Of a stretch of DNA of 64,000 nt, positions 1 to 64,000 are shown piece by piece. A program made the translations under genes and the position numbers. The notes under the pieces are model-generated. The model ran no database searches and had not been told where the DNA came from. It saw nothing but the letters and a program-made list of their open reading frames with translations. The DNA is taken from positions 1,536,001 to 1,600,000 of the forward strand of contig CBDCYI010000005.1 in the NCBI GenBank assembly GCA_965224085.1, read 5' to 3'. Position 1 is the stretch's first letter; every line of letters begins with the position of its first letter. This stretch comes from Candidatus Marinacidobacterales bacterium. Its GTDB lineage: Bacteria; Acidobacteriota; Vicinamibacteria; Marinacidobacterales; SMYC01.

Positions 1-1341
1 GATCAGGAAGCGTGGCTCCCACGGCTCGAGCTTGATCGCGATCTTCAGATTGGCCTCCGCGTCTTTGCGCCACCTGGGATTTTCAGCGAGGGCCCGCGCA
101 AGAAGGTGATAGCGCGCGGGGATAGGCTCGCCATCGAGCTCGATCGACTCGCGGCAGAGCTCGATCGTTCTCCAAAAATCCGCCTCCCTGAACGCGCGCT
201 TCGCTTGGTTGAAAAGGCCCGTCGCCCTTTCCGGATCTTTCGCCCGCTCCCATCCCGAAGGCTCCATTTTCTCCGAGGCAACGTTTTCCCATCCTTGCTT
301 GCCTTCCTGGTATTGATTCTCGTGCTCATCGAGCTCGCTATAGACGTTGGCCGAGGTCTGCGATGAGAGCGTCAGGTAAGCTTCTTTGACACGCGTCCTC
401 ACGAAAGAGAGCTTCTCTTGAAAAACTTCGTCGGCAACGTGCTCCCACTGTTCGGGATCGAAACGGTGAAAGAGCTCGCTATAGGCAGCCTCGACCGCAT
501 GGTAGCCCACGTCACGCGCCAAGCCGAGGACTTGCCAGTGGTTCTGACACTGCATGTCGTTGTAGATAGCGATAAGCTCCCTCTCGAACGGATCCGAGCC
601 TTCCGAGCTCTTCACGGGTTGCGGTCCGGCGACCGGCTCTTCCTGCGGTTTGCGCTCCGTGTGGGCTACGACGCCGGCCTGATGGAGCGCGATCAAGATG
701 CGGATCGTCTGCTCTTCTTCGACCGGCGACGCGGTGACGATGTCGCGGACGGCATGGGCTCCGTCGACGAGGTCCAATATCGTCGCCTCACTCGTCGAAA
801 GCTCCATCCCCGATGCGAGGGCTAGAGCGCCATCCGTCTGCGTGAGCAAGTAGTCGTCGAGCAAGATTTCGTCGCGATAGAACTTCAAGTCGGGAAGCCG
901 CTGGACGGCCGTCAGAAATACCGCGCCGATCGAGATCGGTGAGAGCGTCGTCGCTTCGACTTCCAGAATCTCCGAGAAGACGAGCCGCGTGGACGGGGAC
1001 TTCAGAGCGGCGCAAGCGATGTCGAGAATTTGTACGCGGACATATTTTTCGATCTCGCCAGTCTTCAAGTAGCCGAGCTCGACAAGAATCGCCCCGAGTT
1101 TGCGCCCGGTGCGGACGAAGTCGAGGGCCTTGTCGAGCTCGGCCTCAGTGATGCGCCCCTCGCGGACGAGGACGGAGCCGAGCCGAGCTTCAGCAAGGTT
1201 CGACCGCGCGCCGACGAGATCCCCGTTCTCGAAGAAAACAAGACGCTTGGCTTCGGGGCTGTCACAAACAAGAGCCCCTTTTTTCGCGCCGTCGAACGCA
1301 CTCCGCATGGCGCGGGCGACTTTAGCATTGAACTCACTCAA
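1..1341 (-). CDS. DUF4388-like / J-like domain / TPR protein, partial (runs off the left edge)
   Basis: Manual translation from TTG 1341, open to base 1 (missing from ORF track because there is no stop): ...LVFFENGDLVGARSN..RLGSVLVREGRIT..KLGAILVELGYL.., then NHWQVLGL..FHRFDPE (J-like), then TPR-like YHLLARALAENPRWRKDAE. Confidence 0.7.
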   Translation of the reverse strand, partial: MSEFNAKVARAMRSAFDGAKKGALVCDSPEAKRLVFFENGDLVGARSNLAEARLGSVLVREGRITEAELDKALDFVRTGRKLGAILVELGYLKTGEIEKYVRVQILDIACAALKSPSTRLVFSEILEVEATTLSPISIGAVFLTAVQRLPDLKFYRDEILLDDYLLTQTDGALALASGMELSTSEATILDLVDGAHAVRDIVTASPVEEEQTIRILIALHQAGVVAHTERKPQEEPVAGPQPVKSSEGSDPFERELIAIYNDMQCQNHWQVLGLARDVGYHAVEAAYSELFHRFDPEQWEHVADEVFQEKLSFVRTRVKEAYLTLSSQTSANVYSELDEHENQYQEGKQGWENVASEKMEPSGWERAKDPERATGLFNQAKRAFREADFWRTIELCRESIELDGEPIPARYHLLARALAENPRWRKDAEANLKIAIKLEPWEPRFLI

Positions 1342-1481
1342 TAAGGGATCTCCCAACCTCGACAGTGCAATTTCCGGGCCAGCAAGAGAGACCCACCGGC
1401 AGGATTAACCGTTTTGTTTTTTGTGAGATACGATTGCCAAGCGGTGGCGTCGCAAGCACGGTGGGGCGAAAGCCCCACACC

Positions 1482-1928
1482 TCAGTCGTTCGTCGCACGC
1501 CAGAGCTTCACGCGCTCCGGTGTGATCTTGATGACAGGGCGCTGGCCGATACCGGAGCTCTGGTATTGCGGGTATCGGGCGCGGAGCTTCCGCACGACCT
1601 CGGCATGCTCTTTCGCGAAGCGGCCCCGGGGAGACAGCGTCTCCGCCACTCCAGATATGAGAATATAGCAGAGGGCCGTCCAATCGGCCTCGTAGTGATC
1701 GATGACGAGCGAAACGGCCGGGTTTGCCTCGATATTGCGGAGCCGCTTCAAGCGTCCCCAAGAGACACTCTTTCGTTTCTCGTCGATCGGCGAGTAGAAA
1801 TAGCCGTCGAGGAGCACGAAACAAACAGGCACGACCGATGGACGACCACGTGCATCGGCCGTCGCGAGGCGCGCCACGAGCTGTCGTTTCACGAAGGCAA
1901 CCACTTCGGGCTCGATGGCGACAGGCAT
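1482..1928 (-). CDS. PPOX-class F420-dependent oxidoreductase-like protein (Rv0121 type)
   Basis: VARLATADARGRPSVVPVCF, IDEKRK, RLRNIEANPAVSLVIDHYEADW. Confidence 0.85.
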   Translation of the reverse strand: MPVAIEPEVVAFVKRQLVARLATADARGRPSVVPVCFVLLDGYFYSPIDEKRKSVSWGRLKRLRNIEANPAVSLVIDHYEADWTALCYILISGVAETLSPRGRFAKEHAEVVRKLRARYPQYQSSGIGQRPVIKITPERVKLWRATND

Positions 1929-2068
1929 GGACTTGAGTGCCTATAATGGCGACGCGGCGACGCGACGTCAATGAGAAGCTCGAGAGAAGCGAGAAAGAGT
2001 TGGCGCGGCAAACGAACGCTTGCCCGTGGCCGCGAGTCGTTTTGGAGCCCGTTGAACATTTGTTCGAG

Positions 2069-2491
2069 ATGAGACGTTTTGGGTCCTTGGCCGCTTTTGC
2101 ACTCGCGGTGGTCATCGATGCTAGCGGTTGTGCTGGCGGAGGGAGCCCCATGCCTACAGGCCCTTCAGCGGTCTTGGCCGAAGTCGAGTTCGCGTACGAG
2201 GCTATCTCTTCGTCCACGGACACATTGTCCACCGAGGACCTCGGGTGCTCCGGCGTCGCGCGCATCTATCCGAGTTGGTGGGGCTTCACCCACGCGACGA
2301 TGATCCCGGCCGGGCCGGGAAATTGGGCGGCGCTATTCGAGGATGTCCCCGTCGGCCAGCAATCGGTTAGCATCGAGCCACCCATCGGCTGTGCCACCAC
2401 GGGTCTCACGGCGAACGCCTTGCCGTTGAAACTTGCGGAGAACGGCGCGTTCACGTTCACCGTCCACCCCGACGGCAGTGTCACCGACTGA
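2069..2491 (+). CDS. hypothetical exported/lipoprotein
   Basis: MRRFGSLAAFALAVV..SGC signal/lipobox-like N-terminus, then a Gly/Pro linker; ATG 2069 chosen within ORF 1937..2491. Confidence 0.5.
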   Translation: MRRFGSLAAFALAVVIDASGCAGGGSPMPTGPSAVLAEVEFAYEAISSSTDTLSTEDLGCSGVARIYPSWWGFTHATMIPAGPGNWAALFEDVPVGQQSVSIEPPIGCATTGLTANALPLKLAENGAFTFTVHPDGSVTD

Positions 2492-3311
2492 AACGACCGC
2501 GACCGTCTCGGTCGTGATCCCAACTTGCAATCGCGCCGATCTCATCCTGCGCGCGCTCGCGTCGGTACGCGCTCAGACGCGGCCCCCCACCGAAATCCTC
2601 GTCGTAGATGACGGCTCGACCGACGCGACGGTCGATCGTGTCCGCGCCTCGTTTCCCGAGGTGACGCTTCTAGAGCAAGAAAACACAGGTGTCAGTGCGG
2701 CCCGCAATGCCGGAATACAAAAAGCGCGCGGATCTTTCATTGCGCTCCTCGACTCCGACGACGAGTGGCTACCGCAAAAACTAGACCGTCAACTCGGCGC
2801 CATGCAACACGACAACGACACCTTCCTGTGCCACACGGACGAGACCTGGATCCGTGATGGCCGCCGCGTCAACCCGATGAAAAAGCACCAAAAATATGGC
2901 GGGCGCATCTTCGAGCGCTGTCTCCCACGCTGTTTGATCTCGCCCTCCTCCGTGCTTTTGCATCGAAACGTGTTCGAGACGATCGGCCTGTTCGACGAAA
3001 ACCTTCCTGTTTGTGAGGACTACGATCTGTGGCTGCGCGTGACGGCGCGCTATCCCGTTGTCTATCTCGACGAGCCCCTCATCGTGAAATATGGCGGTCA
3101 CGCGGACCAGCTGTCGCACAAATATTGGGGTATGGATCGGTTTCGCATCGCGGCGCTCCTAAAGATCCTCGCAAGCGACGCGCTCGGCGAGCGCGAGCAA
3201 GCTGCCGCGCAAGCCATGCTGGCGAGCAAGATCGCGATTTACGCGCACGGGGCGCGCAAGCGCGGTAAACACGCCGAAGCCGAGCGCTACGAGCAAAGGC
3301 TCGCACGATGA
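2433..3311 (+). CDS. glycosyltransferase family 2
   Basis: VSVVIPTCNR, VVDDGSTD, GVSAARN, LDSDD, EDYDLW; true start may be slightly downstream. Confidence 0.9.
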   Translation: MRRTARSRSPSTPTAVSPTETTATVSVVIPTCNRADLILRALASVRAQTRPPTEILVVDDGSTDATVDRVRASFPEVTLLEQENTGVSAARNAGIQKARGSFIALLDSDDEWLPQKLDRQLGAMQHDNDTFLCHTDETWIRDGRRVNPMKKHQKYGGRIFERCLPRCLISPSSVLLHRNVFETIGLFDENLPVCEDYDLWLRVTARYPVVYLDEPLIVKYGGHADQLSHKYWGMDRFRIAALLKILASDALGEREQAAAQAMLASKIAIYAHGARKRGKHAEAERYEQRLAR

Positions 3312-4123
3312 TCGCCTTCGTCACGGCGGTCGCATCGGAGGCGCGGCCGCTTATCGAGCACTACCGCATGGAGCCTCTCGAGGGCGCGTTTCGTCTCTTC
3401 GGGTCCGAAGGCTACAGGCTCGTCATTTCCGGGATCGGTAAAGTCGCAGCCGCCGCGGCGACGGGTTACGTGCACGCGCGCTCTGGCGAAGCACCTTACG
3501 GAGTCTTCTTGAACGTCGGGATCGCCGGCCATCGAAGCCGCGCGCCCGGAGAGATCTTCCAGACCCACACAGTCCTGGATGCAGCGACGAACGCGGTTTA
3601 CTACCCGACGCTTCTCGGGTTCAAAGAGCTCGAAGGCGCGGCGCTCACGACCGTCGACACGGCTGAGCACGAATTTTCAGCAGACACGCTGTACGACATG
3701 GAAGCCTCCGCGTTCTACGCTGCCGCACTTCGCTTCTCCACTTCGGAGTTCGTCCAATGCCTCAAAGTCGTGAGCGACAATCGCAAGACGGGCACTGGGG
3801 GTGACGGCCTTTCGAAGGAGCACGTGTCGGAGCTCATCGGCACCCATCTGCCGATCATCGACCGATTTGCGGCGCACTCGCTAGCACTCGCCGCGGAGCT
3901 CGACCCGCTGCGGCGACACCCGGAGTCGCTCGAAGGCTTCCAAAATCGGTGGCGGTTCACAACGAGCGAGAAACGTCAGCTCTCCAGGCTCCTGACCCGT
4001 TGTCTCGCCCTCGGCGACCGGCCGCGTCCCGAAGACTACGACGCCGTCCCCAAAGCGTCGATCGTGTTGCGCGAGCTCGATGGACGCGCGCGGGCTTTGG
4101 CTCTCGAAGAGCATGGGTTCTGA
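3308..4123 (+). CDS. nucleoside phosphorylase / MTA-SAH nucleosidase fold protein
   Basis: SGIGKVAAA, NVGIAG, YDMEASA, KVVSD motifs; ATGA overlap with the GT2 gene. Confidence 0.8.
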   Translation: MIAFVTAVASEARPLIEHYRMEPLEGAFRLFGSEGYRLVISGIGKVAAAAATGYVHARSGEAPYGVFLNVGIAGHRSRAPGEIFQTHTVLDAATNAVYYPTLLGFKELEGAALTTVDTAEHEFSADTLYDMEASAFYAAALRFSTSEFVQCLKVVSDNRKTGTGGDGLSKEHVSELIGTHLPIIDRFAAHSLALAAELDPLRRHPESLEGFQNRWRFTTSEKRQLSRLLTRCLALGDRPRPEDYDAVPKASIVLRELDGRARALALEEHGF

Positions 4124-4126
4124 CGC

Positions 4127-4849
4127 GTGCCGCTGGATTTGATCGGAGCCTCCGCAGTCGTCATGGCGGGAGCGATCCTTCAAGGCTCAGTGGGTTTCGG
4201 TCTCGGCATGCTAGCCGCTCCGCTTCTCGTCTTGATCGATCCCAAGCTCGTGCCGGCGCCGCTTCTTCTCGCCGTGCTTGCGCTCACCCTTCTTGTCGCG
4301 TTCGGCGAGCGCGACTCGATCGACCTGAAGGGCGTTGGCTGGGCACTCGTCGGGCGTATCCCTGGAACCTTGATAGGTGCTGCCACGCTGACGGTGGCGT
4401 CACGAGACGCCACGACCATCCTCGTCGGTATCTTCGTCTTCGTTGCCATCGGCCTCATTGGCTCGGGCGTGAACCTCTCGCGAACACCGCCCGTGCTCTT
4501 TTTTGCGGGCACTTTGTCCGGGTTCATGGGAACGACGACGTCGATCGGGGGGCCTCCCATCGTGGCGCTGTATCACAATGAACCAGGCGCCGAAATACGC
4601 GCGACGATGGCCAGCTTTTTCATGGTCGGCCTCGTCGTGTCGCTGAGCGCGCTCGCCTTCGTGGGCCGCTTCGGGATCGAGGAGCTCTATGCCGGCGGCT
4701 TTCTTCTCCCTGGGGTCATCGCAGGCTTCGCGCTCTCGCGACGGATCACGCCTACCCTCGATCGCGGCTATACGCGGATCGCCGTGTTCTCAGTTTCCGC
4801 GCTCGCGGGCCTTTCGGTCATCGTCCAGGTGCTGGACAAAAATTCGTGA
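4127..4849 (+). CDS. TauE/SafE family membrane exporter
   Basis: QGSVGFGLG and GTTTSIGGPP repeats, about 8 hydrophobic segments. Confidence 0.85.
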   Translation: MPLDLIGASAVVMAGAILQGSVGFGLGMLAAPLLVLIDPKLVPAPLLLAVLALTLLVAFGERDSIDLKGVGWALVGRIPGTLIGAATLTVASRDATTILVGIFVFVAIGLIGSGVNLSRTPPVLFFAGTLSGFMGTTTSIGGPPIVALYHNEPGAEIRATMASFFMVGLVVSLSALAFVGRFGIEELYAGGFLLPGVIAGFALSRRITPTLDRGYTRIAVFSVSALAGLSVIVQVLDKNS

Positions 4850-5835
4850 TCGAGACGATTTATGTCGAAGAGGCGCAACGCGCGCATCCCCGGGTGCGCA
4901 CCATCCTCGCACGCTTCGCAAAAGCGACGATCGTACCCATCACGCGCTACGGCGAAGTCTTCAACCGCAACCAACAAAGCTTCCGGCTTCAAAAAAAACA
5001 CCCATCTCTGATCCTCGCCGAGAAAAAGAGCAACCAAGTCCTACCCGCTCCCGAAGGCTACGGCATCGGAAGCGCCGCAAACTTCTATTTTTCGCACGTG
5101 CTCAACTGCCTCTACGACTGCCGCTATTGTTTTCTTCAAGGGATGTTCCGCTCGGCGCATTACGTTCTCTTCGTGAACTATGAGGACTTCCAGCAGAGAA
5201 TCGCCGAAACGGTCGAGGCACATCCAGGGGAAGACGTCTACTTCTTTTCCGGCTATGACGGCGACAGCCTCGCGCTCGAGAGCATCACTGGTTTCGTCGA
5301 AGCGTTCGTGCCCTTCATGGCGCGGCATCCGCGCGCGGTTCTCGAGCTGCGCACCAAATCCGCAGCGGTGCAGCCGCTGCTCGACCATGAGCCCCTCGAA
5401 AACGTCGTCGTGGCTTTCAGCTTCACTCCCGACGCCGCCAGCGAAGCGCTCGAGCACGGCGTGCCTCCCATTACTGTACGTCTAAAGGCGATGGCCCGCC
5501 TCGCCGAAAAGGGCTTCCGACTCGGGCTGCGTTTCGATCCGTTGCTCTACGTCAAAGACTACCGGGATCACTATCGTGGTCTTTTCCATAGCGTGCTGGG
5601 CGCCATCGACGTGGACGCGCTCCACTCGGTGAGCTTCGGGCCGTTCAGGATGCCGCGCGATTATTTCCAGCGCATGCGAAAACTCTATCCCGAGGAGAAG
5701 CTCTTTGCGGGTCCGCTCGAAGAGTCGCAGGTGGTGTCCTATCCGAGCGAGCTCGAGGCCGAGATGCGCGCGTTTTGCGAAGAGGAGCTGTCGCAGCTCG
5801 TGCCCGCGTCTATCCTCTTCCCGTGTCGTGTTTAA
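4846..5835 (+). CDS. spore photoproduct lyase (SplB)-like radical SAM protein
   Basis: NCLYDCRYCFLQG (CxxxCxxC), ELRTKS, RFDP motifs. Confidence 0.85.
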   Translation: MIETIYVEEAQRAHPRVRTILARFAKATIVPITRYGEVFNRNQQSFRLQKKHPSLILAEKKSNQVLPAPEGYGIGSAANFYFSHVLNCLYDCRYCFLQGMFRSAHYVLFVNYEDFQQRIAETVEAHPGEDVYFFSGYDGDSLALESITGFVEAFVPFMARHPRAVLELRTKSAAVQPLLDHEPLENVVVAFSFTPDAASEALEHGVPPITVRLKAMARLAEKGFRLGLRFDPLLYVKDYRDHYRGLFHSVLGAIDVDALHSVSFGPFRMPRDYFQRMRKLYPEEKLFAGPLEESQVVSYPSELEAEMRAFCEEELSQLVPASILFPCRV

Positions 5836-5841
5836 CGGGAG

Positions 5842-5968
5842 TGTCCGCGGCAGAACAAAAAACTGTCCTAAAGCGTACAGATCCTTTACGGGCTATACCA
5901 CATTACAATCCATAACTGATTTGTTTTCAGTATTTTGCACAAATTGAATCGGTGGCATGGAAGTTGTA
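5842..5968 (+). promoter_or_regulatory. putative sigma-54 promoter with two upstream enhancer-like sites
   Basis: TGGCAT-GGAAG-TTGTA at 5953-5968 (-24/-12); TGT-N10-ACA at 5842-5857 and 5864-5879; AT-rich IHF-like stretch between. Confidence 0.5.
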
Positions 5969-5983
5969 TAGGTCTACCCTATC

Positions 5984-6265
5984 GTGAGAGACCAACCGGG
6001 ACCGTGGGCCGCGATCGCGCTGGTTCTGCTGGCCGTTTTGTCAACGCCAGCGGCGGCTCAAGTCGACCTCATATGCCCCGGTTGTGAAGCGGCTTCCGTT
6101 CTTCGTCTCTCCGAGGTACTCGATCTCGTTTTTGGGACGCTGCTCCGGCAAGGCATTGCGCTCTTGCTCGTAGGTTCAGTAGCCGTCGTCGCGCTCCCGT
6201 GGACCATCGCCGCAGCGGCCATGGCAGTCATTTACGTCCCCCGCCGGCTCAAGCCTTCGTCTTGA
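5984..6265 (+). CDS. small hypothetical membrane protein with CxxC
   Basis: 93 aa: signal-like AAA-Q, LICPGC, C-terminal hydrophobic helices; lies just after the promoter. Confidence 0.45.
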   Translation: MRDQPGPWAAIALVLLAVLSTPAAAQVDLICPGCEAASVLRLSEVLDLVFGTLLRQGIALLLVGSVAVVALPWTIAAAAMAVIYVPRRLKPSS

Positions 6266-6269
6266 CGGC

Positions 6270-6425
6270 TTGGAAGCGCTCGAAGAGCTCGGCGTGACCG
6301 TACTCGGGAGCGAATATGGGGAGCGTGTGGAGCTCTCCTTGCGCCTGCCGGAAGACCGGTGGCTCCAAATCTCGAAATCCCTTCTCGAGCGGACAAGTGG
6401 GCGCGCGAAACTCGTTGCGGTATAG
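6270..6425 (+). pseudogene. C-terminal remnant of a YigZ/IMPACT family protein (DUF1949-like)
   Basis: Manual translation LEALEELGVTVLGSEYGERVELSLRLPEDRW..ERTSGRAKLVAV*; no N-terminal domain. Confidence 0.45.
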
Positions 6426-6485
6426 TTAGGCGCTCCGCGCTACCGTTGCTAGCTCAGTGCTAGCCCCGAATCGACAGGAGACCAC

Positions 6486-7013
6486 ATGAAGAGCTACCTC
6501 CCCTTCGTTTTTGCGCTCGGAACCGCCCTTTGCTGGGGCCTCTACGGCCCGACGCTCGGCAAGGCACGGCTCGCCGACGCCTCCCTCTCGCCGTTCAAGC
6601 CCTATGTCGGGATCGGCATCGCCTATCTCGTCATCGCCATCGTGGGCGGGCTCATCGGGATGTGGTACAAGGGCGATAGCTTCGAGCCGACGGGGGCCAG
6701 TGGGCTCTGGGGACTCGCCGCCGGCACGCTCGGAGCTCTCGGCGCGTTGAGTCTCACATTGTGCATGTTCAGCGGCGGCGCGCGCATCCCCCATGCGGTG
6801 ATGCCCGTCGTCTTCGGCGGAGCTGTGACCATCACAGCGCTTTATACGATCTATTCGTCCGGGGGTAGGCTTCAGGCAAGCCCCTTTCTTTGGCTCGGCA
6901 TCGTCGGCATGCTCGCCTCTGTCGTCGTGATTACGATGAACACCCCCCATGCGCCGCCGAGTGGCGGAGCCACTCAGCACAGTCCGGCGGAAAGCGCTGA
7001 ATCGGAACATTGA
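6486..7013 (+). CDS. DMT/EamA-like small membrane protein
   Basis: AGGAG RBS; five hydrophobic segments, LCWGLYGP, VMPVVFGGA. Confidence 0.7.
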   Translation: MKSYLPFVFALGTALCWGLYGPTLGKARLADASLSPFKPYVGIGIAYLVIAIVGGLIGMWYKGDSFEPTGASGLWGLAAGTLGALGALSLTLCMFSGGARIPHAVMPVVFGGAVTITALYTIYSSGGRLQASPFLWLGIVGMLASVVVITMNTPHAPPSGGATQHSPAESAESEH

Positions 7014-7672
7014 GCGAGCGGCGCAACCTCTACTGCTGGTTCGACACCGAATATACCCGTCTCGAGCTCGAAACCGCGCAGCTCCTCGAGGTCGCCCTCA
7101 TCGTGACGGACACCGAGCTCCGTCCGATCCCGCAGCGACCCAAGGCTATTCCGCAGGAGCTTGTGAGGCGTGACGGCTTCACCGCCTGCTTGACGCTGCC
7201 GCCCCAAGCAGAGATCTCGGAACACGTGCTCGAGAACTATCAACCGCTTCTCGCGCGCTGCAAGAGTGAGGGTCTTCCGGTCTCCGAGATCGAGCGCTAT
7301 CTTGCGCTCTACATGGACGCGTTTCCGGAGACGCGCGATGAAGACATCCGATCGCGACCGGTCATCGCCGGCAACAGTATCTACGCCGACTACTTCCTGG
7401 CGCGAAAATTTCTACCCGAGTTCCTGTCCCATCTGAGCTACCGGCATCTTGACGTCACCTCGCTGAAGATCGAATGGACGTTTCATCATCGTGGTCCGCG
7501 ATTCGAAAAGATGGGTCACCCAGACAAGATCAAAGCCTATTATCGGGGCCAAGACGACATCGTCGGCGACAAGCACGATGCTTATTTCGACGTGCAGGCG
7601 TCAATGGCCGAGCTCGCCTATTACCGGTCACGGTTTAGGCGCATTGAGAGTGACGAGGGACGCGTGAAATGA
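7010..7672 (+). CDS. orn: oligoribonuclease-like DEDDh exonuclease
   Basis: WFDTEYT, IAGNSIYAD, LSYRHLDVTS, HDAYFDV..ELAYYR. Confidence 0.7.
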   Translation: MSERRNLYCWFDTEYTRLELETAQLLEVALIVTDTELRPIPQRPKAIPQELVRRDGFTACLTLPPQAEISEHVLENYQPLLARCKSEGLPVSEIERYLALYMDAFPETRDEDIRSRPVIAGNSIYADYFLARKFLPEFLSHLSYRHLDVTSLKIEWTFHHRGPRFEKMGHPDKIKAYYRGQDDIVGDKHDAYFDVQASMAELAYYRSRFRRIESDEGRVK

Positions 7673-9051
7673 ACATCATCGACGAGCGCCACGAAACGTC
7701 GATACCGCTTCGCCCGATCCAAAAGGACGCGCTATCGAGCTGGCTCGAAACCCAGCCCGCCGCAGTGAAGCGATGGGTCGAGAGTCTGGGGTTCGAAGCG
7801 AGCGCAGCGAACGCCGGACGGAGTCTGGCGATCCCGGACGAGCACGGCAATATTCGCGAAGTGCTCTTTCTCGTCGGCGACAGCTTGTGGGACTGGTCGA
7901 CGCTTCCAAACGATCTTCCCGCCCATGCTTACCACGTCGATGCAGAGCTCACAGAAGACGAATCGAACCGCGCGGCCCTCGGTTGGGCGCTCGGCACGTA
8001 TCGCTTCGATCGCATGCGCGCCTCCAAAGAGAAAGAGCACGGCGAGCTCGCATGGCCCGAGGGATGCGATCGAGCTCACGTAGAATCCGTGGCCCGCGCG
8101 ACTTTTCTCGTGCGCGACCTCATCAACACACCCGCCTCCGACATGGGACCGGCCGATCTCGCCGAGTCTGCGAAAGCCGCGGCGGATGACGGCGGGGCAA
8201 CGACTCGCATCCTCGTCGGCGAGAAGCTCCTCGACAAAGGATTCCCCGCGATCCACGCGGTTGGTCGCGCCGCAGCGCCCGACCGTGCCCCGCGCCTCAT
8301 CGATTTCACTTGGGGGGACGGCGAAAGTCCCAAGGTGACGCTCGTCGGTAAAGGCGTGTGCTTCGACAGCGGCGGACTCGATTTGAAGCCGGCCGCCAAC
8401 ATGAAGCTCATGAAAAAGGACATGGGCGGTGGCGCGCATGTCCTTGGGCTCGCGAGCATGATCATGGACGCAAAGCTTCCCGTGCGTCTGCGGGTGCTCA
8501 TCCCTGCTGTCGAGAACAGCGTGAGCAGCGACGCCTTGCGACCGCTCGACGTCGTGCCCACCCGCAAAGGCATCAGCATCGAGATTGGCAACACGGATGC
8601 CGAAGGTCGCGTCATTCTGGCGGACGCGCTCGCAGAGGCATCGAGCGACGAGCCGGATTTGATCGTGGACTTCGCAACGCTGACGGGCGCCGCTCGAGTG
8701 GCGCTCGGCACCGAGCTCCCGGCGTTCTACACGAACGATGACGACATCGCCGAAGCGCTCGCCAAGCACGGCACCCACGTGTCGGACCCACTCTGGCGCA
8801 TGCCGCTATTTAAGCCCTACCGCAAGCTCATCGACGGCAAAGTCGCCGACATCACGAACTCTGCCAACACATCACTCGGTGGCTCGATCACGGCCGCCTT
8901 GTTCCTTCAAGAGTTCGTCGAGCCCGAGATCCCGTGGGTGCATATCGACCTGATGGCCTGGAACACGAGCTCGCGCCCCGGCCGACCGGAGGGTGGTGAA
9001 GCGATGGGGATGCGCGCCGTCTACGCGCTCATCGCCGAGCGTTTCACTTGA
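7669..9051 (+). CDS. leucyl aminopeptidase (M17, PepB-like)
   Basis: LVGKGVCFDSGG, MKKDMGG, NTDAEGR. Confidence 0.95.
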   Translation: MNIIDERHETSIPLRPIQKDALSSWLETQPAAVKRWVESLGFEASAANAGRSLAIPDEHGNIREVLFLVGDSLWDWSTLPNDLPAHAYHVDAELTEDESNRAALGWALGTYRFDRMRASKEKEHGELAWPEGCDRAHVESVARATFLVRDLINTPASDMGPADLAESAKAAADDGGATTRILVGEKLLDKGFPAIHAVGRAAAPDRAPRLIDFTWGDGESPKVTLVGKGVCFDSGGLDLKPAANMKLMKKDMGGGAHVLGLASMIMDAKLPVRLRVLIPAVENSVSSDALRPLDVVPTRKGISIEIGNTDAEGRVILADALAEASSDEPDLIVDFATLTGAARVALGTELPAFYTNDDDIAEALAKHGTHVSDPLWRMPLFKPYRKLIDGKVADITNSANTSLGGSITAALFLQEFVEPEIPWVHIDLMAWNTSSRPGRPEGGEAMGMRAVYALIAERFT

Positions 9052-9059
9052 GAAAGCGT

Positions 9060-11288
9060 TCACGCCCGCGCTTCGACGGGTGCTCCGTCGTCACGCGCCG
9101 CAGTGACTTCTCCGATGTCGGTCAAGTTAGAGAGCCTGGCAAAAGCTGCGCCGACCCGGTCAGCTGGCAGGCCGAATAAAAGCCCTCCCGAAGTCTGGGG
9201 GTCGAACAGAAGCTCGAGCCGCGGGTCTTTCTGCGCGTCCGGACGGATGATGATGCCCTTTTTGGCCTTCTCGTTTTCCGGATGGAAGGTGCTGCGGAAC
9301 CCCTGGGCCAAGAGCTCGACGGTGCCGGGGAGCGCGGGGAGTTGCGAAACGTCGAGCACTGCGCTGACGCCGCTCGCGCGCAACATCTCGGCGAGATGCC
9401 CCATGAGCCCGAAGCCGGTGATGTCGGTGACCGCTTTCGCACCGAGCTCGACCGCGATCCGCGCGGCTTCGGCGTTGCTCGAGAGCATCGTATCGATCGT
9501 CGCTTGGAGCCAGGGTCCCGAGACACGACCTTGCATATCGGCGTGGAGCAAGACGCCTGTCCCGAGGCTCTTGGTGAGCAAGAGGCGGTTGCCCACCTCC
9601 AAACCATCGATAGCGAGAAGGTGCTCACCGGCGTAGCCGTCGACGGTGAAGCCGACGATGAGCTCCGTCGCCGTCGTCGTGTGGCCGCCTAGTAGCGTAA
9701 TGCCTTCCGGATCGAAAACAGCGCGCGCGCCCGCAAGGACTTGATAGAGAATGTCCTCCGCTTGATCGGGCGGCGCATCCTTGGGGATGGCGACGATGGC
9801 GAGCGCGTAGCGAGGCTTAGCCCCAGTGGCGTAGAGATCCGAGACCGAGTTGATAGCCGCGACGCGTCCGACGAGGTACGGGTCGTCGAAAAACGCACGG
9901 AAGGCATCGACGCTCGAGACGATGACATCGCCTTTGGGGGTCTCGTAGGCCGCAGCGTCGTCCGGCTCTTCGAGTCCGAGCTTCACCGTCTTGTCCGGGC
10001 GCCGTTGGTCGAGCCGGCCGAGCGCGCGCTCGAGAACACTCTGGCCGACTTTCGCCGCGCAGCCGCCGCAGAGCATCTCCATCTCTTTCGACATGTCCGG
10101 AAGCTTTTCGAACGCGTCGGTCATGGCCCCTTCACGATTCAAGACCTGGAAGCGTGTCATGAAGCGGCGGTCGATCCAGTCCTTGAGATCCATCACCCAC
10201 TTGCCTTCGAACGAGCGTCCCCATTTCGCGCCGAGTGCTCTGCCGTCGCCGAGATTCAACAGCGTGAGGAAATCTCCCTGCGGCCGATAAGCTTTGACCG
10301 GCCGCCCTGCGATCCGCGCGCGAAGGTTGTCGATGAGATAGGGTCCCTGTCGCACCGCGTAGACGCCCGCTTTCGGCGTTTTCGGGTAATCGTTCATCGT
10401 GGCGCAATCGCCGACGGCAAAGAGATCGTCGTAGCCTTCGACTTGGAGCGTCGAGCGCGTGCGGATGAAACCGCGCTCTTCGACGGGAAGGTCGGAGGCG
10501 CGCGAGAATGGATGGCTCACCGCGCCGGTGACCCAGACGAGGGCGTCGTAGGGCATCGTCTCGCCGTTGTCGAAGATAACGCTCGCGGGGGTCGCCTCCG
10601 CAGCGCGGCGGTTCCCGACGATGGTGATGTGGCGCGTCTCGGCGTTTCTGTAGACGCGGTCGATGAGGCTCTGCGGGTAGCCTGCGAGCACCTGGTCGAG
10701 AGCATGTACCAGGGTCATCTGAATCGCCCGATCGTGACGCGCAGCGACGCGCTCCCAAAGCGTGAACATGAGCTCGACGCCCCCCGCTCCCCCGCCGACG
10801 ATCACGATGTGAAAAGGCGAGCCCGCCGCTCGGCTGCGAACTTTCTCGACGAGGGCGTCGGTCTGGCGGACAAGATCCACAATCGGACGCGTCGCGACGG
10901 CGTGCTCGCGAACGCCCGGTAGGTCCAACCCCGCCACGGTCGAGCCGATATCCACCGAGGCCACGTCGTAGCGGATCGGAGGACGATCCTCGAGATATAT
11001 GAGGCGTTTGTCGGCATCCAGGCGGGTCGCGGCCGAAAGTATGACGCGCGCCATCGCGCGGCGGGCGAGCGGGACGACGTCGATCTCGAGCTCTTCGGCG
11101 CGATATTGGCCGGCAACGAAACCGGGCACCATGCCGGAATAAACGGCGACGGGATGGTCGACCACGACGGTCAGGTGCGTCAAAGGTGGAGGCTTCATCG
11201 CGAAGCGGCGGATCACTTGCACATGCGAGTGGCCGCCTCCGACAAGCACTAGCTCGGTCTGCGGGTAGGTGTTTTTCTGCTTCGACAA
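9060..11288 (-). CDS. selD: pyridine nucleotide-disulfide oxidoreductase fused to selenide, water dikinase
   Basis: N-terminal LVGGGHSH, GGGAGGVE, FAVGDC; C-terminal CGGCAAK, DDAA, SDLYA, GGHT, TDITGFGL, DPQTSGGLL. Confidence 0.92.
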   Translation of the reverse strand: MSKQKNTYPQTELVLVGGGHSHVQVIRRFAMKPPPLTHLTVVVDHPVAVYSGMVPGFVAGQYRAEELEIDVVPLARRAMARVILSAATRLDADKRLIYLEDRPPIRYDVASVDIGSTVAGLDLPGVREHAVATRPIVDLVRQTDALVEKVRSRAAGSPFHIVIVGGGAGGVELMFTLWERVAARHDRAIQMTLVHALDQVLAGYPQSLIDRVYRNAETRHITIVGNRRAAEATPASVIFDNGETMPYDALVWVTGAVSHPFSRASDLPVEERGFIRTRSTLQVEGYDDLFAVGDCATMNDYPKTPKAGVYAVRQGPYLIDNLRARIAGRPVKAYRPQGDFLTLLNLGDGRALGAKWGRSFEGKWVMDLKDWIDRRFMTRFQVLNREGAMTDAFEKLPDMSKEMEMLCGGCAAKVGQSVLERALGRLDQRRPDKTVKLGLEEPDDAAAYETPKGDVIVSSVDAFRAFFDDPYLVGRVAAINSVSDLYATGAKPRYALAIVAIPKDAPPDQAEDILYQVLAGARAVFDPEGITLLGGHTTTATELIVGFTVDGYAGEHLLAIDGLEVGNRLLLTKSLGTGVLLHADMQGRVSGPWLQATIDTMLSSNAEAARIAVELGAKAVTDITGFGLMGHLAEMLRASGVSAVLDVSQLPALPGTVELLAQGFRSTFHPENEKAKKGIIIRPDAQKDPRLELLFDPQTSGGLLFGLPADRVGAAFARLSNLTDIGEVTAARDDGAPVEARA

Positions 11289-11394
11289 AACGGACTTATT
11301 GTATCGCTCTTGAACGCGACCGTCCGCATAGCGCTCGGCGCCGAGGTAAGACCCATGGCAGCGCTTCGCGAAGACTGAGCTAATCTAGGACTTA

Positions 11395-12078
11395 ATGGCC
11401 TACCCGCCAATCCCGTACGCCCAATTGGAAACGGTGTTCCTCGACGTCGGGAACACCCTCGTCTCGATGGACTATGCCTGGATTTTGGACGAGCTCGCGA
11501 AACGCGGCGTCGACGTGTCTTTCGAAACCTTGAAGCGCGCTGAAGCGGCGTCGCGGCCCGCACTATCGCGGTCTATCGCAAGTGAGGCGTCGACGGAGGA
11601 TCTCACGACGTTCGAGCTCTACTTGAAGCTGATCGTAGCGAACCTCGGCGTCGCGCCCAAGCGGAGTGCGGTTCTCGTTCGCGAGCTCGTTCCTGTCTTT
11701 CGCGGTCCGGGGCGCGAGAAGCTCTGGAGCACCGTGTTACCGGGCGTTCCCGAAGCGCTCGAAGAGCTGAAGGCACTCGGTTTGCGCCTCGTCGTCGTCA
11801 GTAATTCCGACGGCTCCGTGGAACGGATCCTCATCAACCTCGGGCTGCGCCCCTATCTCGAGCGGGTGTTCGATTCTCATATCGTCGGCTTCGAGAAGCC
11901 CGACCCGCGATTATTTCAGCACGCGCTCGAGGCGATCGGTGCGAAAGCAGAGACGACGTTGCACATCGGGGATCTCTACTCCGCGGATATCGAAGGGGGT
12001 CGCGCTGCGGGCGTTCACACGGCGCTCGTCGATCCTTTCGACGACTGGAAAGGCGTGGACTGCACACGGTTTCGCGAG
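11395..12078 (+). CDS. HAD-family hydrolase; C-terminus disrupted and reading through into an IS (to 12417)
   Basis: FLDVGNTL, VSN, KPDPRLF, HIGDLYSADIEG; sequence switches to transposase DNA near 12078. Confidence 0.8.
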
Positions 12079-13460
12079 CGATGTTGGTCGTGGGGGAATG
12101 AGCGCGGAGCAGGTTCTCCGGGCGTTGTTGGTCAAGCAGCTGAATCAGTTCACCTATCGGGAGCTGGCGTTTCACTTGGCAGACTCTCGAAGCTATCGGA
12201 CGTTTTGCCAGCTCGGCATCATAGAGCCGAGCCCGTCGAAGTCGACCCTAGCAGCAAACATCAAAGCCGTGAAGTTCGAAACGCTGGAGAAAATCAACCG
12301 AGAGTTGGTGAGTGTTGCCGAGAAGACCGCGATCGAAAAAGGAAGAAAAGTACGAGTGGACTGCACGGTAGTGGAGTCGAATATTCATTCTCCTACGGAC
12401 TCCGAGCTTCTTTATGACTGCGTCCGAGTTCTCACTCGCCTCATGTGCCGAACTCGCGAACTGCTGGGTACAGTAGTGGTCTTCGGCAATCGAACGCGTC
12501 GAGCGAAGAGACGTCGACTGGGAGTTCTAAACGCGAAGGATAAGGAACAAAGGCGTCGCGTTCTATCGAGATCTACTGAAGGTGTCGGAAGAAACCTATC
12601 GCTCCGCTCAACGCGTTGCAGACCAGTTGGACGAGTCCGGCTTGACCGAGCCGGTGAAGCGAGCGAGTGCGGAGAAGATCGCCGCGGATTTTAAGCACTT
12701 TCTCGTCCTCACCGAAAAAGTCATCAACCAAACTCGGCGTAGAGTGATTGATGAAGAGCGTGTGCCTGCGGAGGAAAAGGTCGTTTCGATCTTCGAAGAA
12801 CACACCGACATTATTCGCAAAGACCGGCGCGAGACTCTCTACGGTCACAAGGTGTGTTTGACTGGTGGCTCGTCCTCGATGATTTTGGATTGCGTGATCT
12901 TGGATGGGAATCCGTCCGATTCAACTCTCGCGGAAACCATGATCGACCGTCAAGTCGAACTCTACGAACGGGCCCCGCGCCAGGTTGCCTACGATGGCGC
13001 GTTTTCTTCAAAGGCAAACTTGGAAGCCATCAAAGGCAAGGGAGTTGAAGATGTTGCCTTTACCAAGGCTCACTTCGCGGTGACCGATATGGTCAAGAGT
13101 TCCTGGGTCTATCAACGCCTACGGCGATTTCGCTGCGGAATCGAAGGCGTCATTTCGTTCTTGAAACGAGTCTTTGGTCTCGACCGATGCACATGGCGCT
13201 CATTGCCTTCTTTCAAATCCTACGTATGGAGTTCCATCATCACCTGCAACCTGTTGGTAATGGCAAGGCACCTATTACGATAATAATGATTACTCTTACT
13301 GCGTTTATAGCCATGGATTGCTGACGATTCGCCTCTCGTTTCGTCCAAGATTTTCATTCGCTTCCGAGCCTACGAGGTGCCGGCTGAAAACGTATAATAC
13401 CCACATCTTCGATAGGCCTCTCGTACACCACAAGTTATGGTGTTTCTGGACAGGAACTAG
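12076..13460 (+). mobile_element. ISNCY/IS5-like element, 5'-truncated, frameshifted DDE transposase
   Basis: GRGGMSAEQV, RVDCTVVESNIHSPTDS (frame 1); frameshift near 12560-12580; YGHK, AYDGAF, RCGIEGVISFLKR (frame 2, to 13283); ends at ..GGACAGGAACTAG 13460; lower GC. Confidence 0.85.
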
Positions 13461-13651
13461 CTAGAGCCTGTTGCAAAACGTAACCGCTTTCACCGTTGGT
13501 TTCAATCCGCGTCCAATCGGGCAGCTGACAGATCTGTGATTTGCCGGCGCCAAACGCGCCTGGATCGATCCGCAAGAATTTTCCCAACTATTTTGTATTT
13601 GGTCGTTTTTTTCTTGACTTGTAGCCTAAGGGATGATATTTATTAGGCGTT

Positions 13652-15085
13652 ATAGGGACCGTTACCAGGCAGTCCGCCCTCTTCTACGTCAACTTCTCCA
13701 AACAGGCGTCGCTCATCAAGGATGATCTACTCGAACCCGTCGACACGCTCCTCGAGGACCCCGAGCTGATAGAACTGACGAGAGAATCGCTCGCTGGTCG
13801 TTTCCCGCTCTCACCGCGTACCGGCCGGGTGAGTATCGCGCCTGACCGCTTGCTCCGCAGCTGTGTACTCAAGCACATCAAAGGATGGTCCTTCCGAGTC
13901 CTCGAGCGGGAGATCCGTTCTAGCCTCGTGTATCGGCGCTTCACTCGCTTCGACGACGATTCGATTCCCAACTACTCCACATTCAGTCGCAACTTTTCCC
14001 TACTCGGTGATGCGTTCGTAGAGAAAATCCATGCCCGTGTGGTCGCTCAGGCTCGAGACGAAAAGGTGGCTACGGGACGCAAGTTACGCACGGATACGAC
14101 GGTAGTGGAGAGCAACATCCATTACCCCACAGATAGCTCACTGCTTGCCGATGGCATCCGGGTGCTCACCCGTAGTCTGAAGTGTATTGCAAAGGCTTGT
14201 GCTCAAGGTGCGCTCAAGGTGGTGGACCACAGCCGATCAACGAAAAACAGGCAGCTTGAGATCGACCGCGCCAGCAAGTCGTTCACCGAATCGAGCCAAG
14301 TCAAGTTCAAGCAAAGTTATCGCAAGCTCATGGGCACGGCGCGCAGCGTGGTCCGGCAAGCCGACGAGGTTATTCAGTCGCTCAAGAGCGGAAAGCTTCC
14401 GGTCGTGGGTTCGCTGGTGAGCATCATAAGCAATCAGAGCCAACTCGAACATTATCTGCCACTGTGCAAAAAGGTGTTAGCTCAGACAAAGGCCCGTGTT
14501 TTAGGGGGCCATCGTCACCATCCGGACAAGATCGTCAGCCTGTTCGAGGAGCATACGGCCGTGATCCGAAAAGGCAAAACATGGAAGCCGACCGAGTTTG
14601 GACGACTCGTGCGAATTGATGAGGTGGAGAACGGCATTGTTAGCCACTACGAAGTTGCCGCAGGCAATCCGGCGGACCAAACTCAGTGGATGCCCGCGCT
14701 GGAGCAACACAAAAAACAGTTCGCTCGTGCGCCGGAGATGGCGACCGCTGACCGCGGATTCTTTTCGGCAGACAATGAACGCAAGGCCATAGATCTCGGT
14801 GTAAAGAAAGTGGTGTTGCCGGCTCGAGGACGACCCTCGAAAAAACGAGCCAAGGTTCAAAAAAAGCGCTGGTTCCGTCGAGCCCTCAAGTGGCGCGGGG
14901 GCGTCGAGTCCCGCATCAGCACCCTCAAGCACCGCTTCGCTATGCTTCGCGCCACCTACAAGGGCGACCGAGGATTCAAGCGTTACGTCGGGTGGTGCGT
15001 TATCAGCCAAAACCTCATATCGATCGCTCGAGTCAAGCGGCGAAGAAAGGACAGCGAAAATGCCGAACCCTTCATTCCGATCCAC
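13652..15085 (+). CDS. DDE transposase (ISNCY/IS5-like); frame open from ~13640, stop lost, reads through to 15493
   Basis: RTDTTVVESNIHYPTDSSLL, TEFGR, TADRGF, RGGVESRISTLK. Confidence 0.85.
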
Positions 15086-15405
15086 GTAAACGTCGGGACC
15101 AGCTCCTACAACAGATTCAACAATATGCGCGAAGGGCGATCTTCGGCACACCCTCCGAAACCTATCGTACCTGCGGTACGCCCACTTGTCGGTGCCACGG
15201 GCCCGGGCCAAAGCATGGCCCTCACCTCTATATCAATTTTCGTGGCAAGCACGGCAAGACTACCGGCTACTATGTGCCCCAAGCCGCACACAAGCGTATC
15301 CGCGAAGGCGTCGCCGCATGGCAGAGCTTGCAGGATTGTCTGCGAGAACTCGCGGACATCAACAAGCAAAATACGCTCGACCGTGCCCGACAGGCGCGTT
15401 CCTAA
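15060..15405 (+). pseudogene. IS accessory zinc-ribbon protein (DUF6788-like), frameshift near 15085
   Basis: RTCGTPTCRCHGPGPKHGPHLY; ATG 15060 is out of frame with the body. Confidence 0.65.
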
Positions 15406-15490
15406 CAAGCAGTACAACCAACGGCCTCACTCCTGTGCTCAAACAAATGAACGCCTTGACGCTAAACGGGCTTTTGCAACAGCCTCTAGC

Positions 15491-15560
15491 TAGCAGGGTG
15501 CTGAAAAACTCATCTGCACCCTGCTGCTCGCAACGCTCCCCCGGCCCGACAGGGCCGACA
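15491..15560 (+). repeat. small hairpin element, copy 1 (MITE/REP-like)
   Basis: AGCAGGGTGC-loop-GCACCCTGCT plus GGCCC..GGGCC hairpin; 54/69 identical to the reverse complement of 18348-18416 by manual alignment. Confidence 0.7.
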
Positions 15561-15690
15561 GCGGAAAGCCGAGCGAAGAGCGAGGCGTCAAGCGCGCTCA
15601 CGAGGAGTGAGCGCGCACTGAGCACGAGAGACGCACTCGCAGTCGATCTCGCCCTCGTTCTGCGTGTAGAGTAGCGGACTATAGGAGGAA

Positions 15691-16155
15691 ATGATGCGAA
15701 ACCTTACGATAGCTGCTCTCGCCGTCGTTTTGATCGCTGGCTTTGCCGTTCTCACGGTCGAGGAGACCCGCGGCGCCACAGAGCACAAGTTCATGAACGT
15801 CCCGGGCCGTAGTGACAACAACCCTTACAGCAACGCCGTTCTCGTGGGCGACACGCTCTACCTCGCCGGGTCCATCGGCATCGACGCCGCAACCGGGGCG
15901 CCGCCGCCGAAGATCGAGGACGAAGTGCGGATCGTCATGGACGGGATGAAGGCACGGCTCGAAATGGCCGGCATGTCCATGAGCGACCTCGTGATGGTGA
16001 ACGTCCACTGCCCCGATTTATCGCTCTATGGTGCGTTCAACGACGTCTACCGCACCTATTTCGACGATCACTTCCCGGCGCGCGCATTTCTGGGCTCGGG
16101 CCCGCTCCTAGCGAACGGTCACTTCGAAGTCACGGGCATCGCGGTCAAACCATAA
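15691..16155 (+). CDS. RidA/YjgF family protein with N-terminal signal peptide
   Basis: AGGAGG RBS; PYSNAV, LYLAG, FNDVYRTYF..FPARA. Confidence 0.85.
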   Translation: MMRNLTIAALAVVLIAGFAVLTVEETRGATEHKFMNVPGRSDNNPYSNAVLVGDTLYLAGSIGIDAATGAPPPKIEDEVRIVMDGMKARLEMAGMSMSDLVMVNVHCPDLSLYGAFNDVYRTYFDDHFPARAFLGSGPLLANGHFEVTGIAVKP

Positions 16156-16371
16156 AAACGCCAAAAGGGGAGGAAGAAAACGTCGAGGAAGATTCTGAGG
16201 ATCGCGAGACTCTCGGGGGGTTGCGGCTCGAACGAGAGCGTCCACCAACGCTCCCTACTGCTTTGCGCGAGCTGAGTCAAGCTCGAGGCTGCGGTTGGTG
16301 CGTTCAGAGACACGGTTCGTCTCGCGACAGATGATAAGCCACGAGGCGGCCGACGCTATACCGCTAAACGC

Positions 16372-16400
16372 AAAAGGGGCCCGACCTTTCGGCCGAGCCC
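16372..16400 (-). terminator. intrinsic terminator of the PEP-CTERM gene
   Basis: Minus strand GGGCTCGGCC-GAAA-GGTCGGGCCC followed by CTTTT. Confidence 0.75.
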
Positions 16401-16427
16401 ATTGATTGTTGATTGGACGCGAAAACT

Positions 16428-17006
16428 TTAGCGGCGTCTCGCTCGCGCGAGCCCCACGAGTGCGGTTCCGAGAAGCAGCATCGTAGCAGGCTCCGGGACT
16501 CCCGGCCCAGGCCCCGGCCCAGGAAAAGTCGGGAACTGGTTCAGCGCGAAGAGGCCACCGCGGGCAGCCGCGACGTTGACCGTGATGATGACGTCCGTCA
16601 TCTGGCCACCGCCGGATGACACGGTGCCCATATCGACATCGGCGGTGGTCACACCCAAATTCCCGTTGGTAAAAGGCGCAAACCCGGTAATGCTAACAAA
16701 AGTAACGTTGCCTGACTCTTCCGTGAGAAACCAGTGGAAATCGCTCCAGTCGAAATCATCCATGTTGGTGATCGTTTCGGTGATGACGTAATTGCCGCCT
16801 GTGTCGACATCGAGGGTCAGCGACATCTCACCGTCCTCGTCATACGATTTCGTACCGGTGCATGTGAATCCACCTAGGGGGCAATCCGCACTAAACGATC
16901 CGATATTCCCGTTAAAGGCTGAGAAACCCGTAATGCCCGCCACCGCGGTGCCTGGCAACGCCAAAGCTAAGAGCAAGATTGCCAAATACTTATAGCTGAA
17001 TCTCAT
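16428..17006 (-). CDS. PEP-CTERM sorting-domain protein
   Basis: Signal peptide; Thr/Gly/Asp-rich body; (PG)n linker; VPEPATMLLLGTALVGLARARRR. Confidence 0.92.
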   Translation of the reverse strand: MRFSYKYLAILLLALALPGTAVAGITGFSAFNGNIGSFSADCPLGGFTCTGTKSYDEDGEMSLTLDVDTGGNYVITETITNMDDFDWSDFHWFLTEESGNVTFVSITGFAPFTNGNLGVTTADVDMGTVSSGGGQMTDVIITVNVAAARGGLFALNQFPTFPGPGPGPGVPEPATMLLLGTALVGLARARRR

Positions 17007-17115
17007 TTCGATGTCCCCTCTGACTCGCGGTCGGGGCCGCGGCCTTGATGTTTTCCCTGAAGCATGACCCCTTTTCCTTGTTCCGCACCTTTGGCAGCGG
17101 CTCGCCGTTTAGTAA

Positions 17116-17293
17116 TGCAATGACGGTACCAAACTGGTTAGTGCCTTTGTAATCAATAGCTTAAAGGAGATTCGCGTCGATACTTCGCTAGAAGACGTAA
17201 GTTTTTCCGACACCCATTCAAATGCAACTCAACGCAAACACTTTGTTTTCATCAAATTAAGAAATTAGGGGCTTTCCGTAACGAGAACCGACA
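17116..17293 (-). promoter_or_regulatory. sigma-54 promoter with IHF site and two enhancer boxes for the PEP-CTERM gene
   Basis: Minus strand TGGTAC-CGTCA-TTGCA (17116-17131); IHF consensus AATCAA-TAGC-TTA (17151-17163); CGTAA-N7-CGACA boxes at 17196-17212 and 17277-17293. Confidence 0.7.
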
Positions 17294-17296
17294 GCT

Positions 17297-18283
17297 TCAC
17301 CGGAGGACGTCGTCCTGGTAGGCGTAGAGCGCTGGAGAGCCGCCAGTATGGAGAAAAAGGACGTTTTCGTCCTCTTTCAGGAAGCCTTTTCGCGTCAGGT
17401 CGACCAGACCGGCCATCGTTTTTCCCGTATAGACTGGATCCAGCAGAATACCTTCGAGCCTCGCGAGCATCTGCACCGCTTCGGCCATCTCCGGAGTCGG
17501 CCGGGAATACCCGGGGCCGACATACTCGTCGAAGCACAAAATGGCCGTGCTTGGGATCGCTCCGCGGCCGACCCGCTCGGCAGTGGCCTCGACGAGACCG
17601 TACACGAGCTCCTCTTGGGCGTCCTTCGGCCGGCTGACGTCGATGCCGACGACAGGGATGTCGCCATAGAGGCCGGTGACGAGGCCAGCGTGCGTTCCCG
17701 AGCTTCCGCTTGCGGTGACGACGCGGTCGATCTGAAGCCCCTCCTCGAACGTTTGCGTCAGGATCTCCTGAGCGCAGGCCACGTAGCCGGTGGCGCCGAT
17801 GGGGTTGGAGCCGCCACCCGGTATGACATAGGGCTTGTGTCCCGCGGATGCGACTTCGCCAGCCACCGCCTCCATCTCCGCCGTCATGTCCGAGCCCGCC
17901 GGGACGACACGGACCGATTCCACGCCCAGCAAACGAAATAGAAAGTTATTGCCGCTCGCGTCCTCGGAATAGCTTCCCGGCACCCGCTCTTCCAGCACGA
18001 GGCGGCATTTCATCCTCTCTTTCACCGCAGCGGACAAGGTCAAACGACAATGGTTGGATTGGACGGCGCCGCAAGTAACGAGCGTGTCCGCTCCCTGGGC
18101 GAGCGCATCGGCGACGAGGAACTCGAGCTTGCGCGTCTTGTTCCCGCCGCCGGCGAGGCCGAGCAAGTCGTCGCGCTTGATATAGATGGTCGGGCCGCCG
18201 AGCTCGGCGGAAAGTCGGGGTAGTTTTTCGATCGGGGTCCGGCCATTCGTGTAGCGGCGGCGTGGGAATCGGGCAAGATTCAT
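17297..18283 (-). CDS. dcyD: D-cysteine desulfhydrase (PLP-dependent)
   Basis: KRDD..GGNKTRKLEF, QSNH, SGSSGT, LDPVYTGK, HTGG. Confidence 0.9.
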   Translation of the reverse strand: MNLARFPRRRYTNGRTPIEKLPRLSAELGGPTIYIKRDDLLGLAGGGNKTRKLEFLVADALAQGADTLVTCGAVQSNHCRLTLSAAVKERMKCRLVLEERVPGSYSEDASGNNFLFRLLGVESVRVVPAGSDMTAEMEAVAGEVASAGHKPYVIPGGGSNPIGATGYVACAQEILTQTFEEGLQIDRVVTASGSSGTHAGLVTGLYGDIPVVGIDVSRPKDAQEELVYGLVEATAERVGRGAIPSTAILCFDEYVGPGYSRPTPEMAEAVQMLARLEGILLDPVYTGKTMAGLVDLTRKGFLKEDENVLFLHTGGSPALYAYQDDVLR

Positions 18284-18291
18284 CGTTCCTC

Positions 18292-18439
18292 CTAATGCTT
18301 AATGCTCGCTCTCTCTTGAACTTGCGCCGAGCTCGCCCGGCGTGCCATCGGCCCATTCGGGCCGGGCTCGCTCCGCTCGCAGCAGGGTGCAGCTGCCTTT
18401 CGTCAGCACCCTGCTAATGCTTAATGCTCGCACTCTCTT
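18292..18439 (-). repeat. hairpin element copy 2, bracketed by 26-bp direct repeats
   Basis: CTAATGCTTAATGCTCGC(T/A)CTCTCTT at 18292-18317 and 18414-18439; AGCAGGGTGC..GCACCCTGCT at 18381-18415. Confidence 0.75.
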
Positions 18440-18486
18440 CGAGCATCGCTGAGTCGCCATCTTATCCGAATCCCGAAGCCACCTCC

Positions 18487-19203
18487 TTACTCGTAACGGA
18501 GCGCGCGTACGGGGCTCACGCTCGCGGCCCGCCGCGCCGGGATGTAGCTCGCCAGGGCGGCTACCCCGAGAAGGAACAAGGACAGGACGGCAAAGGTCGC
18601 CGGGTCATGACTCCCGACGCGAACAAGAGTGCCGTCATCCACCGCGTGGCGACCAAAGCCAAGGACACGCCTAGAGCCGCGATGTGCATCCCTTGAGCAA
18701 CGACCATGCGGCTCACGCCCGAGCGGTCCGCGCCGAGCGCCATGCGGATCCCGATCTCGCGCGTTCTCTGGCTCACGGGTCATCCTCTTGCTCGGTAAAG
18801 CTACGGCCAAGGAGTGGGGCTACGCCGAGCACTTCGAACAAAGACGCCGTCGCTGCCGCGGTGTCGATGCGGACAGACTCGCCGACTTCCGTCAAGCTCA
18901 TCGAAAAACCACCGTTCGACAGACCGACTTCCAAGAACGATTCCGCAAGCTCCCGATAGACGGTATAGGTCGCGTTGGACTGTTCGATCTGAGGGATGCC
19001 AATCCCGTGGCCGGTATGCCAAAGCCCGTAGAGCTCTTGCGGCCGCTCGAGGGGAAGCGGCGTGAGGAGCACCGCGTGCACGACGGTGAAATGGCGGTAT
19101 TGGCGCCGATCCCGAGAGCGAGGGTCAAGGCGATCGCGCTGAAACATGGGCTCCTCAGTAGTTTACGCCAGACGAGACTGAGCTGTTGGCCTATGGATAT
19201 CAT
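18487..19203 (-). pseudogene. ADOP-type (MacB/FtsX) duplicated ABC permease, internally deleted
   Basis: N-terminal LRSP.FS..LTLALGIGANTAI and C-terminal [32 protein letters not shown] within ~0.7 kb, with frameshifts. Confidence 0.85.
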
Positions 19204-19256
19204 CGAGAAAGGAAACGGGAAAAACCTCGCGAAGGTTCCGCGAAAGGCGGCTCCAA

Positions 19257-19724
19257 TCAGGGTCGCCGGATCCGCATGCCGCGTCCCGCCTCTTCGGGAA
19301 CAGGAAGCTCGCGATGCTCTTCGCGCAGATTGGAGAGCGCTCGAAAGACGTCGTCGGGAAGCTTCGCGGAGCGCCTGTCGCCCATGTCGATGAATATCGA
19401 AAGATGCTCGTTCGTGGCGGCGAGGAAGTGTTCCTCCGCGTGATACATGCGCAGAAAGTAATGCGCCCGCTTCTCGTCGAAATCGAGGAGCTGCAGCGTG
19501 ATGCGGATGGGGTCGCCGAGCCTGAGCTCGTTTTGATAGGTCAAGTGATCTTCGAGCGCGAACATCGATCCCGATTCGCGTGATAGGTAATCCTCGCCGA
19601 GACCGAGAGACTCGAGGAAGCGGTCCGTCGATCGGTCGAAGGCCATGTGGTAATAGGCAACGTTCATGTGGCCGTTATAGTCGATCCACTCGGCCTCGAC
19701 CTTTCCCGTCCAAAGCTCCATCAT
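19257..19724 (-). CDS. hotdog-fold acyl-CoA thioesterase
   Basis: EWIDYNGHMNVAYY. Confidence 0.85.
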   Translation of the reverse strand: MMELWTGKVEAEWIDYNGHMNVAYYHMAFDRSTDRFLESLGLGEDYLSRESGSMFALEDHLTYQNELRLGDPIRITLQLLDFDEKRAHYFLRMYHAEEHFLAATNEHLSIFIDMGDRRSAKLPDDVFRALSNLREEHRELPVPEEAGRGMRIRRP

Positions 19725-19798
19725 TACGCGATTCTATCCGAGCCCGTCACCGTGATAGAAATCGAGAAATCGAGGCGCAAAACTTGGAGGCTCGCTCA

Positions 19799-20259
19799 TT
19801 GAAAAAAGCAATCGGTCGTCGTCAGTTTCTCGGAACCACCGTCGCTCTCGGCGCAAGCACGCGGCTCAACGCAGCACCGAACGGCAATATCGGGCGCGGC
19901 ATGAAAGTCGGCAAAGAAGAAATCATCGCACTCGTCGTCGCACTCGAAGCCTATGTGAAGCGCGACCACGATCAGACATTCGTACGTGGAACGAGAGAGC
20001 GCGGTGGCTGGCAAACGAGCTCCAGAACGTGCCGGGATTGACGGCGGAGTACGCGGTCAACACGAAAGGCTACGGCGATGTCGATCTCAGCTGGGACGAA
20101 AAGGTGATCCCGTTGACGCATGCCGAGCTGCGTCAGCGGCTGATGGCTGGAAGCCCCCGTATGACTTATGACGGGACGACGGTTCGTGTGAGACAAATCA
20201 CAGACGGCGAGGTGCGCGTGGTGGCGCGTCGACTTCGTACGGTTTTCGAGGAACTTTGA
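19799..20259 (+). pseudogene. SelA-like/DgaE PLP enzyme remnant (Tat signal joined to C-terminus)
   Basis: GGAGG RBS; RRQFLG Tat motif directly followed by IGRGMKVGKEEI; frameshift near 19980. Confidence 0.7.
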
Positions 20260-20364
20260 TGCGCCCGCCCATTAACACCAACAACAAGACACCGTATGGC
20301 ACGGGTCTCGGGATGGGGGCGTGATCTAGTACCGATAGTTAGGCTATAGTCGCGCTCACGAATT

Positions 20365-21378
20365 ATGGGCCAAACGATACTCGTCACCGGCGGAGCCGGG
20401 TTCATCGGCAGCGGCTTCATTCACTACCTCACGACCGCTCATCCTGACTGGTTGATCCTCAATATCGACAAGCTGACTTATGCCGGGAATCTCGAGAACC
20501 TTCGTGAAATCGAGGACCGGCCCAACTATCGTTTCATCCAAGGCGACATTTGTGACCGGGAAACGGTCGAGCCGCTCGTCGCCGAAGCCGATTGGCTCGT
20601 GAACTTCGCGGCGGAAACGCACGTCGATCGTTCGATACACGACGCCGGCGACTTCATCATCACGGATGTATTCGGAACCTACGTCCTGCTCGAAGCGTTT
20701 CGCGCGGCGGATCGCCCCAAGCGTTTTATCCAGATCTCGACCGACGAAGTCTACGGTGCCATCGAAACGGGCTCGGCGCGCGAAACCGACATTCTCGCGC
20801 CGCGCAATCCCTATTCCGCGAGCAAGCTGGGCGCCGATCGCCTCGCTTATTCCTACTTCGTCACCTACGGTGTTCCCGTGATCGTGACGCGGGCATCCAA
20901 TAATTACGGCCCACGTCAATATCCCGAGAAAGTGATCCCGCTCTTCGTGACGAACGCCCTCGAAGACCGTCCACTGCCACTATACGGAGACGGCCTGCAA
21001 ATGCGCGACTGGCTCCACGTCGACGACCACTGTCGCGCGATCGACCTAGTGCTCGAGCACGGTATCGACGGCGAAACCTACAATATCGGCGGCGGGCACG
21101 AGCTCACCAACCTGGAGCTCACGAAGACCATCCTTGCACTTCTTGGAAAACCCGAAAGCCTCATCGAGCCCGTCACCGATCGCCCGGGCCACGACCGGCG
21201 CTATAGCGTGGACACCGAAAAGCTGTGCGGTCTCGGATGGAATCCGGAGATACCCTTCGCGAGCGGCCTCGAGGGCACGGTTCGGTGGTATCGCGAGAAC
21301 CCGGAATGGTGGCAGGCGATCAAGAACAAAAGCAAGGAGTATCATGAATTTCAGAAAAAGCACTACGGCACATCCTAG
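20365..21378 (+). CDS. rfbB: dTDP-glucose 4,6-dehydratase
   Basis: TGGAGFIGS, DKLTYAGN, AAETHVDRSI, STDEVYG, YSASK, DRPGHDRRY. Confidence 0.95.
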   Translation: MGQTILVTGGAGFIGSGFIHYLTTAHPDWLILNIDKLTYAGNLENLREIEDRPNYRFIQGDICDRETVEPLVAEADWLVNFAAETHVDRSIHDAGDFIITDVFGTYVLLEAFRAADRPKRFIQISTDEVYGAIETGSARETDILAPRNPYSASKLGADRLAYSYFVTYGVPVIVTRASNNYGPRQYPEKVIPLFVTNALEDRPLPLYGDGLQMRDWLHVDDHCRAIDLVLEHGIDGETYNIGGGHELTNLELTKTILALLGKPESLIEPVTDRPGHDRRYSVDTEKLCGLGWNPEIPFASGLEGTVRWYRENPEWWQAIKNKSKEYHEFQKKHYGTS

Positions 21379-21977
21379 CGTCGCAACCGCCGCTTTGTTG
21401 ATGATCGCATCAACTCTCACGCTCTCATGCTCGTCCCGCAGCGAGCTCTTCGGTACGTGGAGAGAGCCGGACGCATCCCCAGGCCCCTACCGCCGCGTCG
21501 TCGCCATAGCACTCGCTCGCGACGAGAGCACGCGCCGCGTCGCCGAAGACGAGTTCACACGCCGCCTTCCCAAAAGCACGGTAGGCTTCAAGTCCTACGA
21601 GATCGTGCCGAAAGAAGATGAAGGCGACGTCGACAAAGTCTTGGCCAAGCTACGGGCGGAAGGCATCGACGGCGCCGCGGTCATGCGGCTCATCGAGGAG
21701 AACAACAGCGTCGCCTATGACCCAGGCTCATTCTCGCGACCCTACAACACGTTTCACGACTACTACGGCGGGGTTTGGGCATCTTAATTACGACCCGGGT
21801 TATCTGACGACCGAGATTGCGGTGCGCGTCGAGACCGCGTTCTATTCCGTGGCTGACGCCAAGCTCGTCTGGACGGGCTACAGCCAAACGATGAACCCGA
21901 AATCTTCACGCGTCGTCATCGACGACGTCGCCCGCCTCGTGGTCCAAGAACTGAAGCGCGAGCAGATTGTTCGGTAA
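21344..21977 (+). pseudogene. lipoprotein (DUF4136-like), single frameshift near 21780
   Basis: AAGGAG RBS, LTLSC lipobox; continues in another frame as YDPGYLTT..LVWTGYSQT. Confidence 0.6.
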
Positions 21978-22000
21978 TCAGCGGTCAGCAGAATGCTGAT

Positions 22001-22837
22001 CTAATATCTCCAGCTGAGCGTGTTGGCTAGTCGCTCGCCGCCTTTCAGGGTGACGGTCGCCGTCAAGACAACGGCGCCTTGTTCGTGGGCGGGCGTCCAT
22101 CGTCCCCCAACAGAATAGAGCACGGCGCTTTCACGCGCGCCGACATGGGCGATATCGAGGGGCACGCCGCCGCCCGTTTTCTTGCCCGCGAAGGACCAGT
22201 CGAGACGCAGGCTCGTCGCGTCCAAAGCACGGTTGCTGCGATTTACGAGACGGACCTCGAGCTCGTAACTTTGGCCTAGCGCGACTTTGTCCGGGCTCAG
22301 CTCGACCAGAAGATGGGCGGGGCTGGCAGGAAGCGCGGTGGCCCGGTGAACCTTTTCGTCTTCGACGACGAAGCCGGGGACTTCGCTCCATGCCGCCGTC
22401 GGGTCTTCGAATCTTGTTTCGCCGAGCCGAAACCGCTTCTCCGGGCTTTCGATGCGTTGGCTCGACTCGGACGGGGACCGCTCCTCGATAGCGTCGAGCA
22501 GATCCTCACGTTGTGTAGCGAGCTCGGACCAAAGAGCCTGATTGGCCTCGCGAAGCGCCGCGAGCTCTTTTTTGGGGTCGCGGATGGAGGCGATCTTGCG
22601 GTTGGCTTCCTTAATGGCCGTGAGATCCCGGGTGGCGGCGTTTCGAATCGCCGTCAGCTCTCGCTGCTGCCGAGTAAGGTCGAGCGACAGCGCTCGCGTC
22701 CTCGTGTGCGAGTCTTCGTTCACCGCCGAAACGTCGCGCTGCAGCTGCCACATCTGATCGCCGAGTCGCCAGCCGTAAAAACCGACCAACCCCACGGAAA
22801 CGAGCGCGCTCAGACCGATCACAGACAGCGCAGCCAC
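22001..22837 (-). CDS. hypothetical membrane-anchored coiled-coil protein with beta-rich C-terminus
   Basis: N-terminal TM, heptad-rich middle; frame remains open upstream, so start is uncertain. Confidence 0.6.
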   Translation of the reverse strand: MAALSVIGLSALVSVGLVGFYGWRLGDQMWQLQRDVSAVNEDSHTRTRALSLDLTRQQRELTAIRNAATRDLTAIKEANRKIASIRDPKKELAALREANQALWSELATQREDLLDAIEERSPSESSQRIESPEKRFRLGETRFEDPTAAWSEVPGFVVEDEKVHRATALPASPAHLLVELSPDKVALGQSYELEVRLVNRSNRALDATSLRLDWSFAGKKTGGGVPLDIAHVGARESAVLYSVGGRWTPAHEQGAVVLTATVTLKGGERLANTLSWRY

Positions 22838-23214
22838 GAGATAGACGTGATTCCGCCGCAGCTGCTCCCTAAGCTCCTCGAGTTCTTGCTCTAGTTTGCT
22901 CAGAATATGGCTCCGGGTTCGGTTCGGTCTAAAGGGCTTAGGGGTATTGTGGAAGTTTCAGTTTCTGGTTGCAAGCTTCTGTCGGAAGGTCCGCCTTGCT
23001 GCTGCCGGCTACCTGATACCCGGCGCTCCTGTCTCTAGATATGGAACGTCGTCGAGCGCTGCCCGAAGCTCGGCCCCGTCGGCCGCCCGAAGTATCGCGA
23101 CCGCACCATTCGTCGAACCAGAGCGGTAGCTCGCGACGAGCGCGAGATAATCGCTGGGCGTGAGCGCCAGAAGATACGCCCTTTCATGGGAGAACCGACT
23201 CGGGCAGCTTCACG

Positions 23215-23379
23215 CTAGTCCCCTGGAACAGAGGTTCGTGGCCTAAGGCTCGAGGTCATTTTGTGGGCTGGCAAGGCGTGACGACGAAGTCATATTGGGA
23301 TATTTCGAGGAGAAACAACGCAGCCAGCGCGCAAAAGAGCCCGAGATTTAGGTTACGAATCTCTGTTCCAGGGGACTAG
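23215..23379. mobile_element. 165-bp MITE with 25-bp terminal inverted repeats ending in CTAG
   Basis: CTAGTCCCCTGGAACAGAGGTTCGT ... ACGAATCTCTGTTCCAGGGGACTAG (1 mismatch); imperfect pairing continues inward. Confidence 0.85.
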
Positions 23380-24099
23380 CTCATCGAGATATTGCGGGAA
23401 CATCTTCCGCCACGTGACCCAGTCGTGGTGCCATTGCTTGCCCCAAGAATCGACACGGTTCGGAATGCCTTTCGCGCCCAGGAGTTTCGCCATCCCCCAA
23501 GACTCCTCGATGTCTTCGGCCTCACCTTCCCCGGAAGCCAAAAGCACGAAACGCGACCTGAGCTTCTCCAGAAGCTCTCCTTCGAGCCCAGGAAGGAAAT
23601 GAAGCGGCGAGGAGAAATGCCAGTCCTCGGTAGCCTCGGCCCGCAAGAAGCGGTCGAGATTGTAGGTCCCGCTCAAACACACGGCATGGGTGAACGCGTC
23701 CGGGTAGCGGGCCAAAGCCGCTAATGCGTTGAACGCGCCAATGGAAGATCCCGCAGTGATGATACCGATATCATTCGACTGACAGTCTTTCCGGATCGCG
23801 GGGACGAGCTCGTGATACACAAACTGCTCAAACTGATTCTGAACCCGCATGCGGTACGCCGGCGTTCCCTCTTCCATCAACAGCGACTGCCCCGCAACGC
23901 TTTCGCAGGAAAAAATCTTCACACGACCAGCTTCAAGAAGAGGTCCTATAGCGTCTATGACGTGGAAGCGTTCGATCTCCTCGGCATCACCGCCCGCTGT
24001 CGGGAACAGGAGCACCGGCGTTCCCATCTCGCCCCAGCGCACAACACCCACGTCGGTACCGAGGCGCTGTGAGTGCCAGACGGTCTTCTGCTTCGTCAC
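23353..24099 (-). CDS. alpha/beta-hydrolase esterase
   Basis: LLFPTAGG, G-S-S-I-G nucleophile elbow, HDW.TW. Confidence 0.85.
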   Translation of the reverse strand: MTKQKTVWHSQRLGTDVGVVRWGEMGTPVLLFPTAGGDAEEIERFHVIDAIGPLLEAGRVKIFSCESVAGQSLLMEEGTPAYRMRVQNQFEQFVYHELVPAIRKDCQSNDIGIITAGSSIGAFNALAALARYPDAFTHAVCLSGTYNLDRFLRAEATEDWHFSSPLHFLPGLEGELLEKLRSRFVLLASGEGEAEDIEESWGMAKLLGAKGIPNRVDSWGKQWHHDWVTWRKMFPQYLDELVPWNRDS

Positions 24100-25266
24100 C
24101 TATTCGTAAACCATCCAAAGCGGTCCGGGAAAGAGCCATGAAAGCCCCTCGCGCAGGCGATCCCGCCAATTCTCCCAGTTGTGCCCATCCCGAGCTTCGA
24201 CATAGCGGACCTCCATTCCCGTCTTTTGCAGGAACGGAACGATCGATCGATTCTCGTAGATATTCGCTTCATAGGTCCCGCAGCTGATGAAGACTTTCTC
24301 GCTCACGGATTTAGGCTCCGCGCGATAGGCGTTCATGAACTCGACCACAGGATCGAAGGCCGGACCACGCTGATGCTCGCCGATGTCGCTGAACGCGAAC
24401 GAGCCCGATTGCAGCAGAAGACGTCCGTAAAAACCGGGATACCGCCAGGCTGTCGAGAGCGAAGCTACCGCGCCGAAGCTAGCGCCCATGAGTCCGCGAT
24501 AGCGCGGCTGGTTGAGAAGCGGAAGCTCCGATTCGAGAAACGGGACGAGCTCCTCCGTGAGGTAGCGAGCGTGGGGTTGATGGTTCGCGTATTCGGCCAA
24601 GCGTTTTTCCGGATGGGTGAGCGCCACGATCATGCCCGGGATCTCGAGCCGATAAATCAAGTTGTCGAGCACCGTCTTCATGCCCGAATATCTCAGATAT
24701 TCCGGTCCATCATGGACGAGCAGCAACGGATAGCGCCGCGTTGTCCGGAATCGCGCCGGCAAATAGAGCATCACTTTTCTCGCACTACCGAGCGCCGGGC
24801 TCTCGAAAACCATTTCTTTGAGCGTACCCGGGCGCGCCTCCGGGTCTGGCTGGGCCCATTCCGGTATCTCGTATCCCGCTGTATGGCACACCGAGTTCTC
24901 GCCGAACGGATCCGAGGCTTTGTGACTGTTCAGCGGATCGAGCAGCCATTCCATTTTTCCGTGATGAGTTCTCTGGAGCTTGTACTCGATACGTGAGTCC
25001 GGAGGGAGTTCCATGACGAGATACCACAGGTCGGTTCCGACGACGTGCTTGAACTGCTGGGACGAAGGAAGACCGTAGATCCAATGTCCTAGATAGACGG
25101 CTTCCGCAGGTCCTCGGTAGACGAACGTCGTGTAGGAGCCTTCGACGAGGGGAAACTCGTGCGACTCAATGAACGCGTCGATCTCCCCGCGCGTCGGTTT
25201 CTTGTCAGAGACGTCGTGGATCGCGAGCTCCCGCTCGGTGATATCCTCTCGCTCTCGCGTTACCAC
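24100..25266 (-). CDS. Fes-like esterase with N-terminal Ig/CBM48-like domain
   Basis: N-terminal TFVY..LWYL..RIEYK..DPLN..NSV; VYLP-type motif, HDG, GASFG, GHNWENW. Confidence 0.85.
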   Translation of the reverse strand: MVTREREDITERELAIHDVSDKKPTRGEIDAFIESHEFPLVEGSYTTFVYRGPAEAVYLGHWIYGLPSSQQFKHVVGTDLWYLVMELPPDSRIEYKLQRTHHGKMEWLLDPLNSHKASDPFGENSVCHTAGYEIPEWAQPDPEARPGTLKEMVFESPALGSARKVMLYLPARFRTTRRYPLLLVHDGPEYLRYSGMKTVLDNLIYRLEIPGMIVALTHPEKRLAEYANHQPHARYLTEELVPFLESELPLLNQPRYRGLMGASFGAVASLSTAWRYPGFYGRLLLQSGSFAFSDIGEHQRGPAFDPVVEFMNAYRAEPKSVSEKVFISCGTYEANIYENRSIVPFLQKTGMEVRYVEARDGHNWENWRDRLREGLSWLFPGPLWMVYE

Positions 25267-26204
25267 GATGTCACTTTCTCCACGGTGCCGTTGGGGCTGA
25301 GACGAAGCACTTCTTTTTTCGCCGAGAACGTCTCGCCATCGAACGCGATGCAGTCGCCGTCCCCCATGACGACGCAATAATCGGGAAGAAACCGGCTCGC
25401 GAACGAGGCGACCCCATCCTCCTCACTCAAATCGAGACGTTTTTTGCCATCGGGAAGCGCCACGAGTCGCGGGCAGAGACCGAGCCCCTCCTCCAAGACC
25501 TCGGCATTGCCTGGGCCTTGCGGGGGATGGTCGTGAAAGAGGACCACCCGCTCAGTGAGCACCATAGCGCCCGCCGACCACGCGACGATCGTCTTGCCTT
25601 GCGCAAGCTCTTGCATCCCGAACAGACGAAGCCGGTTGAGAAGAACCGCAACATGTCCTCCGGTGATCACTAGCGCAGGCGCGCCTTTGAGAATCGTGCG
25701 TATCTCCTCGCGCTCGCGTGCGATCGCTTCCCGCTCGAGAGGCTTCCACGTCGTCTCGAACTCTCCTCGAATATCGAGAATGCGCTTCAAATGCCAGACG
25801 TCGAGCTCTCGCAGTTGCTCGATCGCATGTTCTTGTTCCGGACGCAGTAGCTCTTCGTGCCCTTCGGCCTTTAGAAGGCGCCTAACGCTCTCGACGACAT
25901 ACGAAAGGCGCAAGTCGTAAAGCCCTTCGATCTCCCGCAGCTTGCGCTGCATCTCACGATGAGCCTCACGGAATTTCGGGTCGTCCCGGAATACCCGATC
26001 GGCGCGGCGGTAGAGTTCGAGATCCAGTGAGCGGCCGCCGAGATACCCGTCGAGCTCTTCGTCCTCGCCTTCACGCTCTTGCCAACCGGCAGTCACGACG
26101 GCGATCGGGCCGTCGGGTAGATCGAGCTTCTCGTAGAGTTCGCCTAGAGTCGGCCTGTGGTATTGCGGCCCCAAGAGCCAGACCGTGCGGTTTTTGGATG
26201 TCAC
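25260..26204 (-). CDS. peptidase S51-like (PepE/cyanophycinase, class I GATase fold) protein
   Basis: VTAGWQE, ITGGH, AWSAGAM nucleophile, GLGL. Confidence 0.7.
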   Translation of the reverse strand: MTSKNRTVWLLGPQYHRPTLGELYEKLDLPDGPIAVVTAGWQEREGEDEELDGYLGGRSLDLELYRRADRVFRDDPKFREAHREMQRKLREIEGLYDLRLSYVVESVRRLLKAEGHEELLRPEQEHAIEQLRELDVWHLKRILDIRGEFETTWKPLEREAIAREREEIRTILKGAPALVITGGHVAVLLNRLRLFGMQELAQGKTIVAWSAGAMVLTERVVLFHDHPPQGPGNAEVLEEGLGLCPRLVALPDGKKRLDLSEEDGVASFASRFLPDYCVVMGDGDCIAFDGETFSAKKEVLRLSPNGTVEKVTSW

Positions 26205-27424
26205 TCTGCTCGGACCTTCACGGTTTCGCCGACGCGGTTCAACATTTGGCGGAGCTCATCGAATTTCGGATGGCGCATGCGGATCCACGCATTCGCCATA
26301 TAGCCGGCCTCGACGGGCTGGGTCGGTTCTCCCGCACGCGGAAGATGATAGTCGATGATCCACTGACCGAGCTCGCTCTCGATCGAGGCGATGCCCTCGT
26401 AGCCGATGATCCTTCCATCTCGTTCGGGACGCAGCGTGATGATACCGGCCGCGTAGGCACGCGACGCCTTCTGGCTCGTGCTCTTGGCTGTGACGGCGAC
26501 GGCCCACTCGCGATAGAGGTCCATCTCGTTGCCGACACTATAGAGATCCCAGGCGCCGACACCTGGCGGCCGGCAGCCGATCTCCGAGAACTTGAGACCC
26601 TTTGGCCCGAAAAACCACTCCATGTGGGTCGACGAGGTTTCGATCCCGAGCAGCGAGATGACTTTCTTGCCCATCTCCCGCACTTGCTTGTAGTCAGGGG
26701 CGGTATCCACTTGATTCGTCGCGATGAACTGCGGCGAGATCCAACGCTCGCGCATCGCTTCGAGAACATTCGGGTAGTAGTGTGAGATGAAGTCGTGAGC
26801 CACTTCACCATCGATGGTGATGGTGTCGTAAAAGCCCTCATGGCCCTCGATGAACTCCTCGACCGCCACGCTCGCGCCTTGATCCACTCCCATCTCGTGG
26901 AGCGCAGCGTCGAGCGCGTCGTCGTTATCGGCACGGGCGGTGCCGGCCGCACCCGCCCCGCTCGGCGGTTTAATGATAACGGGATAGCCCACGGCCGCAA
27001 CGAAATCGCGAATTTCCGATCGGGAGCTGCTGCCCATCGATGGCGCGCAAGCAATGCCACCCTCGCGAAGGACTTGTTTCATCGCGGGCTTGTCGCGGCA
27101 CAAGAAGGCTGTCTTCGTGGACGTCCCCGCGATAGCGCACGCCTCCCGCACATGGGCGGCAGGCAAGATATGCGCCTCGATCGTCGCTTCGAGCCGATCG
27201 ATGGGGAGCTTCGATTGAAGCCAGCGAACCTTCTCAGAAACAGCGCCCTCGTCCACGACCGACGGCACTTGCTCGTAGTGGGTCAACCAGCGCCGGAGCT
27301 CGTCATCGAGCGCTTCTTTCGGGCGCTCGCCAACGCCGGTAACGGTTGCGCCGACTTCGTGGAGGGCTCGGGCGAACTCCCGCTGGTTCTTGGGAAAGCA
27401 AGGCTCGATAAGAACGACATGCAC
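26201..27424 (-). CDS. ATP-grasp ligase (L-amino-acid-ligase-like) A
   Basis: RDKPAMK, IKPPSGAGA, EEFIEGHE, HMEWF, EIGCRPPG. Confidence 0.9.
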   Translation of the reverse strand: MHVVLIEPCFPKNQREFARALHEVGATVTGVGERPKEALDDELRRWLTHYEQVPSVVDEGAVSEKVRWLQSKLPIDRLEATIEAHILPAAHVREACAIAGTSTKTAFLCRDKPAMKQVLREGGIACAPSMGSSSRSEIRDFVAAVGYPVIIKPPSGAGAAGTARADNDDALDAALHEMGVDQGASVAVEEFIEGHEGFYDTITIDGEVAHDFISHYYPNVLEAMRERWISPQFIATNQVDTAPDYKQVREMGKKVISLLGIETSSTHMEWFFGPKGLKFSEIGCRPPGVGAWDLYSVGNEMDLYREWAVAVTAKSTSQKASRAYAAGIITLRPERDGRIIGYEGIASIESELGQWIIDYHLPRAGEPTQPVEAGYMANAWIRMRHPKFDELRQMLNRVGETVKVRAE

Positions 27425-27528
27425 GGCGGCGCCCCACTACAGAGTAGAAGAAGCGCCAATCTATCAGGAACTAGTGACGTTTGGCGACAACCCGCGCGAC
27501 GCTTTATTCCCCGAGCTCTTGAAGCACT

Positions 27529-28944
27529 CTATGGGCCCGAGAGTCGCCGATAGATCGCTACATAGGTCTCAGCCTGGCGTTCCCAGGAAAAATCCTGCGC
27601 CATCCCGTTCGCGACGAGCCGGCGCCAGGACGGGCGGTCACGGTAGAGCTCGAGTGCAGCACCGAGGGCCCAGCGGACACCGTCGGGCTTGTAGTGCTCG
27701 AACACGATTCCCGTGCCCTCGCCGGTAGCGGGATCGAAGAGCTTCACGCTATCAGCAAGACCGCCCGTCTTGCGAACGATAGGAACCGTCCCATATTTGA
27801 GGCTGTACATCTGGTTGAGACCACAGGGCTCGTAGCGGGAAGGCATGAGAAACATGTCCGCCGCCGCCTCGATCCAATGCGCGAGCGGGTTGTGAAAGCC
27901 ACGATAGAAACAGAGGCGATCGGGGTAGTCTCTTTGGAGCGAGGCAAAAAACTCTTCGTATGGCGCCTCGCCGGTGCCGAGGACGACGAGTGACCAGGAC
28001 TCGCGTGACAAGAGCTCGGGAAGAGTCTCGACGAGCAAGTCGAGGCCTTTTTGCGCGGACAAGCGCGTCACCATGCCGACGAGCGGCACATCCTCCGGTT
28101 GCGAAAGGCTCAACTCCTTCAAAAGAGCTTTTTTGTTCTGGTTCTTTCCGTCGAGATTCTTTTCCGTGTAGCGGAACGGAATGAGCGTGTCATTCGCGGG
28201 GCTCCACGTTTCGTAGTCCACGCCGTTCAGAATCCCGACGAGCGCAGCGCGTCGACGTCGCAGGAGCGCATCGAGACCGTATCCTTGCTCGGGGGTCTGG
28301 ATCTCCTCGGCATATGTCGGGCTCACGGTGGAAAGATGATCCGCGTGCACGAGCCCGGTCTTGAGGAAATTGACGATACCGTCCTTTGAATCCCGGGCGT
28401 CGAACGACGACGGGCCTTCGATGCCAATGGCTTTCACGATTTCCGCGAAAAAAACACCTTGGTAGGCGAGGTTGTGTATCGTGAAGAGCGTCTTCGCCTT
28501 GTCAAAGAGGCTCGATGCGGCCCTCTTCAAAAGCAGGGGCACGAGCGCCGTTTGCCAATCGTTCAGATGAAAAATCTCCGGCGCAAAGGCCAAATGGTGG
28601 CAGGCCTCGAGCACCGCACGGCAAAAAAACAAGAAGCGGAACGGCTCGTCCTCGTCGTTCGTATATATGGCCTCTCGTGCGAAAAATCGAGGAGCATCAA
28701 TGAAGTAGACCGGCACGCTGGATCGCGGGAGCATCCCCTTTCTGAGCGCGAAGCCCTCCGTGCTTACTTCGACGGGTTCGAGTCCGTGCGCGGCGCCATC
28801 GATGCTGCCATAGAGCGGCACGAAAACACGCACGTCGTGTCCGAGCTTCCCGAGCGTTCGGGGAAGCGCCTCAGCCACATCGGCGAGGCCGCCTGTCTTC
28901 GCGAAGGGCGTGAGCTCCGACGCGAGAAAAGCGATCCGGAGCAT
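27529..28944 (-). CDS. glgA: glycogen synthase (GT5)
   Basis: KTGGLADV, HLNDWQT, TIHNLAYQG, PSRYEPCGLNQMYS, TGGLADS. Confidence 0.93.
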   Translation of the reverse strand: MLRIAFLASELTPFAKTGGLADVAEALPRTLGKLGHDVRVFVPLYGSIDGAAHGLEPVEVSTEGFALRKGMLPRSSVPVYFIDAPRFFAREAIYTNDEDEPFRFLFFCRAVLEACHHLAFAPEIFHLNDWQTALVPLLLKRAASSLFDKAKTLFTIHNLAYQGVFFAEIVKAIGIEGPSSFDARDSKDGIVNFLKTGLVHADHLSTVSPTYAEEIQTPEQGYGLDALLRRRRAALVGILNGVDYETWSPANDTLIPFRYTEKNLDGKNQNKKALLKELSLSQPEDVPLVGMVTRLSAQKGLDLLVETLPELLSRESWSLVVLGTGEAPYEEFFASLQRDYPDRLCFYRGFHNPLAHWIEAAADMFLMPSRYEPCGLNQMYSLKYGTVPIVRKTGGLADSVKLFDPATGEGTGIVFEHYKPDGVRWALGAALELYRDRPSWRRLVANGMAQDFSWERQAETYVAIYRRLSGP

Positions 28945-28969
28945 GAGAGGGATTATAATCCCTCCCATG
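28942..28969. promoter_or_regulatory. palindromic bidirectional (leaderless) promoter
   Basis: CATGAGAGGGATTATAATCCCTCCCATG: TATAAT on both strands, each 7 nt before an ATG. Confidence 0.7.
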
Positions 28970-30190
28970 ACGAACGTGGTTTTCGTCGCGCCCTATTTCG
29001 CCGAAACGACGCTTCGCTTCATAAGCGCTGCGGCGGGTCTTCACAACGTACGACTCGGCCTCATCAGCCAGGATCCCGAAGAGAAGCTCCCCGAGAGTTT
29101 GCGTAAACAGCTGGCGGGCCACTACCGCGTCGAAGCGGGTCTTTCGCGAAGCGCCATCGAGAAGGCCACGCGCGCGATGAAGCGCACCTTCGGCTCGGTC
29201 GATCGTTTGCTCGGAACGCTCGAGCAGCTTCAAGTGCCCCTTGGTCAAATTCGCGACGAGCTCGGTATCTCCGGCATGGGCGCCGAAGCCGCGCGGAATT
29301 TTCGTGACAAAGCGCTCATGAAAACGCTGCTCGCACGCCATGGGCTCCCTTGCGCACGCCATCGCCTCGTGCGCGACACGAGAGAGGCATTCGCCTTCGT
29401 GCGAGAGGTCGGCTTCCCGCTCGTCATAAAGCCGCCCGCGGGCGCAGGGGCGCAGTCGACATTTCGCCTCGATGACGATCGGGCGCTCTCGGAATGTCTC
29501 GCTTCGATGCCGCCCTCGGATACGAGACCAACGCTCCTCGAAGAGTTCATCGTCGGGGAGGAACATTCTTTCGACAGCGTGGTGCTCGCCGGAGAGCTCA
29601 CGTGGTACTCGATCAACGATTACTACCCCGCACCCATCGAAGTCTTGCGCCATCCTTGGATTCAGTGGAGCGTGGTCTCGCCCATCGAGCTCGACCATCC
29701 GCGTTATTCGGCCATCCGGAAGGTCGCGGGCCCAGCTCTATCCGTTCTCGGTCTCGAGAACGGCCTGAGCCACATGGAGTGGTTCGCGCGCACAGACGGA
29801 AGCGTTGCGATCTCGGAGGTGGGCGCCCGACCTCCCGGTGCGCAGTTCGCGACGCTTCTTTCTTATGCCCATGATTTTGATTTCTACAGCGCTTGGGCGC
29901 GGCTCATGGTCGAGGACGTCTTCGAGCCGCCGCCACGGCGATACGCCGTGGGTGCGGCCTATTTGCGTGGTCAGGGCACGGGCGCACGCGTTACCGGCAT
30001 TCGCGGGCTCGAACAAGCGCAGCGCGACGTCGGCGATCTCGTCGCCGAGGTCAAGCTTCCGGAGCTAGGCCAATCGCCGTCGGGAACTTACGAAGGCGAG
30101 GGCTTTGTCATCCTGCGTCACGAAGACACCGATGTCGTGAAGCGAGGCATCAAACGTGTCCTCGAGCAAGTCTACGTGCAGCTGGCCTAA
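28967..30190 (+). CDS. ATP-grasp ligase B
   Basis: RDKALMK, IKPPAGAGA, EEFIVGEE, HMEWF, EVGARPPG. Confidence 0.9.
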   Translation: MTNVVFVAPYFAETTLRFISAAAGLHNVRLGLISQDPEEKLPESLRKQLAGHYRVEAGLSRSAIEKATRAMKRTFGSVDRLLGTLEQLQVPLGQIRDELGISGMGAEAARNFRDKALMKTLLARHGLPCARHRLVRDTREAFAFVREVGFPLVIKPPAGAGAQSTFRLDDDRALSECLASMPPSDTRPTLLEEFIVGEEHSFDSVVLAGELTWYSINDYYPAPIEVLRHPWIQWSVVSPIELDHPRYSAIRKVAGPALSVLGLENGLSHMEWFARTDGSVAISEVGARPPGAQFATLLSYAHDFDFYSAWARLMVEDVFEPPPRRYAVGAAYLRGQGTGARVTGIRGLEQAQRDVGDLVAEVKLPELGQSPSGTYEGEGFVILRHEDTDVVKRGIKRVLEQVYVQLA

Positions 30191-30207
30191 GCCCCAAAGA
30201 GGGTCCT

Positions 30208-31440
30208 ATGAACGTCCTCATGATGAGTCCGGGTTTTCCGGCGGAGATGCCTTTTTTCACGCGCGGGCTCGCGCGCGTTGGCGCAAACGCCATCGGAATA
30301 GGTGATCAAGCGCAATCGGCGCTCCCCGAGCTCGCGCGCGATAGCCTCAGCGCTTACTTCCAAATCCCGTCTTTCACCGACACTGACGAAGACGCGATCT
30401 TTCGGCAAGTCGAGGCCATCCACCAAAAAGCGCGACTCGACCGCATCGAATGCCTCTGGGAGCCTTTCATGCTCCTCGCGGCGAAGCTTCGGGAGCATCT
30501 CGGCATAGCGGGTATGACGGTCGAAGAGACGATCCCGTTCCGTGACAAAGAGATCATGAAAAAGCGGCTCGACGACGCAGGTATCCGTACGCCGCGACAT
30601 GCGAGCGTCACCACCGTCGAGGGCTGCCGGAAGGCCGCGGCCGCGATCGGTTTTCCGGAAAGGTCGGTCGTCGTCAAGCCCATCGCGGGGGCCGGAGCGG
30701 CCGACACCTATCACGTACGAAGCGCCGACGAGCTCGAAGCCGTGCTCCCAGCGCTCGGCCACGTGGCCGAAGTGAGCGTCGAGGAGTTCATTGACGGCGA
30801 CGACTATACCTACGAGACGATTTGCATCGACGGCAAGATCGAGCATTTCAGCATCTCTTTTTATCGACCTCGAGCGCTTCAAGCACGGACTCATGAGTGG
30901 ATAAGCCCGCAAACCGTCGTTGTGCGCCTTGTTCAGGACGAAGCGCTTCGACCCGGCTGCAAGATGGGCGAGGCGGTCGTAAAAGCATTGAACTTTAAGA
31001 CGGGCTTTACGCACATGGAGTGGTTCAAAACCCCTTCCGGTGAAGCCGTGTTCGGCGAGATCGCCGCTCGGCCACCGGGTGCGCACCTCGTCGACCTCAT
31101 CAACTACGCCTCTGATATCGATGTTTTCACAGGCTGGGCCGAGGCCATTTGCCACGGCCGCTTCACTCAAACCGTCGATCGCAAATACAACGCCGCCTGG
31201 ATCTACAAACGCGCCGAGGGCGAGGGTGTCATCCACAAGATCGACGGCCTCGCGACTTTGATGGCCGAGCTCGGCGAGCACGTGATGTTATTGGACCTCC
31301 TTCCGATAGGGGCGCCCCGCCGCAACTGGAAACAAACCCTCGTTTCAGACGGGATGATCATCGTGCGCCACCCCAACCTCGAGCGCACGTTGGAGATCGC
31401 CGATCGCTTCGCAACCGAGCTCAGAATGTATGCGCGCTGA
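30208..31440 (+). CDS. ATP-grasp ligase C
   Basis: RDKEIMK, VKPIAGAGA, EEFIDG, HMEWF, EIAARPPG. Confidence 0.9.
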   Translation: MNVLMMSPGFPAEMPFFTRGLARVGANAIGIGDQAQSALPELARDSLSAYFQIPSFTDTDEDAIFRQVEAIHQKARLDRIECLWEPFMLLAAKLREHLGIAGMTVEETIPFRDKEIMKKRLDDAGIRTPRHASVTTVEGCRKAAAAIGFPERSVVVKPIAGAGAADTYHVRSADELEAVLPALGHVAEVSVEEFIDGDDYTYETICIDGKIEHFSISFYRPRALQARTHEWISPQTVVVRLVQDEALRPGCKMGEAVVKALNFKTGFTHMEWFKTPSGEAVFGEIAARPPGAHLVDLINYASDIDVFTGWAEAICHGRFTQTVDRKYNAAWIYKRAEGEGVIHKIDGLATLMAELGEHVMLLDLLPIGAPRRNWKQTLVSDGMIIVRHPNLERTLEIADRFATELRMYAR

Positions 31441-31446
31441 CGCTTG

Positions 31447-32700
31447 TCACTTGGAAAAGGCTCGTCGGATCTCTTCGGCGAGGATCGCGATACCCTTTCG
31501 GACGATGTCGTCGTCTTGGGAATAACTCACTCGCAAACATTCCTGTTTGTGACGCCACAGCTCGTCGAGGCCGGGAAAGAAGTAGTGCCCGGGAACGACG
31601 AGAACGCCGCGCTTTTTGAGACGTTCGTAAAGGACGGTTGACGTGACCGGCATGTTCTCGAGCCAGAGCCAGAAAAAGAACGTGCCCTCGGGCTTGTGCA
31701 CGCGATAGGGCAAGCCCTTCATCGCTTCGCGAAGCCAACCGAGCGCAAGTTGCGACTTGCGCTCGTAGAACGGCCGGATTTTTTTTCGAGAGAGCTCGAG
31801 CACATCTCCGCTCGCCACGAGATCGCGGGCCAAGACCGCCCCGAAGCTTCCAGGTGCGAGGCTCACGATGGCGTTCATCGCAGAGACGGCTCTGATTATC
31901 ATCTCATTTGCGATGACGATCCCGGTGCGAACGCCAGGAAGGCCGAGCTTCGAGAGACTCATCGACAAGATGATGTTCTCGTTCCAGATCGGCCCGGCAT
32001 CCGTGAAGACGATGTTGGGAAACGGTGGACCGTAGGCGTTGTCGATGATGAGAGGGATCTCGTTTTTCGCCGCGAGCGCGCTCAAGCGCAGAAGCTCATT
32101 TTCGGTGAGCACGTTCGAGGTCGGGTTCGTGGGCCGCGAAACACAGAGCGCGGCGATGTCCTCGCTCACGCGCACGGCGTCGAAATCGACGTGATACTTG
32201 AACAAATCGTCTTCCAGAAGCTCGATCTCTGGCCTTTGTGAAACAAACAAATCCCGGGCAATGCCCGTATCCGCATAACCGATATATTCGGGTGTGAGCG
32301 GCAGGAGGATTTTCCGGTGGCGGCCGTCGTCGGACATACCGCCGAGCAAATTGAACAAAAAGAAAAACGACGTTTGGCTCCCCGTCGTCAGCGCAACGTT
32401 CTCTGGGCCAACCTCCCAACCGTAATGTTTCCTCAGAAGCGCGGCCATCGCTTCGATGAAGGGGCGATTTCCCGCCGGCGCGTCGTAGCTGCTAAGCAGC
32501 TTTTCTATCTCGTCCGAAACGGACAGCATGCTTTGCAATCGCTCCGTGAAGATTGCCTCGACTTCCGGAATACGCCCGGGGTTGCCGCCGCCGAGCATCA
32601 GGATATCGTCGCCCGCGGCAAGCGCATCGCCGAGGTCGTTCATCAACTGCAGGATGCCGGATTCCTCGGTGAACTTGCCGCCGAGCCTCGAGAGCTTCAT
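31447..32700 (-). CDS. avtA: valine--pyruvate transaminase
   Basis: SGILQLMNDL, LGGGNP, PEYIGY, SRPTNPT, IDNAYG, SLSKLGLPGVRTG. Confidence 0.9.
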   Translation of the reverse strand: MKLSRLGGKFTEESGILQLMNDLGDALAAGDDILMLGGGNPGRIPEVEAIFTERLQSMLSVSDEIEKLLSSYDAPAGNRPFIEAMAALLRKHYGWEVGPENVALTTGSQTSFFFLFNLLGGMSDDGRHRKILLPLTPEYIGYADTGIARDLFVSQRPEIELLEDDLFKYHVDFDAVRVSEDIAALCVSRPTNPTSNVLTENELLRLSALAAKNEIPLIIDNAYGPPFPNIVFTDAGPIWNENIILSMSLSKLGLPGVRTGIVIANEMIIRAVSAMNAIVSLAPGSFGAVLARDLVASGDVLELSRKKIRPFYERKSQLALGWLREAMKGLPYRVHKPEGTFFFWLWLENMPVTSTVLYERLKKRGVLVVPGHYFFPGLDELWRHKQECLRVSYSQDDDIVRKGIAILAEEIRRAFSK

Positions 32701-32727
32701 CACTTCGCCGATCGACGGTCGGGCTGC

Positions 32728-32970
32728 CTAGGCTTTCTTCAGACGCGCCACGGCGGCAAGAAGCACCACGGCGCCTACGGTCGCCGTTACGAGCGAGCCG
32801 ATCGTGCCGCTCGCGGACAAACCCAGGAGGCCGAACAGTAACCCGCCGAGGACCGCTCCGATCACGCCGACGATGATGTTCCCCACGAGGCCGAAGCCCT
32901 TGCCCTTCATGATCTGACCGGCGAGCCAGCCAGCAATCAATCCGATAGCCAAGAAACTGATGAGTCCCAC
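32728..32970 (-). CDS. GlsB/YeaQ/YmgE family membrane protein
   Basis: IGLIAGWLAG..NIIVGVIGAVLGG..ATVGAVVLL. Confidence 0.9.
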   Translation of the reverse strand: MGLISFLAIGLIAGWLAGQIMKGKGFGLVGNIIVGVIGAVLGGLLFGLLGLSASGTIGSLVTATVGAVVLLAAVARLKKA

Positions 32971-33005
32971 GTGACACCTCCGGGGTGTACTAATATCAGA
33001 CTGTC

Positions 33006-35339
33006 ATGGTCTGGGTGAAGCGTTTTGCCGCGCTCGGCGCTATCGTCGTCCTGCTCGGAGGTTTTTTGGCGTGCCACGCACTACGTTCTAGCCTTGCGCA
33101 GCTCGACGGCGAGGCGATCTTGCCTGGCCTCTCGGAGGCTGCCACCGTCGAGCGGGACGCGCTCGGTGTCGCGACGATCAAAGGCGAGAGCCGCGCGGAC
33201 GTCGCACGAGCCCTGGGCTTCGTTCATGCCCAAGAACGCTTTTTCCAGATGGACCTCTTGAGACGTCAGGCGGCCGGTGAGCTCGCGGCGCTTTTTGGTG
33301 AAGCTGCGCTGCCGCTCGATCGACGCCGCCGTCTCCATCGGATGCGCATGCGCGCGCAGAAGTGCGTTTCGCTATCGCACGCGGACGACCATGGGATCTT
33401 GACCGCTTATACGGACGGTGTGAACGCAGGACTCGCCGCGCTCGAGGCGCCGCCGTTCGAATATTTATTGCTGCGACAAACGCCCGAGCTGTGGCGTTTC
33501 GAGGACTCCGTCCTCGTGGTCGCGGCGATGTTTTTCGTTTTGAACGACGCCGGGGGCAGTCACGAAGCGGCTCAAGGCTTGATCCACGACGTCCTTCCAC
33601 TGCAGCTCGCGGAGTTTCTCTCTCCCCTCGGGACGGATTGGGATGCGCCCGTCGTCGGAGATGCCATCCCTACGCCACCCATCCCGTCTCCGAATTCCGC
33701 GGGCTCCTCGGCGCCCACAACTGTTCGGCACGCGCGCGGTGGGTGCGCTCAATGCGGGGAGCTTTGGCGCAGCGATGTCGGGAGCAACAACTGGGTCCTC
33801 GCCGGGACACGCACGGCCAGCGGCCGCGGTCTTCTAGCGAGCGATATGCACCTCGCGCATTCCGTACCGAATATCTGGTTCCGTGCGATGTTGAGCTGGG
33901 ACGGCCATCGCGTTGTCGGCGTCACGCTTCCGGGAACACCGTTCATGGTGGCAGGCAGCAATACGCACATTGCTTGGGGATTCACGAACAGCAACGGCGA
34001 TTGGAGCGATCTCGTAGAGATCGAGGTCGATCCCGAGGATCCCACACGCTACCGAACCCCGGACGGATGGAAGTCGTTCGCGATCCACGAGGAGCGTATC
34101 GAAGTGAGCGGCGCCGAGGCGGAGGAGGTGCTCGAGATTCGCGAAACCGTCTGGGGACCGGTCGTGGATGAAGATCATCGCGGACGCCTGCGCGCCATTC
34201 GCTGGATTGCTCATGAAGCGGATGCGGTCACTATGGGCGTGGGCGCCCTCGAGACGGCCACGACACTCGACGACGCACTCACCATCGCACAGCAAAGCGG
34301 GCTGCCCCCCCAAAACTTTGTCGGCACCGATACGTCGGGAGCGATTGCCTGGACGATCGCCGGCCGCATCCCGGCACGCTTCGGCTTCGATGGACGACGA
34401 CCTTCGTCCTGGGCCGACGGCACACGTGGGTGGGACGGATGGCTCGCGCCGGAAGACTACCCCGTGATCCGCGACCCCGAATCGGGAGTGATTTGGACGG
34501 CCAATGCCCGCGTGATCGATGGGGAGATGCTCGCGAAGATTGGCGACGGCGGTTATGCATTCGGTGCCCGCGCCCGTCAAATTCGCGACGCTTTGGCCGC
34601 CATCGACGACGCCAGCGAGCAGGACATGCTCAACGTTCAGCTGGATGACCGCGCGCTCTTCATGGACGTTTGGCGGAAATATTTCGTTGCGTGGGTTCCG
34701 GCATACATGCGCGAGGCCATCGAGAACGGCTGGACCGGCCATGCGTCCGTCGATGCGTCGGGCTATCGCATCGTGCGAGAGCTGAGGCTCGCGATCTTCG
34801 AGGAGGTCTTCTCGACGCTCACCGCGGAAGCGAGCGAGGCGGACGAGCGTTTCAGCGTCTGGTCGCTACGGCAGTGGGACGGCCCGCTCTTTAAATTGGT
34901 CTCGAAAAAACCCAGCCACCTTGTGCCCCGCGAATACGCGAGCTGGGACGCATGGATGATGGACATCGTGGAGCGCACGGTCGCCTCGTGGGAAGAGCCT
35001 CTCGCCTCGCGGCGCTGGGGCGAAATCAACCAGACCGCCGTGAAACACCCGCTAAGCCGCACCGTTCCGTTCTTATCACGCTGGCTCGACATGCCGTCTC
35101 GCCCGATTCCCGGTGACAGCAACGTACCGCGCGCGCAAGGGGCGACCCACGGTGTCTCCGAGCGGCTCGTCGTCTCGCCGGGCCAAGAGGAGAAGGGCTT
35201 GTTCCACATGCCCGGCGGCCAGAGCGGGCATCCCCTGTCACCGTTTTATGGCGCGGGCCACGAGGACTGGGAGCAAGGCCGCCCGACACTGCTACTTCCC
35301 GGAGCAGCTTTGTATTCGTTGACGCTGAAGGCCAGTTAA
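33006..35339 (+). CDS. penicillin acylase family (S45) Ntn hydrolase
   Basis: GFVHAQERFFQMD, GSNNW, DMHL, TANAR, PGGQSGHP. Confidence 0.92.
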   Translation: MVWVKRFAALGAIVVLLGGFLACHALRSSLAQLDGEAILPGLSEAATVERDALGVATIKGESRADVARALGFVHAQERFFQMDLLRRQAAGELAALFGEAALPLDRRRRLHRMRMRAQKCVSLSHADDHGILTAYTDGVNAGLAALEAPPFEYLLLRQTPELWRFEDSVLVVAAMFFVLNDAGGSHEAAQGLIHDVLPLQLAEFLSPLGTDWDAPVVGDAIPTPPIPSPNSAGSSAPTTVRHARGGCAQCGELWRSDVGSNNWVLAGTRTASGRGLLASDMHLAHSVPNIWFRAMLSWDGHRVVGVTLPGTPFMVAGSNTHIAWGFTNSNGDWSDLVEIEVDPEDPTRYRTPDGWKSFAIHEERIEVSGAEAEEVLEIRETVWGPVVDEDHRGRLRAIRWIAHEADAVTMGVGALETATTLDDALTIAQQSGLPPQNFVGTDTSGAIAWTIAGRIPARFGFDGRRPSSWADGTRGWDGWLAPEDYPVIRDPESGVIWTANARVIDGEMLAKIGDGGYAFGARARQIRDALAAIDDASEQDMLNVQLDDRALFMDVWRKYFVAWVPAYMREAIENGWTGHASVDASGYRIVRELRLAIFEEVFSTLTAEASEADERFSVWSLRQWDGPLFKLVSKKPSHLVPREYASWDAWMMDIVERTVASWEEPLASRRWGEINQTAVKHPLSRTVPFLSRWLDMPSRPIPGDSNVPRAQGATHGVSERLVVSPGQEEKGLFHMPGGQSGHPLSPFYGAGHEDWEQGRPTLLLPGAALYSLTLKAS

Positions 35340-35344
35340 AGCAG

Positions 35345-36325
35345 TTAAGCCGTGCCGAGTTTCTTGCGGCCCTGGTGGTGGCGGCGCTTGAGTTCGCCAT
35401 TCCAAGGCGCTATCGCGAGCGTCACGTCGCCTTGGCATTGTGCCTGGCACGCGAGCCGGATTCTCGGTTGCTCGTCGTCCGGATCGTTGATGGTGTCGTA
35501 GCCGAAGTAGCGCAGGCGCTCACGCTCGAAATCCGAGATCGCCGAGAGGTTCTCGCGACCTTCGAGAATGCCAATCCAACAATAACCGCACGAGCCCACA
35601 CGGCATTCGACGGGCACGGGGCCATCGATACGGCGATAGTCCAGCGTGCGGTAGTCGCCTTGCGCTCGAGCGCCCGCCATCGCGATATCCTCGCCATTGA
35701 TGGCGCGAAAGCTCCCGTTGCGGGCGCGGTCGTTCCAGCGAACTTCGAACTTTCGATTGACACCCTTCAAGAAAGAGAGAACGCCGTCCAAGCTTTCTCT
35801 CTTGCGTTTCCTGACGATGCGGTCCGGGTTCTCTATGAGGAGCTCACCTTCGGCTGGCGAGTCCGCCATCTTCTCGAAGACTTCGTACCCAACTTGTCGG
35901 AAGACCATGAGGCCCACGGCGCTGATACCGAGCACGAGGCTCTTGGCCACTTTCTCAGTCTCCGATACGCGCAACGCCACGCCGCGGATCGTCTTCGCGA
36001 GAGTGTCGCGGGCGCTCTCGGTCAAGATGGCGTGTTTCACGGCGACCCAATGACGCGCCCCATAGAGAAACGCCACCGAAGCGTCCATTTGTTTTTCGAG
36101 CTTCCACTCGCCTTCGAGGTCCATCATGCGGGCCATCTCGTCGGGGCCTTCGGTCGCGCGAAGAGCCTCCGACAGCTCTAGCGGCCAGAAAGAAAACCAA
36201 ACGTGGCTCGCCTCTCGATCCACGGGATGAACGTCTTCGCGAAGCGCGTCCAGCGCTTCGAGCCAAGCCTTTTGCGGCTTATGCTCCAGGAATCCGAGTA
36301 ATTCATTCTTTTCCATGACCGTCAT
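35345..36325 (-). CDS. unknown N-terminal domain plus C-terminal 2Fe-2S ferredoxin domain
   Basis: ECRVGSCGYC ... RLACQ; GAGAGG RBS before ATG 36325. Confidence 0.8.
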   Translation of the reverse strand: MTVMEKNELLGFLEHKPQKAWLEALDALREDVHPVDREASHVWFSFWPLELSEALRATEGPDEMARMMDLEGEWKLEKQMDASVAFLYGARHWVAVKHAILTESARDTLAKTIRGVALRVSETEKVAKSLVLGISAVGLMVFRQVGYEVFEKMADSPAEGELLIENPDRIVRKRKRESLDGVLSFLKGVNRKFEVRWNDRARNGSFRAINGEDIAMAGARAQGDYRTLDYRRIDGPVPVECRVGSCGYCWIGILEGRENLSAISDFERERLRYFGYDTINDPDDEQPRIRLACQAQCQGDVTLAIAPWNGELKRRHHQGRKKLGTA

Positions 36326-36398
36326 GATGTTCCTCTCGGAGAAACATCCTAGCACGAGCTTTTGCCGCACAGAAGGCGCTCGTGCTACCGTACACGAC

Positions 36399-37010
36399 AT
36401 GGCCTTTCAAAGTTTTCTCAAGATTCTCGCCCACCCGGTATTAACGGGCCTGAACTTCCACATGCCGATGGTCGTGGACTTGTCCCATCCGCTGGTCATG
36501 CTCAAGGGTGACAACGGCTCCGGAAAGTCGACGCTACTGCACTCGCTCCACTACGCAATGAAGGGTGAGCAAGTAGACGGCTACATCTACCGGACGGACG
36601 GTGTTACCGTCGATCCCGAAAAGGTTTATCTCTTCGACGCCGAGCAGCACAATCCACGAAACCAGCTCCACCTGTTCGAGGACCAACCGGAAATGAAAGA
36701 GTTCCTCCAGATGGCGAGTCACGGCCAAGTGATGCTCTCCATGTTCAAAGACAGTTTTCCCAAGCTTCCCGACGGAACGAACCTGCTCCTCGACGAGCCG
36801 GAAATGGCGCTCAGCCAGTCCAATCAGAGGCGAATCTTGAAGATGCTGATGGAGCTCGTGGACAAGAAGGGCTTCCGCATCGTTACCGCGACCCATTCCC
36901 CGGTGCTCCTCGAGGCTAAAGAAACGTACGTAATAGACTTAGACCAGCACGTCAACAAGAACGTCATTCCGGAGGACATGGGCGTCGAGGGCCAGAGCAC
37001 TCTCCATTAG
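36399..37010 (+). CDS. minimal stand-alone ABC/AAA-type ATPase
   Basis: GDNGSGKS, SHGQ, LLLDEPE, ATHSP. Confidence 0.85.
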   Translation: MAFQSFLKILAHPVLTGLNFHMPMVVDLSHPLVMLKGDNGSGKSTLLHSLHYAMKGEQVDGYIYRTDGVTVDPEKVYLFDAEQHNPRNQLHLFEDQPEMKEFLQMASHGQVMLSMFKDSFPKLPDGTNLLLDEPEMALSQSNQRRILKMLMELVDKKGFRIVTATHSPVLLEAKETYVIDLDQHVNKNVIPEDMGVEGQSTLH

Positions 37011-37177
37011 GAGCCAAGTAAGGCAAGAAAAGGGGTCCATTCAAGGCTTGGAACAGCCCAACCAGCCCAAAATTTGGCTAATTCCTTGATAAGTGTTGGC
37101 TTACGCTAGAATCGCGCTCTATTCTCCAATCTGGAATCCGCCCTGGATTCTGTGTACTCATCGACTTGGAGAGCACA

Positions 37178-39232
<2,055 letters not shown>

Positions 39233-39242
39233 TCAGGAAAAA

Positions 39243-39276
39243 AGGCTCGTCCGCTGTCGCGGGCGGGTCTTTTTTT
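39243..39276 (+). terminator. intrinsic (possibly bidirectional) terminator
   Basis: A-run, AGGCTCGTCCGC-TGTC-GCGGGCGGGTCT, T-run. Confidence 0.75.
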
Positions 39277-39367
39277 ATTACTGCTGTCGATCTTCCCCAA
39301 CCTCATTCAACACGGCAGTAAGGCAGTAAGGAACGTCCGCAGCTTCCGGGCTAGCTCATCCGTTAGG

Positions 39368-40249
39368 TTAGGCGGATGAGCTTGTCATTAAGCGTTGTTG
39401 CCACGGCTGGATCTCTTGGCGTTGTCTTCCTAGGCCTTCGATTCCCGATTCGACGACGTCGCCGGGACGCAGGTAGCGCGCAGGTTTGCGGGCCATACCG
39501 ACGCCCGACGGTGTGCCAGTGCTGATTACGTCGCCTGGTAGGAGGGTCATGAAGTGGCTCACGTAGCTCACGATTCTCGGGATGCCGAAGATCATGTTAG
39601 CGGTAGAGCTTTTCTGCATGGTTTTGCCGTTGACGGCGAGCCATAGCTTCAGGTCGTGGGCGTTCGGGATTTCATCGGGTGTCACAAAGTAGGGACCCAT
39701 CGGGGCGAAGCCGTCGGCGCTCTTTCCTTTGCTCCATTGTCCGCCGCGCTCTAGTTGATAAGAGCGTTCCGAAAAGTCGTTCATCACCAGATAACCCGCC
39801 ACATAGTCCATCGCGCGGCCTTCGGCCACCAGACTCGTCCGCTTGCCCATCACGACGCCAAGCTCGATCTCCCAGTCGACTTTGCTCGCGTTGCGCGGCA
39901 TCATAAGATCGTCGTAGGGACCCGCGGTTGCCGAAGAAGCCTTCATGAAGATCACCGGCTCGTCGGGAAGGGGCATCCCCGTCTCCCGAGCATGATCGCG
40001 GTAATTGAGCCCGATGCAAACGATCTTGCTAGGTCGAGCGATCGGCGGCCCCAAACGCGCGGGAGCACGAAGCTTGGGCTGAGTGGACGCGAAGGTCGCG
40101 GCCCAGCGACGCAAGCGTCTCATACCGTCATCGGCGAAAAACTTCTCGTCATAGTCTTCACCGAAAATCGAAGCATCGATCAAAGCTCCACCCGGAAGAA
40201 TCATTCCCGCACGCTCTTGTCCGACTTCACCAAAACGAATGAGTTTCAT
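39368..40249 (-). CDS. fumarylacetoacetate hydrolase family protein
   Basis: KIVCIGLNY, DWEIEL, NDFSER, WSKGK, STGTPSGVG. Confidence 0.92.
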   Translation of the reverse strand: MKLIRFGEVGQERAGMILPGGALIDASIFGEDYDEKFFADDGMRRLRRWAATFASTQPKLRAPARLGPPIARPSKIVCIGLNYRDHARETGMPLPDEPVIFMKASSATAGPYDDLMMPRNASKVDWEIELGVVMGKRTSLVAEGRAMDYVAGYLVMNDFSERSYQLERGGQWSKGKSADGFAPMGPYFVTPDEIPNAHDLKLWLAVNGKTMQKSSTANMIFGIPRIVSYVSHFMTLLPGDVISTGTPSGVGMARKPARYLRPGDVVESGIEGLGRQRQEIQPWQQRLMTSSSA

Positions 40250-40401
40250 GAGAGCGATGATACTCCCAAGGAAGAGCGTGCGATAACGTCGAACGACCCG
40301 ATCGTCGCCCGGCTCAATCCGGCACTTGACGAGACATGCAAGAATGTGCTGTGTCTACGACCTCTCCGGTTGGGATTTACTCGAGCGCTTCCTGCAGTTC
40401 T

Positions 40402-41829
40402 CTATTTCACGGGCGCGCGACCGGCGAGCCATTCGACGGCTCGCTCGCCGCAAACGACGCCTCGCGCCGCGGCTTTTTGAAACGCCGTCCCGTGGAGCGC
40501 GTTACCCGCGAGAAAGAGACCTGGAACGTGCGCGAGTACCTCGTCGACAAGCTTCACCCGGGCCCCATGCCCGAGCTCGTATTGCGGAATCGCTTGGCGC
40601 CAAAGGCGTGCTCGCAAAAAACGCGGCGCGGCGGAGAGGGCGAACAGACGTCGCATCTCACCTTCCGCGATGGCTACCACAGCGTCCTTTTCGAGGGCCG
40701 CGATCTCCGGATCGAATGTGCCGCCGAGAAGCACTCGAACGAGCAGCCCATCCTCCGCATTGCGCCCGGGGAACAAGTGACCGTCCCACGTGACGCCCAA
40801 GGAGCGGAAGCCAGCGCCTCTCGGGATGAGCGCTCCAAAGCCGCGAGGGATATGTTTCCTCGCTTCCGCACCATAGCCGAGCGCCACGACGTAAACGGGC
40901 GGATAGCTGAGCTCCGCGAGCACGCGCGACACGTCGGGAACCGCGTTCGCGAGCATTGAAGCCGCGCTAAAGCCTTCGCTCGCGACGATCACAGAATCGG
41001 CAGGCATGGACGATCCACTCTCGACCACCACATGGAAACCCTCCTTGTGTCGCTTTATCGTCTCGACGCCGCACGCGGTCCGTGTCTCGAAGCTCCCACG
41101 CTCTGACAAGCGGCGCGGCAGCGTTTCGAGTCCGTCACGAAACGAGCATAAGGTCGACCGTAGAGGCGGGAGCGTCCCACGTCGTCGAGCACGAGAGCGT
41201 GCGATCTGTGCCCTGATGAGCGAGCCGTTATCGCGCTCGAGCTCAGCCATGATGGGAAAGGCCGATGTAAGCGAAAGCCTCTTCGCGTCGCCGGCGAAAA
41301 CACCGAGCACCATGGGATGGATCAAACGATCAGCGACCTCCGTGCCGAGGCGGCGCGCCGCGAAATCCCAAACGCTTTCGTCGACGCCGTCAAGCTTCGC
41401 ACGCACGAAGGGCTCGCAAGCGGCGCGGAGAAGAGCTCTCGGGCTCAAGAGCCCGGAGGCCAAAAATCGGACGGGGTGCGAGGCCACTTCTTTCACGCGG
41501 CCATCGAGAAACACAAAGCGATGCGAGCCGGCGTCGCTCGCCGGAACGAGCTCCTCTTCGAGACCCGCGGCGCGGACAAGCTCGTCCACGATCGGCTCGT
41601 TGTTGAGATATCCCAGAGGTCCGGTCTCGAACAACCATCCGTCTTCTCGGACCGTCGAAGCCTTGCCACCGAGAACGGTTTCTTTCTCAAGGAGGAGCGT
41701 TTCGACGTCGAGCCCCCGCTTCACTGCTTCTTCAGCCGCCGTCCACGCCGCGGCCGTCCCGGAAATGCCGCCCCCGACGACGACGAGGCGCGTTCTAGAC
41801 GGTCCGGCTGAAGACGGGCTTTCCACCAT
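40402..41829 (-). CDS. hemG: protoporphyrinogen oxidase (HemY-type FAD enzyme)
   Basis: VVGGGISG, ETGP, GVFAGD, GFGALIP, AIPQY, LAGNA. Confidence 0.88.
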   Translation of the reverse strand: MVESPSSAGPSRTRLVVVGGGISGTAAAWTAAEEAVKRGLDVETLLLEKETVLGGKASTVREDGWLFETGPLGYLNNEPIVDELVRAAGLEEELVPASDAGSHRFVFLDGRVKEVASHPVRFLASGLLSPRALLRAACEPFVRAKLDGVDESVWDFAARRLGTEVADRLIHPMVLGVFAGDAKRLSLTSAFPIMAELERDNGSLIRAQIARSRARRRGTLPPLRSTLCSFRDGLETLPRRLSERGSFETRTACGVETIKRHKEGFHVVVESGSSMPADSVIVASEGFSAASMLANAVPDVSRVLAELSYPPVYVVALGYGAEARKHIPRGFGALIPRGAGFRSLGVTWDGHLFPGRNAEDGLLVRVLLGGTFDPEIAALEKDAVVAIAEGEMRRLFALSAAPRFLRARLWRQAIPQYELGHGARVKLVDEVLAHVPGLFLAGNALHGTAFQKAAARGVVCGERAVEWLAGRAPVK

Positions 41830-43201
41830 GCTGATGCTTCTCTCGCATGTATAGGTCGAAGCACATGGCAAGGTTGCGCACGAAGAGCTCGCCCGTCTCA
41901 GTCGCCCGTACTACGCCCGGCTCGACTTCGACGAGCCCCTCATCCTGATAAACGTGCAAAAGCTCCAGGTCGGGCGCGAAATAGCTCGCAAAATCGATTG
42001 ACCACAAGGCTTCGACGGCGGGGATGTCGACGGCGAAATTGCACATCAAACGATGGATGACGTCGCAGCGGATCTCGTCATCGCGGCTACGCACGAACCC
42101 ACGTGCGACCGGCAAGCGGCCCTCTAGAACGAGCTTCCCATAACGGCTGAGCTTTTTTTCGTTTTGGATGAGCGCGCCGCGGACATCCCCAATGGCGGAA
42201 ACGCCAAAGCCCAAAACGTCGTCTCCAGGAATCACAGCATAACCTTGAAAATTCCGGCGAAGACGACCTTCGGCTTTTGCGATTGCGAGTTCGTCATCCG
42301 GCTTGGCGAAATGATCCATCCCGATCGTCTCGTATCCGGCGCCGAGAAGCTTCTCGCGCACGATCGCGAAGAGCTCGACTTTGACCTCGCGCGACGGGAG
42401 CTCCGTCTCATCGAGCTTTTTCTGGTGGCCTTGCATCCACGGGACGTAAGCGAAGGAGTAGCACGCGACCCGGTCGGGAGCTATCTGAAGCACCCGATCG
42501 ACGGTCGCCTCGAAAGTCTCGGGCGTCTGGAGAGGGAGACCATAAATGAGGTCCGTGTTTATTCCACGATAACCGCGGCGCCGCCCATGCTCCACGAGGG
42601 CCTGTGTCTTCTCAGCCGTCTGAATGCGATGCACGCGCTGCTGGACTTCGGGCGTGAAGTCCTGGACGCCCATCGACATCCGGTTGAAGCCGAGCTCGGC
42701 GAGCGCGTCGAGATGCTCGAAGCGGGTGACGCGCGGGTCGACCTCGACAGCAATCTCGGCGCCTTCGATAGGCTCGTAGTCGGAGAGGATGGCTTTCACG
42801 AGTGTTTTCAGCTCTTCGGGGCTGTAGTAAGTGGGCGTCCCTCCTCCGAGATGAAGCTGGGCAAACTTCCGCCGTTTCGGCATGCGCTTGGCGACGAGCT
42901 CGATCTCGCGGCGCATCAGATCGAGATAGGGCGCGGCGCGCTCGTGATGCGGGCTGATGATGACGTGACAGCCGCAAAACAAACACTGCTCGTCACAAAA
43001 CGGAAGATGCCCATAAAGCGACAAAGGCGCGTCCTGGCCGAGAGCATCGGCCTCGGCCAAGCGTTGTTCGTAGACATCTTGGCCCACTTCATCCGAGAAC
43101 TCTACGGCAGTGGGGTAGCTCGTATAGCGAGGCCCCGGCCGGTCGTATTTCGCGACGAGCTCTTGGACGGTGTCCCGGTCGAGAGGTCGATGGTTTGTCA
43201 T
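41795..43201 (-). CDS. hemN: oxygen-independent coproporphyrinogen III oxidase
   Basis: GPRYTSYPTA, HLPFCDEQCLFCGC, GGGTPT, GMDHF, RNFQGY, FSRTV. Confidence 0.95.
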   Translation of the reverse strand: MTNHRPLDRDTVQELVAKYDRPGPRYTSYPTAVEFSDEVGQDVYEQRLAEADALGQDAPLSLYGHLPFCDEQCLFCGCHVIISPHHERAAPYLDLMRREIELVAKRMPKRRKFAQLHLGGGTPTYYSPEELKTLVKAILSDYEPIEGAEIAVEVDPRVTRFEHLDALAELGFNRMSMGVQDFTPEVQQRVHRIQTAEKTQALVEHGRRRGYRGINTDLIYGLPLQTPETFEATVDRVLQIAPDRVACYSFAYVPWMQGHQKKLDETELPSREVKVELFAIVREKLLGAGYETIGMDHFAKPDDELAIAKAEGRLRRNFQGYAVIPGDDVLGFGVSAIGDVRGALIQNEKKLSRYGKLVLEGRLPVARGFVRSRDDEIRCDVIHRLMCNFAVDIPAVEALWSIDFASYFAPDLELLHVYQDEGLVEVEPGVVRATETGELFVRNLAMCFDLYMREKHQHGGKPVFSRTV

Positions 43202-43202
43202 G

Positions 43203-44114
43203 TCAGTCTCCAACGAGCTCGGCAAGAGCATCGACGAAAGCGGGATGGTTCTCGACGCAAGGGACGAGCACGAAACACTCGCCACCTGCTTGCTCGAAAA
43301 CCTGCTTTCCTCGAATACCAATCTCCTCTAATGTCTCGAGTCCATCGGTGACGAACCCAGGCGTCATCACGGCAAGACTTTTTGCACCACTACGCGGCAG
43401 CTCTCGAAGCACGGCCGCAGTGTTCGGACCGACCCATGGCTCGGGTCCAAAACGTGACTGATAGCTGAGCGTCGCTCGCGCGCCGTCCCAGCCGAGGCGC
43501 GATAATAGAGCTCGATGCGTCGTCTCACAGTCACGGCGATAGCGCCTCCCTTCCTTCCGATCATAGCGCACAGGGATGCCGTGAAACGACACCACGAGGT
43601 GATCGGGAGCGCTCGCAGACGCCACGCGGAGGAAACCGTCCGCCAACGCTTCGATATAGCCGGGATCATCCGGGGCGATCTGCCGGATCGGGTCCATAAC
43701 ACCTGCGTCGCGGACGAGCCCTTCGATGGTTCCGGTGGTCGCCCCTGTTCTCTGCGGGAAGAGCGGAACGATACGAAGCTCGCCGGAGAATGCGAGCGCC
43801 TCACGAAGCGAAGGACTTCCGTAGCGGTACACGAAACGTACCTCGCTTTCGAGCTTCTCCGCGAGCCCGTCACAGATTCGCTTGGTGCCGCTGTCGAGGG
43901 GCGAGCCCTCGTTAGTCCAGATCGCCCGATATTGCTCGGCCACGCGCGCGGGACGCGTGCGCAATATCTGGGTGAGAATCGGCCGCCAGAGCCACCGTGG
44001 ATAGTCGACCACCATCGGATCCGAGAGGAACTCCTCGAGAAAAGCGCGCACAGCTTCCTCGGTCGGCGCCGCCGTCGTGCCCAAATTCACGAGAAGAACG
44101 CGATCCACGCTCAC
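43203..44114 (-). CDS. hemH: ferrochelatase
   Basis: LLVNLGT, FLSDP, SFHGIP, YQSRFG, DGLETLEEI. Confidence 0.92.
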   Translation of the reverse strand: MSVDRVLLVNLGTTAAPTEEAVRAFLEEFLSDPMVVDYPRWLWRPILTQILRTRPARVAEQYRAIWTNEGSPLDSGTKRICDGLAEKLESEVRFVYRYGSPSLREALAFSGELRIVPLFPQRTGATTGTIEGLVRDAGVMDPIRQIAPDDPGYIEALADGFLRVASASAPDHLVVSFHGIPVRYDRKEGRRYRRDCETTHRALLSRLGWDGARATLSYQSRFGPEPWVGPNTAAVLRELPRSGAKSLAVMTPGFVTDGLETLEEIGIRGKQVFEQAGGECFVLVPCVENHPAFVDALAELVGD

Positions 44115-44126
44115 TCGATGCAGCTT

Positions 44127-45398
44127 TCAGGGAGCGACCACGTAAGGAATAGTTTGAGGACCGCGAGGCAGTACACATAAGGTTCCCTCTTCTCCCGCTT
44201 CCGCGAGCGCCGAACGCGCCGCGACGGCGACGTCGTCCATCGGTTCGAAATGCGCCGCACGCAGCGACTCCGGAGGCAGAAAGCCTGTCTTGATCCGAAC
44301 ACGGGCGCGCTTTTGGATCATCGACTGGACCTGGATTTGCCATTGGTCAGCCGCGGCGAAGTCCGGTTCATGCACCATCTGGAGAAGCTCCTCAGGCGAA
44401 GAGCGCCGGCGCAAAAGCTCGGCATAGGGACCGTGCTCCGGGAGACCATCGCGGCATTCGGAAGCGCAGAGAATAACGCCTCCCTCTTTGACGACTTTCG
44501 CGGCCGCCGACAGCCCCTTGATCGTCTGATAGAGATTCTGATCGAGAGGAAACCCCGAATTGGTCGTGACAACGACGTCGAAGGGGGCCTTCACTTCGCG
44601 CATCGCTTCACGCTTGGATGCAGTGCAGGCCTCGCGATGCTCGGCGAAGAGCTCCCCGGCAAAGGCAGCCGTAATTTGCTTGTCACCGTTCAGCGTCACA
44701 TCGAACGCGAAGTGGACGCCGGTCATCCGGGCGATGTCGCGCACATCGTCGTGGATGGGGTTGCCCTCGGTCACACCCCATGTCGCCTGGGGGTGGCCCA
44801 CGTGATGGGCATCGTGGAGCACCATTGTCGTCTCGAGCCCTGCGAGCCCGGGCGCAACCATTTTGGGTCCGCCGCTGAAGCCGGCAAAAAAATGAGGCTC
44901 GACGAAACCCGTCGTGATGCGGACATCCGCGTCGAGCCATTCGCGGTTGAGCCAAACGGGGACACCTCGAGAGCTCGCCCCAAAACGAGCGAGCATCGCG
45001 GCGTCACGTGCATCGTGGTTAACGATGCGGTATCGATCGATGACCTCGCCCCCGAGCATCGCGCGCAGCTCTTTTTCGGAGTTTCTGCGATGAGTCCCGG
45101 TCGCGATGAGGATCACCACGTCGTCGGGCCGCACCTCGGGTATCGCGTCGAAGAGCGCCCGCAGCATCAGCTCGCGGGGTTGGGGCCTCGTGCCATCGCA
45201 TACAGAAATCGCGACGCGGCGGCCGGGCCTAACGACCGTGTCGAGCGTCGCCGCACCAATGGGGTTTTCGAGAGCGCGCCGGAGCGTGGCGGCCGCGTCG
45301 GACACGCCGGGTGGGTAGTTCGGCTCGATGACCGTTATGCGCTCATCGGGCAGATCCACTTCGAGCCCGTCCGTTCCGTAATCGAGCACGACCTTCAT
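44127..45398 (-). CDS. larA: nickel-pincer-dependent lactate racemase family protein
   Basis: DGTRP, ATGTHR, VNHD, EPHFFAGFSGGPK, PLDQNLYQTIKG, DQWQ. Confidence 0.9.
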   Translation of the reverse strand: MKVVLDYGTDGLEVDLPDERITVIEPNYPPGVSDAAATLRRALENPIGAATLDTVVRPGRRVAISVCDGTRPQPRELMLRALFDAIPEVRPDDVVILIATGTHRRNSEKELRAMLGGEVIDRYRIVNHDARDAAMLARFGASSRGVPVWLNREWLDADVRITTGFVEPHFFAGFSGGPKMVAPGLAGLETTMVLHDAHHVGHPQATWGVTEGNPIHDDVRDIARMTGVHFAFDVTLNGDKQITAAFAGELFAEHREACTASKREAMREVKAPFDVVVTTNSGFPLDQNLYQTIKGLSAAAKVVKEGGVILCASECRDGLPEHGPYAELLRRRSSPEELLQMVHEPDFAAADQWQIQVQSMIQKRARVRIKTGFLPPESLRAAHFEPMDDVAVAARSALAEAGEEGTLCVLPRGPQTIPYVVAP

Positions 45399-45453
45399 TG
45401 GCTACGCCCGATCGTACCGGGATCGCGCCGAGCGATCAATCGCATAGAGGGCA

Positions 45454-46446
45454 CTAGAGCTCGACGATCGTGCCCAACCCTTTCTTTCTCGCTTCCACGA
45501 GCACACGGGCGGCGACCGAGACGTCTTGAACAGCGTTGCCGACCGATTTGAAGAGCGTGATTTGCTCGTCGCTTGTTCGCCCTTCTCGCGTCCCCTCGAC
45601 GATCTCGCCGAGCTCGGCATGGACGCTATCCTCCGAGAGGCGTCCTTCTTTTTTGGGGATGATGAGATCGCCCGACTCCGCCCAGACGGCCTCTCTCGAA
45701 TCGACGACGAGAAGCGCGCTCCCGACCGTCTCGGCTGGGAGCTCCTGCATTTGAGGCGTGAACGAGCCAATCGCGTTCACGTGGGCGCCGGGCTTCAAAT
45801 CGCTATGCGCGAAAACGGGCGTTTTCGATGTCGTGGCTGTACACACGATGTCGGCATCGCGCACCGCTTTGGCGGCAGAGTCCATCACTTCGATCTTCGC
45901 GGGGACGGGTGCTCCAAAGCGCGCCATCTCGTCGCGAAAGGACAGAGCGGAGGCCTCGAAGCGATCGTACACGAAAACGTCATCGATGGACCGCACCGCG
46001 CAGCAAGCTCGAAGCTGCGTTCTTCCCTGCGCCCCCGTCCCGAGCACGGCCACCGACGTCGCGTCCGTGCGTGCCAAAAGATCGGTGGCGGCTCCCGAAG
46101 CCGCGCCCGTGCGGAGCGCGGTGAGATAGGTCCCGTCGAGAATCGCCGTGGGAAGGCCGGTGTCGGCGTCCACGAGCGTGACCATTGCGTTGATGGTCGG
46201 AAGCCCCTGCTCGATATTGCCCGAGAAGACCGAGACCATCTTCATGCCGAGCTCATCCGTCTGCTCCAGATAGGCAGGCATGAAGAGAGTCACGCCGTCG
46301 TGAAGCGGGACTCCGAGCTGCGTTCGAATGGGGACGCGGGCGCGTCCTTTGGAGAGTTGCGCGAAGGCGGCTTTGACCGTTTCGATGGCCTGATCCATCG
46401 AAACGGCTTCGCGGACTTCGTCTTTGGAAATGACGTGAAGCTTCAT
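45454..46446 (-). CDS. ornithine cyclodeaminase / mu-crystallin family (possible imine reductase)
   Basis: FMPA, LTALRTGAA, GTGAQG, NAIGS, FKSVGNAVQD. Confidence 0.9.
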   Translation of the reverse strand: MKLHVISKDEVREAVSMDQAIETVKAAFAQLSKGRARVPIRTQLGVPLHDGVTLFMPAYLEQTDELGMKMVSVFSGNIEQGLPTINAMVTLVDADTGLPTAILDGTYLTALRTGAASGAATDLLARTDATSVAVLGTGAQGRTQLRACCAVRSIDDVFVYDRFEASALSFRDEMARFGAPVPAKIEVMDSAAKAVRDADIVCTATTSKTPVFAHSDLKPGAHVNAIGSFTPQMQELPAETVGSALLVVDSREAVWAESGDLIIPKKEGRLSEDSVHAELGEIVEGTREGRTSDEQITLFKSVGNAVQDVSVAARVLVEARKKGLGTIVEL

Positions 46447-46504
46447 GCCGCAGCATCCTAAAGCGTTGGGCTCGCCCGAGCAAGTTGTGATAGAAAAGAC
46501 AGCC

Positions 46505-47404
46505 ATGATGAAACTAGAAGGTGTGTACACCGTTTTACCGACGCCTCTCGACGAGGACGGCCAATTCGATTCCGAGAGTCTCGGCCGTGCCATCGATCTC
46601 TTCATCGAGGACGGCGTCTCGGGGTTCACCGCGCTCGGCGTTACGAGCGAGGTGGCGCGCATCTCGGACCGGGAGCGTCAGACGATCCTCGAAGCCTCGA
46701 TGGAGCACGTGAAGGGACGCGTTCCGGTGATCGTCGGCGCTACCGGTCCCGGCCTCGATACGTGCCTCGATTTTTGCCGCGCCGCGCAAGAAGCTGGCGC
46801 CGCGGGCGTCATGGTTAGCCCGCCACGGATGGAGAAGCTCAACTCCGACTACATCCGCCGCCACTTCAGCGCCATCGCCGAAAAGTTCCACAGCGCAATC
46901 GTCATCCAGGACTTCCCGCCGATCTCCGGCTACCACATGGAGGCCTCGCTCCTCGTGGAAATTTGCCGCGAGATTCCATCGGCACGAACGATCAAGCTCG
47001 AAGACGCGCCGACACCTTACAAGACGGCGCGAATCCGCGAGCTAGAGGACGGGATCGGGATCGATATCAACATCTTCGGTGGTCTCGGGGGCAGCTACCT
47101 CATCGAAGAGCTCGTTGCTGGGGCCAATGGCGCGATGACTGGCTTCGCCTATCCGAAGCTTCTCGTGGAGATCGTCTCCAAGTGGAACGCGGGGAAGAAA
47201 GACGAAGCGGCCGATTTCTTCTACCGTCACTGCCCGTTGATGCGCTTCGAGTTCCAGCCCGGAATCGGTATGGCGATCCGCAAAGAGATGCTGAAGCGGC
47301 GCGGCGCCTTGCGCCATGCCGGCATCCGCGCACCGGGGGCGCTGCTCGACGATCCGACGCGCGAGGCGCTCGAGCGCGTCCTGAAGTGGCTCGGGATGGA
47401 GTGA
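46505..47404 (+). CDS. dihydrodipicolinate synthase family protein
   Basis: PTP, LGVTSE, VSPP, IKLED Schiff-base Lys, GAMTG. Confidence 0.88.
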   Translation: MMKLEGVYTVLPTPLDEDGQFDSESLGRAIDLFIEDGVSGFTALGVTSEVARISDRERQTILEASMEHVKGRVPVIVGATGPGLDTCLDFCRAAQEAGAAGVMVSPPRMEKLNSDYIRRHFSAIAEKFHSAIVIQDFPPISGYHMEASLLVEICREIPSARTIKLEDAPTPYKTARIRELEDGIGIDINIFGGLGGSYLIEELVAGANGAMTGFAYPKLLVEIVSKWNAGKKDEAADFFYRHCPLMRFEFQPGIGMAIRKEMLKRRGALRHAGIRAPGALLDDPTREALERVLKWLGME

Positions 47405-47409
47405 CGATC

Positions 47410-48303
47410 ATGAGCTTTGTCGACAAATTGATAGCCGTCTCGCTTCCGATCGTCCCCAAGCCGATCGTGCGCGTCGTCGCGGGGCCCTATGTTGCGGGCG
47501 AGACTCTGGACGATCAGATCCGCGTCATCGAGCAGCTGAACGGCGAAGGCCTCATGGTCGCTTCGGGCATTCTCGGCGAGTTCGTGACGCGCCGCGAGGA
47601 GTCCGAGGAGGCGGTCCGCGATTACAAAAACGCCCTCGACGCAATCGACGCGCGGAAGCTCGATAGCAATATCCACGTCAAGCCGACCCATCTCGGCCTG
47701 AAGCTCGACAAGGATTTCTGCTATGACAACGTCTGCGCCATCCTCGAGCACGCGAAGAGCAAGGGTAATTTCGTACGCATGGACATGGAGGACTCCCCCA
47801 CCATCGACGACACGCTCGATCTCTATTTTCGCGTTCGGCAGGACTTCGATAATTTCGGCTGCGTCATCCAAGCACGCATGCGGCGAAGCCTCGAAGACGT
47901 GCGCCGTCTCGCAAAAGCGCGCGCTAATGTGCGCCTGTGCAAAGGCGTCTATCTCGAGCCTCGCCAGCTCGCTTATACCGACCGCCGTATCGTCCAGGAC
48001 AATTACGCCATGCTCCTCGAAGAGCTCCTGAGCGCGGGCTGCTATGTCGGCGTCGCGACCCACGACGAAGTCCTCATCTGGGAGGCCTATCGCATCATCG
48101 ACAAGCTCGGGCTCGAGCAGCACCAATACGAGTTTCAGATGCTCCACGGTGTCGAGCGAGAGCTGCGCCGCATCGTGCGCGACGCGGGACATCGGCTGCG
48201 GGTCGCGGTACCCTATGGCCCGAGCTGGTATCCCTATTCCATACGCCGGCTGCGGAAAAACCCGGCCATTGCCGGCTATGTGTTGAAAGCAATGTTCAAA
48301 TAA
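47410..48303 (+). CDS. monofunctional proline dehydrogenase
   Basis: YVAGE, VKPTHLG, DMEDS, RLCKGVY, ATHD, EFQML, PYG..RRL. Confidence 0.9.
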   Translation: MSFVDKLIAVSLPIVPKPIVRVVAGPYVAGETLDDQIRVIEQLNGEGLMVASGILGEFVTRREESEEAVRDYKNALDAIDARKLDSNIHVKPTHLGLKLDKDFCYDNVCAILEHAKSKGNFVRMDMEDSPTIDDTLDLYFRVRQDFDNFGCVIQARMRRSLEDVRRLAKARANVRLCKGVYLEPRQLAYTDRRIVQDNYAMLLEELLSAGCYVGVATHDEVLIWEAYRIIDKLGLEQHQYEFQMLHGVERELRRIVRDAGHRLRVAVPYGPSWYPYSIRRLRKNPAIAGYVLKAMFK

Positions 48304-48342
48304 CGCTCACGGAGGTAGTCCATGGTGAAGCTCGAATCCCGT

Positions 48343-48560
48343 CACGGCGGTTTTCGCCGCGGAACGGACATCTTTAAGGCGCTCGCGCTCGGCGCCAACG
48401 CGATCGCCATTGGAAGGCTTATCTCTGGGGTCTCGGCGCGTTCGGCCAGCCGGGTGTCGAGACGGTCCTCGACATTCTCCGCGCCGGGCTCGAGATGGTC
48501 ATGCGCCAGGCCGGAACGACCTCCATCGACAAGATCACAAAAGACTACGTCGTGGATACG
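48343..48560 (+). pseudogene. C-terminal remnant of an FMN-dependent alpha-hydroxy-acid oxidase
   Basis: GGFRRGTDIFKALALGA..IGR, then shifted YLWGLGAFGQPGVETVLDIL..MRQAGTTSI. Confidence 0.75.
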
Positions 48561-48597
48561 CGGCCATACGTCTAGCGCTGGTCGTAAAAGGTGAAGC

Positions 48598-50088
48598 ATG
48601 AGCAGCACGTCAGCCTCGTCAGCCTCAATAGGCCCATCCGGTAAAGAGGAGTTCACATCACGTTGGGGCATCCTGATGACCGCCATCGGCATGGCCGTGG
48701 GGACGGGAAACATTTGGCGCTTCCCGCGCGTAGCGGCCGAGAACGGAGGCGCCGCTTTTCTGATCCCGTGGGTCATCTTTCTCTTCGCATGGGCGATCCC
48801 GCTCCTGCTCGCGGAATTCGCGCTCGGCAAGACCACGCGCCGCGGCCCAGCGGGCGCCGTGGGAAGCCTCGTCGGTAAACGCTATAACTGGCTCGGCGTG
48901 TTCGTCGGCCTCGTTACCTGCTTCATTACCTTCTATTACTCTGTGGTCACGGGGTGGTGCTTGAAATATTTCTTCGCTTCGTTCGGCACGGTGTTCTCCT
49001 CGGAGGTGACGACCGAGAGCTATTGGACGGCTTTTACGACCCACCCCATTCAACCCGTCGCTTTCCACGCCGCGGCACTCGTCATCGGCTGCCTCATTAT
49101 TTATAGAGGCGTCGTGAAGGGGATTGAGCGGACCAACCGCGTGCTCATCCCGCTCTTGTTTCTGCTGCTCATCATTGCCGCGATCCGTGCCATTACGCTG
49201 CCGGGTGCTACGACGGGACTGTCTTACCTCTTTTCGCCCAATTGGTCGGACCTCGGAAATTACCAAGTCTGGCTCGCGGCGCTCACCCAGGCGGCTTGGA
49301 GCACGGGCGCTGGCTGGGGTCTCGTTACGACCTATGGCGTCTATCTCCGAAAGAAAGACACTTTCACGCTCACCACCTTCACGACTGCTTTCGGCGACTG
49401 TTCTGCATCGTTGCTCGCCGGCATCGCCGTCATCTGCACGGTCTTTGCCATCCTCCCCGAAGCGCAGGCGCGGACCGCTCTCGGCGCCGGTAACGAAGGT
49501 CTGACATTCATCTGGATGCCCCAGCTTTTCGCAGATATGCCCGGTGGCAAACTGTTCCTCCCTATCTTCTTTCTTGCGCTGAGCTCGGCCGCGATCTCGT
49601 CGCTCATCGCGATGCTCGAGATGGCGTCCCGCATGATCATGGATTTGGGGCTAACCCGTTCGAAGGCCGTGCCCATCGTGGGCACACTCTCCTTCGTGCT
49701 CGGGCTTCCTTCGGCCTGGTATATGGGTTTCTTGAAAAATCAAGACTGGGTGTGGGGCATCGGCTTGATGGTGTCGGGTCTGTTTATCTCGCTCGCCGTC
49801 ATCAAATACGGAGCGGCGCGGTTTCGCGACGAGCTCATCAACACGAAGGAGGAAAAGCGCCCCATCGGCATGTGGTTCGTTTGGGTGATCTCGATCCTGG
49901 TACCGATCGAGTTTCTCGCCATGGTCACGTGGTGGTTCTACCAGTCCGCAACGCAATTCGATCCAGAAGGCTGGTGGAAGCTCCGGAGCGAGATAAGCGT
50001 CGGTACGGCGGTGATACAGATTGTGCTCCTCGTGGTCGTTCTCTTCCTGACCAACACATATTGGGTGAAGAGACTCGAGAAGGACTGA
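48598..50088 (+). CDS. sodium-dependent transporter (NSS/SNF family)
   Basis: FTSRWG, AVGTGNIWRFP, GGAAFLIP, FYYSVVTGW, GLTFI. Confidence 0.93.
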   Translation: MSSTSASSASIGPSGKEEFTSRWGILMTAIGMAVGTGNIWRFPRVAAENGGAAFLIPWVIFLFAWAIPLLLAEFALGKTTRRGPAGAVGSLVGKRYNWLGVFVGLVTCFITFYYSVVTGWCLKYFFASFGTVFSSEVTTESYWTAFTTHPIQPVAFHAAALVIGCLIIYRGVVKGIERTNRVLIPLLFLLLIIAAIRAITLPGATTGLSYLFSPNWSDLGNYQVWLAALTQAAWSTGAGWGLVTTYGVYLRKKDTFTLTTFTTAFGDCSASLLAGIAVICTVFAILPEAQARTALGAGNEGLTFIWMPQLFADMPGGKLFLPIFFLALSSAAISSLIAMLEMASRMIMDLGLTRSKAVPIVGTLSFVLGLPSAWYMGFLKNQDWVWGIGLMVSGLFISLAVIKYGAARFRDELINTKEEKRPIGMWFVWVISILVPIEFLAMVTWWFYQSATQFDPEGWWKLRSEISVGTAVIQIVLLVVVLFLTNTYWVKRLEKD

Positions 50089-51350
50089 TGCCGCTCGCCT
50101 TGACGGACAGGGATGAAGCGCTCCTCGGGGGCAAGCTCGGCCCTGCGCCCAAGATGGCGATGTCGATCCTGACGCGGATGGCGCGCGTCTACGGCGCCCT
50201 CGAGATGATGGACATCACCGCAGCCCATATCGACAGCACGATCTATGTCGGCGATGCCGGGCTCGAGTTCGCCGAGCGCCTCGCCGAAGCCGGCGGCAAG
50301 GTCGCCGTCCCGTCGACGCTCAACGTGAGCGGTCTCGACGAAGAGCATTGGCGCGAGTGGAACGTCCCCTCGGATTGGGCCGAGAAAGCCCGTCGCCACA
50401 TGGTCGCCTATCAAAAGATGGGCACGATCCCCACTTGGACGTGCGCCCCCTACCAGACGGAGCACGCCCCAAAGCTCGGACAACAAATTGCGTGGGGCGA
50501 GTCGAACGCCATCGTCTACGCGAACTCGGTTCTCGGCGCCCGCACGGCACGCTATCCCGACTTTGTCGACATTTGCGCTGCCATCACTGCGCGCGTCCCC
50601 GCGATGGGCCTGCATCTCGACGAGAACCGCGTGGGACAGATCGTCCTCGATCTCCAGGCGGTCCCCGAATCGATCGCGATGCGCGACGACTTCTACCCCG
50701 TTATCGGAACGCTCATGGGAAGCCGCGCCGAAGAGCGGGTTCCAGTGCTCGTGAACATCGCGGCACACCCAACAGGCGATCAGCTGAAAGCGCTCGGCGC
50801 CGCAGCCGCCTCGGCGGGCGGCGTCGGCCTCTATCACTGGGTCGGCGTGACCCCGGAAGCGCCTACGCTCGACAAAGCCCTCGCCCATCGAGCTCCAGAA
50901 GCACGGTTCGACATCTCGGTGGAAGAGCTTCGCGCCACCCATCGCGTGCTGACGACGACGAGCGCCACGAAGCTCGACCTCGTCGTTCTCGGGAGCCCTC
51001 ACTTCTCGCTCGAAGAGTTCCGCCAGCTAGCACCCCTTCTCGACGGCAAGACCCGAAGCGCACATTTAGAGTTTCTCGTGACGACGAGCCGCATCATGAG
51101 CGAGCTCGCCCGAGCGGCAGGCTGCCTCGAGCCGCTGGCACGGTTCGGTGGGAAGTTGACCGTGGATACATGCATCCTCGCGACGCCGATGCTTCCCCGA
51201 ACGGTCAAAACACTGATGACGAACTCCGGCAAATACGCGTTCTACTCGCCCGGCCTCCTCGACGTCGAAGTGGTCTATGGCAGCCTCGAAGACTGCGTCG
51301 ATTCCGCGGTCGCAGGGCGCGTCGTGCGCCATCCCTCGCCGTGGGATTGA
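50088..51350 (+). CDS. aconitase X catalytic (large) subunit
   Basis: AHID, TWTCAPY, AWGESNA..NSVLGART, TPEA, GSPHFS, DTC, TNSGKYA. Confidence 0.9.
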   Translation: MPLALTDRDEALLGGKLGPAPKMAMSILTRMARVYGALEMMDITAAHIDSTIYVGDAGLEFAERLAEAGGKVAVPSTLNVSGLDEEHWREWNVPSDWAEKARRHMVAYQKMGTIPTWTCAPYQTEHAPKLGQQIAWGESNAIVYANSVLGARTARYPDFVDICAAITARVPAMGLHLDENRVGQIVLDLQAVPESIAMRDDFYPVIGTLMGSRAEERVPVLVNIAAHPTGDQLKALGAAAASAGGVGLYHWVGVTPEAPTLDKALAHRAPEARFDISVEELRATHRVLTTTSATKLDLVVLGSPHFSLEEFRQLAPLLDGKTRSAHLEFLVTTSRIMSELARAAGCLEPLARFGGKLTVDTCILATPMLPRTVKTLMTNSGKYAFYSPGLLDVEVVYGSLEDCVDSAVAGRVVRHPSPWD

Positions 51351-51789
51351 CCTTTCCTTCTGCGCGAGGCTATCGTCGCGATTCTCTGGGTCCGGACGGC
51401 GGACGTGAGAAGGACGACCAACGTGAAGAAGCCATCACTTGCGTTTGCGACGGCTTGGCACAAAACGGCCTGTCAGGAAAAACGTTCCGCGACTTCGGCA
51501 GTGTCTGCCAGTGAGCTAAGGACTCGCTGGGTGGCGACGGCGAGCGATTGAGGGGCGCTTGCCGTCAGTGGCCCAGGGGTAGCTGTGTTCGAGCGCGATG
51601 CGCCGCTGGGGGCGGATCCGGAGCGAGAGGTCTTGCGGGCTTTGGCCGGGCTCCTCCCAGCGGAGTTGAGTGCGTTAGTCAGAATGATGGCTGCCTCCGG
51701 CCTGTCCCCGCGCCAGAGCCACGCTACGGAGAGGAATCTCTGGCGCGTGCGGCGTGTTAGTGAAGTCGTCGGCTGGTATAACTACTAGC

Positions 51790-52644
51790 TTAGAAACGAA
51801 GCCAAGCGGCCACGGGGTAGTGGTCGGACGGGAACCGGCCGTCCCAGTCGTCGCGGAGAATCCCCGCGTCGACAACGTCGAAGCCGAGCGTCACAAGAAT
51901 GTAGTCGAGCTTCCGCCCGCCGGTTCTTCCGTCGAACGCGTTGAACGTGCCCGCGTCGTTGCGTGTCGGATGTATGATGCGGAACGTGTCCTGCATCGAC
52001 TTCAGATATTGGATCGGCGGAGAATTCTCTCCTGCATTCAGATCGCCGGTCAGGATGACGGGGTCGCGATGCTCGCGCCCGTTGATCCGCTCTTGCACGA
52101 GCTTTGCCCCTTCCAGGCGGGCCGCCGGGCTCATGTGATCGAAATGCGAGTTGAACTGGTAGAACTTTCGGCCGTTATCGGCTCGGAAGCGCGCCCACGT
52201 GCAGACCCGCGGGAACTTGCTCTCCCAACTAAGGCTTCCGGGCTCCTCCGGACGTTTGCTCAGCCAAAAGTAGCCGGAATCCAGAAGGGTAAGGCGAGCC
52301 TTGTCGTAGAGAATCCAGGACTCCTCGGCATGGCCGGTCGTTTGCCCGGCCGGAGGACCGATCGCTTCATACCCCGGAAAGGCTTCGAGAATGTCTTCAC
52401 GCTGGAAGTCGAGAAGCTCTTGCATTCCCACGGCATCGGGCCGGTAGCGGCGGAACACGTTCAGTGCCAGCTTTCGTCGATTTTCCCAATTGTTCTTCCG
52501 GTCAAGCGCCGCTCCGAACCGAATGTTGTACGAGAGGATCGTCAAGTCGGTGGGTTGGTCCTGAAGCGAACCTTTGCAGGACGGAACCAGCAGCGCGGCG
52601 ATGAAGAAGAGACGCGAGGTAGCATCACGCGCCTCTAGTGCCAT
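51790..52644 (-). CDS. endonuclease/exonuclease/phosphatase family lipoprotein
   Basis: SYNIR, GMQE, NSHFDH, TGDLN, LDYI, PSDHYPV. Confidence 0.88.
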   Translation of the reverse strand: MALEARDATSRLFFIAALLVPSCKGSLQDQPTDLTILSYNIRFGAALDRKNNWENRRKLALNVFRRYRPDAVGMQELLDFQREDILEAFPGYEAIGPPAGQTTGHAEESWILYDKARLTLLDSGYFWLSKRPEEPGSLSWESKFPRVCTWARFRADNGRKFYQFNSHFDHMSPAARLEGAKLVQERINGREHRDPVILTGDLNAGENSPPIQYLKSMQDTFRIIHPTRNDAGTFNAFDGRTGGRKLDYILVTLGFDVVDAGILRDDWDGRFPSDHYPVAAWLRF

Positions 52645-52727
52645 GCCGCGGGAGCATACCATACCCGAGCTCTCGATTAGGCTACGCTGGTAGGAGCGCC
52701 GTCCCGTCGAGGCGCGGTCGAGCACCG

Positions 52728-53548
52728 TCAGGTGGATTGGGGTATCGCGTAGCTCGCGACGACGACCGTCACGTTGTCTTTTCCGCCGTTCGTGAGTGCC
52801 GCCTCGACGAGCGATTGGCAAGCCGGCGTTGCCTCGCGGTGTGTCTTCAAGAGCTCGGTAATCGTTTCGTCGTCCACCATATCGTGAAGACCGTCACTGC
52901 AGAGAAGAATCTGATCGCCGTCGAACAGACGCATGCGATGGATCTCGGCCTCGCCTTTCGACTTCTCGCCTCCGAGAGCGTTCGTGAGGACGTGTCGCAG
53001 ACGGTGGGTCGCGACCGCCTCGGGCTTGATGATGCCAGCATCGGCGAGCATTTGTGCGTGGGTCTGGTCACGCGTCAGCCGACGCAAGACGCTGTCGCGA
53101 TGGAGATAGGCACGGGAGTCGCCGATGTGAACGACGAAGAGATCGTCTCCGACGCTGTAGGCGCCCGTCATCGTCGTCCCCATGCCTCGAAGCTCCGGTT
53201 TCAGCCGAGCTTCTTCTACGAGCTTGGTATTCACTTCACGATAGTAACGACCGGCGCGCTCCATGACTTTTTGAGCATGCTCTTCGTCGAGCCGCAAGAT
53301 CCAATCCGGCACGTGCAAGACGATATTGACGAGTGTTTTGATCGCTAGCCGGCTCGCGACTTCACCTCCGGCGTGGCCCCCCATGCCGTCCGCGACGATC
53401 GCCACGTAGCTCGTATCCTCGAATCGGTCAGGGAGCTCGCCTTTGGGCAGATTGGTCAGCATCGTGTCGATATGCCGGCCCGCGCGAGCGACAAGATAGT
53501 GGTCCTGATTCGCATCCCGCACCTTGCCTTTGTCCGAGAGCGCGCCTC
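52728..53548 (-). CDS. PP2C/PPM Ser/Thr phosphatase, native 5' end apparently lost
   Basis: SDKGKVRDANQD, VADGMGGH, MGTT, HIGDSRAY, LCSDG, GGKDNVT; upstream is DUF2961 remnant DNA. Confidence 0.8.
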
Positions 53549-53549
53549 T

Positions 53550-54326
53550 TGAATCTGACGCCGTATAGAGACGCCTCACGCCGCAGCGCGGTGTGGCCCT
53601 CAGGAACGTCGAGTGCCAAACGAAAACCCTCGCCGACATCACTCGTAAGTCCCTCATCAGTGAAAATCGCGTCGGAGCGACCTTCGAACGACGACGTCAC
53701 GGTTAACGGTCCACCGACATCCGTCGCGGACAGCTTCATCATCGCGCTCGGCTTCTGATAGAAAAACGCCACACTCGAGTACATCGCGTTGGCGCTGTTG
53801 CGGGTGCCGTGCTCGGTCGATACAGAGATCCCGTTCTGAAACGGGATGCCCTCCACAAAGAATCGGTAGACCGTCGTCGCCGCACTCCACTGGAAATCAA
53901 CTTGCGTGAGCGCGGTCGTTTTCGGCTCGCCGTGCATTGGAAGCGAATAAGGATTCATGAGCCACTCGTTGGACCAGCCACCGAGATATTCGTCCTCGTG
54001 ATAAAGTCGTCGACATCCATGTCGATGCGCGGCGACGCCTCGTCGTCGAAATGGAACTTGATGCGCCCCCATCTCAGAGGGCTCCGGCCGTTCATGCGGC
54101 TTGTGAACCAAAGATCGTAGAGCGTTCCCGGGCCCCTTCACATCGAAGATGACGTGCTCGCCGCTTTCGTCGACATAGGCGCCGAGTAGGTGCCGTCGAA
54201 GCCATCATCATTGCCTCCGGTGCGGTCATAGCTCGATACATAGTGCGCTTGAGTGTCGGAGCGGAGTCGCGGGTAATCCGCGAAGTTGGCGATGGAGAGA
54301 ACAGCGAGCAACAAGGCGGCCGGCAT
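53550..54326 (-). pseudogene. DUF2961 (GH172-like) protein, fragmented
   Basis: Signal peptide, SSYDRTGGNDDG, EDEYLGGW, YRFF..IPF..EHG..YSSVAFFY, with frameshifts and deletions. Confidence 0.7.
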
Positions 54327-54381
54327 CGGCAGCATCCTATCACTCTGGACAAGACCCCAGAAGGAGTGGAAAGATGCCTCC

Positions 54382-54819
54382 GTGACACTTCGGATTCAAG
54401 CGGAGGTCGTGATCGCAGGCGCAGCCGAAGGCGAGGCGCTCGTGAGCTCCGAGCCTTTGAGCTTTTGGGGCGGGTATGACGCGCAGACAGGCGAGATCGT
54501 CGATCGTCGACATCCGCTCTCAGGCCATATCGCGGCGGGAAAAGTGCTCGTTCTTCCCTTCACCAAGGGCTCGAGCACGACGACGGCGATCTTGCTCGAA
54601 GCGGTACGGACCGGAAACGCTCCCGCTGCCATGGTAAGCCGCGGGAAGGACATGTTCTTGTCGCTGGCCTCGATCGTGGCGGACGAGATGTACCAAAAAC
54701 CCATCCCGATTCTCGCAGCCTCGCCATCCGATTTCGATACTTTTCGATCGGGTCAGAACGTGGTCATCGAAGTGGACGGCACCATCACCATCGACGAAGA
54801 AGGAGCCAAGAAACCATGA
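54382..54819 (+). CDS. aconitase X swivel (small) subunit, DUF126
   Basis: [30 protein letters not shown]. Confidence 0.88.
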
Positions 54820-55331
54820 TGTATCTTTGTTTGAGCGTCGCCATCATGACACTCGCCAACGACGTCTATGACCGCGTCGAGCACGGCTACGCGGATAGCA
54901 ACGGTGTCAAAATCCACTATGCGAGCCTCGGCGACGGCCCGCTCGTCGTGATGGTCCATGGGTTCCCGGACTTTTGGTACACGCGCCGGGACCAGATGGA
55001 CGCTCTTTCGAGTCAATTCCAAGTCGTAGCGATCGATATGAGGGGCTACAACAAGAGCGACAAGCCCGAAGGCGTCGCGAGCTACGCGATGCCGCTTCTC
55101 GTCGGCGATGTCGCCGCCGTCATTCGCCACCTCGGCCAAGACAAAGCCGTCATCGTCGGCCACGATTGGGGAGGCATCGTGGCGTGGCAATTCGCCCTCA
55201 ACAATACTTGGGATTGGCTCGAGAAGGACTTGACGCTCGTAACGGTTCCGGGAGCGGGCCACTTCGTGCAACAAGACGCAAGCGAGCTCGTGACGAAGAC
55301 GATGAAGTGGTGGTTGGTCCGTGATAAATAG
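54816..55331 (+). pseudogene. epoxide-hydrolase-like alpha/beta hydrolase, in-frame internal deletion
   Basis: [14 protein letters not shown], then jumps directly to the C-terminal PGAGHFVQQ; only 171 aa. Confidence 0.75.
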
Positions 55332-55485
55332 AAGCTACCTGCTACCGGCCGCCCAGTTCAGCGACCAGTTTCAGTGAGAGGCGGTAGCAGGTAGCGGGTA
55401 GCCGCGGCGGGGCCAACGGACACAAGTCAGACCGCAACCTTCTTCCAGAGAGCGTCGGCCTGTGAGCTAGCGACCGCTGCAAGTC

Positions 55486-55770
55486 ATGAGCCGGCGCTTC
55501 GTATCGACCTACTTGTTCTCGGAGCGCGATCTCATCGTGACAGTGGGCCAGGACGGTCTCGTGGCCAACACCGCGAAATATGTAGGCGCGCAGCCGATCG
55601 TAGCGGTCAACCCGGACCCGGAGCGGTTCGATGGCGTGCTTCTGCCTTTTCGCGTCGACGAAGCGCGACGCGCCGTCGAGGCGGTCGTCGCCGGTGCCGC
55701 GCGCGCGCGTCACGTCACTCTAGGGAAGGCAGTGCTCAGCGACGGACAACAACTTCTCGCGTTCAACGAC
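55486..55770 (+). pseudogene. NAD-kinase-like protein fragment
   Basis: VGQDGLVANTAKY..VNPDPERFDGVLL..AFND. Confidence 0.6.
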
Positions 55771-56021
55771 TTTACCTTTTTCTCGGACTCCTCCATCCGA
55801 GCCTCACGACTTCGGAAATAGGTCACGCCAGCCGCCCACACTTCCTGACTCGCAATCGGTGCTCTCGGCGCACTAATCGGCGAGGTTTCGCGGAAATCCT
55901 CGAGCGCGGTCTCGAGCCTAGTCCCGGTGAAGAGCGCGTCGATGGCCAGCCTGTCCGAGCGTAGCCAACGGCCGTCGTGCTCGACGACAACGGCATCATG
56001 GTCTCGATAGAGTTTGATCAT
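55770..56021 (-). pseudogene. FAH-family (2-keto-3-deoxy acid dehydratase-like) N-terminal fragment
   Basis: APIASQEVWAAGVTYFRSREARMEES; truncated tail-to-tail against the kinase fragment. Confidence 0.65.
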
Positions 56022-56134
56022 GTTTCGTGACGTCCTGTCCTTTCTGTGGGAGCGCTACGGCCGCCAGCACTTCGAGAGCGGAGAACCGCTGCCTCCCGAC
56101 CTGATGCCGTATGTGGAGCACACCTATCGATGGG

Positions 56135-56820
56135 CGTCGGGTCAAATTACTCGAAAGCGTGGCGAGCCGGCGGTTTGAAGGTCGGGCCCTCTCCGTCTCT
56201 GTCGGCTTGAAACCGGTGTCAGCTTCCGATAGTTACTCCAGTTCTCAAGAGGAGAAACGATGGACTGGAAGACTATGCTGGCGTACATCTCAGGATCGGT
56301 GGATGAGGAGCTGCTCCTACGCAACGAGTATCTTGCGGCCGAGAGTCGAATCCTTAGAAATCAAATCCAGAGTCGCTTCGCCTAAGCGACAGTGAACGGC
56401 GGACACTGGCCGAGATCGGAAGGCGGCTCGGTAAGCAAGCCCTCGATGAAATCGCGAGTATCGTGAAACCTGAGACAATCCTGGGTTGGCACCGGAAGCT
56501 CGTCGCGAGAAAGTTCGACGGCTCCAAGAGCTACCCGCAAGAAGTCCGAATCTGTTTCGTTCGCGGAGCGCTGGGTGCAACCAGCAAAGGCCGAGTGCCT
56601 GTCAAAGCTGATCCTCTTCGGGGATAGGTCGCTCCGCCTCGCTCTGAGGGAGTACGTTTCCCATTTTCACCAAGAGAGAAATCATCAAGGCAAGGGCAAT
56701 CTATGTTGTTCCCCGCCAGCGAGCATACCCGGAACGACGGCCCAGTTCGCTGTCGGGCGCGGCTCGGCGGATTGCTTCGTTTCTATCATCGGGATGCCGC
56801 ATGAGTTTTTTGACCCGACG
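56135..56820 (+). mobile_element. internally deleted integrase-core (rve) IS with 18-bp TIRs
   Basis: CGTCGGGTCAAATTACTC vs reverse complement of the right end CGTCGGGTCAAAAAACTC; remnants VKPETILGWHR, AERW..ECL..ERNHQG, LGGLL.FY. Confidence 0.8.
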
Positions 56821-56853
56821 GGGGCCGGCGACCCGTCGAGCTGTCGCCCTTTG

Positions 56854-57168
56854 TCAGTCGCAGCCGCTAGCAATGACCAAGGCGCGGCAAACTCTCGCCA
56901 TTTTTTCCGCCGTCACAGAACCCACGAAACGAACAAGCTCGTGTTGTGTGACGGTGAAAACGTTGCACAAATTCACGCACGACGTTTTTTTCAGTCCCTC
57001 GTCAACACCGACTTCAACTTCTGTTGGTGCGCCGCGCAGCGTCGACGTGACCGCCACCACGGTAACGGTGTGTAGAGAGCGAATGAGCGACTGGCGGCTC
57101 AGGATAAGAACGGGACGGCGTTTGTCTGGCTTGGGTCGATCCAGCAGCCAGAGCTCACCTCGGTTCAA
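56854..57168 (-). CDS. mazF: PemK/MazF family toxin
   Basis: RGELW..DKRRPVLILS..VAVTS..DEGL..VNLCNVFTV; TTG start overlaps the antitoxin stop. Confidence 0.88.
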   Translation of the reverse strand: MNRGELWLLDRPKPDKRRPVLILSRQSLIRSLHTVTVVAVTSTLRGAPTEVEVGVDEGLKKTSCVNLCNVFTVTQHELVRFVGSVTAEKMARVCRALVIASGCD

Positions 57169-57407
57169 TCCTCGGGCCATGCCTGAGAGCCCACAAGGTT
57201 CGCAACCTCGTCGAGCATCTTGTCTGCGCAACCGTCATAGGCGCGGATGAGCTCGTCATCGATCTCGAGACGTCTCTTGGCCTTGAGATATAGCTGGATG
57301 GCCGAACGAATAAACGCCGACCGGCCGCGCTTCCGGACTTCCGGCTCTCGATCGATGCGCTTCAGAAGGTCTTGATCCATGGACACCTGTATCGCCTGCA
57401 TCGACAT
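57165..57407 (-). CDS. ribbon-helix-helix (CopG-like) antitoxin
   Basis: IQVSMDQDLLKRID..GRSAFIRSAI; directly upstream of the toxin. Confidence 0.85.
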   Translation of the reverse strand: MSMQAIQVSMDQDLLKRIDREPEVRKRGRSAFIRSAIQLYLKAKRRLEIDDELIRAYDGCADKMLDEVANLVGSQAWPED

Positions 57408-57418
57408 AATGGTATTTT

Positions 57419-57436
57419 ACCACATAACTATGTGGT
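57419..57436. promoter_or_regulatory. palindromic operator of the TA operon
   Basis: ACCACATA-AC-TATGTGGT abutting the minus-strand -10 TAAAAT. Confidence 0.65.
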
Positions 57437-57798
57437 GAACTATGTTGTGTGTCCAACTCCGAATCTGTCGGTAATTAATAGCGGTTTGCAGGAATCGAGC
57501 GAAGCACGGCGTTACGCGAGGCACGATGCTTGTAGAGCGAGCATTCGTGCAAACCGTAATTGCTAAGCCGCCCAGCTAGCGGCAACTATGCATAAATTGG
57601 AGTGAGAAGACGGTCGGACAGGAAGTCGGAGTTGGACGTCAGGGAGTTGCGAATCGACAGAGATATGGCGGGGAAGATAGAAGAAGGGCCTACCCGGTGC
57701 GGTAACCACCACGGTAGCGTTATGAGTTCGCGACGAGACACACGAGTCCGTTTCAACGACCGGTCGGCGTTGTGAGAGGCGGAGCGAAAGCATCGTGA

Positions 57799-59046
57799 TC
57801 ATGACTCATCTGGAGGGGAGCGGATCTGGAGGTTGATCCGTCGAAGCTTCGTGGAGAGAGGGCATCGGAGCATGCGACCTTTCTTGCAGCGGGGACAGAT
57901 GGTGAGGTCGATGCCGGTGAGCTCCTTGAGCCGCTCGCGCCAGTCCTTGTCCTCGGTGGCACGCGAGCTGACTTGCACGTCGTCGGCGTCGGTCGTGGGT
58001 TTTGTTTTCTCATCGAGCAACTGGCGCGCGACTACGAGCTTGGTGGTCGCATTGGAGGAGGCCATTAAGCCGAAATGGCGAATCTTGACGAAACCTTTCG
58101 GCAGTACGTGCAGGAGGAAACGGCGGATAAATTCCTCTGGGGGGACGGTAACGGTATTACCATTCTTGGTGGCGAAGCAGACGCCGTAGTGGTCGATGCG
58201 AATGAGTCGGCGGTTGGAGATGCCGACCCGGTGGGTATATCGGCCGAGGTAGTTGAAAACCTGCTCTGGGCCACCGAAGGGTCGTTTGCTGTAAACGACC
58301 CAATCGATGCGGTAGAGCTTGTCTTTCAGCTCCCGGAAGCGAGGTGGGTTTCTGAGGTGGGAAGCGTTTGCGCTCAACTCAAGCTCATCTTGGTCGTAAG
58401 CGAGCCTAAGGGCATCGAGAAACTTGCTGCGAAAAAGCCGCGACATGGCCTTGACGGGAAACAGAAAGCGAGGGTTTGCGGCGTTCCACAGCTGCTGAGG
58501 GTGGTTGAGCCCGCCCCCGGAGACGATGCAATGCAGGTGTGGATGGAACAGGAGCTTCCGGGTCCAGGTGTGCAGTACGGCGGTGAAGGCAAGTTGAGCT
58601 TCGAGCCGGCTTTGGCCGAACTCCAATAGAGTTCGCGAGGCGGCGCGAAACAGGAGGTTGAACATGAACTTGGGATTGTCTCGGGCGAGAGGCTTGAGTT
58701 GCTGCGGGAGGGTGAAAACGACGTGGAAATAGTGAGTCGGAAGAATCCTCTGAGCTCGCTGCTCCATCCACTTCGCCTGGGCTAGGCTCTGACACTTGGG
58801 ACAGTGCCGATTGCGGCACGAGTTAAACGAAGGCGCCGCGTATCCGCAAGCGTTACACACGTCGAGATGGCCACCTAGCACCGCCGTGCGACAGTTCTCT
58901 ATAGCCCACATCACCTTGCGCTGCTCGGCTGTCAGCGCATGGGTTTGGCGAAAGCGTGGACCATGTTCGCGGAAGATTTCCGCGATCTCGAGCAGTGGCC
59001 GTGGTGGTGACTCGACGCGGGAAGGACACAGCCCATGGGGCTGCAT
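57799..59046 (-). CDS. IS91-family (Y2/HUH) transposase with Zn-binding domain
   Basis: CRTAVLGGH..C..C, NSCRNRHCPKCQ, HVVFTLP, LHTW..HPHLH, YLGRYTHR, IRHFG. Confidence 0.92.
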   Translation of the reverse strand: MQPHGLCPSRVESPPRPLLEIAEIFREHGPRFRQTHALTAEQRKVMWAIENCRTAVLGGHLDVCNACGYAAPSFNSCRNRHCPKCQSLAQAKWMEQRAQRILPTHYFHVVFTLPQQLKPLARDNPKFMFNLLFRAASRTLLEFGQSRLEAQLAFTAVLHTWTRKLLFHPHLHCIVSGGGLNHPQQLWNAANPRFLFPVKAMSRLFRSKFLDALRLAYDQDELELSANASHLRNPPRFRELKDKLYRIDWVVYSKRPFGGPEQVFNYLGRYTHRVGISNRRLIRIDHYGVCFATKNGNTVTVPPEEFIRRFLLHVLPKGFVKIRHFGLMASSNATTKLVVARQLLDEKTKPTTDADDVQVSSRATEDKDWRERLKELTGIDLTICPRCKKGRMLRCPLSTKLRRINLQIRSPPDES

Positions 59047-59052
59047 GATGAG

Positions 59053-59913
59053 CTAGCCGAGCTTTTTGCCCTTCTTCGTTCCCAGCAAATCGAGAGGGCT
59101 CTTGATGCGCCCCAAGTGCTTTGCTGTTACCTTTGTGTAACGGGCCGTGGTCTGGATGGAGGCATGACCGAGCAGTTGCTGCACGGTACGAATGTCTTCA
59201 CCCAGTTCGAGCATATGTGTGGCAAAACCGTGGCGCAGCGAATGAGGAGTGATACGTTTGGTGAGCCCCGCCTCAGCCACGGCCTTACGAAGAGCCCAGC
59301 GAACGCCATCGTCTGAGATGTGGGCACCAGGATTACGGCCGGGAAACAAGTACTCTCCGCGAGGGCGAGTGGTTTTCCAGTAGTAGCGCAGGAAGCTCAA
59401 CAAACGTTCGCTGAGCGTGACATAGCGGGCCTTGGAGTTCTTGGCGTGACGAATGTGCAAGAGCATGCGTTTGGAGTCGATGTCGGAGTGCTTCAGACAG
59501 CACACCTCGGAAACGCGCAGCCCGGCGCCGTAGGCGCTCATGAGAATCGCGCGGTGTTTGACGGAGTTAACGGAGTGAAGCAAACAATCGACCTCCTCGC
59601 CGCTCAAGATATCGGGTAACGTGCGAGGTTTCTTGGGCCAAGGAATCTTCGCCACCTCCTCCGGGCGGTTGAGTGTGGTTGCGTAGAGAAACTTGAGAGA
59701 GGCGACGTACATGTGGTGGCTGGCCGGAGAGGCCTTCTTCTCGTTAACGAGATGAATCAGATAATCGCGGGTCTTCGGCTCGCCCATCTCGGCGGGTGAG
59801 CGCATGTAATGTGCCGCGAAATGGCGCGCTCGCAGCAGATACTCCTCCTGCGTGGAGCGTGCGAACCCCTTCAGTTTCATGTCGGCAAGCATTTTTTCGC
59901 TAAGGCATCCCAT
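59053..59913 (-). CDS. tyrosine recombinase partner of the IS91-like element
   Basis: YGAGLRVSE, K, PHSLRHGFATH, LLGH..TTARY. Confidence 0.92.
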   Translation of the reverse strand: MGCLSEKMLADMKLKGFARSTQEEYLLRARHFAAHYMRSPAEMGEPKTRDYLIHLVNEKKASPASHHMYVASLKFLYATTLNRPEEVAKIPWPKKPRTLPDILSGEEVDCLLHSVNSVKHRAILMSAYGAGLRVSEVCCLKHSDIDSKRMLLHIRHAKNSKARYVTLSERLLSFLRYYWKTTRPRGEYLFPGRNPGAHISDDGVRWALRKAVAEAGLTKRITPHSLRHGFATHMLELGEDIRTVQQLLGHASIQTTARYTKVTAKHLGRIKSPLDLLGTKKGKKLG

Positions 59914-60408
59914 GATTATTCCTCCAGTGATTTAGCAGACGACGACCATCGCCGCCCGCGGGGGACAGGGATGATGCCATGTGTGAGAGAGCGGTTCCGA
60001 GAAACGCAGGACTCGTTGTCCGGAGCGAAGATCGAACGAATGAAGACGACGGCGAAGCCGTCCTCCTTAATCCCTTCTGGCTCCCGTGGCCCGGAAAAAC
60101 AAGGGAAACGGGTTAGAGGCGAGTGAGTTCACCGCGGCTGGCTTGCCGTGCAAAACCCGGAGTCCGGAGCCCCTGCCGGAGGCACCCGTCCGCCCATCGC
60201 CCATAGTGACTCGCATCACGGCGCGTAGGTTGTGTCCAGGGCGGCGCAGCCGGCGCGCGAAGCGCGCGAAACCCTTGACACGACCTGCGCGCCGTGATTC
60301 CCTGGAAGGGCGATGGGCTGCGGCGAAAAAGGCGCAGGCAAAATGCCCCCAGTTTGGCTCACCAGTTCGGGAGAGCTTGCAGGTCCCGCCGCCGCGCGAG
60401 CGGCTTAG

Positions 60409-60948
60409 TGTCTCTTCCGGGGATGGTCGAAACCCCTCGCCTTTAGGCGAAGAGAAGATCGTGGTATTGTGGTCGCGTGCGTCACTACAGGCACGGAGCG
60501 CACACGAAAACGGACCTAAAAGCGCACATCGTTTGGATACCGAAATACCGTAAAAAGGTTTTGATCGGTCCAGTAGCGGTTCGTGTGCGCGATCTGATTC
60601 GTCAGATCGCGATGGAACATGAGCTGCACATAATCTCGGGTAAGGTTGCACGCGACCACGTCCACGTGTTCGTATCCTACCGACCACACCAGGACCTGAG
60701 TACGATCGTGCAGTGGCTAAAAGGAATAAGCTCCCGAGTACTCCTTCAGGAGTTTGCTCACCTGAGGAAGAAGTTTTGGGGCCGGCACTTCTGGGCCCGA
60801 GGATATCTGGCGGTGAGTTCAGGAAGCATAACGGACGAGATGGTAAAGGAGTACATAGACTCCCAGGATGGCGAGCCTCTTCACGACGACAGTCAATTTC
60901 CAATTGACAGCCCTTGAAGCCACCGCCTTCTAGGCGGTGGTTGTTCAC
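60409..60948 (+). mobile_element. IS200/IS605-family element, tnpA only
   Basis: Left hairpin TCGCC-TTTA-GGCGA; right hairpin CCACCGCC-TTCTA-GGCGGTGG ending ..GTTCAC; preceded by TTAG. Confidence 0.8.
60477..60917 (+). CDS. tnpA: IS200/IS605 Y1 (HUH) transposase
   Basis: HIVWIPKYR, DHVH, LKG.SSR, FWARGY, EYIDSQ. Confidence 0.93.
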   Translation: MRHYRHGAHTKTDLKAHIVWIPKYRKKVLIGPVAVRVRDLIRQIAMEHELHIISGKVARDHVHVFVSYRPHQDLSTIVQWLKGISSRVLLQEFAHLRKKFWGRHFWARGYLAVSSGSITDEMVKEYIDSQDGEPLHDDSQFPIDSP

Positions 60949-60979
60949 TTCAATTAAAGTTATAATTCACACGCCGCCT

Positions 60980-62200
60980 GTGAAAATTCTCACCATTACG
61001 TCGTCCTATCCAAAGTATGCGAAAGATACGACCGCGCCTTTCATCGCTTCGATCACGAAGGCCCTTGCCAGCCGCGGGCACGAGCTCACCGTGGTGCTTC
61101 CAGCGCATCGGGATCTCGCCCTCGAGCCCGTCCCGGGCGTGCGTTTTTGCCCCTATCGCTACGCGCCGATCGAAAGTCTCAATGTTTTCGGCTATGCGGA
61201 ATCGCTTCGCGCAGACATAGCACTTCGGAGCGCGACCTATCTCGCGGCGCCGCTCGCGCTGGTCTCCGGGACCCAAAAATTGCTTTCCGAGTCGCGCAGA
61301 GAGCGCTACGACGTTGTGCATGCGCATTGGGTCGTGCCGAACGGCGCGATGGCTTGGCCGGTGTCCAAAGCTCGTGGTCTTCCGCTCGTCGTGAGCCTGC
61401 ATGGCTCCGATGTTTTTATGTCCGAGAAAAAAGGCGCCTTCCGATCCGCGGCCAAGCTCGCCTTCTCGCAGGCGCGGGCGGCGACGGCATGTAGCGACGA
61501 TCTCGCGGTACGAAGCCTCGCGCTCGGAGCAACGGAAAAACCGCGTGTCGTTCCCTACGGTGTCGATACCCGGCTTTTCGGTAACGAGCCTTCGGAGCTC
61601 CGCCCGAGTCTCGGAATCGAGAAAGATGCGATCGTGATCCTCGCGGTGGGTAGGCTCGTCCACAAGAAAGGCTTTGAATATCTTGTCGACGCCGCCGGGG
61701 CGGTAGAGGAAGGGCCCCTTCGTCTCGTCATTGCCGGGAAAGGCCATCTCGGGCCGGCTCTCGAGGAGCGCGCCCGCCAAGCTGGCGTTTACGACCGCAC
61801 CCACTTCGTCGGGAACCTCGAGCGCGATGCGCTACCGGATTACTTTGCGATGGCGGATATCGTCGCCGTGCCCTCAGTTTGGGACGGCGCGGGAAACGTC
61901 GACGGGCTCCCGAACGTTCTCTTGGAAGCGATGGCTTCGGGGACGGCCATCGTTGCCAGCGACGTCGCCGGCATCCCGCAAGCCATTCGCGCGGGCGAAG
62001 ACGGCCTTCTTGTTCCTGAGAAAGACCCCGGGTTGCTCGCTGAGGCGCTTCGAAAGCTCGCGTCCTCGAGCGATCTTCGGAAAAAACTCGGCGCCTCCGC
62101 CCGCAAGCGGGCCGAGCAAGCCTTCAGTTGGGATCTCGTGGGAGAACGTTTTGAGTCCGTTCTTCGCTCCGTCTCGGAAGCTCGCCGCCGAGCGTCTTGA
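60980..62200 (+). CDS. glycosyltransferase family 4
   Basis: HAHW, SLHGSD, GRLVHKKG, DGLPNVLLEAMASG. Confidence 0.9.
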   Translation: MKILTITSSYPKYAKDTTAPFIASITKALASRGHELTVVLPAHRDLALEPVPGVRFCPYRYAPIESLNVFGYAESLRADIALRSATYLAAPLALVSGTQKLLSESRRERYDVVHAHWVVPNGAMAWPVSKARGLPLVVSLHGSDVFMSEKKGAFRSAAKLAFSQARAATACSDDLAVRSLALGATEKPRVVPYGVDTRLFGNEPSELRPSLGIEKDAIVILAVGRLVHKKGFEYLVDAAGAVEEGPLRLVIAGKGHLGPALEERARQAGVYDRTHFVGNLERDALPDYFAMADIVAVPSVWDGAGNVDGLPNVLLEAMASGTAIVASDVAGIPQAIRAGEDGLLVPEKDPGLLAEALRKLASSSDLRKKLGASARKRAEQAFSWDLVGERFESVLRSVSEARRRAS

Positions 62201-63356
62201 ACACGGCGGCCCCCGCATCTACGACCCGCGAGAGCGGGTCGCGCTCGGGGCGCTCGACCTCGGCCTGCGCGCTCTGTCCAAGCTCGCGGGGCTTCGGCCC
62301 CGGCCAGAGCGATCCGCGACGGACGTCCGCGGCGCCCAGCGCATCCAGGCGCTCCGCCTCGACCGCATCGGCGACTTGCTGACGACGCTTCCCGCGTTGA
62401 AGGTGCTTCGCGACGCGGCGCCCGATGCCGAGCTCGAGCTCGCGGTCGGTAGCTGGAACGAGCCGATCGCGCGCCGGCTTCCTTTCATCGATACGGTACG
62501 CCTCGTCGACACCCCGTGGGCTGCGTGGGGCCGAGACGTTCGCTTCCGCGACGCGCGCCGTGCTCTTGCACCCAATCCCCCGCATCTCGCCATCGACTTT
62601 CAAGGTGACGTGCGGGTCCTGTTCCTCGTGGCCTTGTCGGGCGCGCCCCTGCGCGCTGGCTATGTGGACACCGGCGGGAGCTACCTTCTCAGCCATACGG
62701 CCCGTTGGGACGAGAAGAAGAGCTGGTACTGGCAGAACCTCGAGCTCGTGAGAACGCTCTTCCCCGGTGTAGAAACCGGGGAAGCGAGCTATCGCCCTTT
62801 TAACTTCGTCACGGCCGAGGACCGGAATGCGGCGCGAGAGCTCCTTCCCCAAGCGGCCACGCCTCGGGTCGGGATCCACCCGAGCGCCGGGCGCGCGCTC
62901 AAGCAGTGGGAAGACGAAAAATTCGCCGCACTCATCGATCTTCTATCTGAGCAGGCGAGCGTCGTGCTCACCGGCTCCTCCGGAGACCGGCTGCTCGTCG
63001 AGAGGATCGCCGCGCGCGCGCAAACCACGCCGAGAATCCTCGTGGGGACGGACCTCGCGACTTTCGCGGCCGTCGTGGAATCTTTCGACGTCTTTGTCAC
63101 AGGTGACACCGGGCCCATGCACTTATCGCACGCGGTGGGGACATCGAACGTGGCGATCTTCGGGCCTTCGGATCCGGTGCGTTACGGGCCCGAGGCATCG
63201 CTCGGTCTTAGCCGCGTCGTCCGCGAGCCCGTCTTTTGCTCGCCGTGCAACATGATCCGCAAGCCGCCTGCTGAATGCGCACGCGCCCCGGCGCCGGAAT
63301 GCATTGCCGGAATCAAAGTCGAGCAAGTGCTCGACGCGGTTCTACGAGAGTTTTAG
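62151..63356 (+). CDS. glycosyltransferase family 9 (heptosyltransferase-like); start uncertain
   Basis: RLDRIGD, IHPSAG..KQW, GDTGPMH, AIFGPSDP, CSPC. Confidence 0.85.
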   Translation: MSPFFAPSRKLAAERLEHGGPRIYDPRERVALGALDLGLRALSKLAGLRPRPERSATDVRGAQRIQALRLDRIGDLLTTLPALKVLRDAAPDAELELAVGSWNEPIARRLPFIDTVRLVDTPWAAWGRDVRFRDARRALAPNPPHLAIDFQGDVRVLFLVALSGAPLRAGYVDTGGSYLLSHTARWDEKKSWYWQNLELVRTLFPGVETGEASYRPFNFVTAEDRNAARELLPQAATPRVGIHPSAGRALKQWEDEKFAALIDLLSEQASVVLTGSSGDRLLVERIAARAQTTPRILVGTDLATFAAVVESFDVFVTGDTGPMHLSHAVGTSNVAIFGPSDPVRYGPEASLGLSRVVREPVFCSPCNMIRKPPAECARAPAPECIAGIKVEQVLDAVLREF

Positions 63357-64000
63357 AGTAAGAACCACTTTTTCACAAAGTCGATCTCTCCCGCCGAGAA
63401 GAACCCGAACAAATAAAGTCCGGCGGGGAAGACGAGCGTGGCTCCGATCTTGATGGGAAGCGCGGCCTGCCAATCGTAGGGCGCGAGCGTCGAAAGCACG
63501 TAGGCCAGCGCCGCGGCGGCCGCGATCCTCGAAAGCCGCGACCACTCGAAAGGAATCGTATAGTGCTTGTTCCCAAAATAGAACCCGAGAGCTGCCATGA
63601 GGCTGTAACCGGCGACCGTCGCCCAAGCGGCGCCGTCGATCCCGAAGCGTGGGATCCACAGGATGTTCAGGATGACGTTCAAAGTGGCGGCCGAAATAGT
63701 TATCGCGGGGTAGTAGTTCGCTTTCTTGCTGATCCCGATACCGATCGAGCTGAGGGCAAAGACCCCTTGCAACATGTAGGCGAGAACGATGATGGGGATG
63801 ACGGTGTGCGCGCTGTGGTATTCGGGTTCGGCCATGAGGAACAAAAGCTCCCGGCCAAAGACTGCGTTCAGAAGGCCGAAGCCGAAGAGCGCGGCGAAGG
63901 CGTAGGTCGCGATCCGCGCGAGCGTTCGGGCGGCATCTGGTTTTCCGACTTGCGCATAGACGAACGGGCTCCACGCAAGCTCAAAGGCAGCGAGGAAGAA
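63353..64000 (-). CDS. polysaccharide flippase (Wzx-like), partial (starts beyond the window)
   Basis: LNVILNILWIPRFGIDGAAWATV; frame open to the window edge. Confidence 0.8.
   Translation of the reverse strand, partial: FFLAAFELAWSPFVYAQVGKPDAARTLARIATYAFAALFGFGLLNAVFGRELLFLMAEPEYHSAHTVIPIIVLAYMLQGVFALSSIGIGISKKANYYPAITISAATLNVILNILWIPRFGIDGAAWATVAGYSLMAALGFYFGNKHYTIPFEWSRLSRIAAAAALAYVLSTLAPYDWQAALPIKIGATLVFPAGLYLFGFFSAGEIDFVKKWFLL

Follow-up and report, generated by a model that had tools for sequence, protein, structure and literature searches.

We analysed a 64,000-nt stretch of DNA (the window). A seven-gene module, with one palindrome at its centre, lies at positions 23353-31440:

23353..24099, minus strand: Est2, an α/β-hydrolase esterase of 248 aa (PF00756, E = 6.5e-11; GSSIG), the last gene of the minus-strand operon
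24100..25263, minus strand: Est1, a Fes-like esterase of 387 aa from the GTG at 25263 (PF00756, E = 1.1e-22; GASFG); the upstream limit of its reading frame is 25377
25260..26204, minus strand: S51-like hydrolase, 314 aa (PF03575, 26.0 bits against a cut-off of 23.9; AWSAGAM)
26201..27424, minus strand: ATP-grasp ligase A, 407 aa (ATP-grasp Pfam matches)
27529..28944, minus strand: GlgA paralogue (TIGR02095), with its likely start at ATG 28944 (MLRIAF...); the reading frame extends to 28968
28949..28962, no strand: perfect 14-nt palindrome GGGATTATAATCCC, read directly, in the 22-nt spacer between the divergent starts of glgA and B
28967..30190, plus strand: ATP-grasp ligase B, 407 aa from its likely start at ATG 28967 (ATP-grasp Pfam matches); the reading frame begins at 28910
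30208..31440, plus strand: ATP-grasp ligase C, 410 aa from its likely start at ATG 30208 (ATP-grasp and ATPgrasp_N Pfam matches); the reading frame begins at 29893

A preliminary description of this DNA had reported two esterases, an S51-like hydrolase, a glycogen synthase, and three ATP-grasp ligases, and we found all seven where it had placed them. It had also reported that the genes from A through the last esterase overlap or abut. Indeed, there are 4-nt overlaps between A and the S51-like gene and between the S51-like gene and Est1, and the genes for Est1 and Est2 abut. The remaining intergenic gaps are 104 nt (glgA to A) and 17 nt (B to C). No signal peptides are evident at the N-termini of the module's proteins (which we read by eye, and not with a prediction tool), so the module is probably cytoplasmic. 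None of the seven proteins matched a family among the PADLOC models for anti-phage defense (E ≤ 0.001).

The three ligases were described as paralogues, and this is borne out by their similarity across their full lengths (A shares 32% identity with B and 35% with C) and by their shared motifs. RDK..MK, KP, EEF, H-MEW, and E..RPPG are kept in A, B, and C across 42-81 orthologues each; the catalytic motifs of B are conserved in 49 orthologues and those of C in 42. All three match PF02222 above its cut-off. The best solved relatives of A are L-amino-acid ligases (RizA, 4wd3, E = 1.2e-14; BL00235, 3vot, E = 1.8e-8). The module's ligases resemble RizA, BL00235, and BacD in their ATP-grasp motifs and in the ATPgrasp_N domain of C, but the relationship is distant.

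The S51-like protein combines an S51 peptidase fold with a helical insertion of about 110 residues; its structural model (pLDDT 92.0) has long helices at residues 64-173. When this model was compared to other structures with Foldseek, all 20 matches with E ≤ 0.001 were S51 peptidases (cyanophycinase, pseudo-CphB, or PepE, with TMt of 0.47-0.63). The PF03575 score, which is above the gathering cut-off, and the fold are both as expected for peptidase family S51. Among its orthologues, G182-G183 is invariant, and H184, S210 (in AWSAGAM), and H224 are nearly invariant. As candidates for the Ser-His-Glu triad of family S51, S210 lies at a strand-helix elbow and H224 lies only 14 residues after it, and both are at least 90% conserved. 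The consensus also has a histidine near position 252, which is an aspartate in the window's protein.

We rejected the possibility that this is a cyanophycin system. The genome has no CphA: its best match to TIGR02068 scores 99.3 bits against a cut-off of 850 and spans model positions 476-850 only, while A, B, and C score just 30.9-35.7 bits. Nevertheless, there is a likeness to cyanophycin metabolism (CphA with CphB or CphE), in that ATP-grasp enzymes for the non-ribosomal joining of amino acids and an S51-fold hydrolase are found in one locus, with a common logic of building and breaking a reserve. In the module, however, four or five separate enzymes would share the work of ligation (see below), the S51-like protein has an insertion that cyanophycinase lacks, and cyanophycin metabolism has nothing that corresponds to the two esterases and the GlgA paralogue.

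Est1 consists of an N-terminal β-sandwich and an α/β-hydrolase domain (AlphaFold pLDDT 92.1). Its N-terminal domain had been likened to CBM48, but by sequence, it is of the Fes N-terminal type and not CBM48. All 26 Est1 orthologues match Enterochelin_N (best E = 2.2e-7, although the match for the window's protein is weak), while CBM_48 matches just 1 of the 26, and weakly (E = 0.044). The best match in the PDB for the Est1 profile is Fes (2b20, E = 1.3e-21), and Foldseek gives Fes as the best global fold match (TM 0.67-0.71, at about 20% identity). CE1 feruloyl esterases with CBM48 align across their full length as well (TM 0.57-0.60) and have the top E-value (2.9e-24). Overall, Fes, and not the CBM48 esterases, is the closest match to Est1 in sequence and in global fold. 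Fes and IroD share its two-domain architecture (Enterochelin_N and PF00756), but the substrate of Fes is a serine trilactone and not a polysaccharide, and the module's loci lack accompanying genes for the synthesis or uptake of siderophores. Both esterases score below the cut-off of the Fes equivalog (NF007758: 94.8 bits for Est1 and 18.9 bits for Est2, against 222). The CE1 feruloyl and acetyl-xylan esterases with an N-terminal CBM48 also share the fold of Est1 (a β-sandwich and an α/β hydrolase), and they strip acyl esters from polysaccharides, which is the activity that would be needed if the module acts on a grafted glucan. However, the Est1 profile matches their catalytic domain only, and, unlike them, Est1 is apparently cytoplasmic. 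Among solved esterases, Est2 has only weak matches. No carbohydrate-binding domain is recognisable by sequence in the module's other proteins.

The catalytic residues of the esterases are conserved: S262 (in GASFG) and H361 are invariant among the orthologues of Est1, as are S119 (the GxSxG serine) and H225 among 28 orthologues of Est2. In other words, a nucleophilic serine and a histidine are conserved in Est1, in Est2, and in the S51-like protein, and these hydrolases look active from their sequences. This fits the cycle of synthesis and hydrolysis that the preliminary description had proposed.

We found at least 586 stretches that match the module in a collection with one genome per species, and we analysed the best 80 loci. 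These come from soil, sediment, and marine bacteria in 10 named phyla, and the usual gene order is [C,B] [glgA] A-S51-Est1-X-Est2, where X is a fourth ATP-grasp protein that is similar to Ddl. (Profile-profile comparison identified X as an ATP-grasp with a probability of 95% and E = 3.5e-8, and its best solved match is Ddl.) Sixty loci extend 5.5 kb or more downstream of A, and of these, 48 have the S51-like gene, 53 have Est1, 45 have X, and 47 have Est2; 64 loci extend 4.5 kb or more upstream of A, and of these, 45 have B and 42 have C. Since this set of neighbours recurs beside A in most of the 80 loci and across 10 named phyla, the locus is not due to chance, and the ligases, the S51-like protein, and both esterases do form a conserved unit, as had been supposed. 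Compared to the known L-amino-acid ligases, the module is distinguished by three co-conserved paralogues and a fourth ATP-grasp, together with hydrolases and glycogen genes.

Some loci have additional genes. A GCS2-CBS ligase lies after Est2 in 17 of the 80 loci, and in 7 loci, it is followed by a gene for an AstE-like deacylase. In 5 loci from Dormibacterota, X and C are separated by a plain GCS2 ligase gene, and one locus has an insertion that encodes an Opp/Dpp peptide ABC transporter. In the window's own genome, X and GCS2-CBS are on another contig (C4), and the window's locus is a trimmed, incomplete copy of the larger module. We also found 12 full-length natural fusions of the S51-like protein with Est1, which would couple the parts that are predicted, from their sequences, to cut amides and esters. 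The 4-nt overlaps of the genes for A, the S51-like protein, and Est1 in the window also suggest such coupling. A is the most conserved member of the module (61-68% identity across phyla). Its tree follows the phyla, with 12 changes of phylum label against a minimum of 9, which points to strong purifying selection on the module and not to recent transfer.

The window's GlgA scores well above the cut-off for glycogen synthases of family GT5 (TIGR02095, 534.1 bits against 328.45). It is a second copy, with 41% identity to the genome's other GlgA, and 4 of 5 other genomes with the module have two GlgAs as well. The 33 cluster-linked GlgAs, which come from 8 named phyla, group in a single clade (SH-aLRT 99), and all of the unlinked copies in the tree are outside it, although there were just 5 of these, from a quick search. 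Twelve other GlgAs share 62 conserved columns, and the 33 linked copies, including the window's, keep every one of these; motifs for catalysis and for binding the nucleotide sugar (KTGGL, EPCGL, and others) are conserved, and just 4 positions set the linked clade apart. Among 31 related genomes, the linked type of GlgA is present in 14 of the 15 with the module and in 0 of the 16 without it, but these relatives are not independent, so this contrast overstates the evidence. (The 16 include one unpublished genome, G027; leaving it out gives 0 of 15.) The cluster-linked GlgA is a dedicated paralogue that is co-inherited with the module.

The preliminary description had linked the module to glycogen genes. 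This linkage is real and is far above chance: glgA is within 1.2 kb of A in 29 of the 74 loci that could be assessed. More broadly, 22 of 48 loci have a gene of the glgA family within 10 kb. C has glgB as a neighbour in 8 loci, and a GH57 gene lies beside the module in 4. The module also occurs without a nearby glgA, however, as in Dormibacterota (0 of 7 assessable loci have one) and most Actinomycetota (0 of 7). Two of 5 genomes that have the module without a linked glgA gave no match to TIGR02095 (E ≤ 1e-30), although these genomes may be incomplete. Of 5 genomes from the genus to which the window belongs, 3 (G002, G003, and G004) have a linked glgA that is split or broken but still have A, the S51-like protein, and Est1, so the core of the module can outlive glgA.

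What might the module do? No NCBIfam equivalog was reached by the ligases, the S51-like protein, or the esterases, and we found no description of the module in the literature, which agrees with the earlier statement that no characterised function was known for this architecture. The reading that we prefer, tentatively and at somewhat less than an even chance, is a cytoplasmic cycle that builds and breaks an amino-acid compound with amide and ester bonds, which is grafted onto α-glucan or deposited with it. A, B, C, and X (and GCS2-CBS in many lineages) would use ATP to convert carboxyl groups to acyl-phosphates and would then join amino acids, which are their presumed substrates. The product would contain both amide and ester bonds, with the latter also made by the ligases. 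The amide bonds would be cut by the S51-like peptidase, and by the AstE-like deacylase where it is present; Est1 and Est2 would cut the ester bonds. The module's own GlgA paralogue (and in some phyla, GlgB too) would supply an α-1,4-glucan as the acceptor or partner. Most likely, amino acids or short peptides would be ester-grafted onto glycogen or deposited with it, and given this presumed role in storage, the deposit would be a regulated reserve of carbon and nitrogen. The preliminary description had suggested a similar reserve, or an aminoacylated or acylated α-glucan that is stripped by a putatively glucan-binding esterase. The conserved unit and the link to glycogen genes are in its favor, while the CBM48-type domain and a strict tie to glycogen are not upheld.

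A more specific form of this proposal is a "peptido-glycogen": amino acids or peptides that are ester-grafted by ATP-grasp enzymes onto an α-1,4-glucan, and stripped from it by the esterases and the S51-like protein, in at least ten phyla. We consider this possible but doubtful. It would be a carbon-nitrogen reserve or else a reversible cycle that controls access to glycogen, with a logic comparable to that of starch phosphorylation. A possible precedent is the mycobacterial methylglucose lipopolysaccharide (MGLP), which is built with a dedicated glucosyltransferase paralogue. Its substituents are fatty acids, which are attached by acyl-CoA transferases and not by ATP-grasp ligases. MGLP is an intracellular α-glucan that is partly esterified (PMC4555173), and to that extent it resembles the proposed product, an intracellular acylated α-glucan. 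None of the genes of the MGLP pathway were found here. If the module does build a new reserve polymer or a modified glycogen, then it would add a class to the known bacterial storage compounds, help to account for the way in which oligotrophs that lack cyanophycin store nitrogen, and extend ATP-grasp chemistry to esters of sugars or depsipeptides.

Alternatively, the module might make and recycle a cytoplasmic peptide or depsipeptide that stays free, with no covalent bond to glucan. The GlgA paralogue would then just be co-regulated, so that carbon and nitrogen are stored at the same time. The product might serve as a nitrogen reserve polymer or as an osmolyte, and it might contain aspartate, as the substrates of S51 peptidases do. 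The structural matches of the S51-like protein to cyanophycinase and PepE are consistent with this, as are the lack of a cyanophycin synthetase (99 bits against 850), the phyla in which the module lacks glgA (including the 2 of 5 such genomes without a match to GT5 GlgA), and the lack of a carbohydrate-binding domain by sequence. The CBS domains on the accessory ligase may suggest control by the energy state, and a peptide transporter is inserted in one locus. But co-regulation alone does not explain why the linked GlgA is found only in genomes with the module (14 of 15, against 0 of 16 without it), or why it has its own clade across 8 named phyla. Furthermore, two conserved esterases require a substrate with ester bonds, which a pure peptide does not have. 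We view a free peptide as somewhat less likely than the preferred reading. Even if this is correct, it would assign a function to four or five ligases that now have none and to three or four hydrolases, and the dedicated clade of GlgA would be a rare case of a glycogen synthase being recruited to a specialised pathway.

It is much less likely that the module modifies proteins, with its ligases acting in the manner of RimK or tubulin-tyrosine-ligase-type enzymes to extend a target (for example, the dedicated GlgA) with tails of amino acids, and with the hydrolases as erasers. Comparative genomics has reportedly predicted peptide-tagging systems that resemble this combination of ATP-grasp or GCS2-type ligases with AstE-like or S51-like hydrolases, and both the AstE-like gene after GCS2-CBS in 7 loci and the tight coupling of the genes fit with that. 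However, A, B, and C are nearest to ligases of free amino acids and not to RimK, whose family models they match with just 17-32 bits (the cut-off is 143). One would not expect esterases to erase peptide tails, and the only conserved candidate for a target is glgA, which is itself absent from many loci. A secreted natural product, such as an antibiotic from L-amino-acid ligases or a siderophore-like ester that is processed by a Fes-like enzyme, with the adjacent glgA being irrelevant, seems more improbable still. The ligases' relatives do make dipeptide antibiotics (BacD, RizA, and DdaF are among their weak matches), and Est1 does have the architecture of Fes. Yet A, B, and C are each far more conserved than is usual for antibiotic ligases, and the identity of A across phyla and its phylum-following tree do not resemble secondary metabolism. 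The product would be destroyed by the three or four hydrolases that its own operon encodes, the linkage to glgA is specific, and no genes for an exporter, a receptor, resistance, or catechol or hydroxamate synthesis recur in the 80 loci. Finally, each protein belongs to a large and common superfamily, so these might be unrelated neighbours that do not form a system. We give this almost no credence, as it is contradicted by the recurrence of the gene order in 10 named phyla, by the natural S51-Est1 fusions, and by the clade of linked GlgAs and its co-inheritance with the module.

The palindrome between glgA and B has 1 match in the window (0.09 would be expected), and its sole other occurrence is at a locus from the same genus (L011). 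It is possibly a shared promoter or operator for glgA and B.

Seven genes in two divergent arms lie at positions 23353-31440 of the window, which comes from a 6.87-Mb acidobacterial assembly (G000). All of the genes were located where the preliminary description had placed them, and every motif that it cited is present, including those of the three paralogous ATP-grasp ligases (A, B, and C, which resemble L-amino-acid ligases).

23353-24099, minus strand: Est2, a small esterase (PF00756)
24100-25263, minus strand: Est1, a Fes-like esterase (PF00756 and a weak match to Enterochelin_N)
25260-26204, minus strand: S51-like protein (PF03575, 26.0 bits vs. a cut-off of 23.9)
26201-27424, minus strand: ATP-grasp ligase A
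27529-28968, minus strand: GlgA (TIGR02095, 534 bits vs. a cut-off of 328)
28967 (likely start), plus strand: ATP-grasp ligase B
30208 (likely start), plus strand: ATP-grasp ligase C

The gene for the S51-like protein overlaps those for A and Est1 by 4 nt each, the genes for Est1 and Est2 abut, and the gap between glgA and A is 104 nt. A shares 32% identity with B and 35% with C.

To see how widely these genes travel together, we scanned one genome per species and found at least 586 stretches that match A; the neighborhood counts use the 80 best loci. By the submitters' taxon labels, these are from Myxococcota (27 loci), Gemmatimonadota (15), Actinomycetota (9), Acidobacteriota (7), Dormibacterota (7), Planctomycetota (5), Eiseniibacteriota (2), Pseudomonadota (2), Chloroflexota (1), and Krumholzibacteriota (1), with 4 loci not assigned to a phylum. 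When we used the window's proteins as queries for tblastn, a recurrent gene order emerged: [C,B] [glgA] A-S51-Est1-X-Est2, where X is a fourth ATP-grasp protein. Where 5.5 kb or more was available downstream of A (60 loci), we found the S51-like gene in 48, Est1 in 53, X in 45, and Est2 in 47; where 4.5 kb or more was available upstream (64 loci), we found B in 45 and C in 42. (The denominators are set by the sequence available around A, and because a match had to span at least half of the query, some copies were missed.) The window's locus is a trimmed copy of this larger and widely conserved module. Identity to A is at least 67% among the 120 best of about 8,000 scored relatives. The tree of A has 12 changes of phylum label (the minimum is 9), so it follows the phyla, and the high identity reflects constraint rather than recent spread.

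When we clustered greedy ORFs from all 80 loci against each other, long antisense ORFs of these GC-rich genomes contaminated the result. It served only to point us to GCS2-CBS, GlgB, GH57, and AstE-like genes, each of which was then checked with Pfam and tblastn. A GCS2-CBS carboxylate-amine ligase (660 amino acids) comes after Est2 in 17 of the 80 loci; these 17 represent at least six phyla. In 7 loci, GCS2-CBS is in turn followed by an AstE/AspA-like deacylase, and in 5 loci from Dormibacterota, a plain GCS2 ligase lies between X and C.

X has about 415 amino acids, with conserved motifs of its own, and it matches no Pfam family above the cut-off. Profile-profile comparison with A identifies it as an ATP-grasp protein (probability 95%, E = 3.5e-8), and its best matches of solved structure are D-Ala-D-Ala ligases. 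X belongs to the same branch of the ATP-grasp enzymes as the VanA-type ligases, which form depsipeptides. In G000, X is outside of the locus, at G000:C4:1809528-1810736 (L092:9517-10752), where it adjoins a DDE transposase (L092:8181-9425) and an M20-like peptidase (L092:10930-12516). It is 57% identical to the copy in L017, a locus from Eiseniibacteriota. Similarly, a homolog of GCS2-CBS (46% identical) is at C4:593471-595345 (L103). Both genes moved out of the locus in the lineage of G000.

The module also varies in other ways. Loci L085 and L036, from MAGs titled Archangium gephyra and Sorangium cellulosum, have A and the linked glgA, and we detected none of the module's other genes there; Actinoplanes digitatis is another candidate carrier. 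In L017, a complete peptide ABC transporter of the Opp/Dpp type (two permeases, a binding protein, and two ATPases) lies between B and glgA (L017:2462-8446). In some relatives of G000, the module is decaying: the linked glgA is in pieces in G002 (locus L011) and G004 (with stop codons) and is split in G003; G002 and G003 also have C in fragments; and only short fragments of A are left in G010 and G013. At half-length coverage, L011 has no match to C, glgA, or Est2. Next to ligase C, the window encodes a valine-pyruvate transaminase (31447-32703; NF006964, 622 bits), and a penicillin-amidase-family acylase is nearby (33006-35339). We ruled out this AvtA-like aminotransferase and the penicillin amidase as members of the module, as they co-occur with it only in the close relatives L011 and L012.

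The proposed linkage to glycogen genes held for part of the module's range. Of the 74 loci with enough upstream sequence, 29 have glgA no more than 1.2 kb from A, and of the 48 loci where 7 kb or more is available on each side, 22 have a gene of the glgA family within 10 kb. Direct neighbors of the module also include glgB (8 loci) and a GH57 enzyme (4 loci). For a gene that is present once or twice per genome, we infer that this linkage is far above chance. But loci with the module and no linked glgA occur in Dormibacterota and Actinomycetota.

Where glgA is linked, it is of a distinct type. G000 has two GlgAs above the family cut-off, which are 41% identical. Both lie outside glg operons, and the genome's glgC-like and glgB genes are on other contigs. 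Four of five other genomes with the module also have two GlgAs. In a tree of 45 GlgAs, from a quick search that included just 5 unlinked copies, one clade (SH-aLRT 99) unites 33 copies that are linked to the module, from 8 named phyla, and leaves out all 5 unlinked copies as well as the 7 copies from Gemmatimonadota that sit with glgB and GH57. Within the window's order, A is intact in 15 of 31 sampled genomes. The linked type of GlgA is present in 14 of these 15 (at 60-100% identity) and in 0 of the 16 others (0 of 15 without the unpublished G027), three of which carry only a 43% copy; as the relatives are not independent, this is a pattern and not a statistic. Every one of the 62 columns conserved in other GlgAs is intact in the linked GlgA, which is thus likely to function as an ADP-glucose glucan synthase.

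Our structural claims for the hydrolases rest on two predicted models. The model of Est1 (pLDDT 92.1) has a beta-sandwich followed by an alpha/beta hydrolase. The preliminary description had suggested that the N-terminal domain resembles CBM48. The model does align at full length with CBM48-CE1 feruloyl esterases (TM 0.57-0.60), but Fes is nearer (TM 0.67-0.71), and the sequences favor Enterochelin_N (26 of 26 orthologs) over CBM_48 (1 of 26, E = 0.044). The best solved match to the Est1 profile is also Fes (E = 1.3e-21), although Est1 scores below the cut-off of the Fes equivalog (94.8 vs. 222 bits). S262 and H361 are invariant in Est1. Est2 keeps S119 and H225, and its solved relatives are weak.

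The model of the S51-like protein (pLDDT 92.0) has the S51 fold, with three long inserted helices at 64-173. All 20 Foldseek matches with E ≤ 0.001 are cyanophycinases, pseudo-CphB, or PepE-type peptidases. For a putative catalytic triad, S210 is at a nucleophile elbow of the predicted model, and H224 is nearly invariant. The family is compact: among 1.84 billion proteins, it has 397 representatives at E ≤ 1e-30, mostly of about 310 amino acids. A large protein collection includes 12 full-length fusions of the S51-like protein and Est1, which argue that the amide-cutting and ester-cutting activities share one substrate. We did not use fusions that include A (P0126, P0133, P0137, P0138, and P0142) as evidence: their A parts are truncated, and they are single sequences that could be frameshift artifacts. 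Another single sequence, P0136 (1055 amino acids), seems to join three proteins: full-length A, an esterase that resembles Est1 (32% identical), and X up to its midpoint. This triple fusion could be genuine, or it could be an artifact of assembly or a frameshift.

What might the module make? A is paired with the S51-like protein, X lies between the two esterases, and GCS2-CBS is paired with the AstE-like deacylase, so each ligase may adjoin a hydrolase that reverses its bond. Having the enzymes for synthesis and breakdown in one operon is typical of reserve compounds. The catalytic motifs are intact in A, B, and C alike, and the conserved surface is particular to each ligase, which suggests different substrates or steps. 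The dedicated, co-inherited GlgA (with GlgB in some phyla) points to an alpha-glucan as the acceptor or partner. From this operon logic and the dedicated GlgA, our tentative reading, to which we give somewhat less than an even chance, is that the product would be an amino-acid or short-peptide substituent that is attached to glycogen through an ester bond or deposited along with it. There is a realistic chance, though well below even, that the product would be a novel type of modified storage glucan.

The main rival, which we consider possible but rather unlikely, is a free peptide or depsipeptide that serves as a reserve or osmolyte and is only co-regulated with glycogen. The dedicated GlgA favors a substituent on or with glycogen, while several observations count against a strict tie to glucan. 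By sequence and predicted structure, Est1 is nearer to Fes than to carbohydrate esterases, and no carbohydrate-binding module is detectable by sequence in the module's proteins. Some loci have only the module, and 2 of 5 such genomes have no match to a GT5 GlgA. Also, three congeners with a broken glgA (G002, G003, and G004) keep A, the S51-like protein, and Est1.

No known system that we compared accounts for the module. It is not a cyanophycin system, as there is no CphA. The module's proteins have no PADLOC match, which rules out a known anti-phage defense system. We set aside a graspetide or other RiPP because the abutting genes leave no room for a precursor gene in the window and because A, B, and C resemble L-amino-acid ligases most closely. 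In line with the preliminary description, we found no characterized pathway for this architecture: no module protein has an NCBIfam equivalog, and a full-text literature search found no paper on this gene set (comparative genomics of amidoligases may hold a prediction). The locus belongs to the build-and-break theme of ATP-grasp ligases with hydrolases, as a new form of it.

Between 22500 and 33200, we found no sigma-70-like promoter, and terminator-like sites did not exceed what shuffled sequence gives; the window has no match to an Rfam family. The starts of glgA and B are about 22 nt apart (28944-28967), and the spacer is filled by a perfect palindrome, GGGATTATAATCCC, in which TATAAT can be read on either strand. 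Because of this palindrome, both long ORFs have similar "GIIIP" peptides at their 5' ends. The palindrome has a single copy in the window, and elsewhere it occurs only in the congeneric locus L011.

Farther away, a 742-amino-acid protein (9060-11288, minus strand) combines a pyridine-nucleotide-disulphide oxidoreductase domain with AIRS and AIRS_C domains, a pairing known from selenophosphate-synthetase-type proteins. Two DDE transposase genes lie at 12582-15493, where the G+C content falls to 0.53, and an IS91-type (Y2) transposase adjoins a phage-type integrase at the peak of GC skew (57799-59913).
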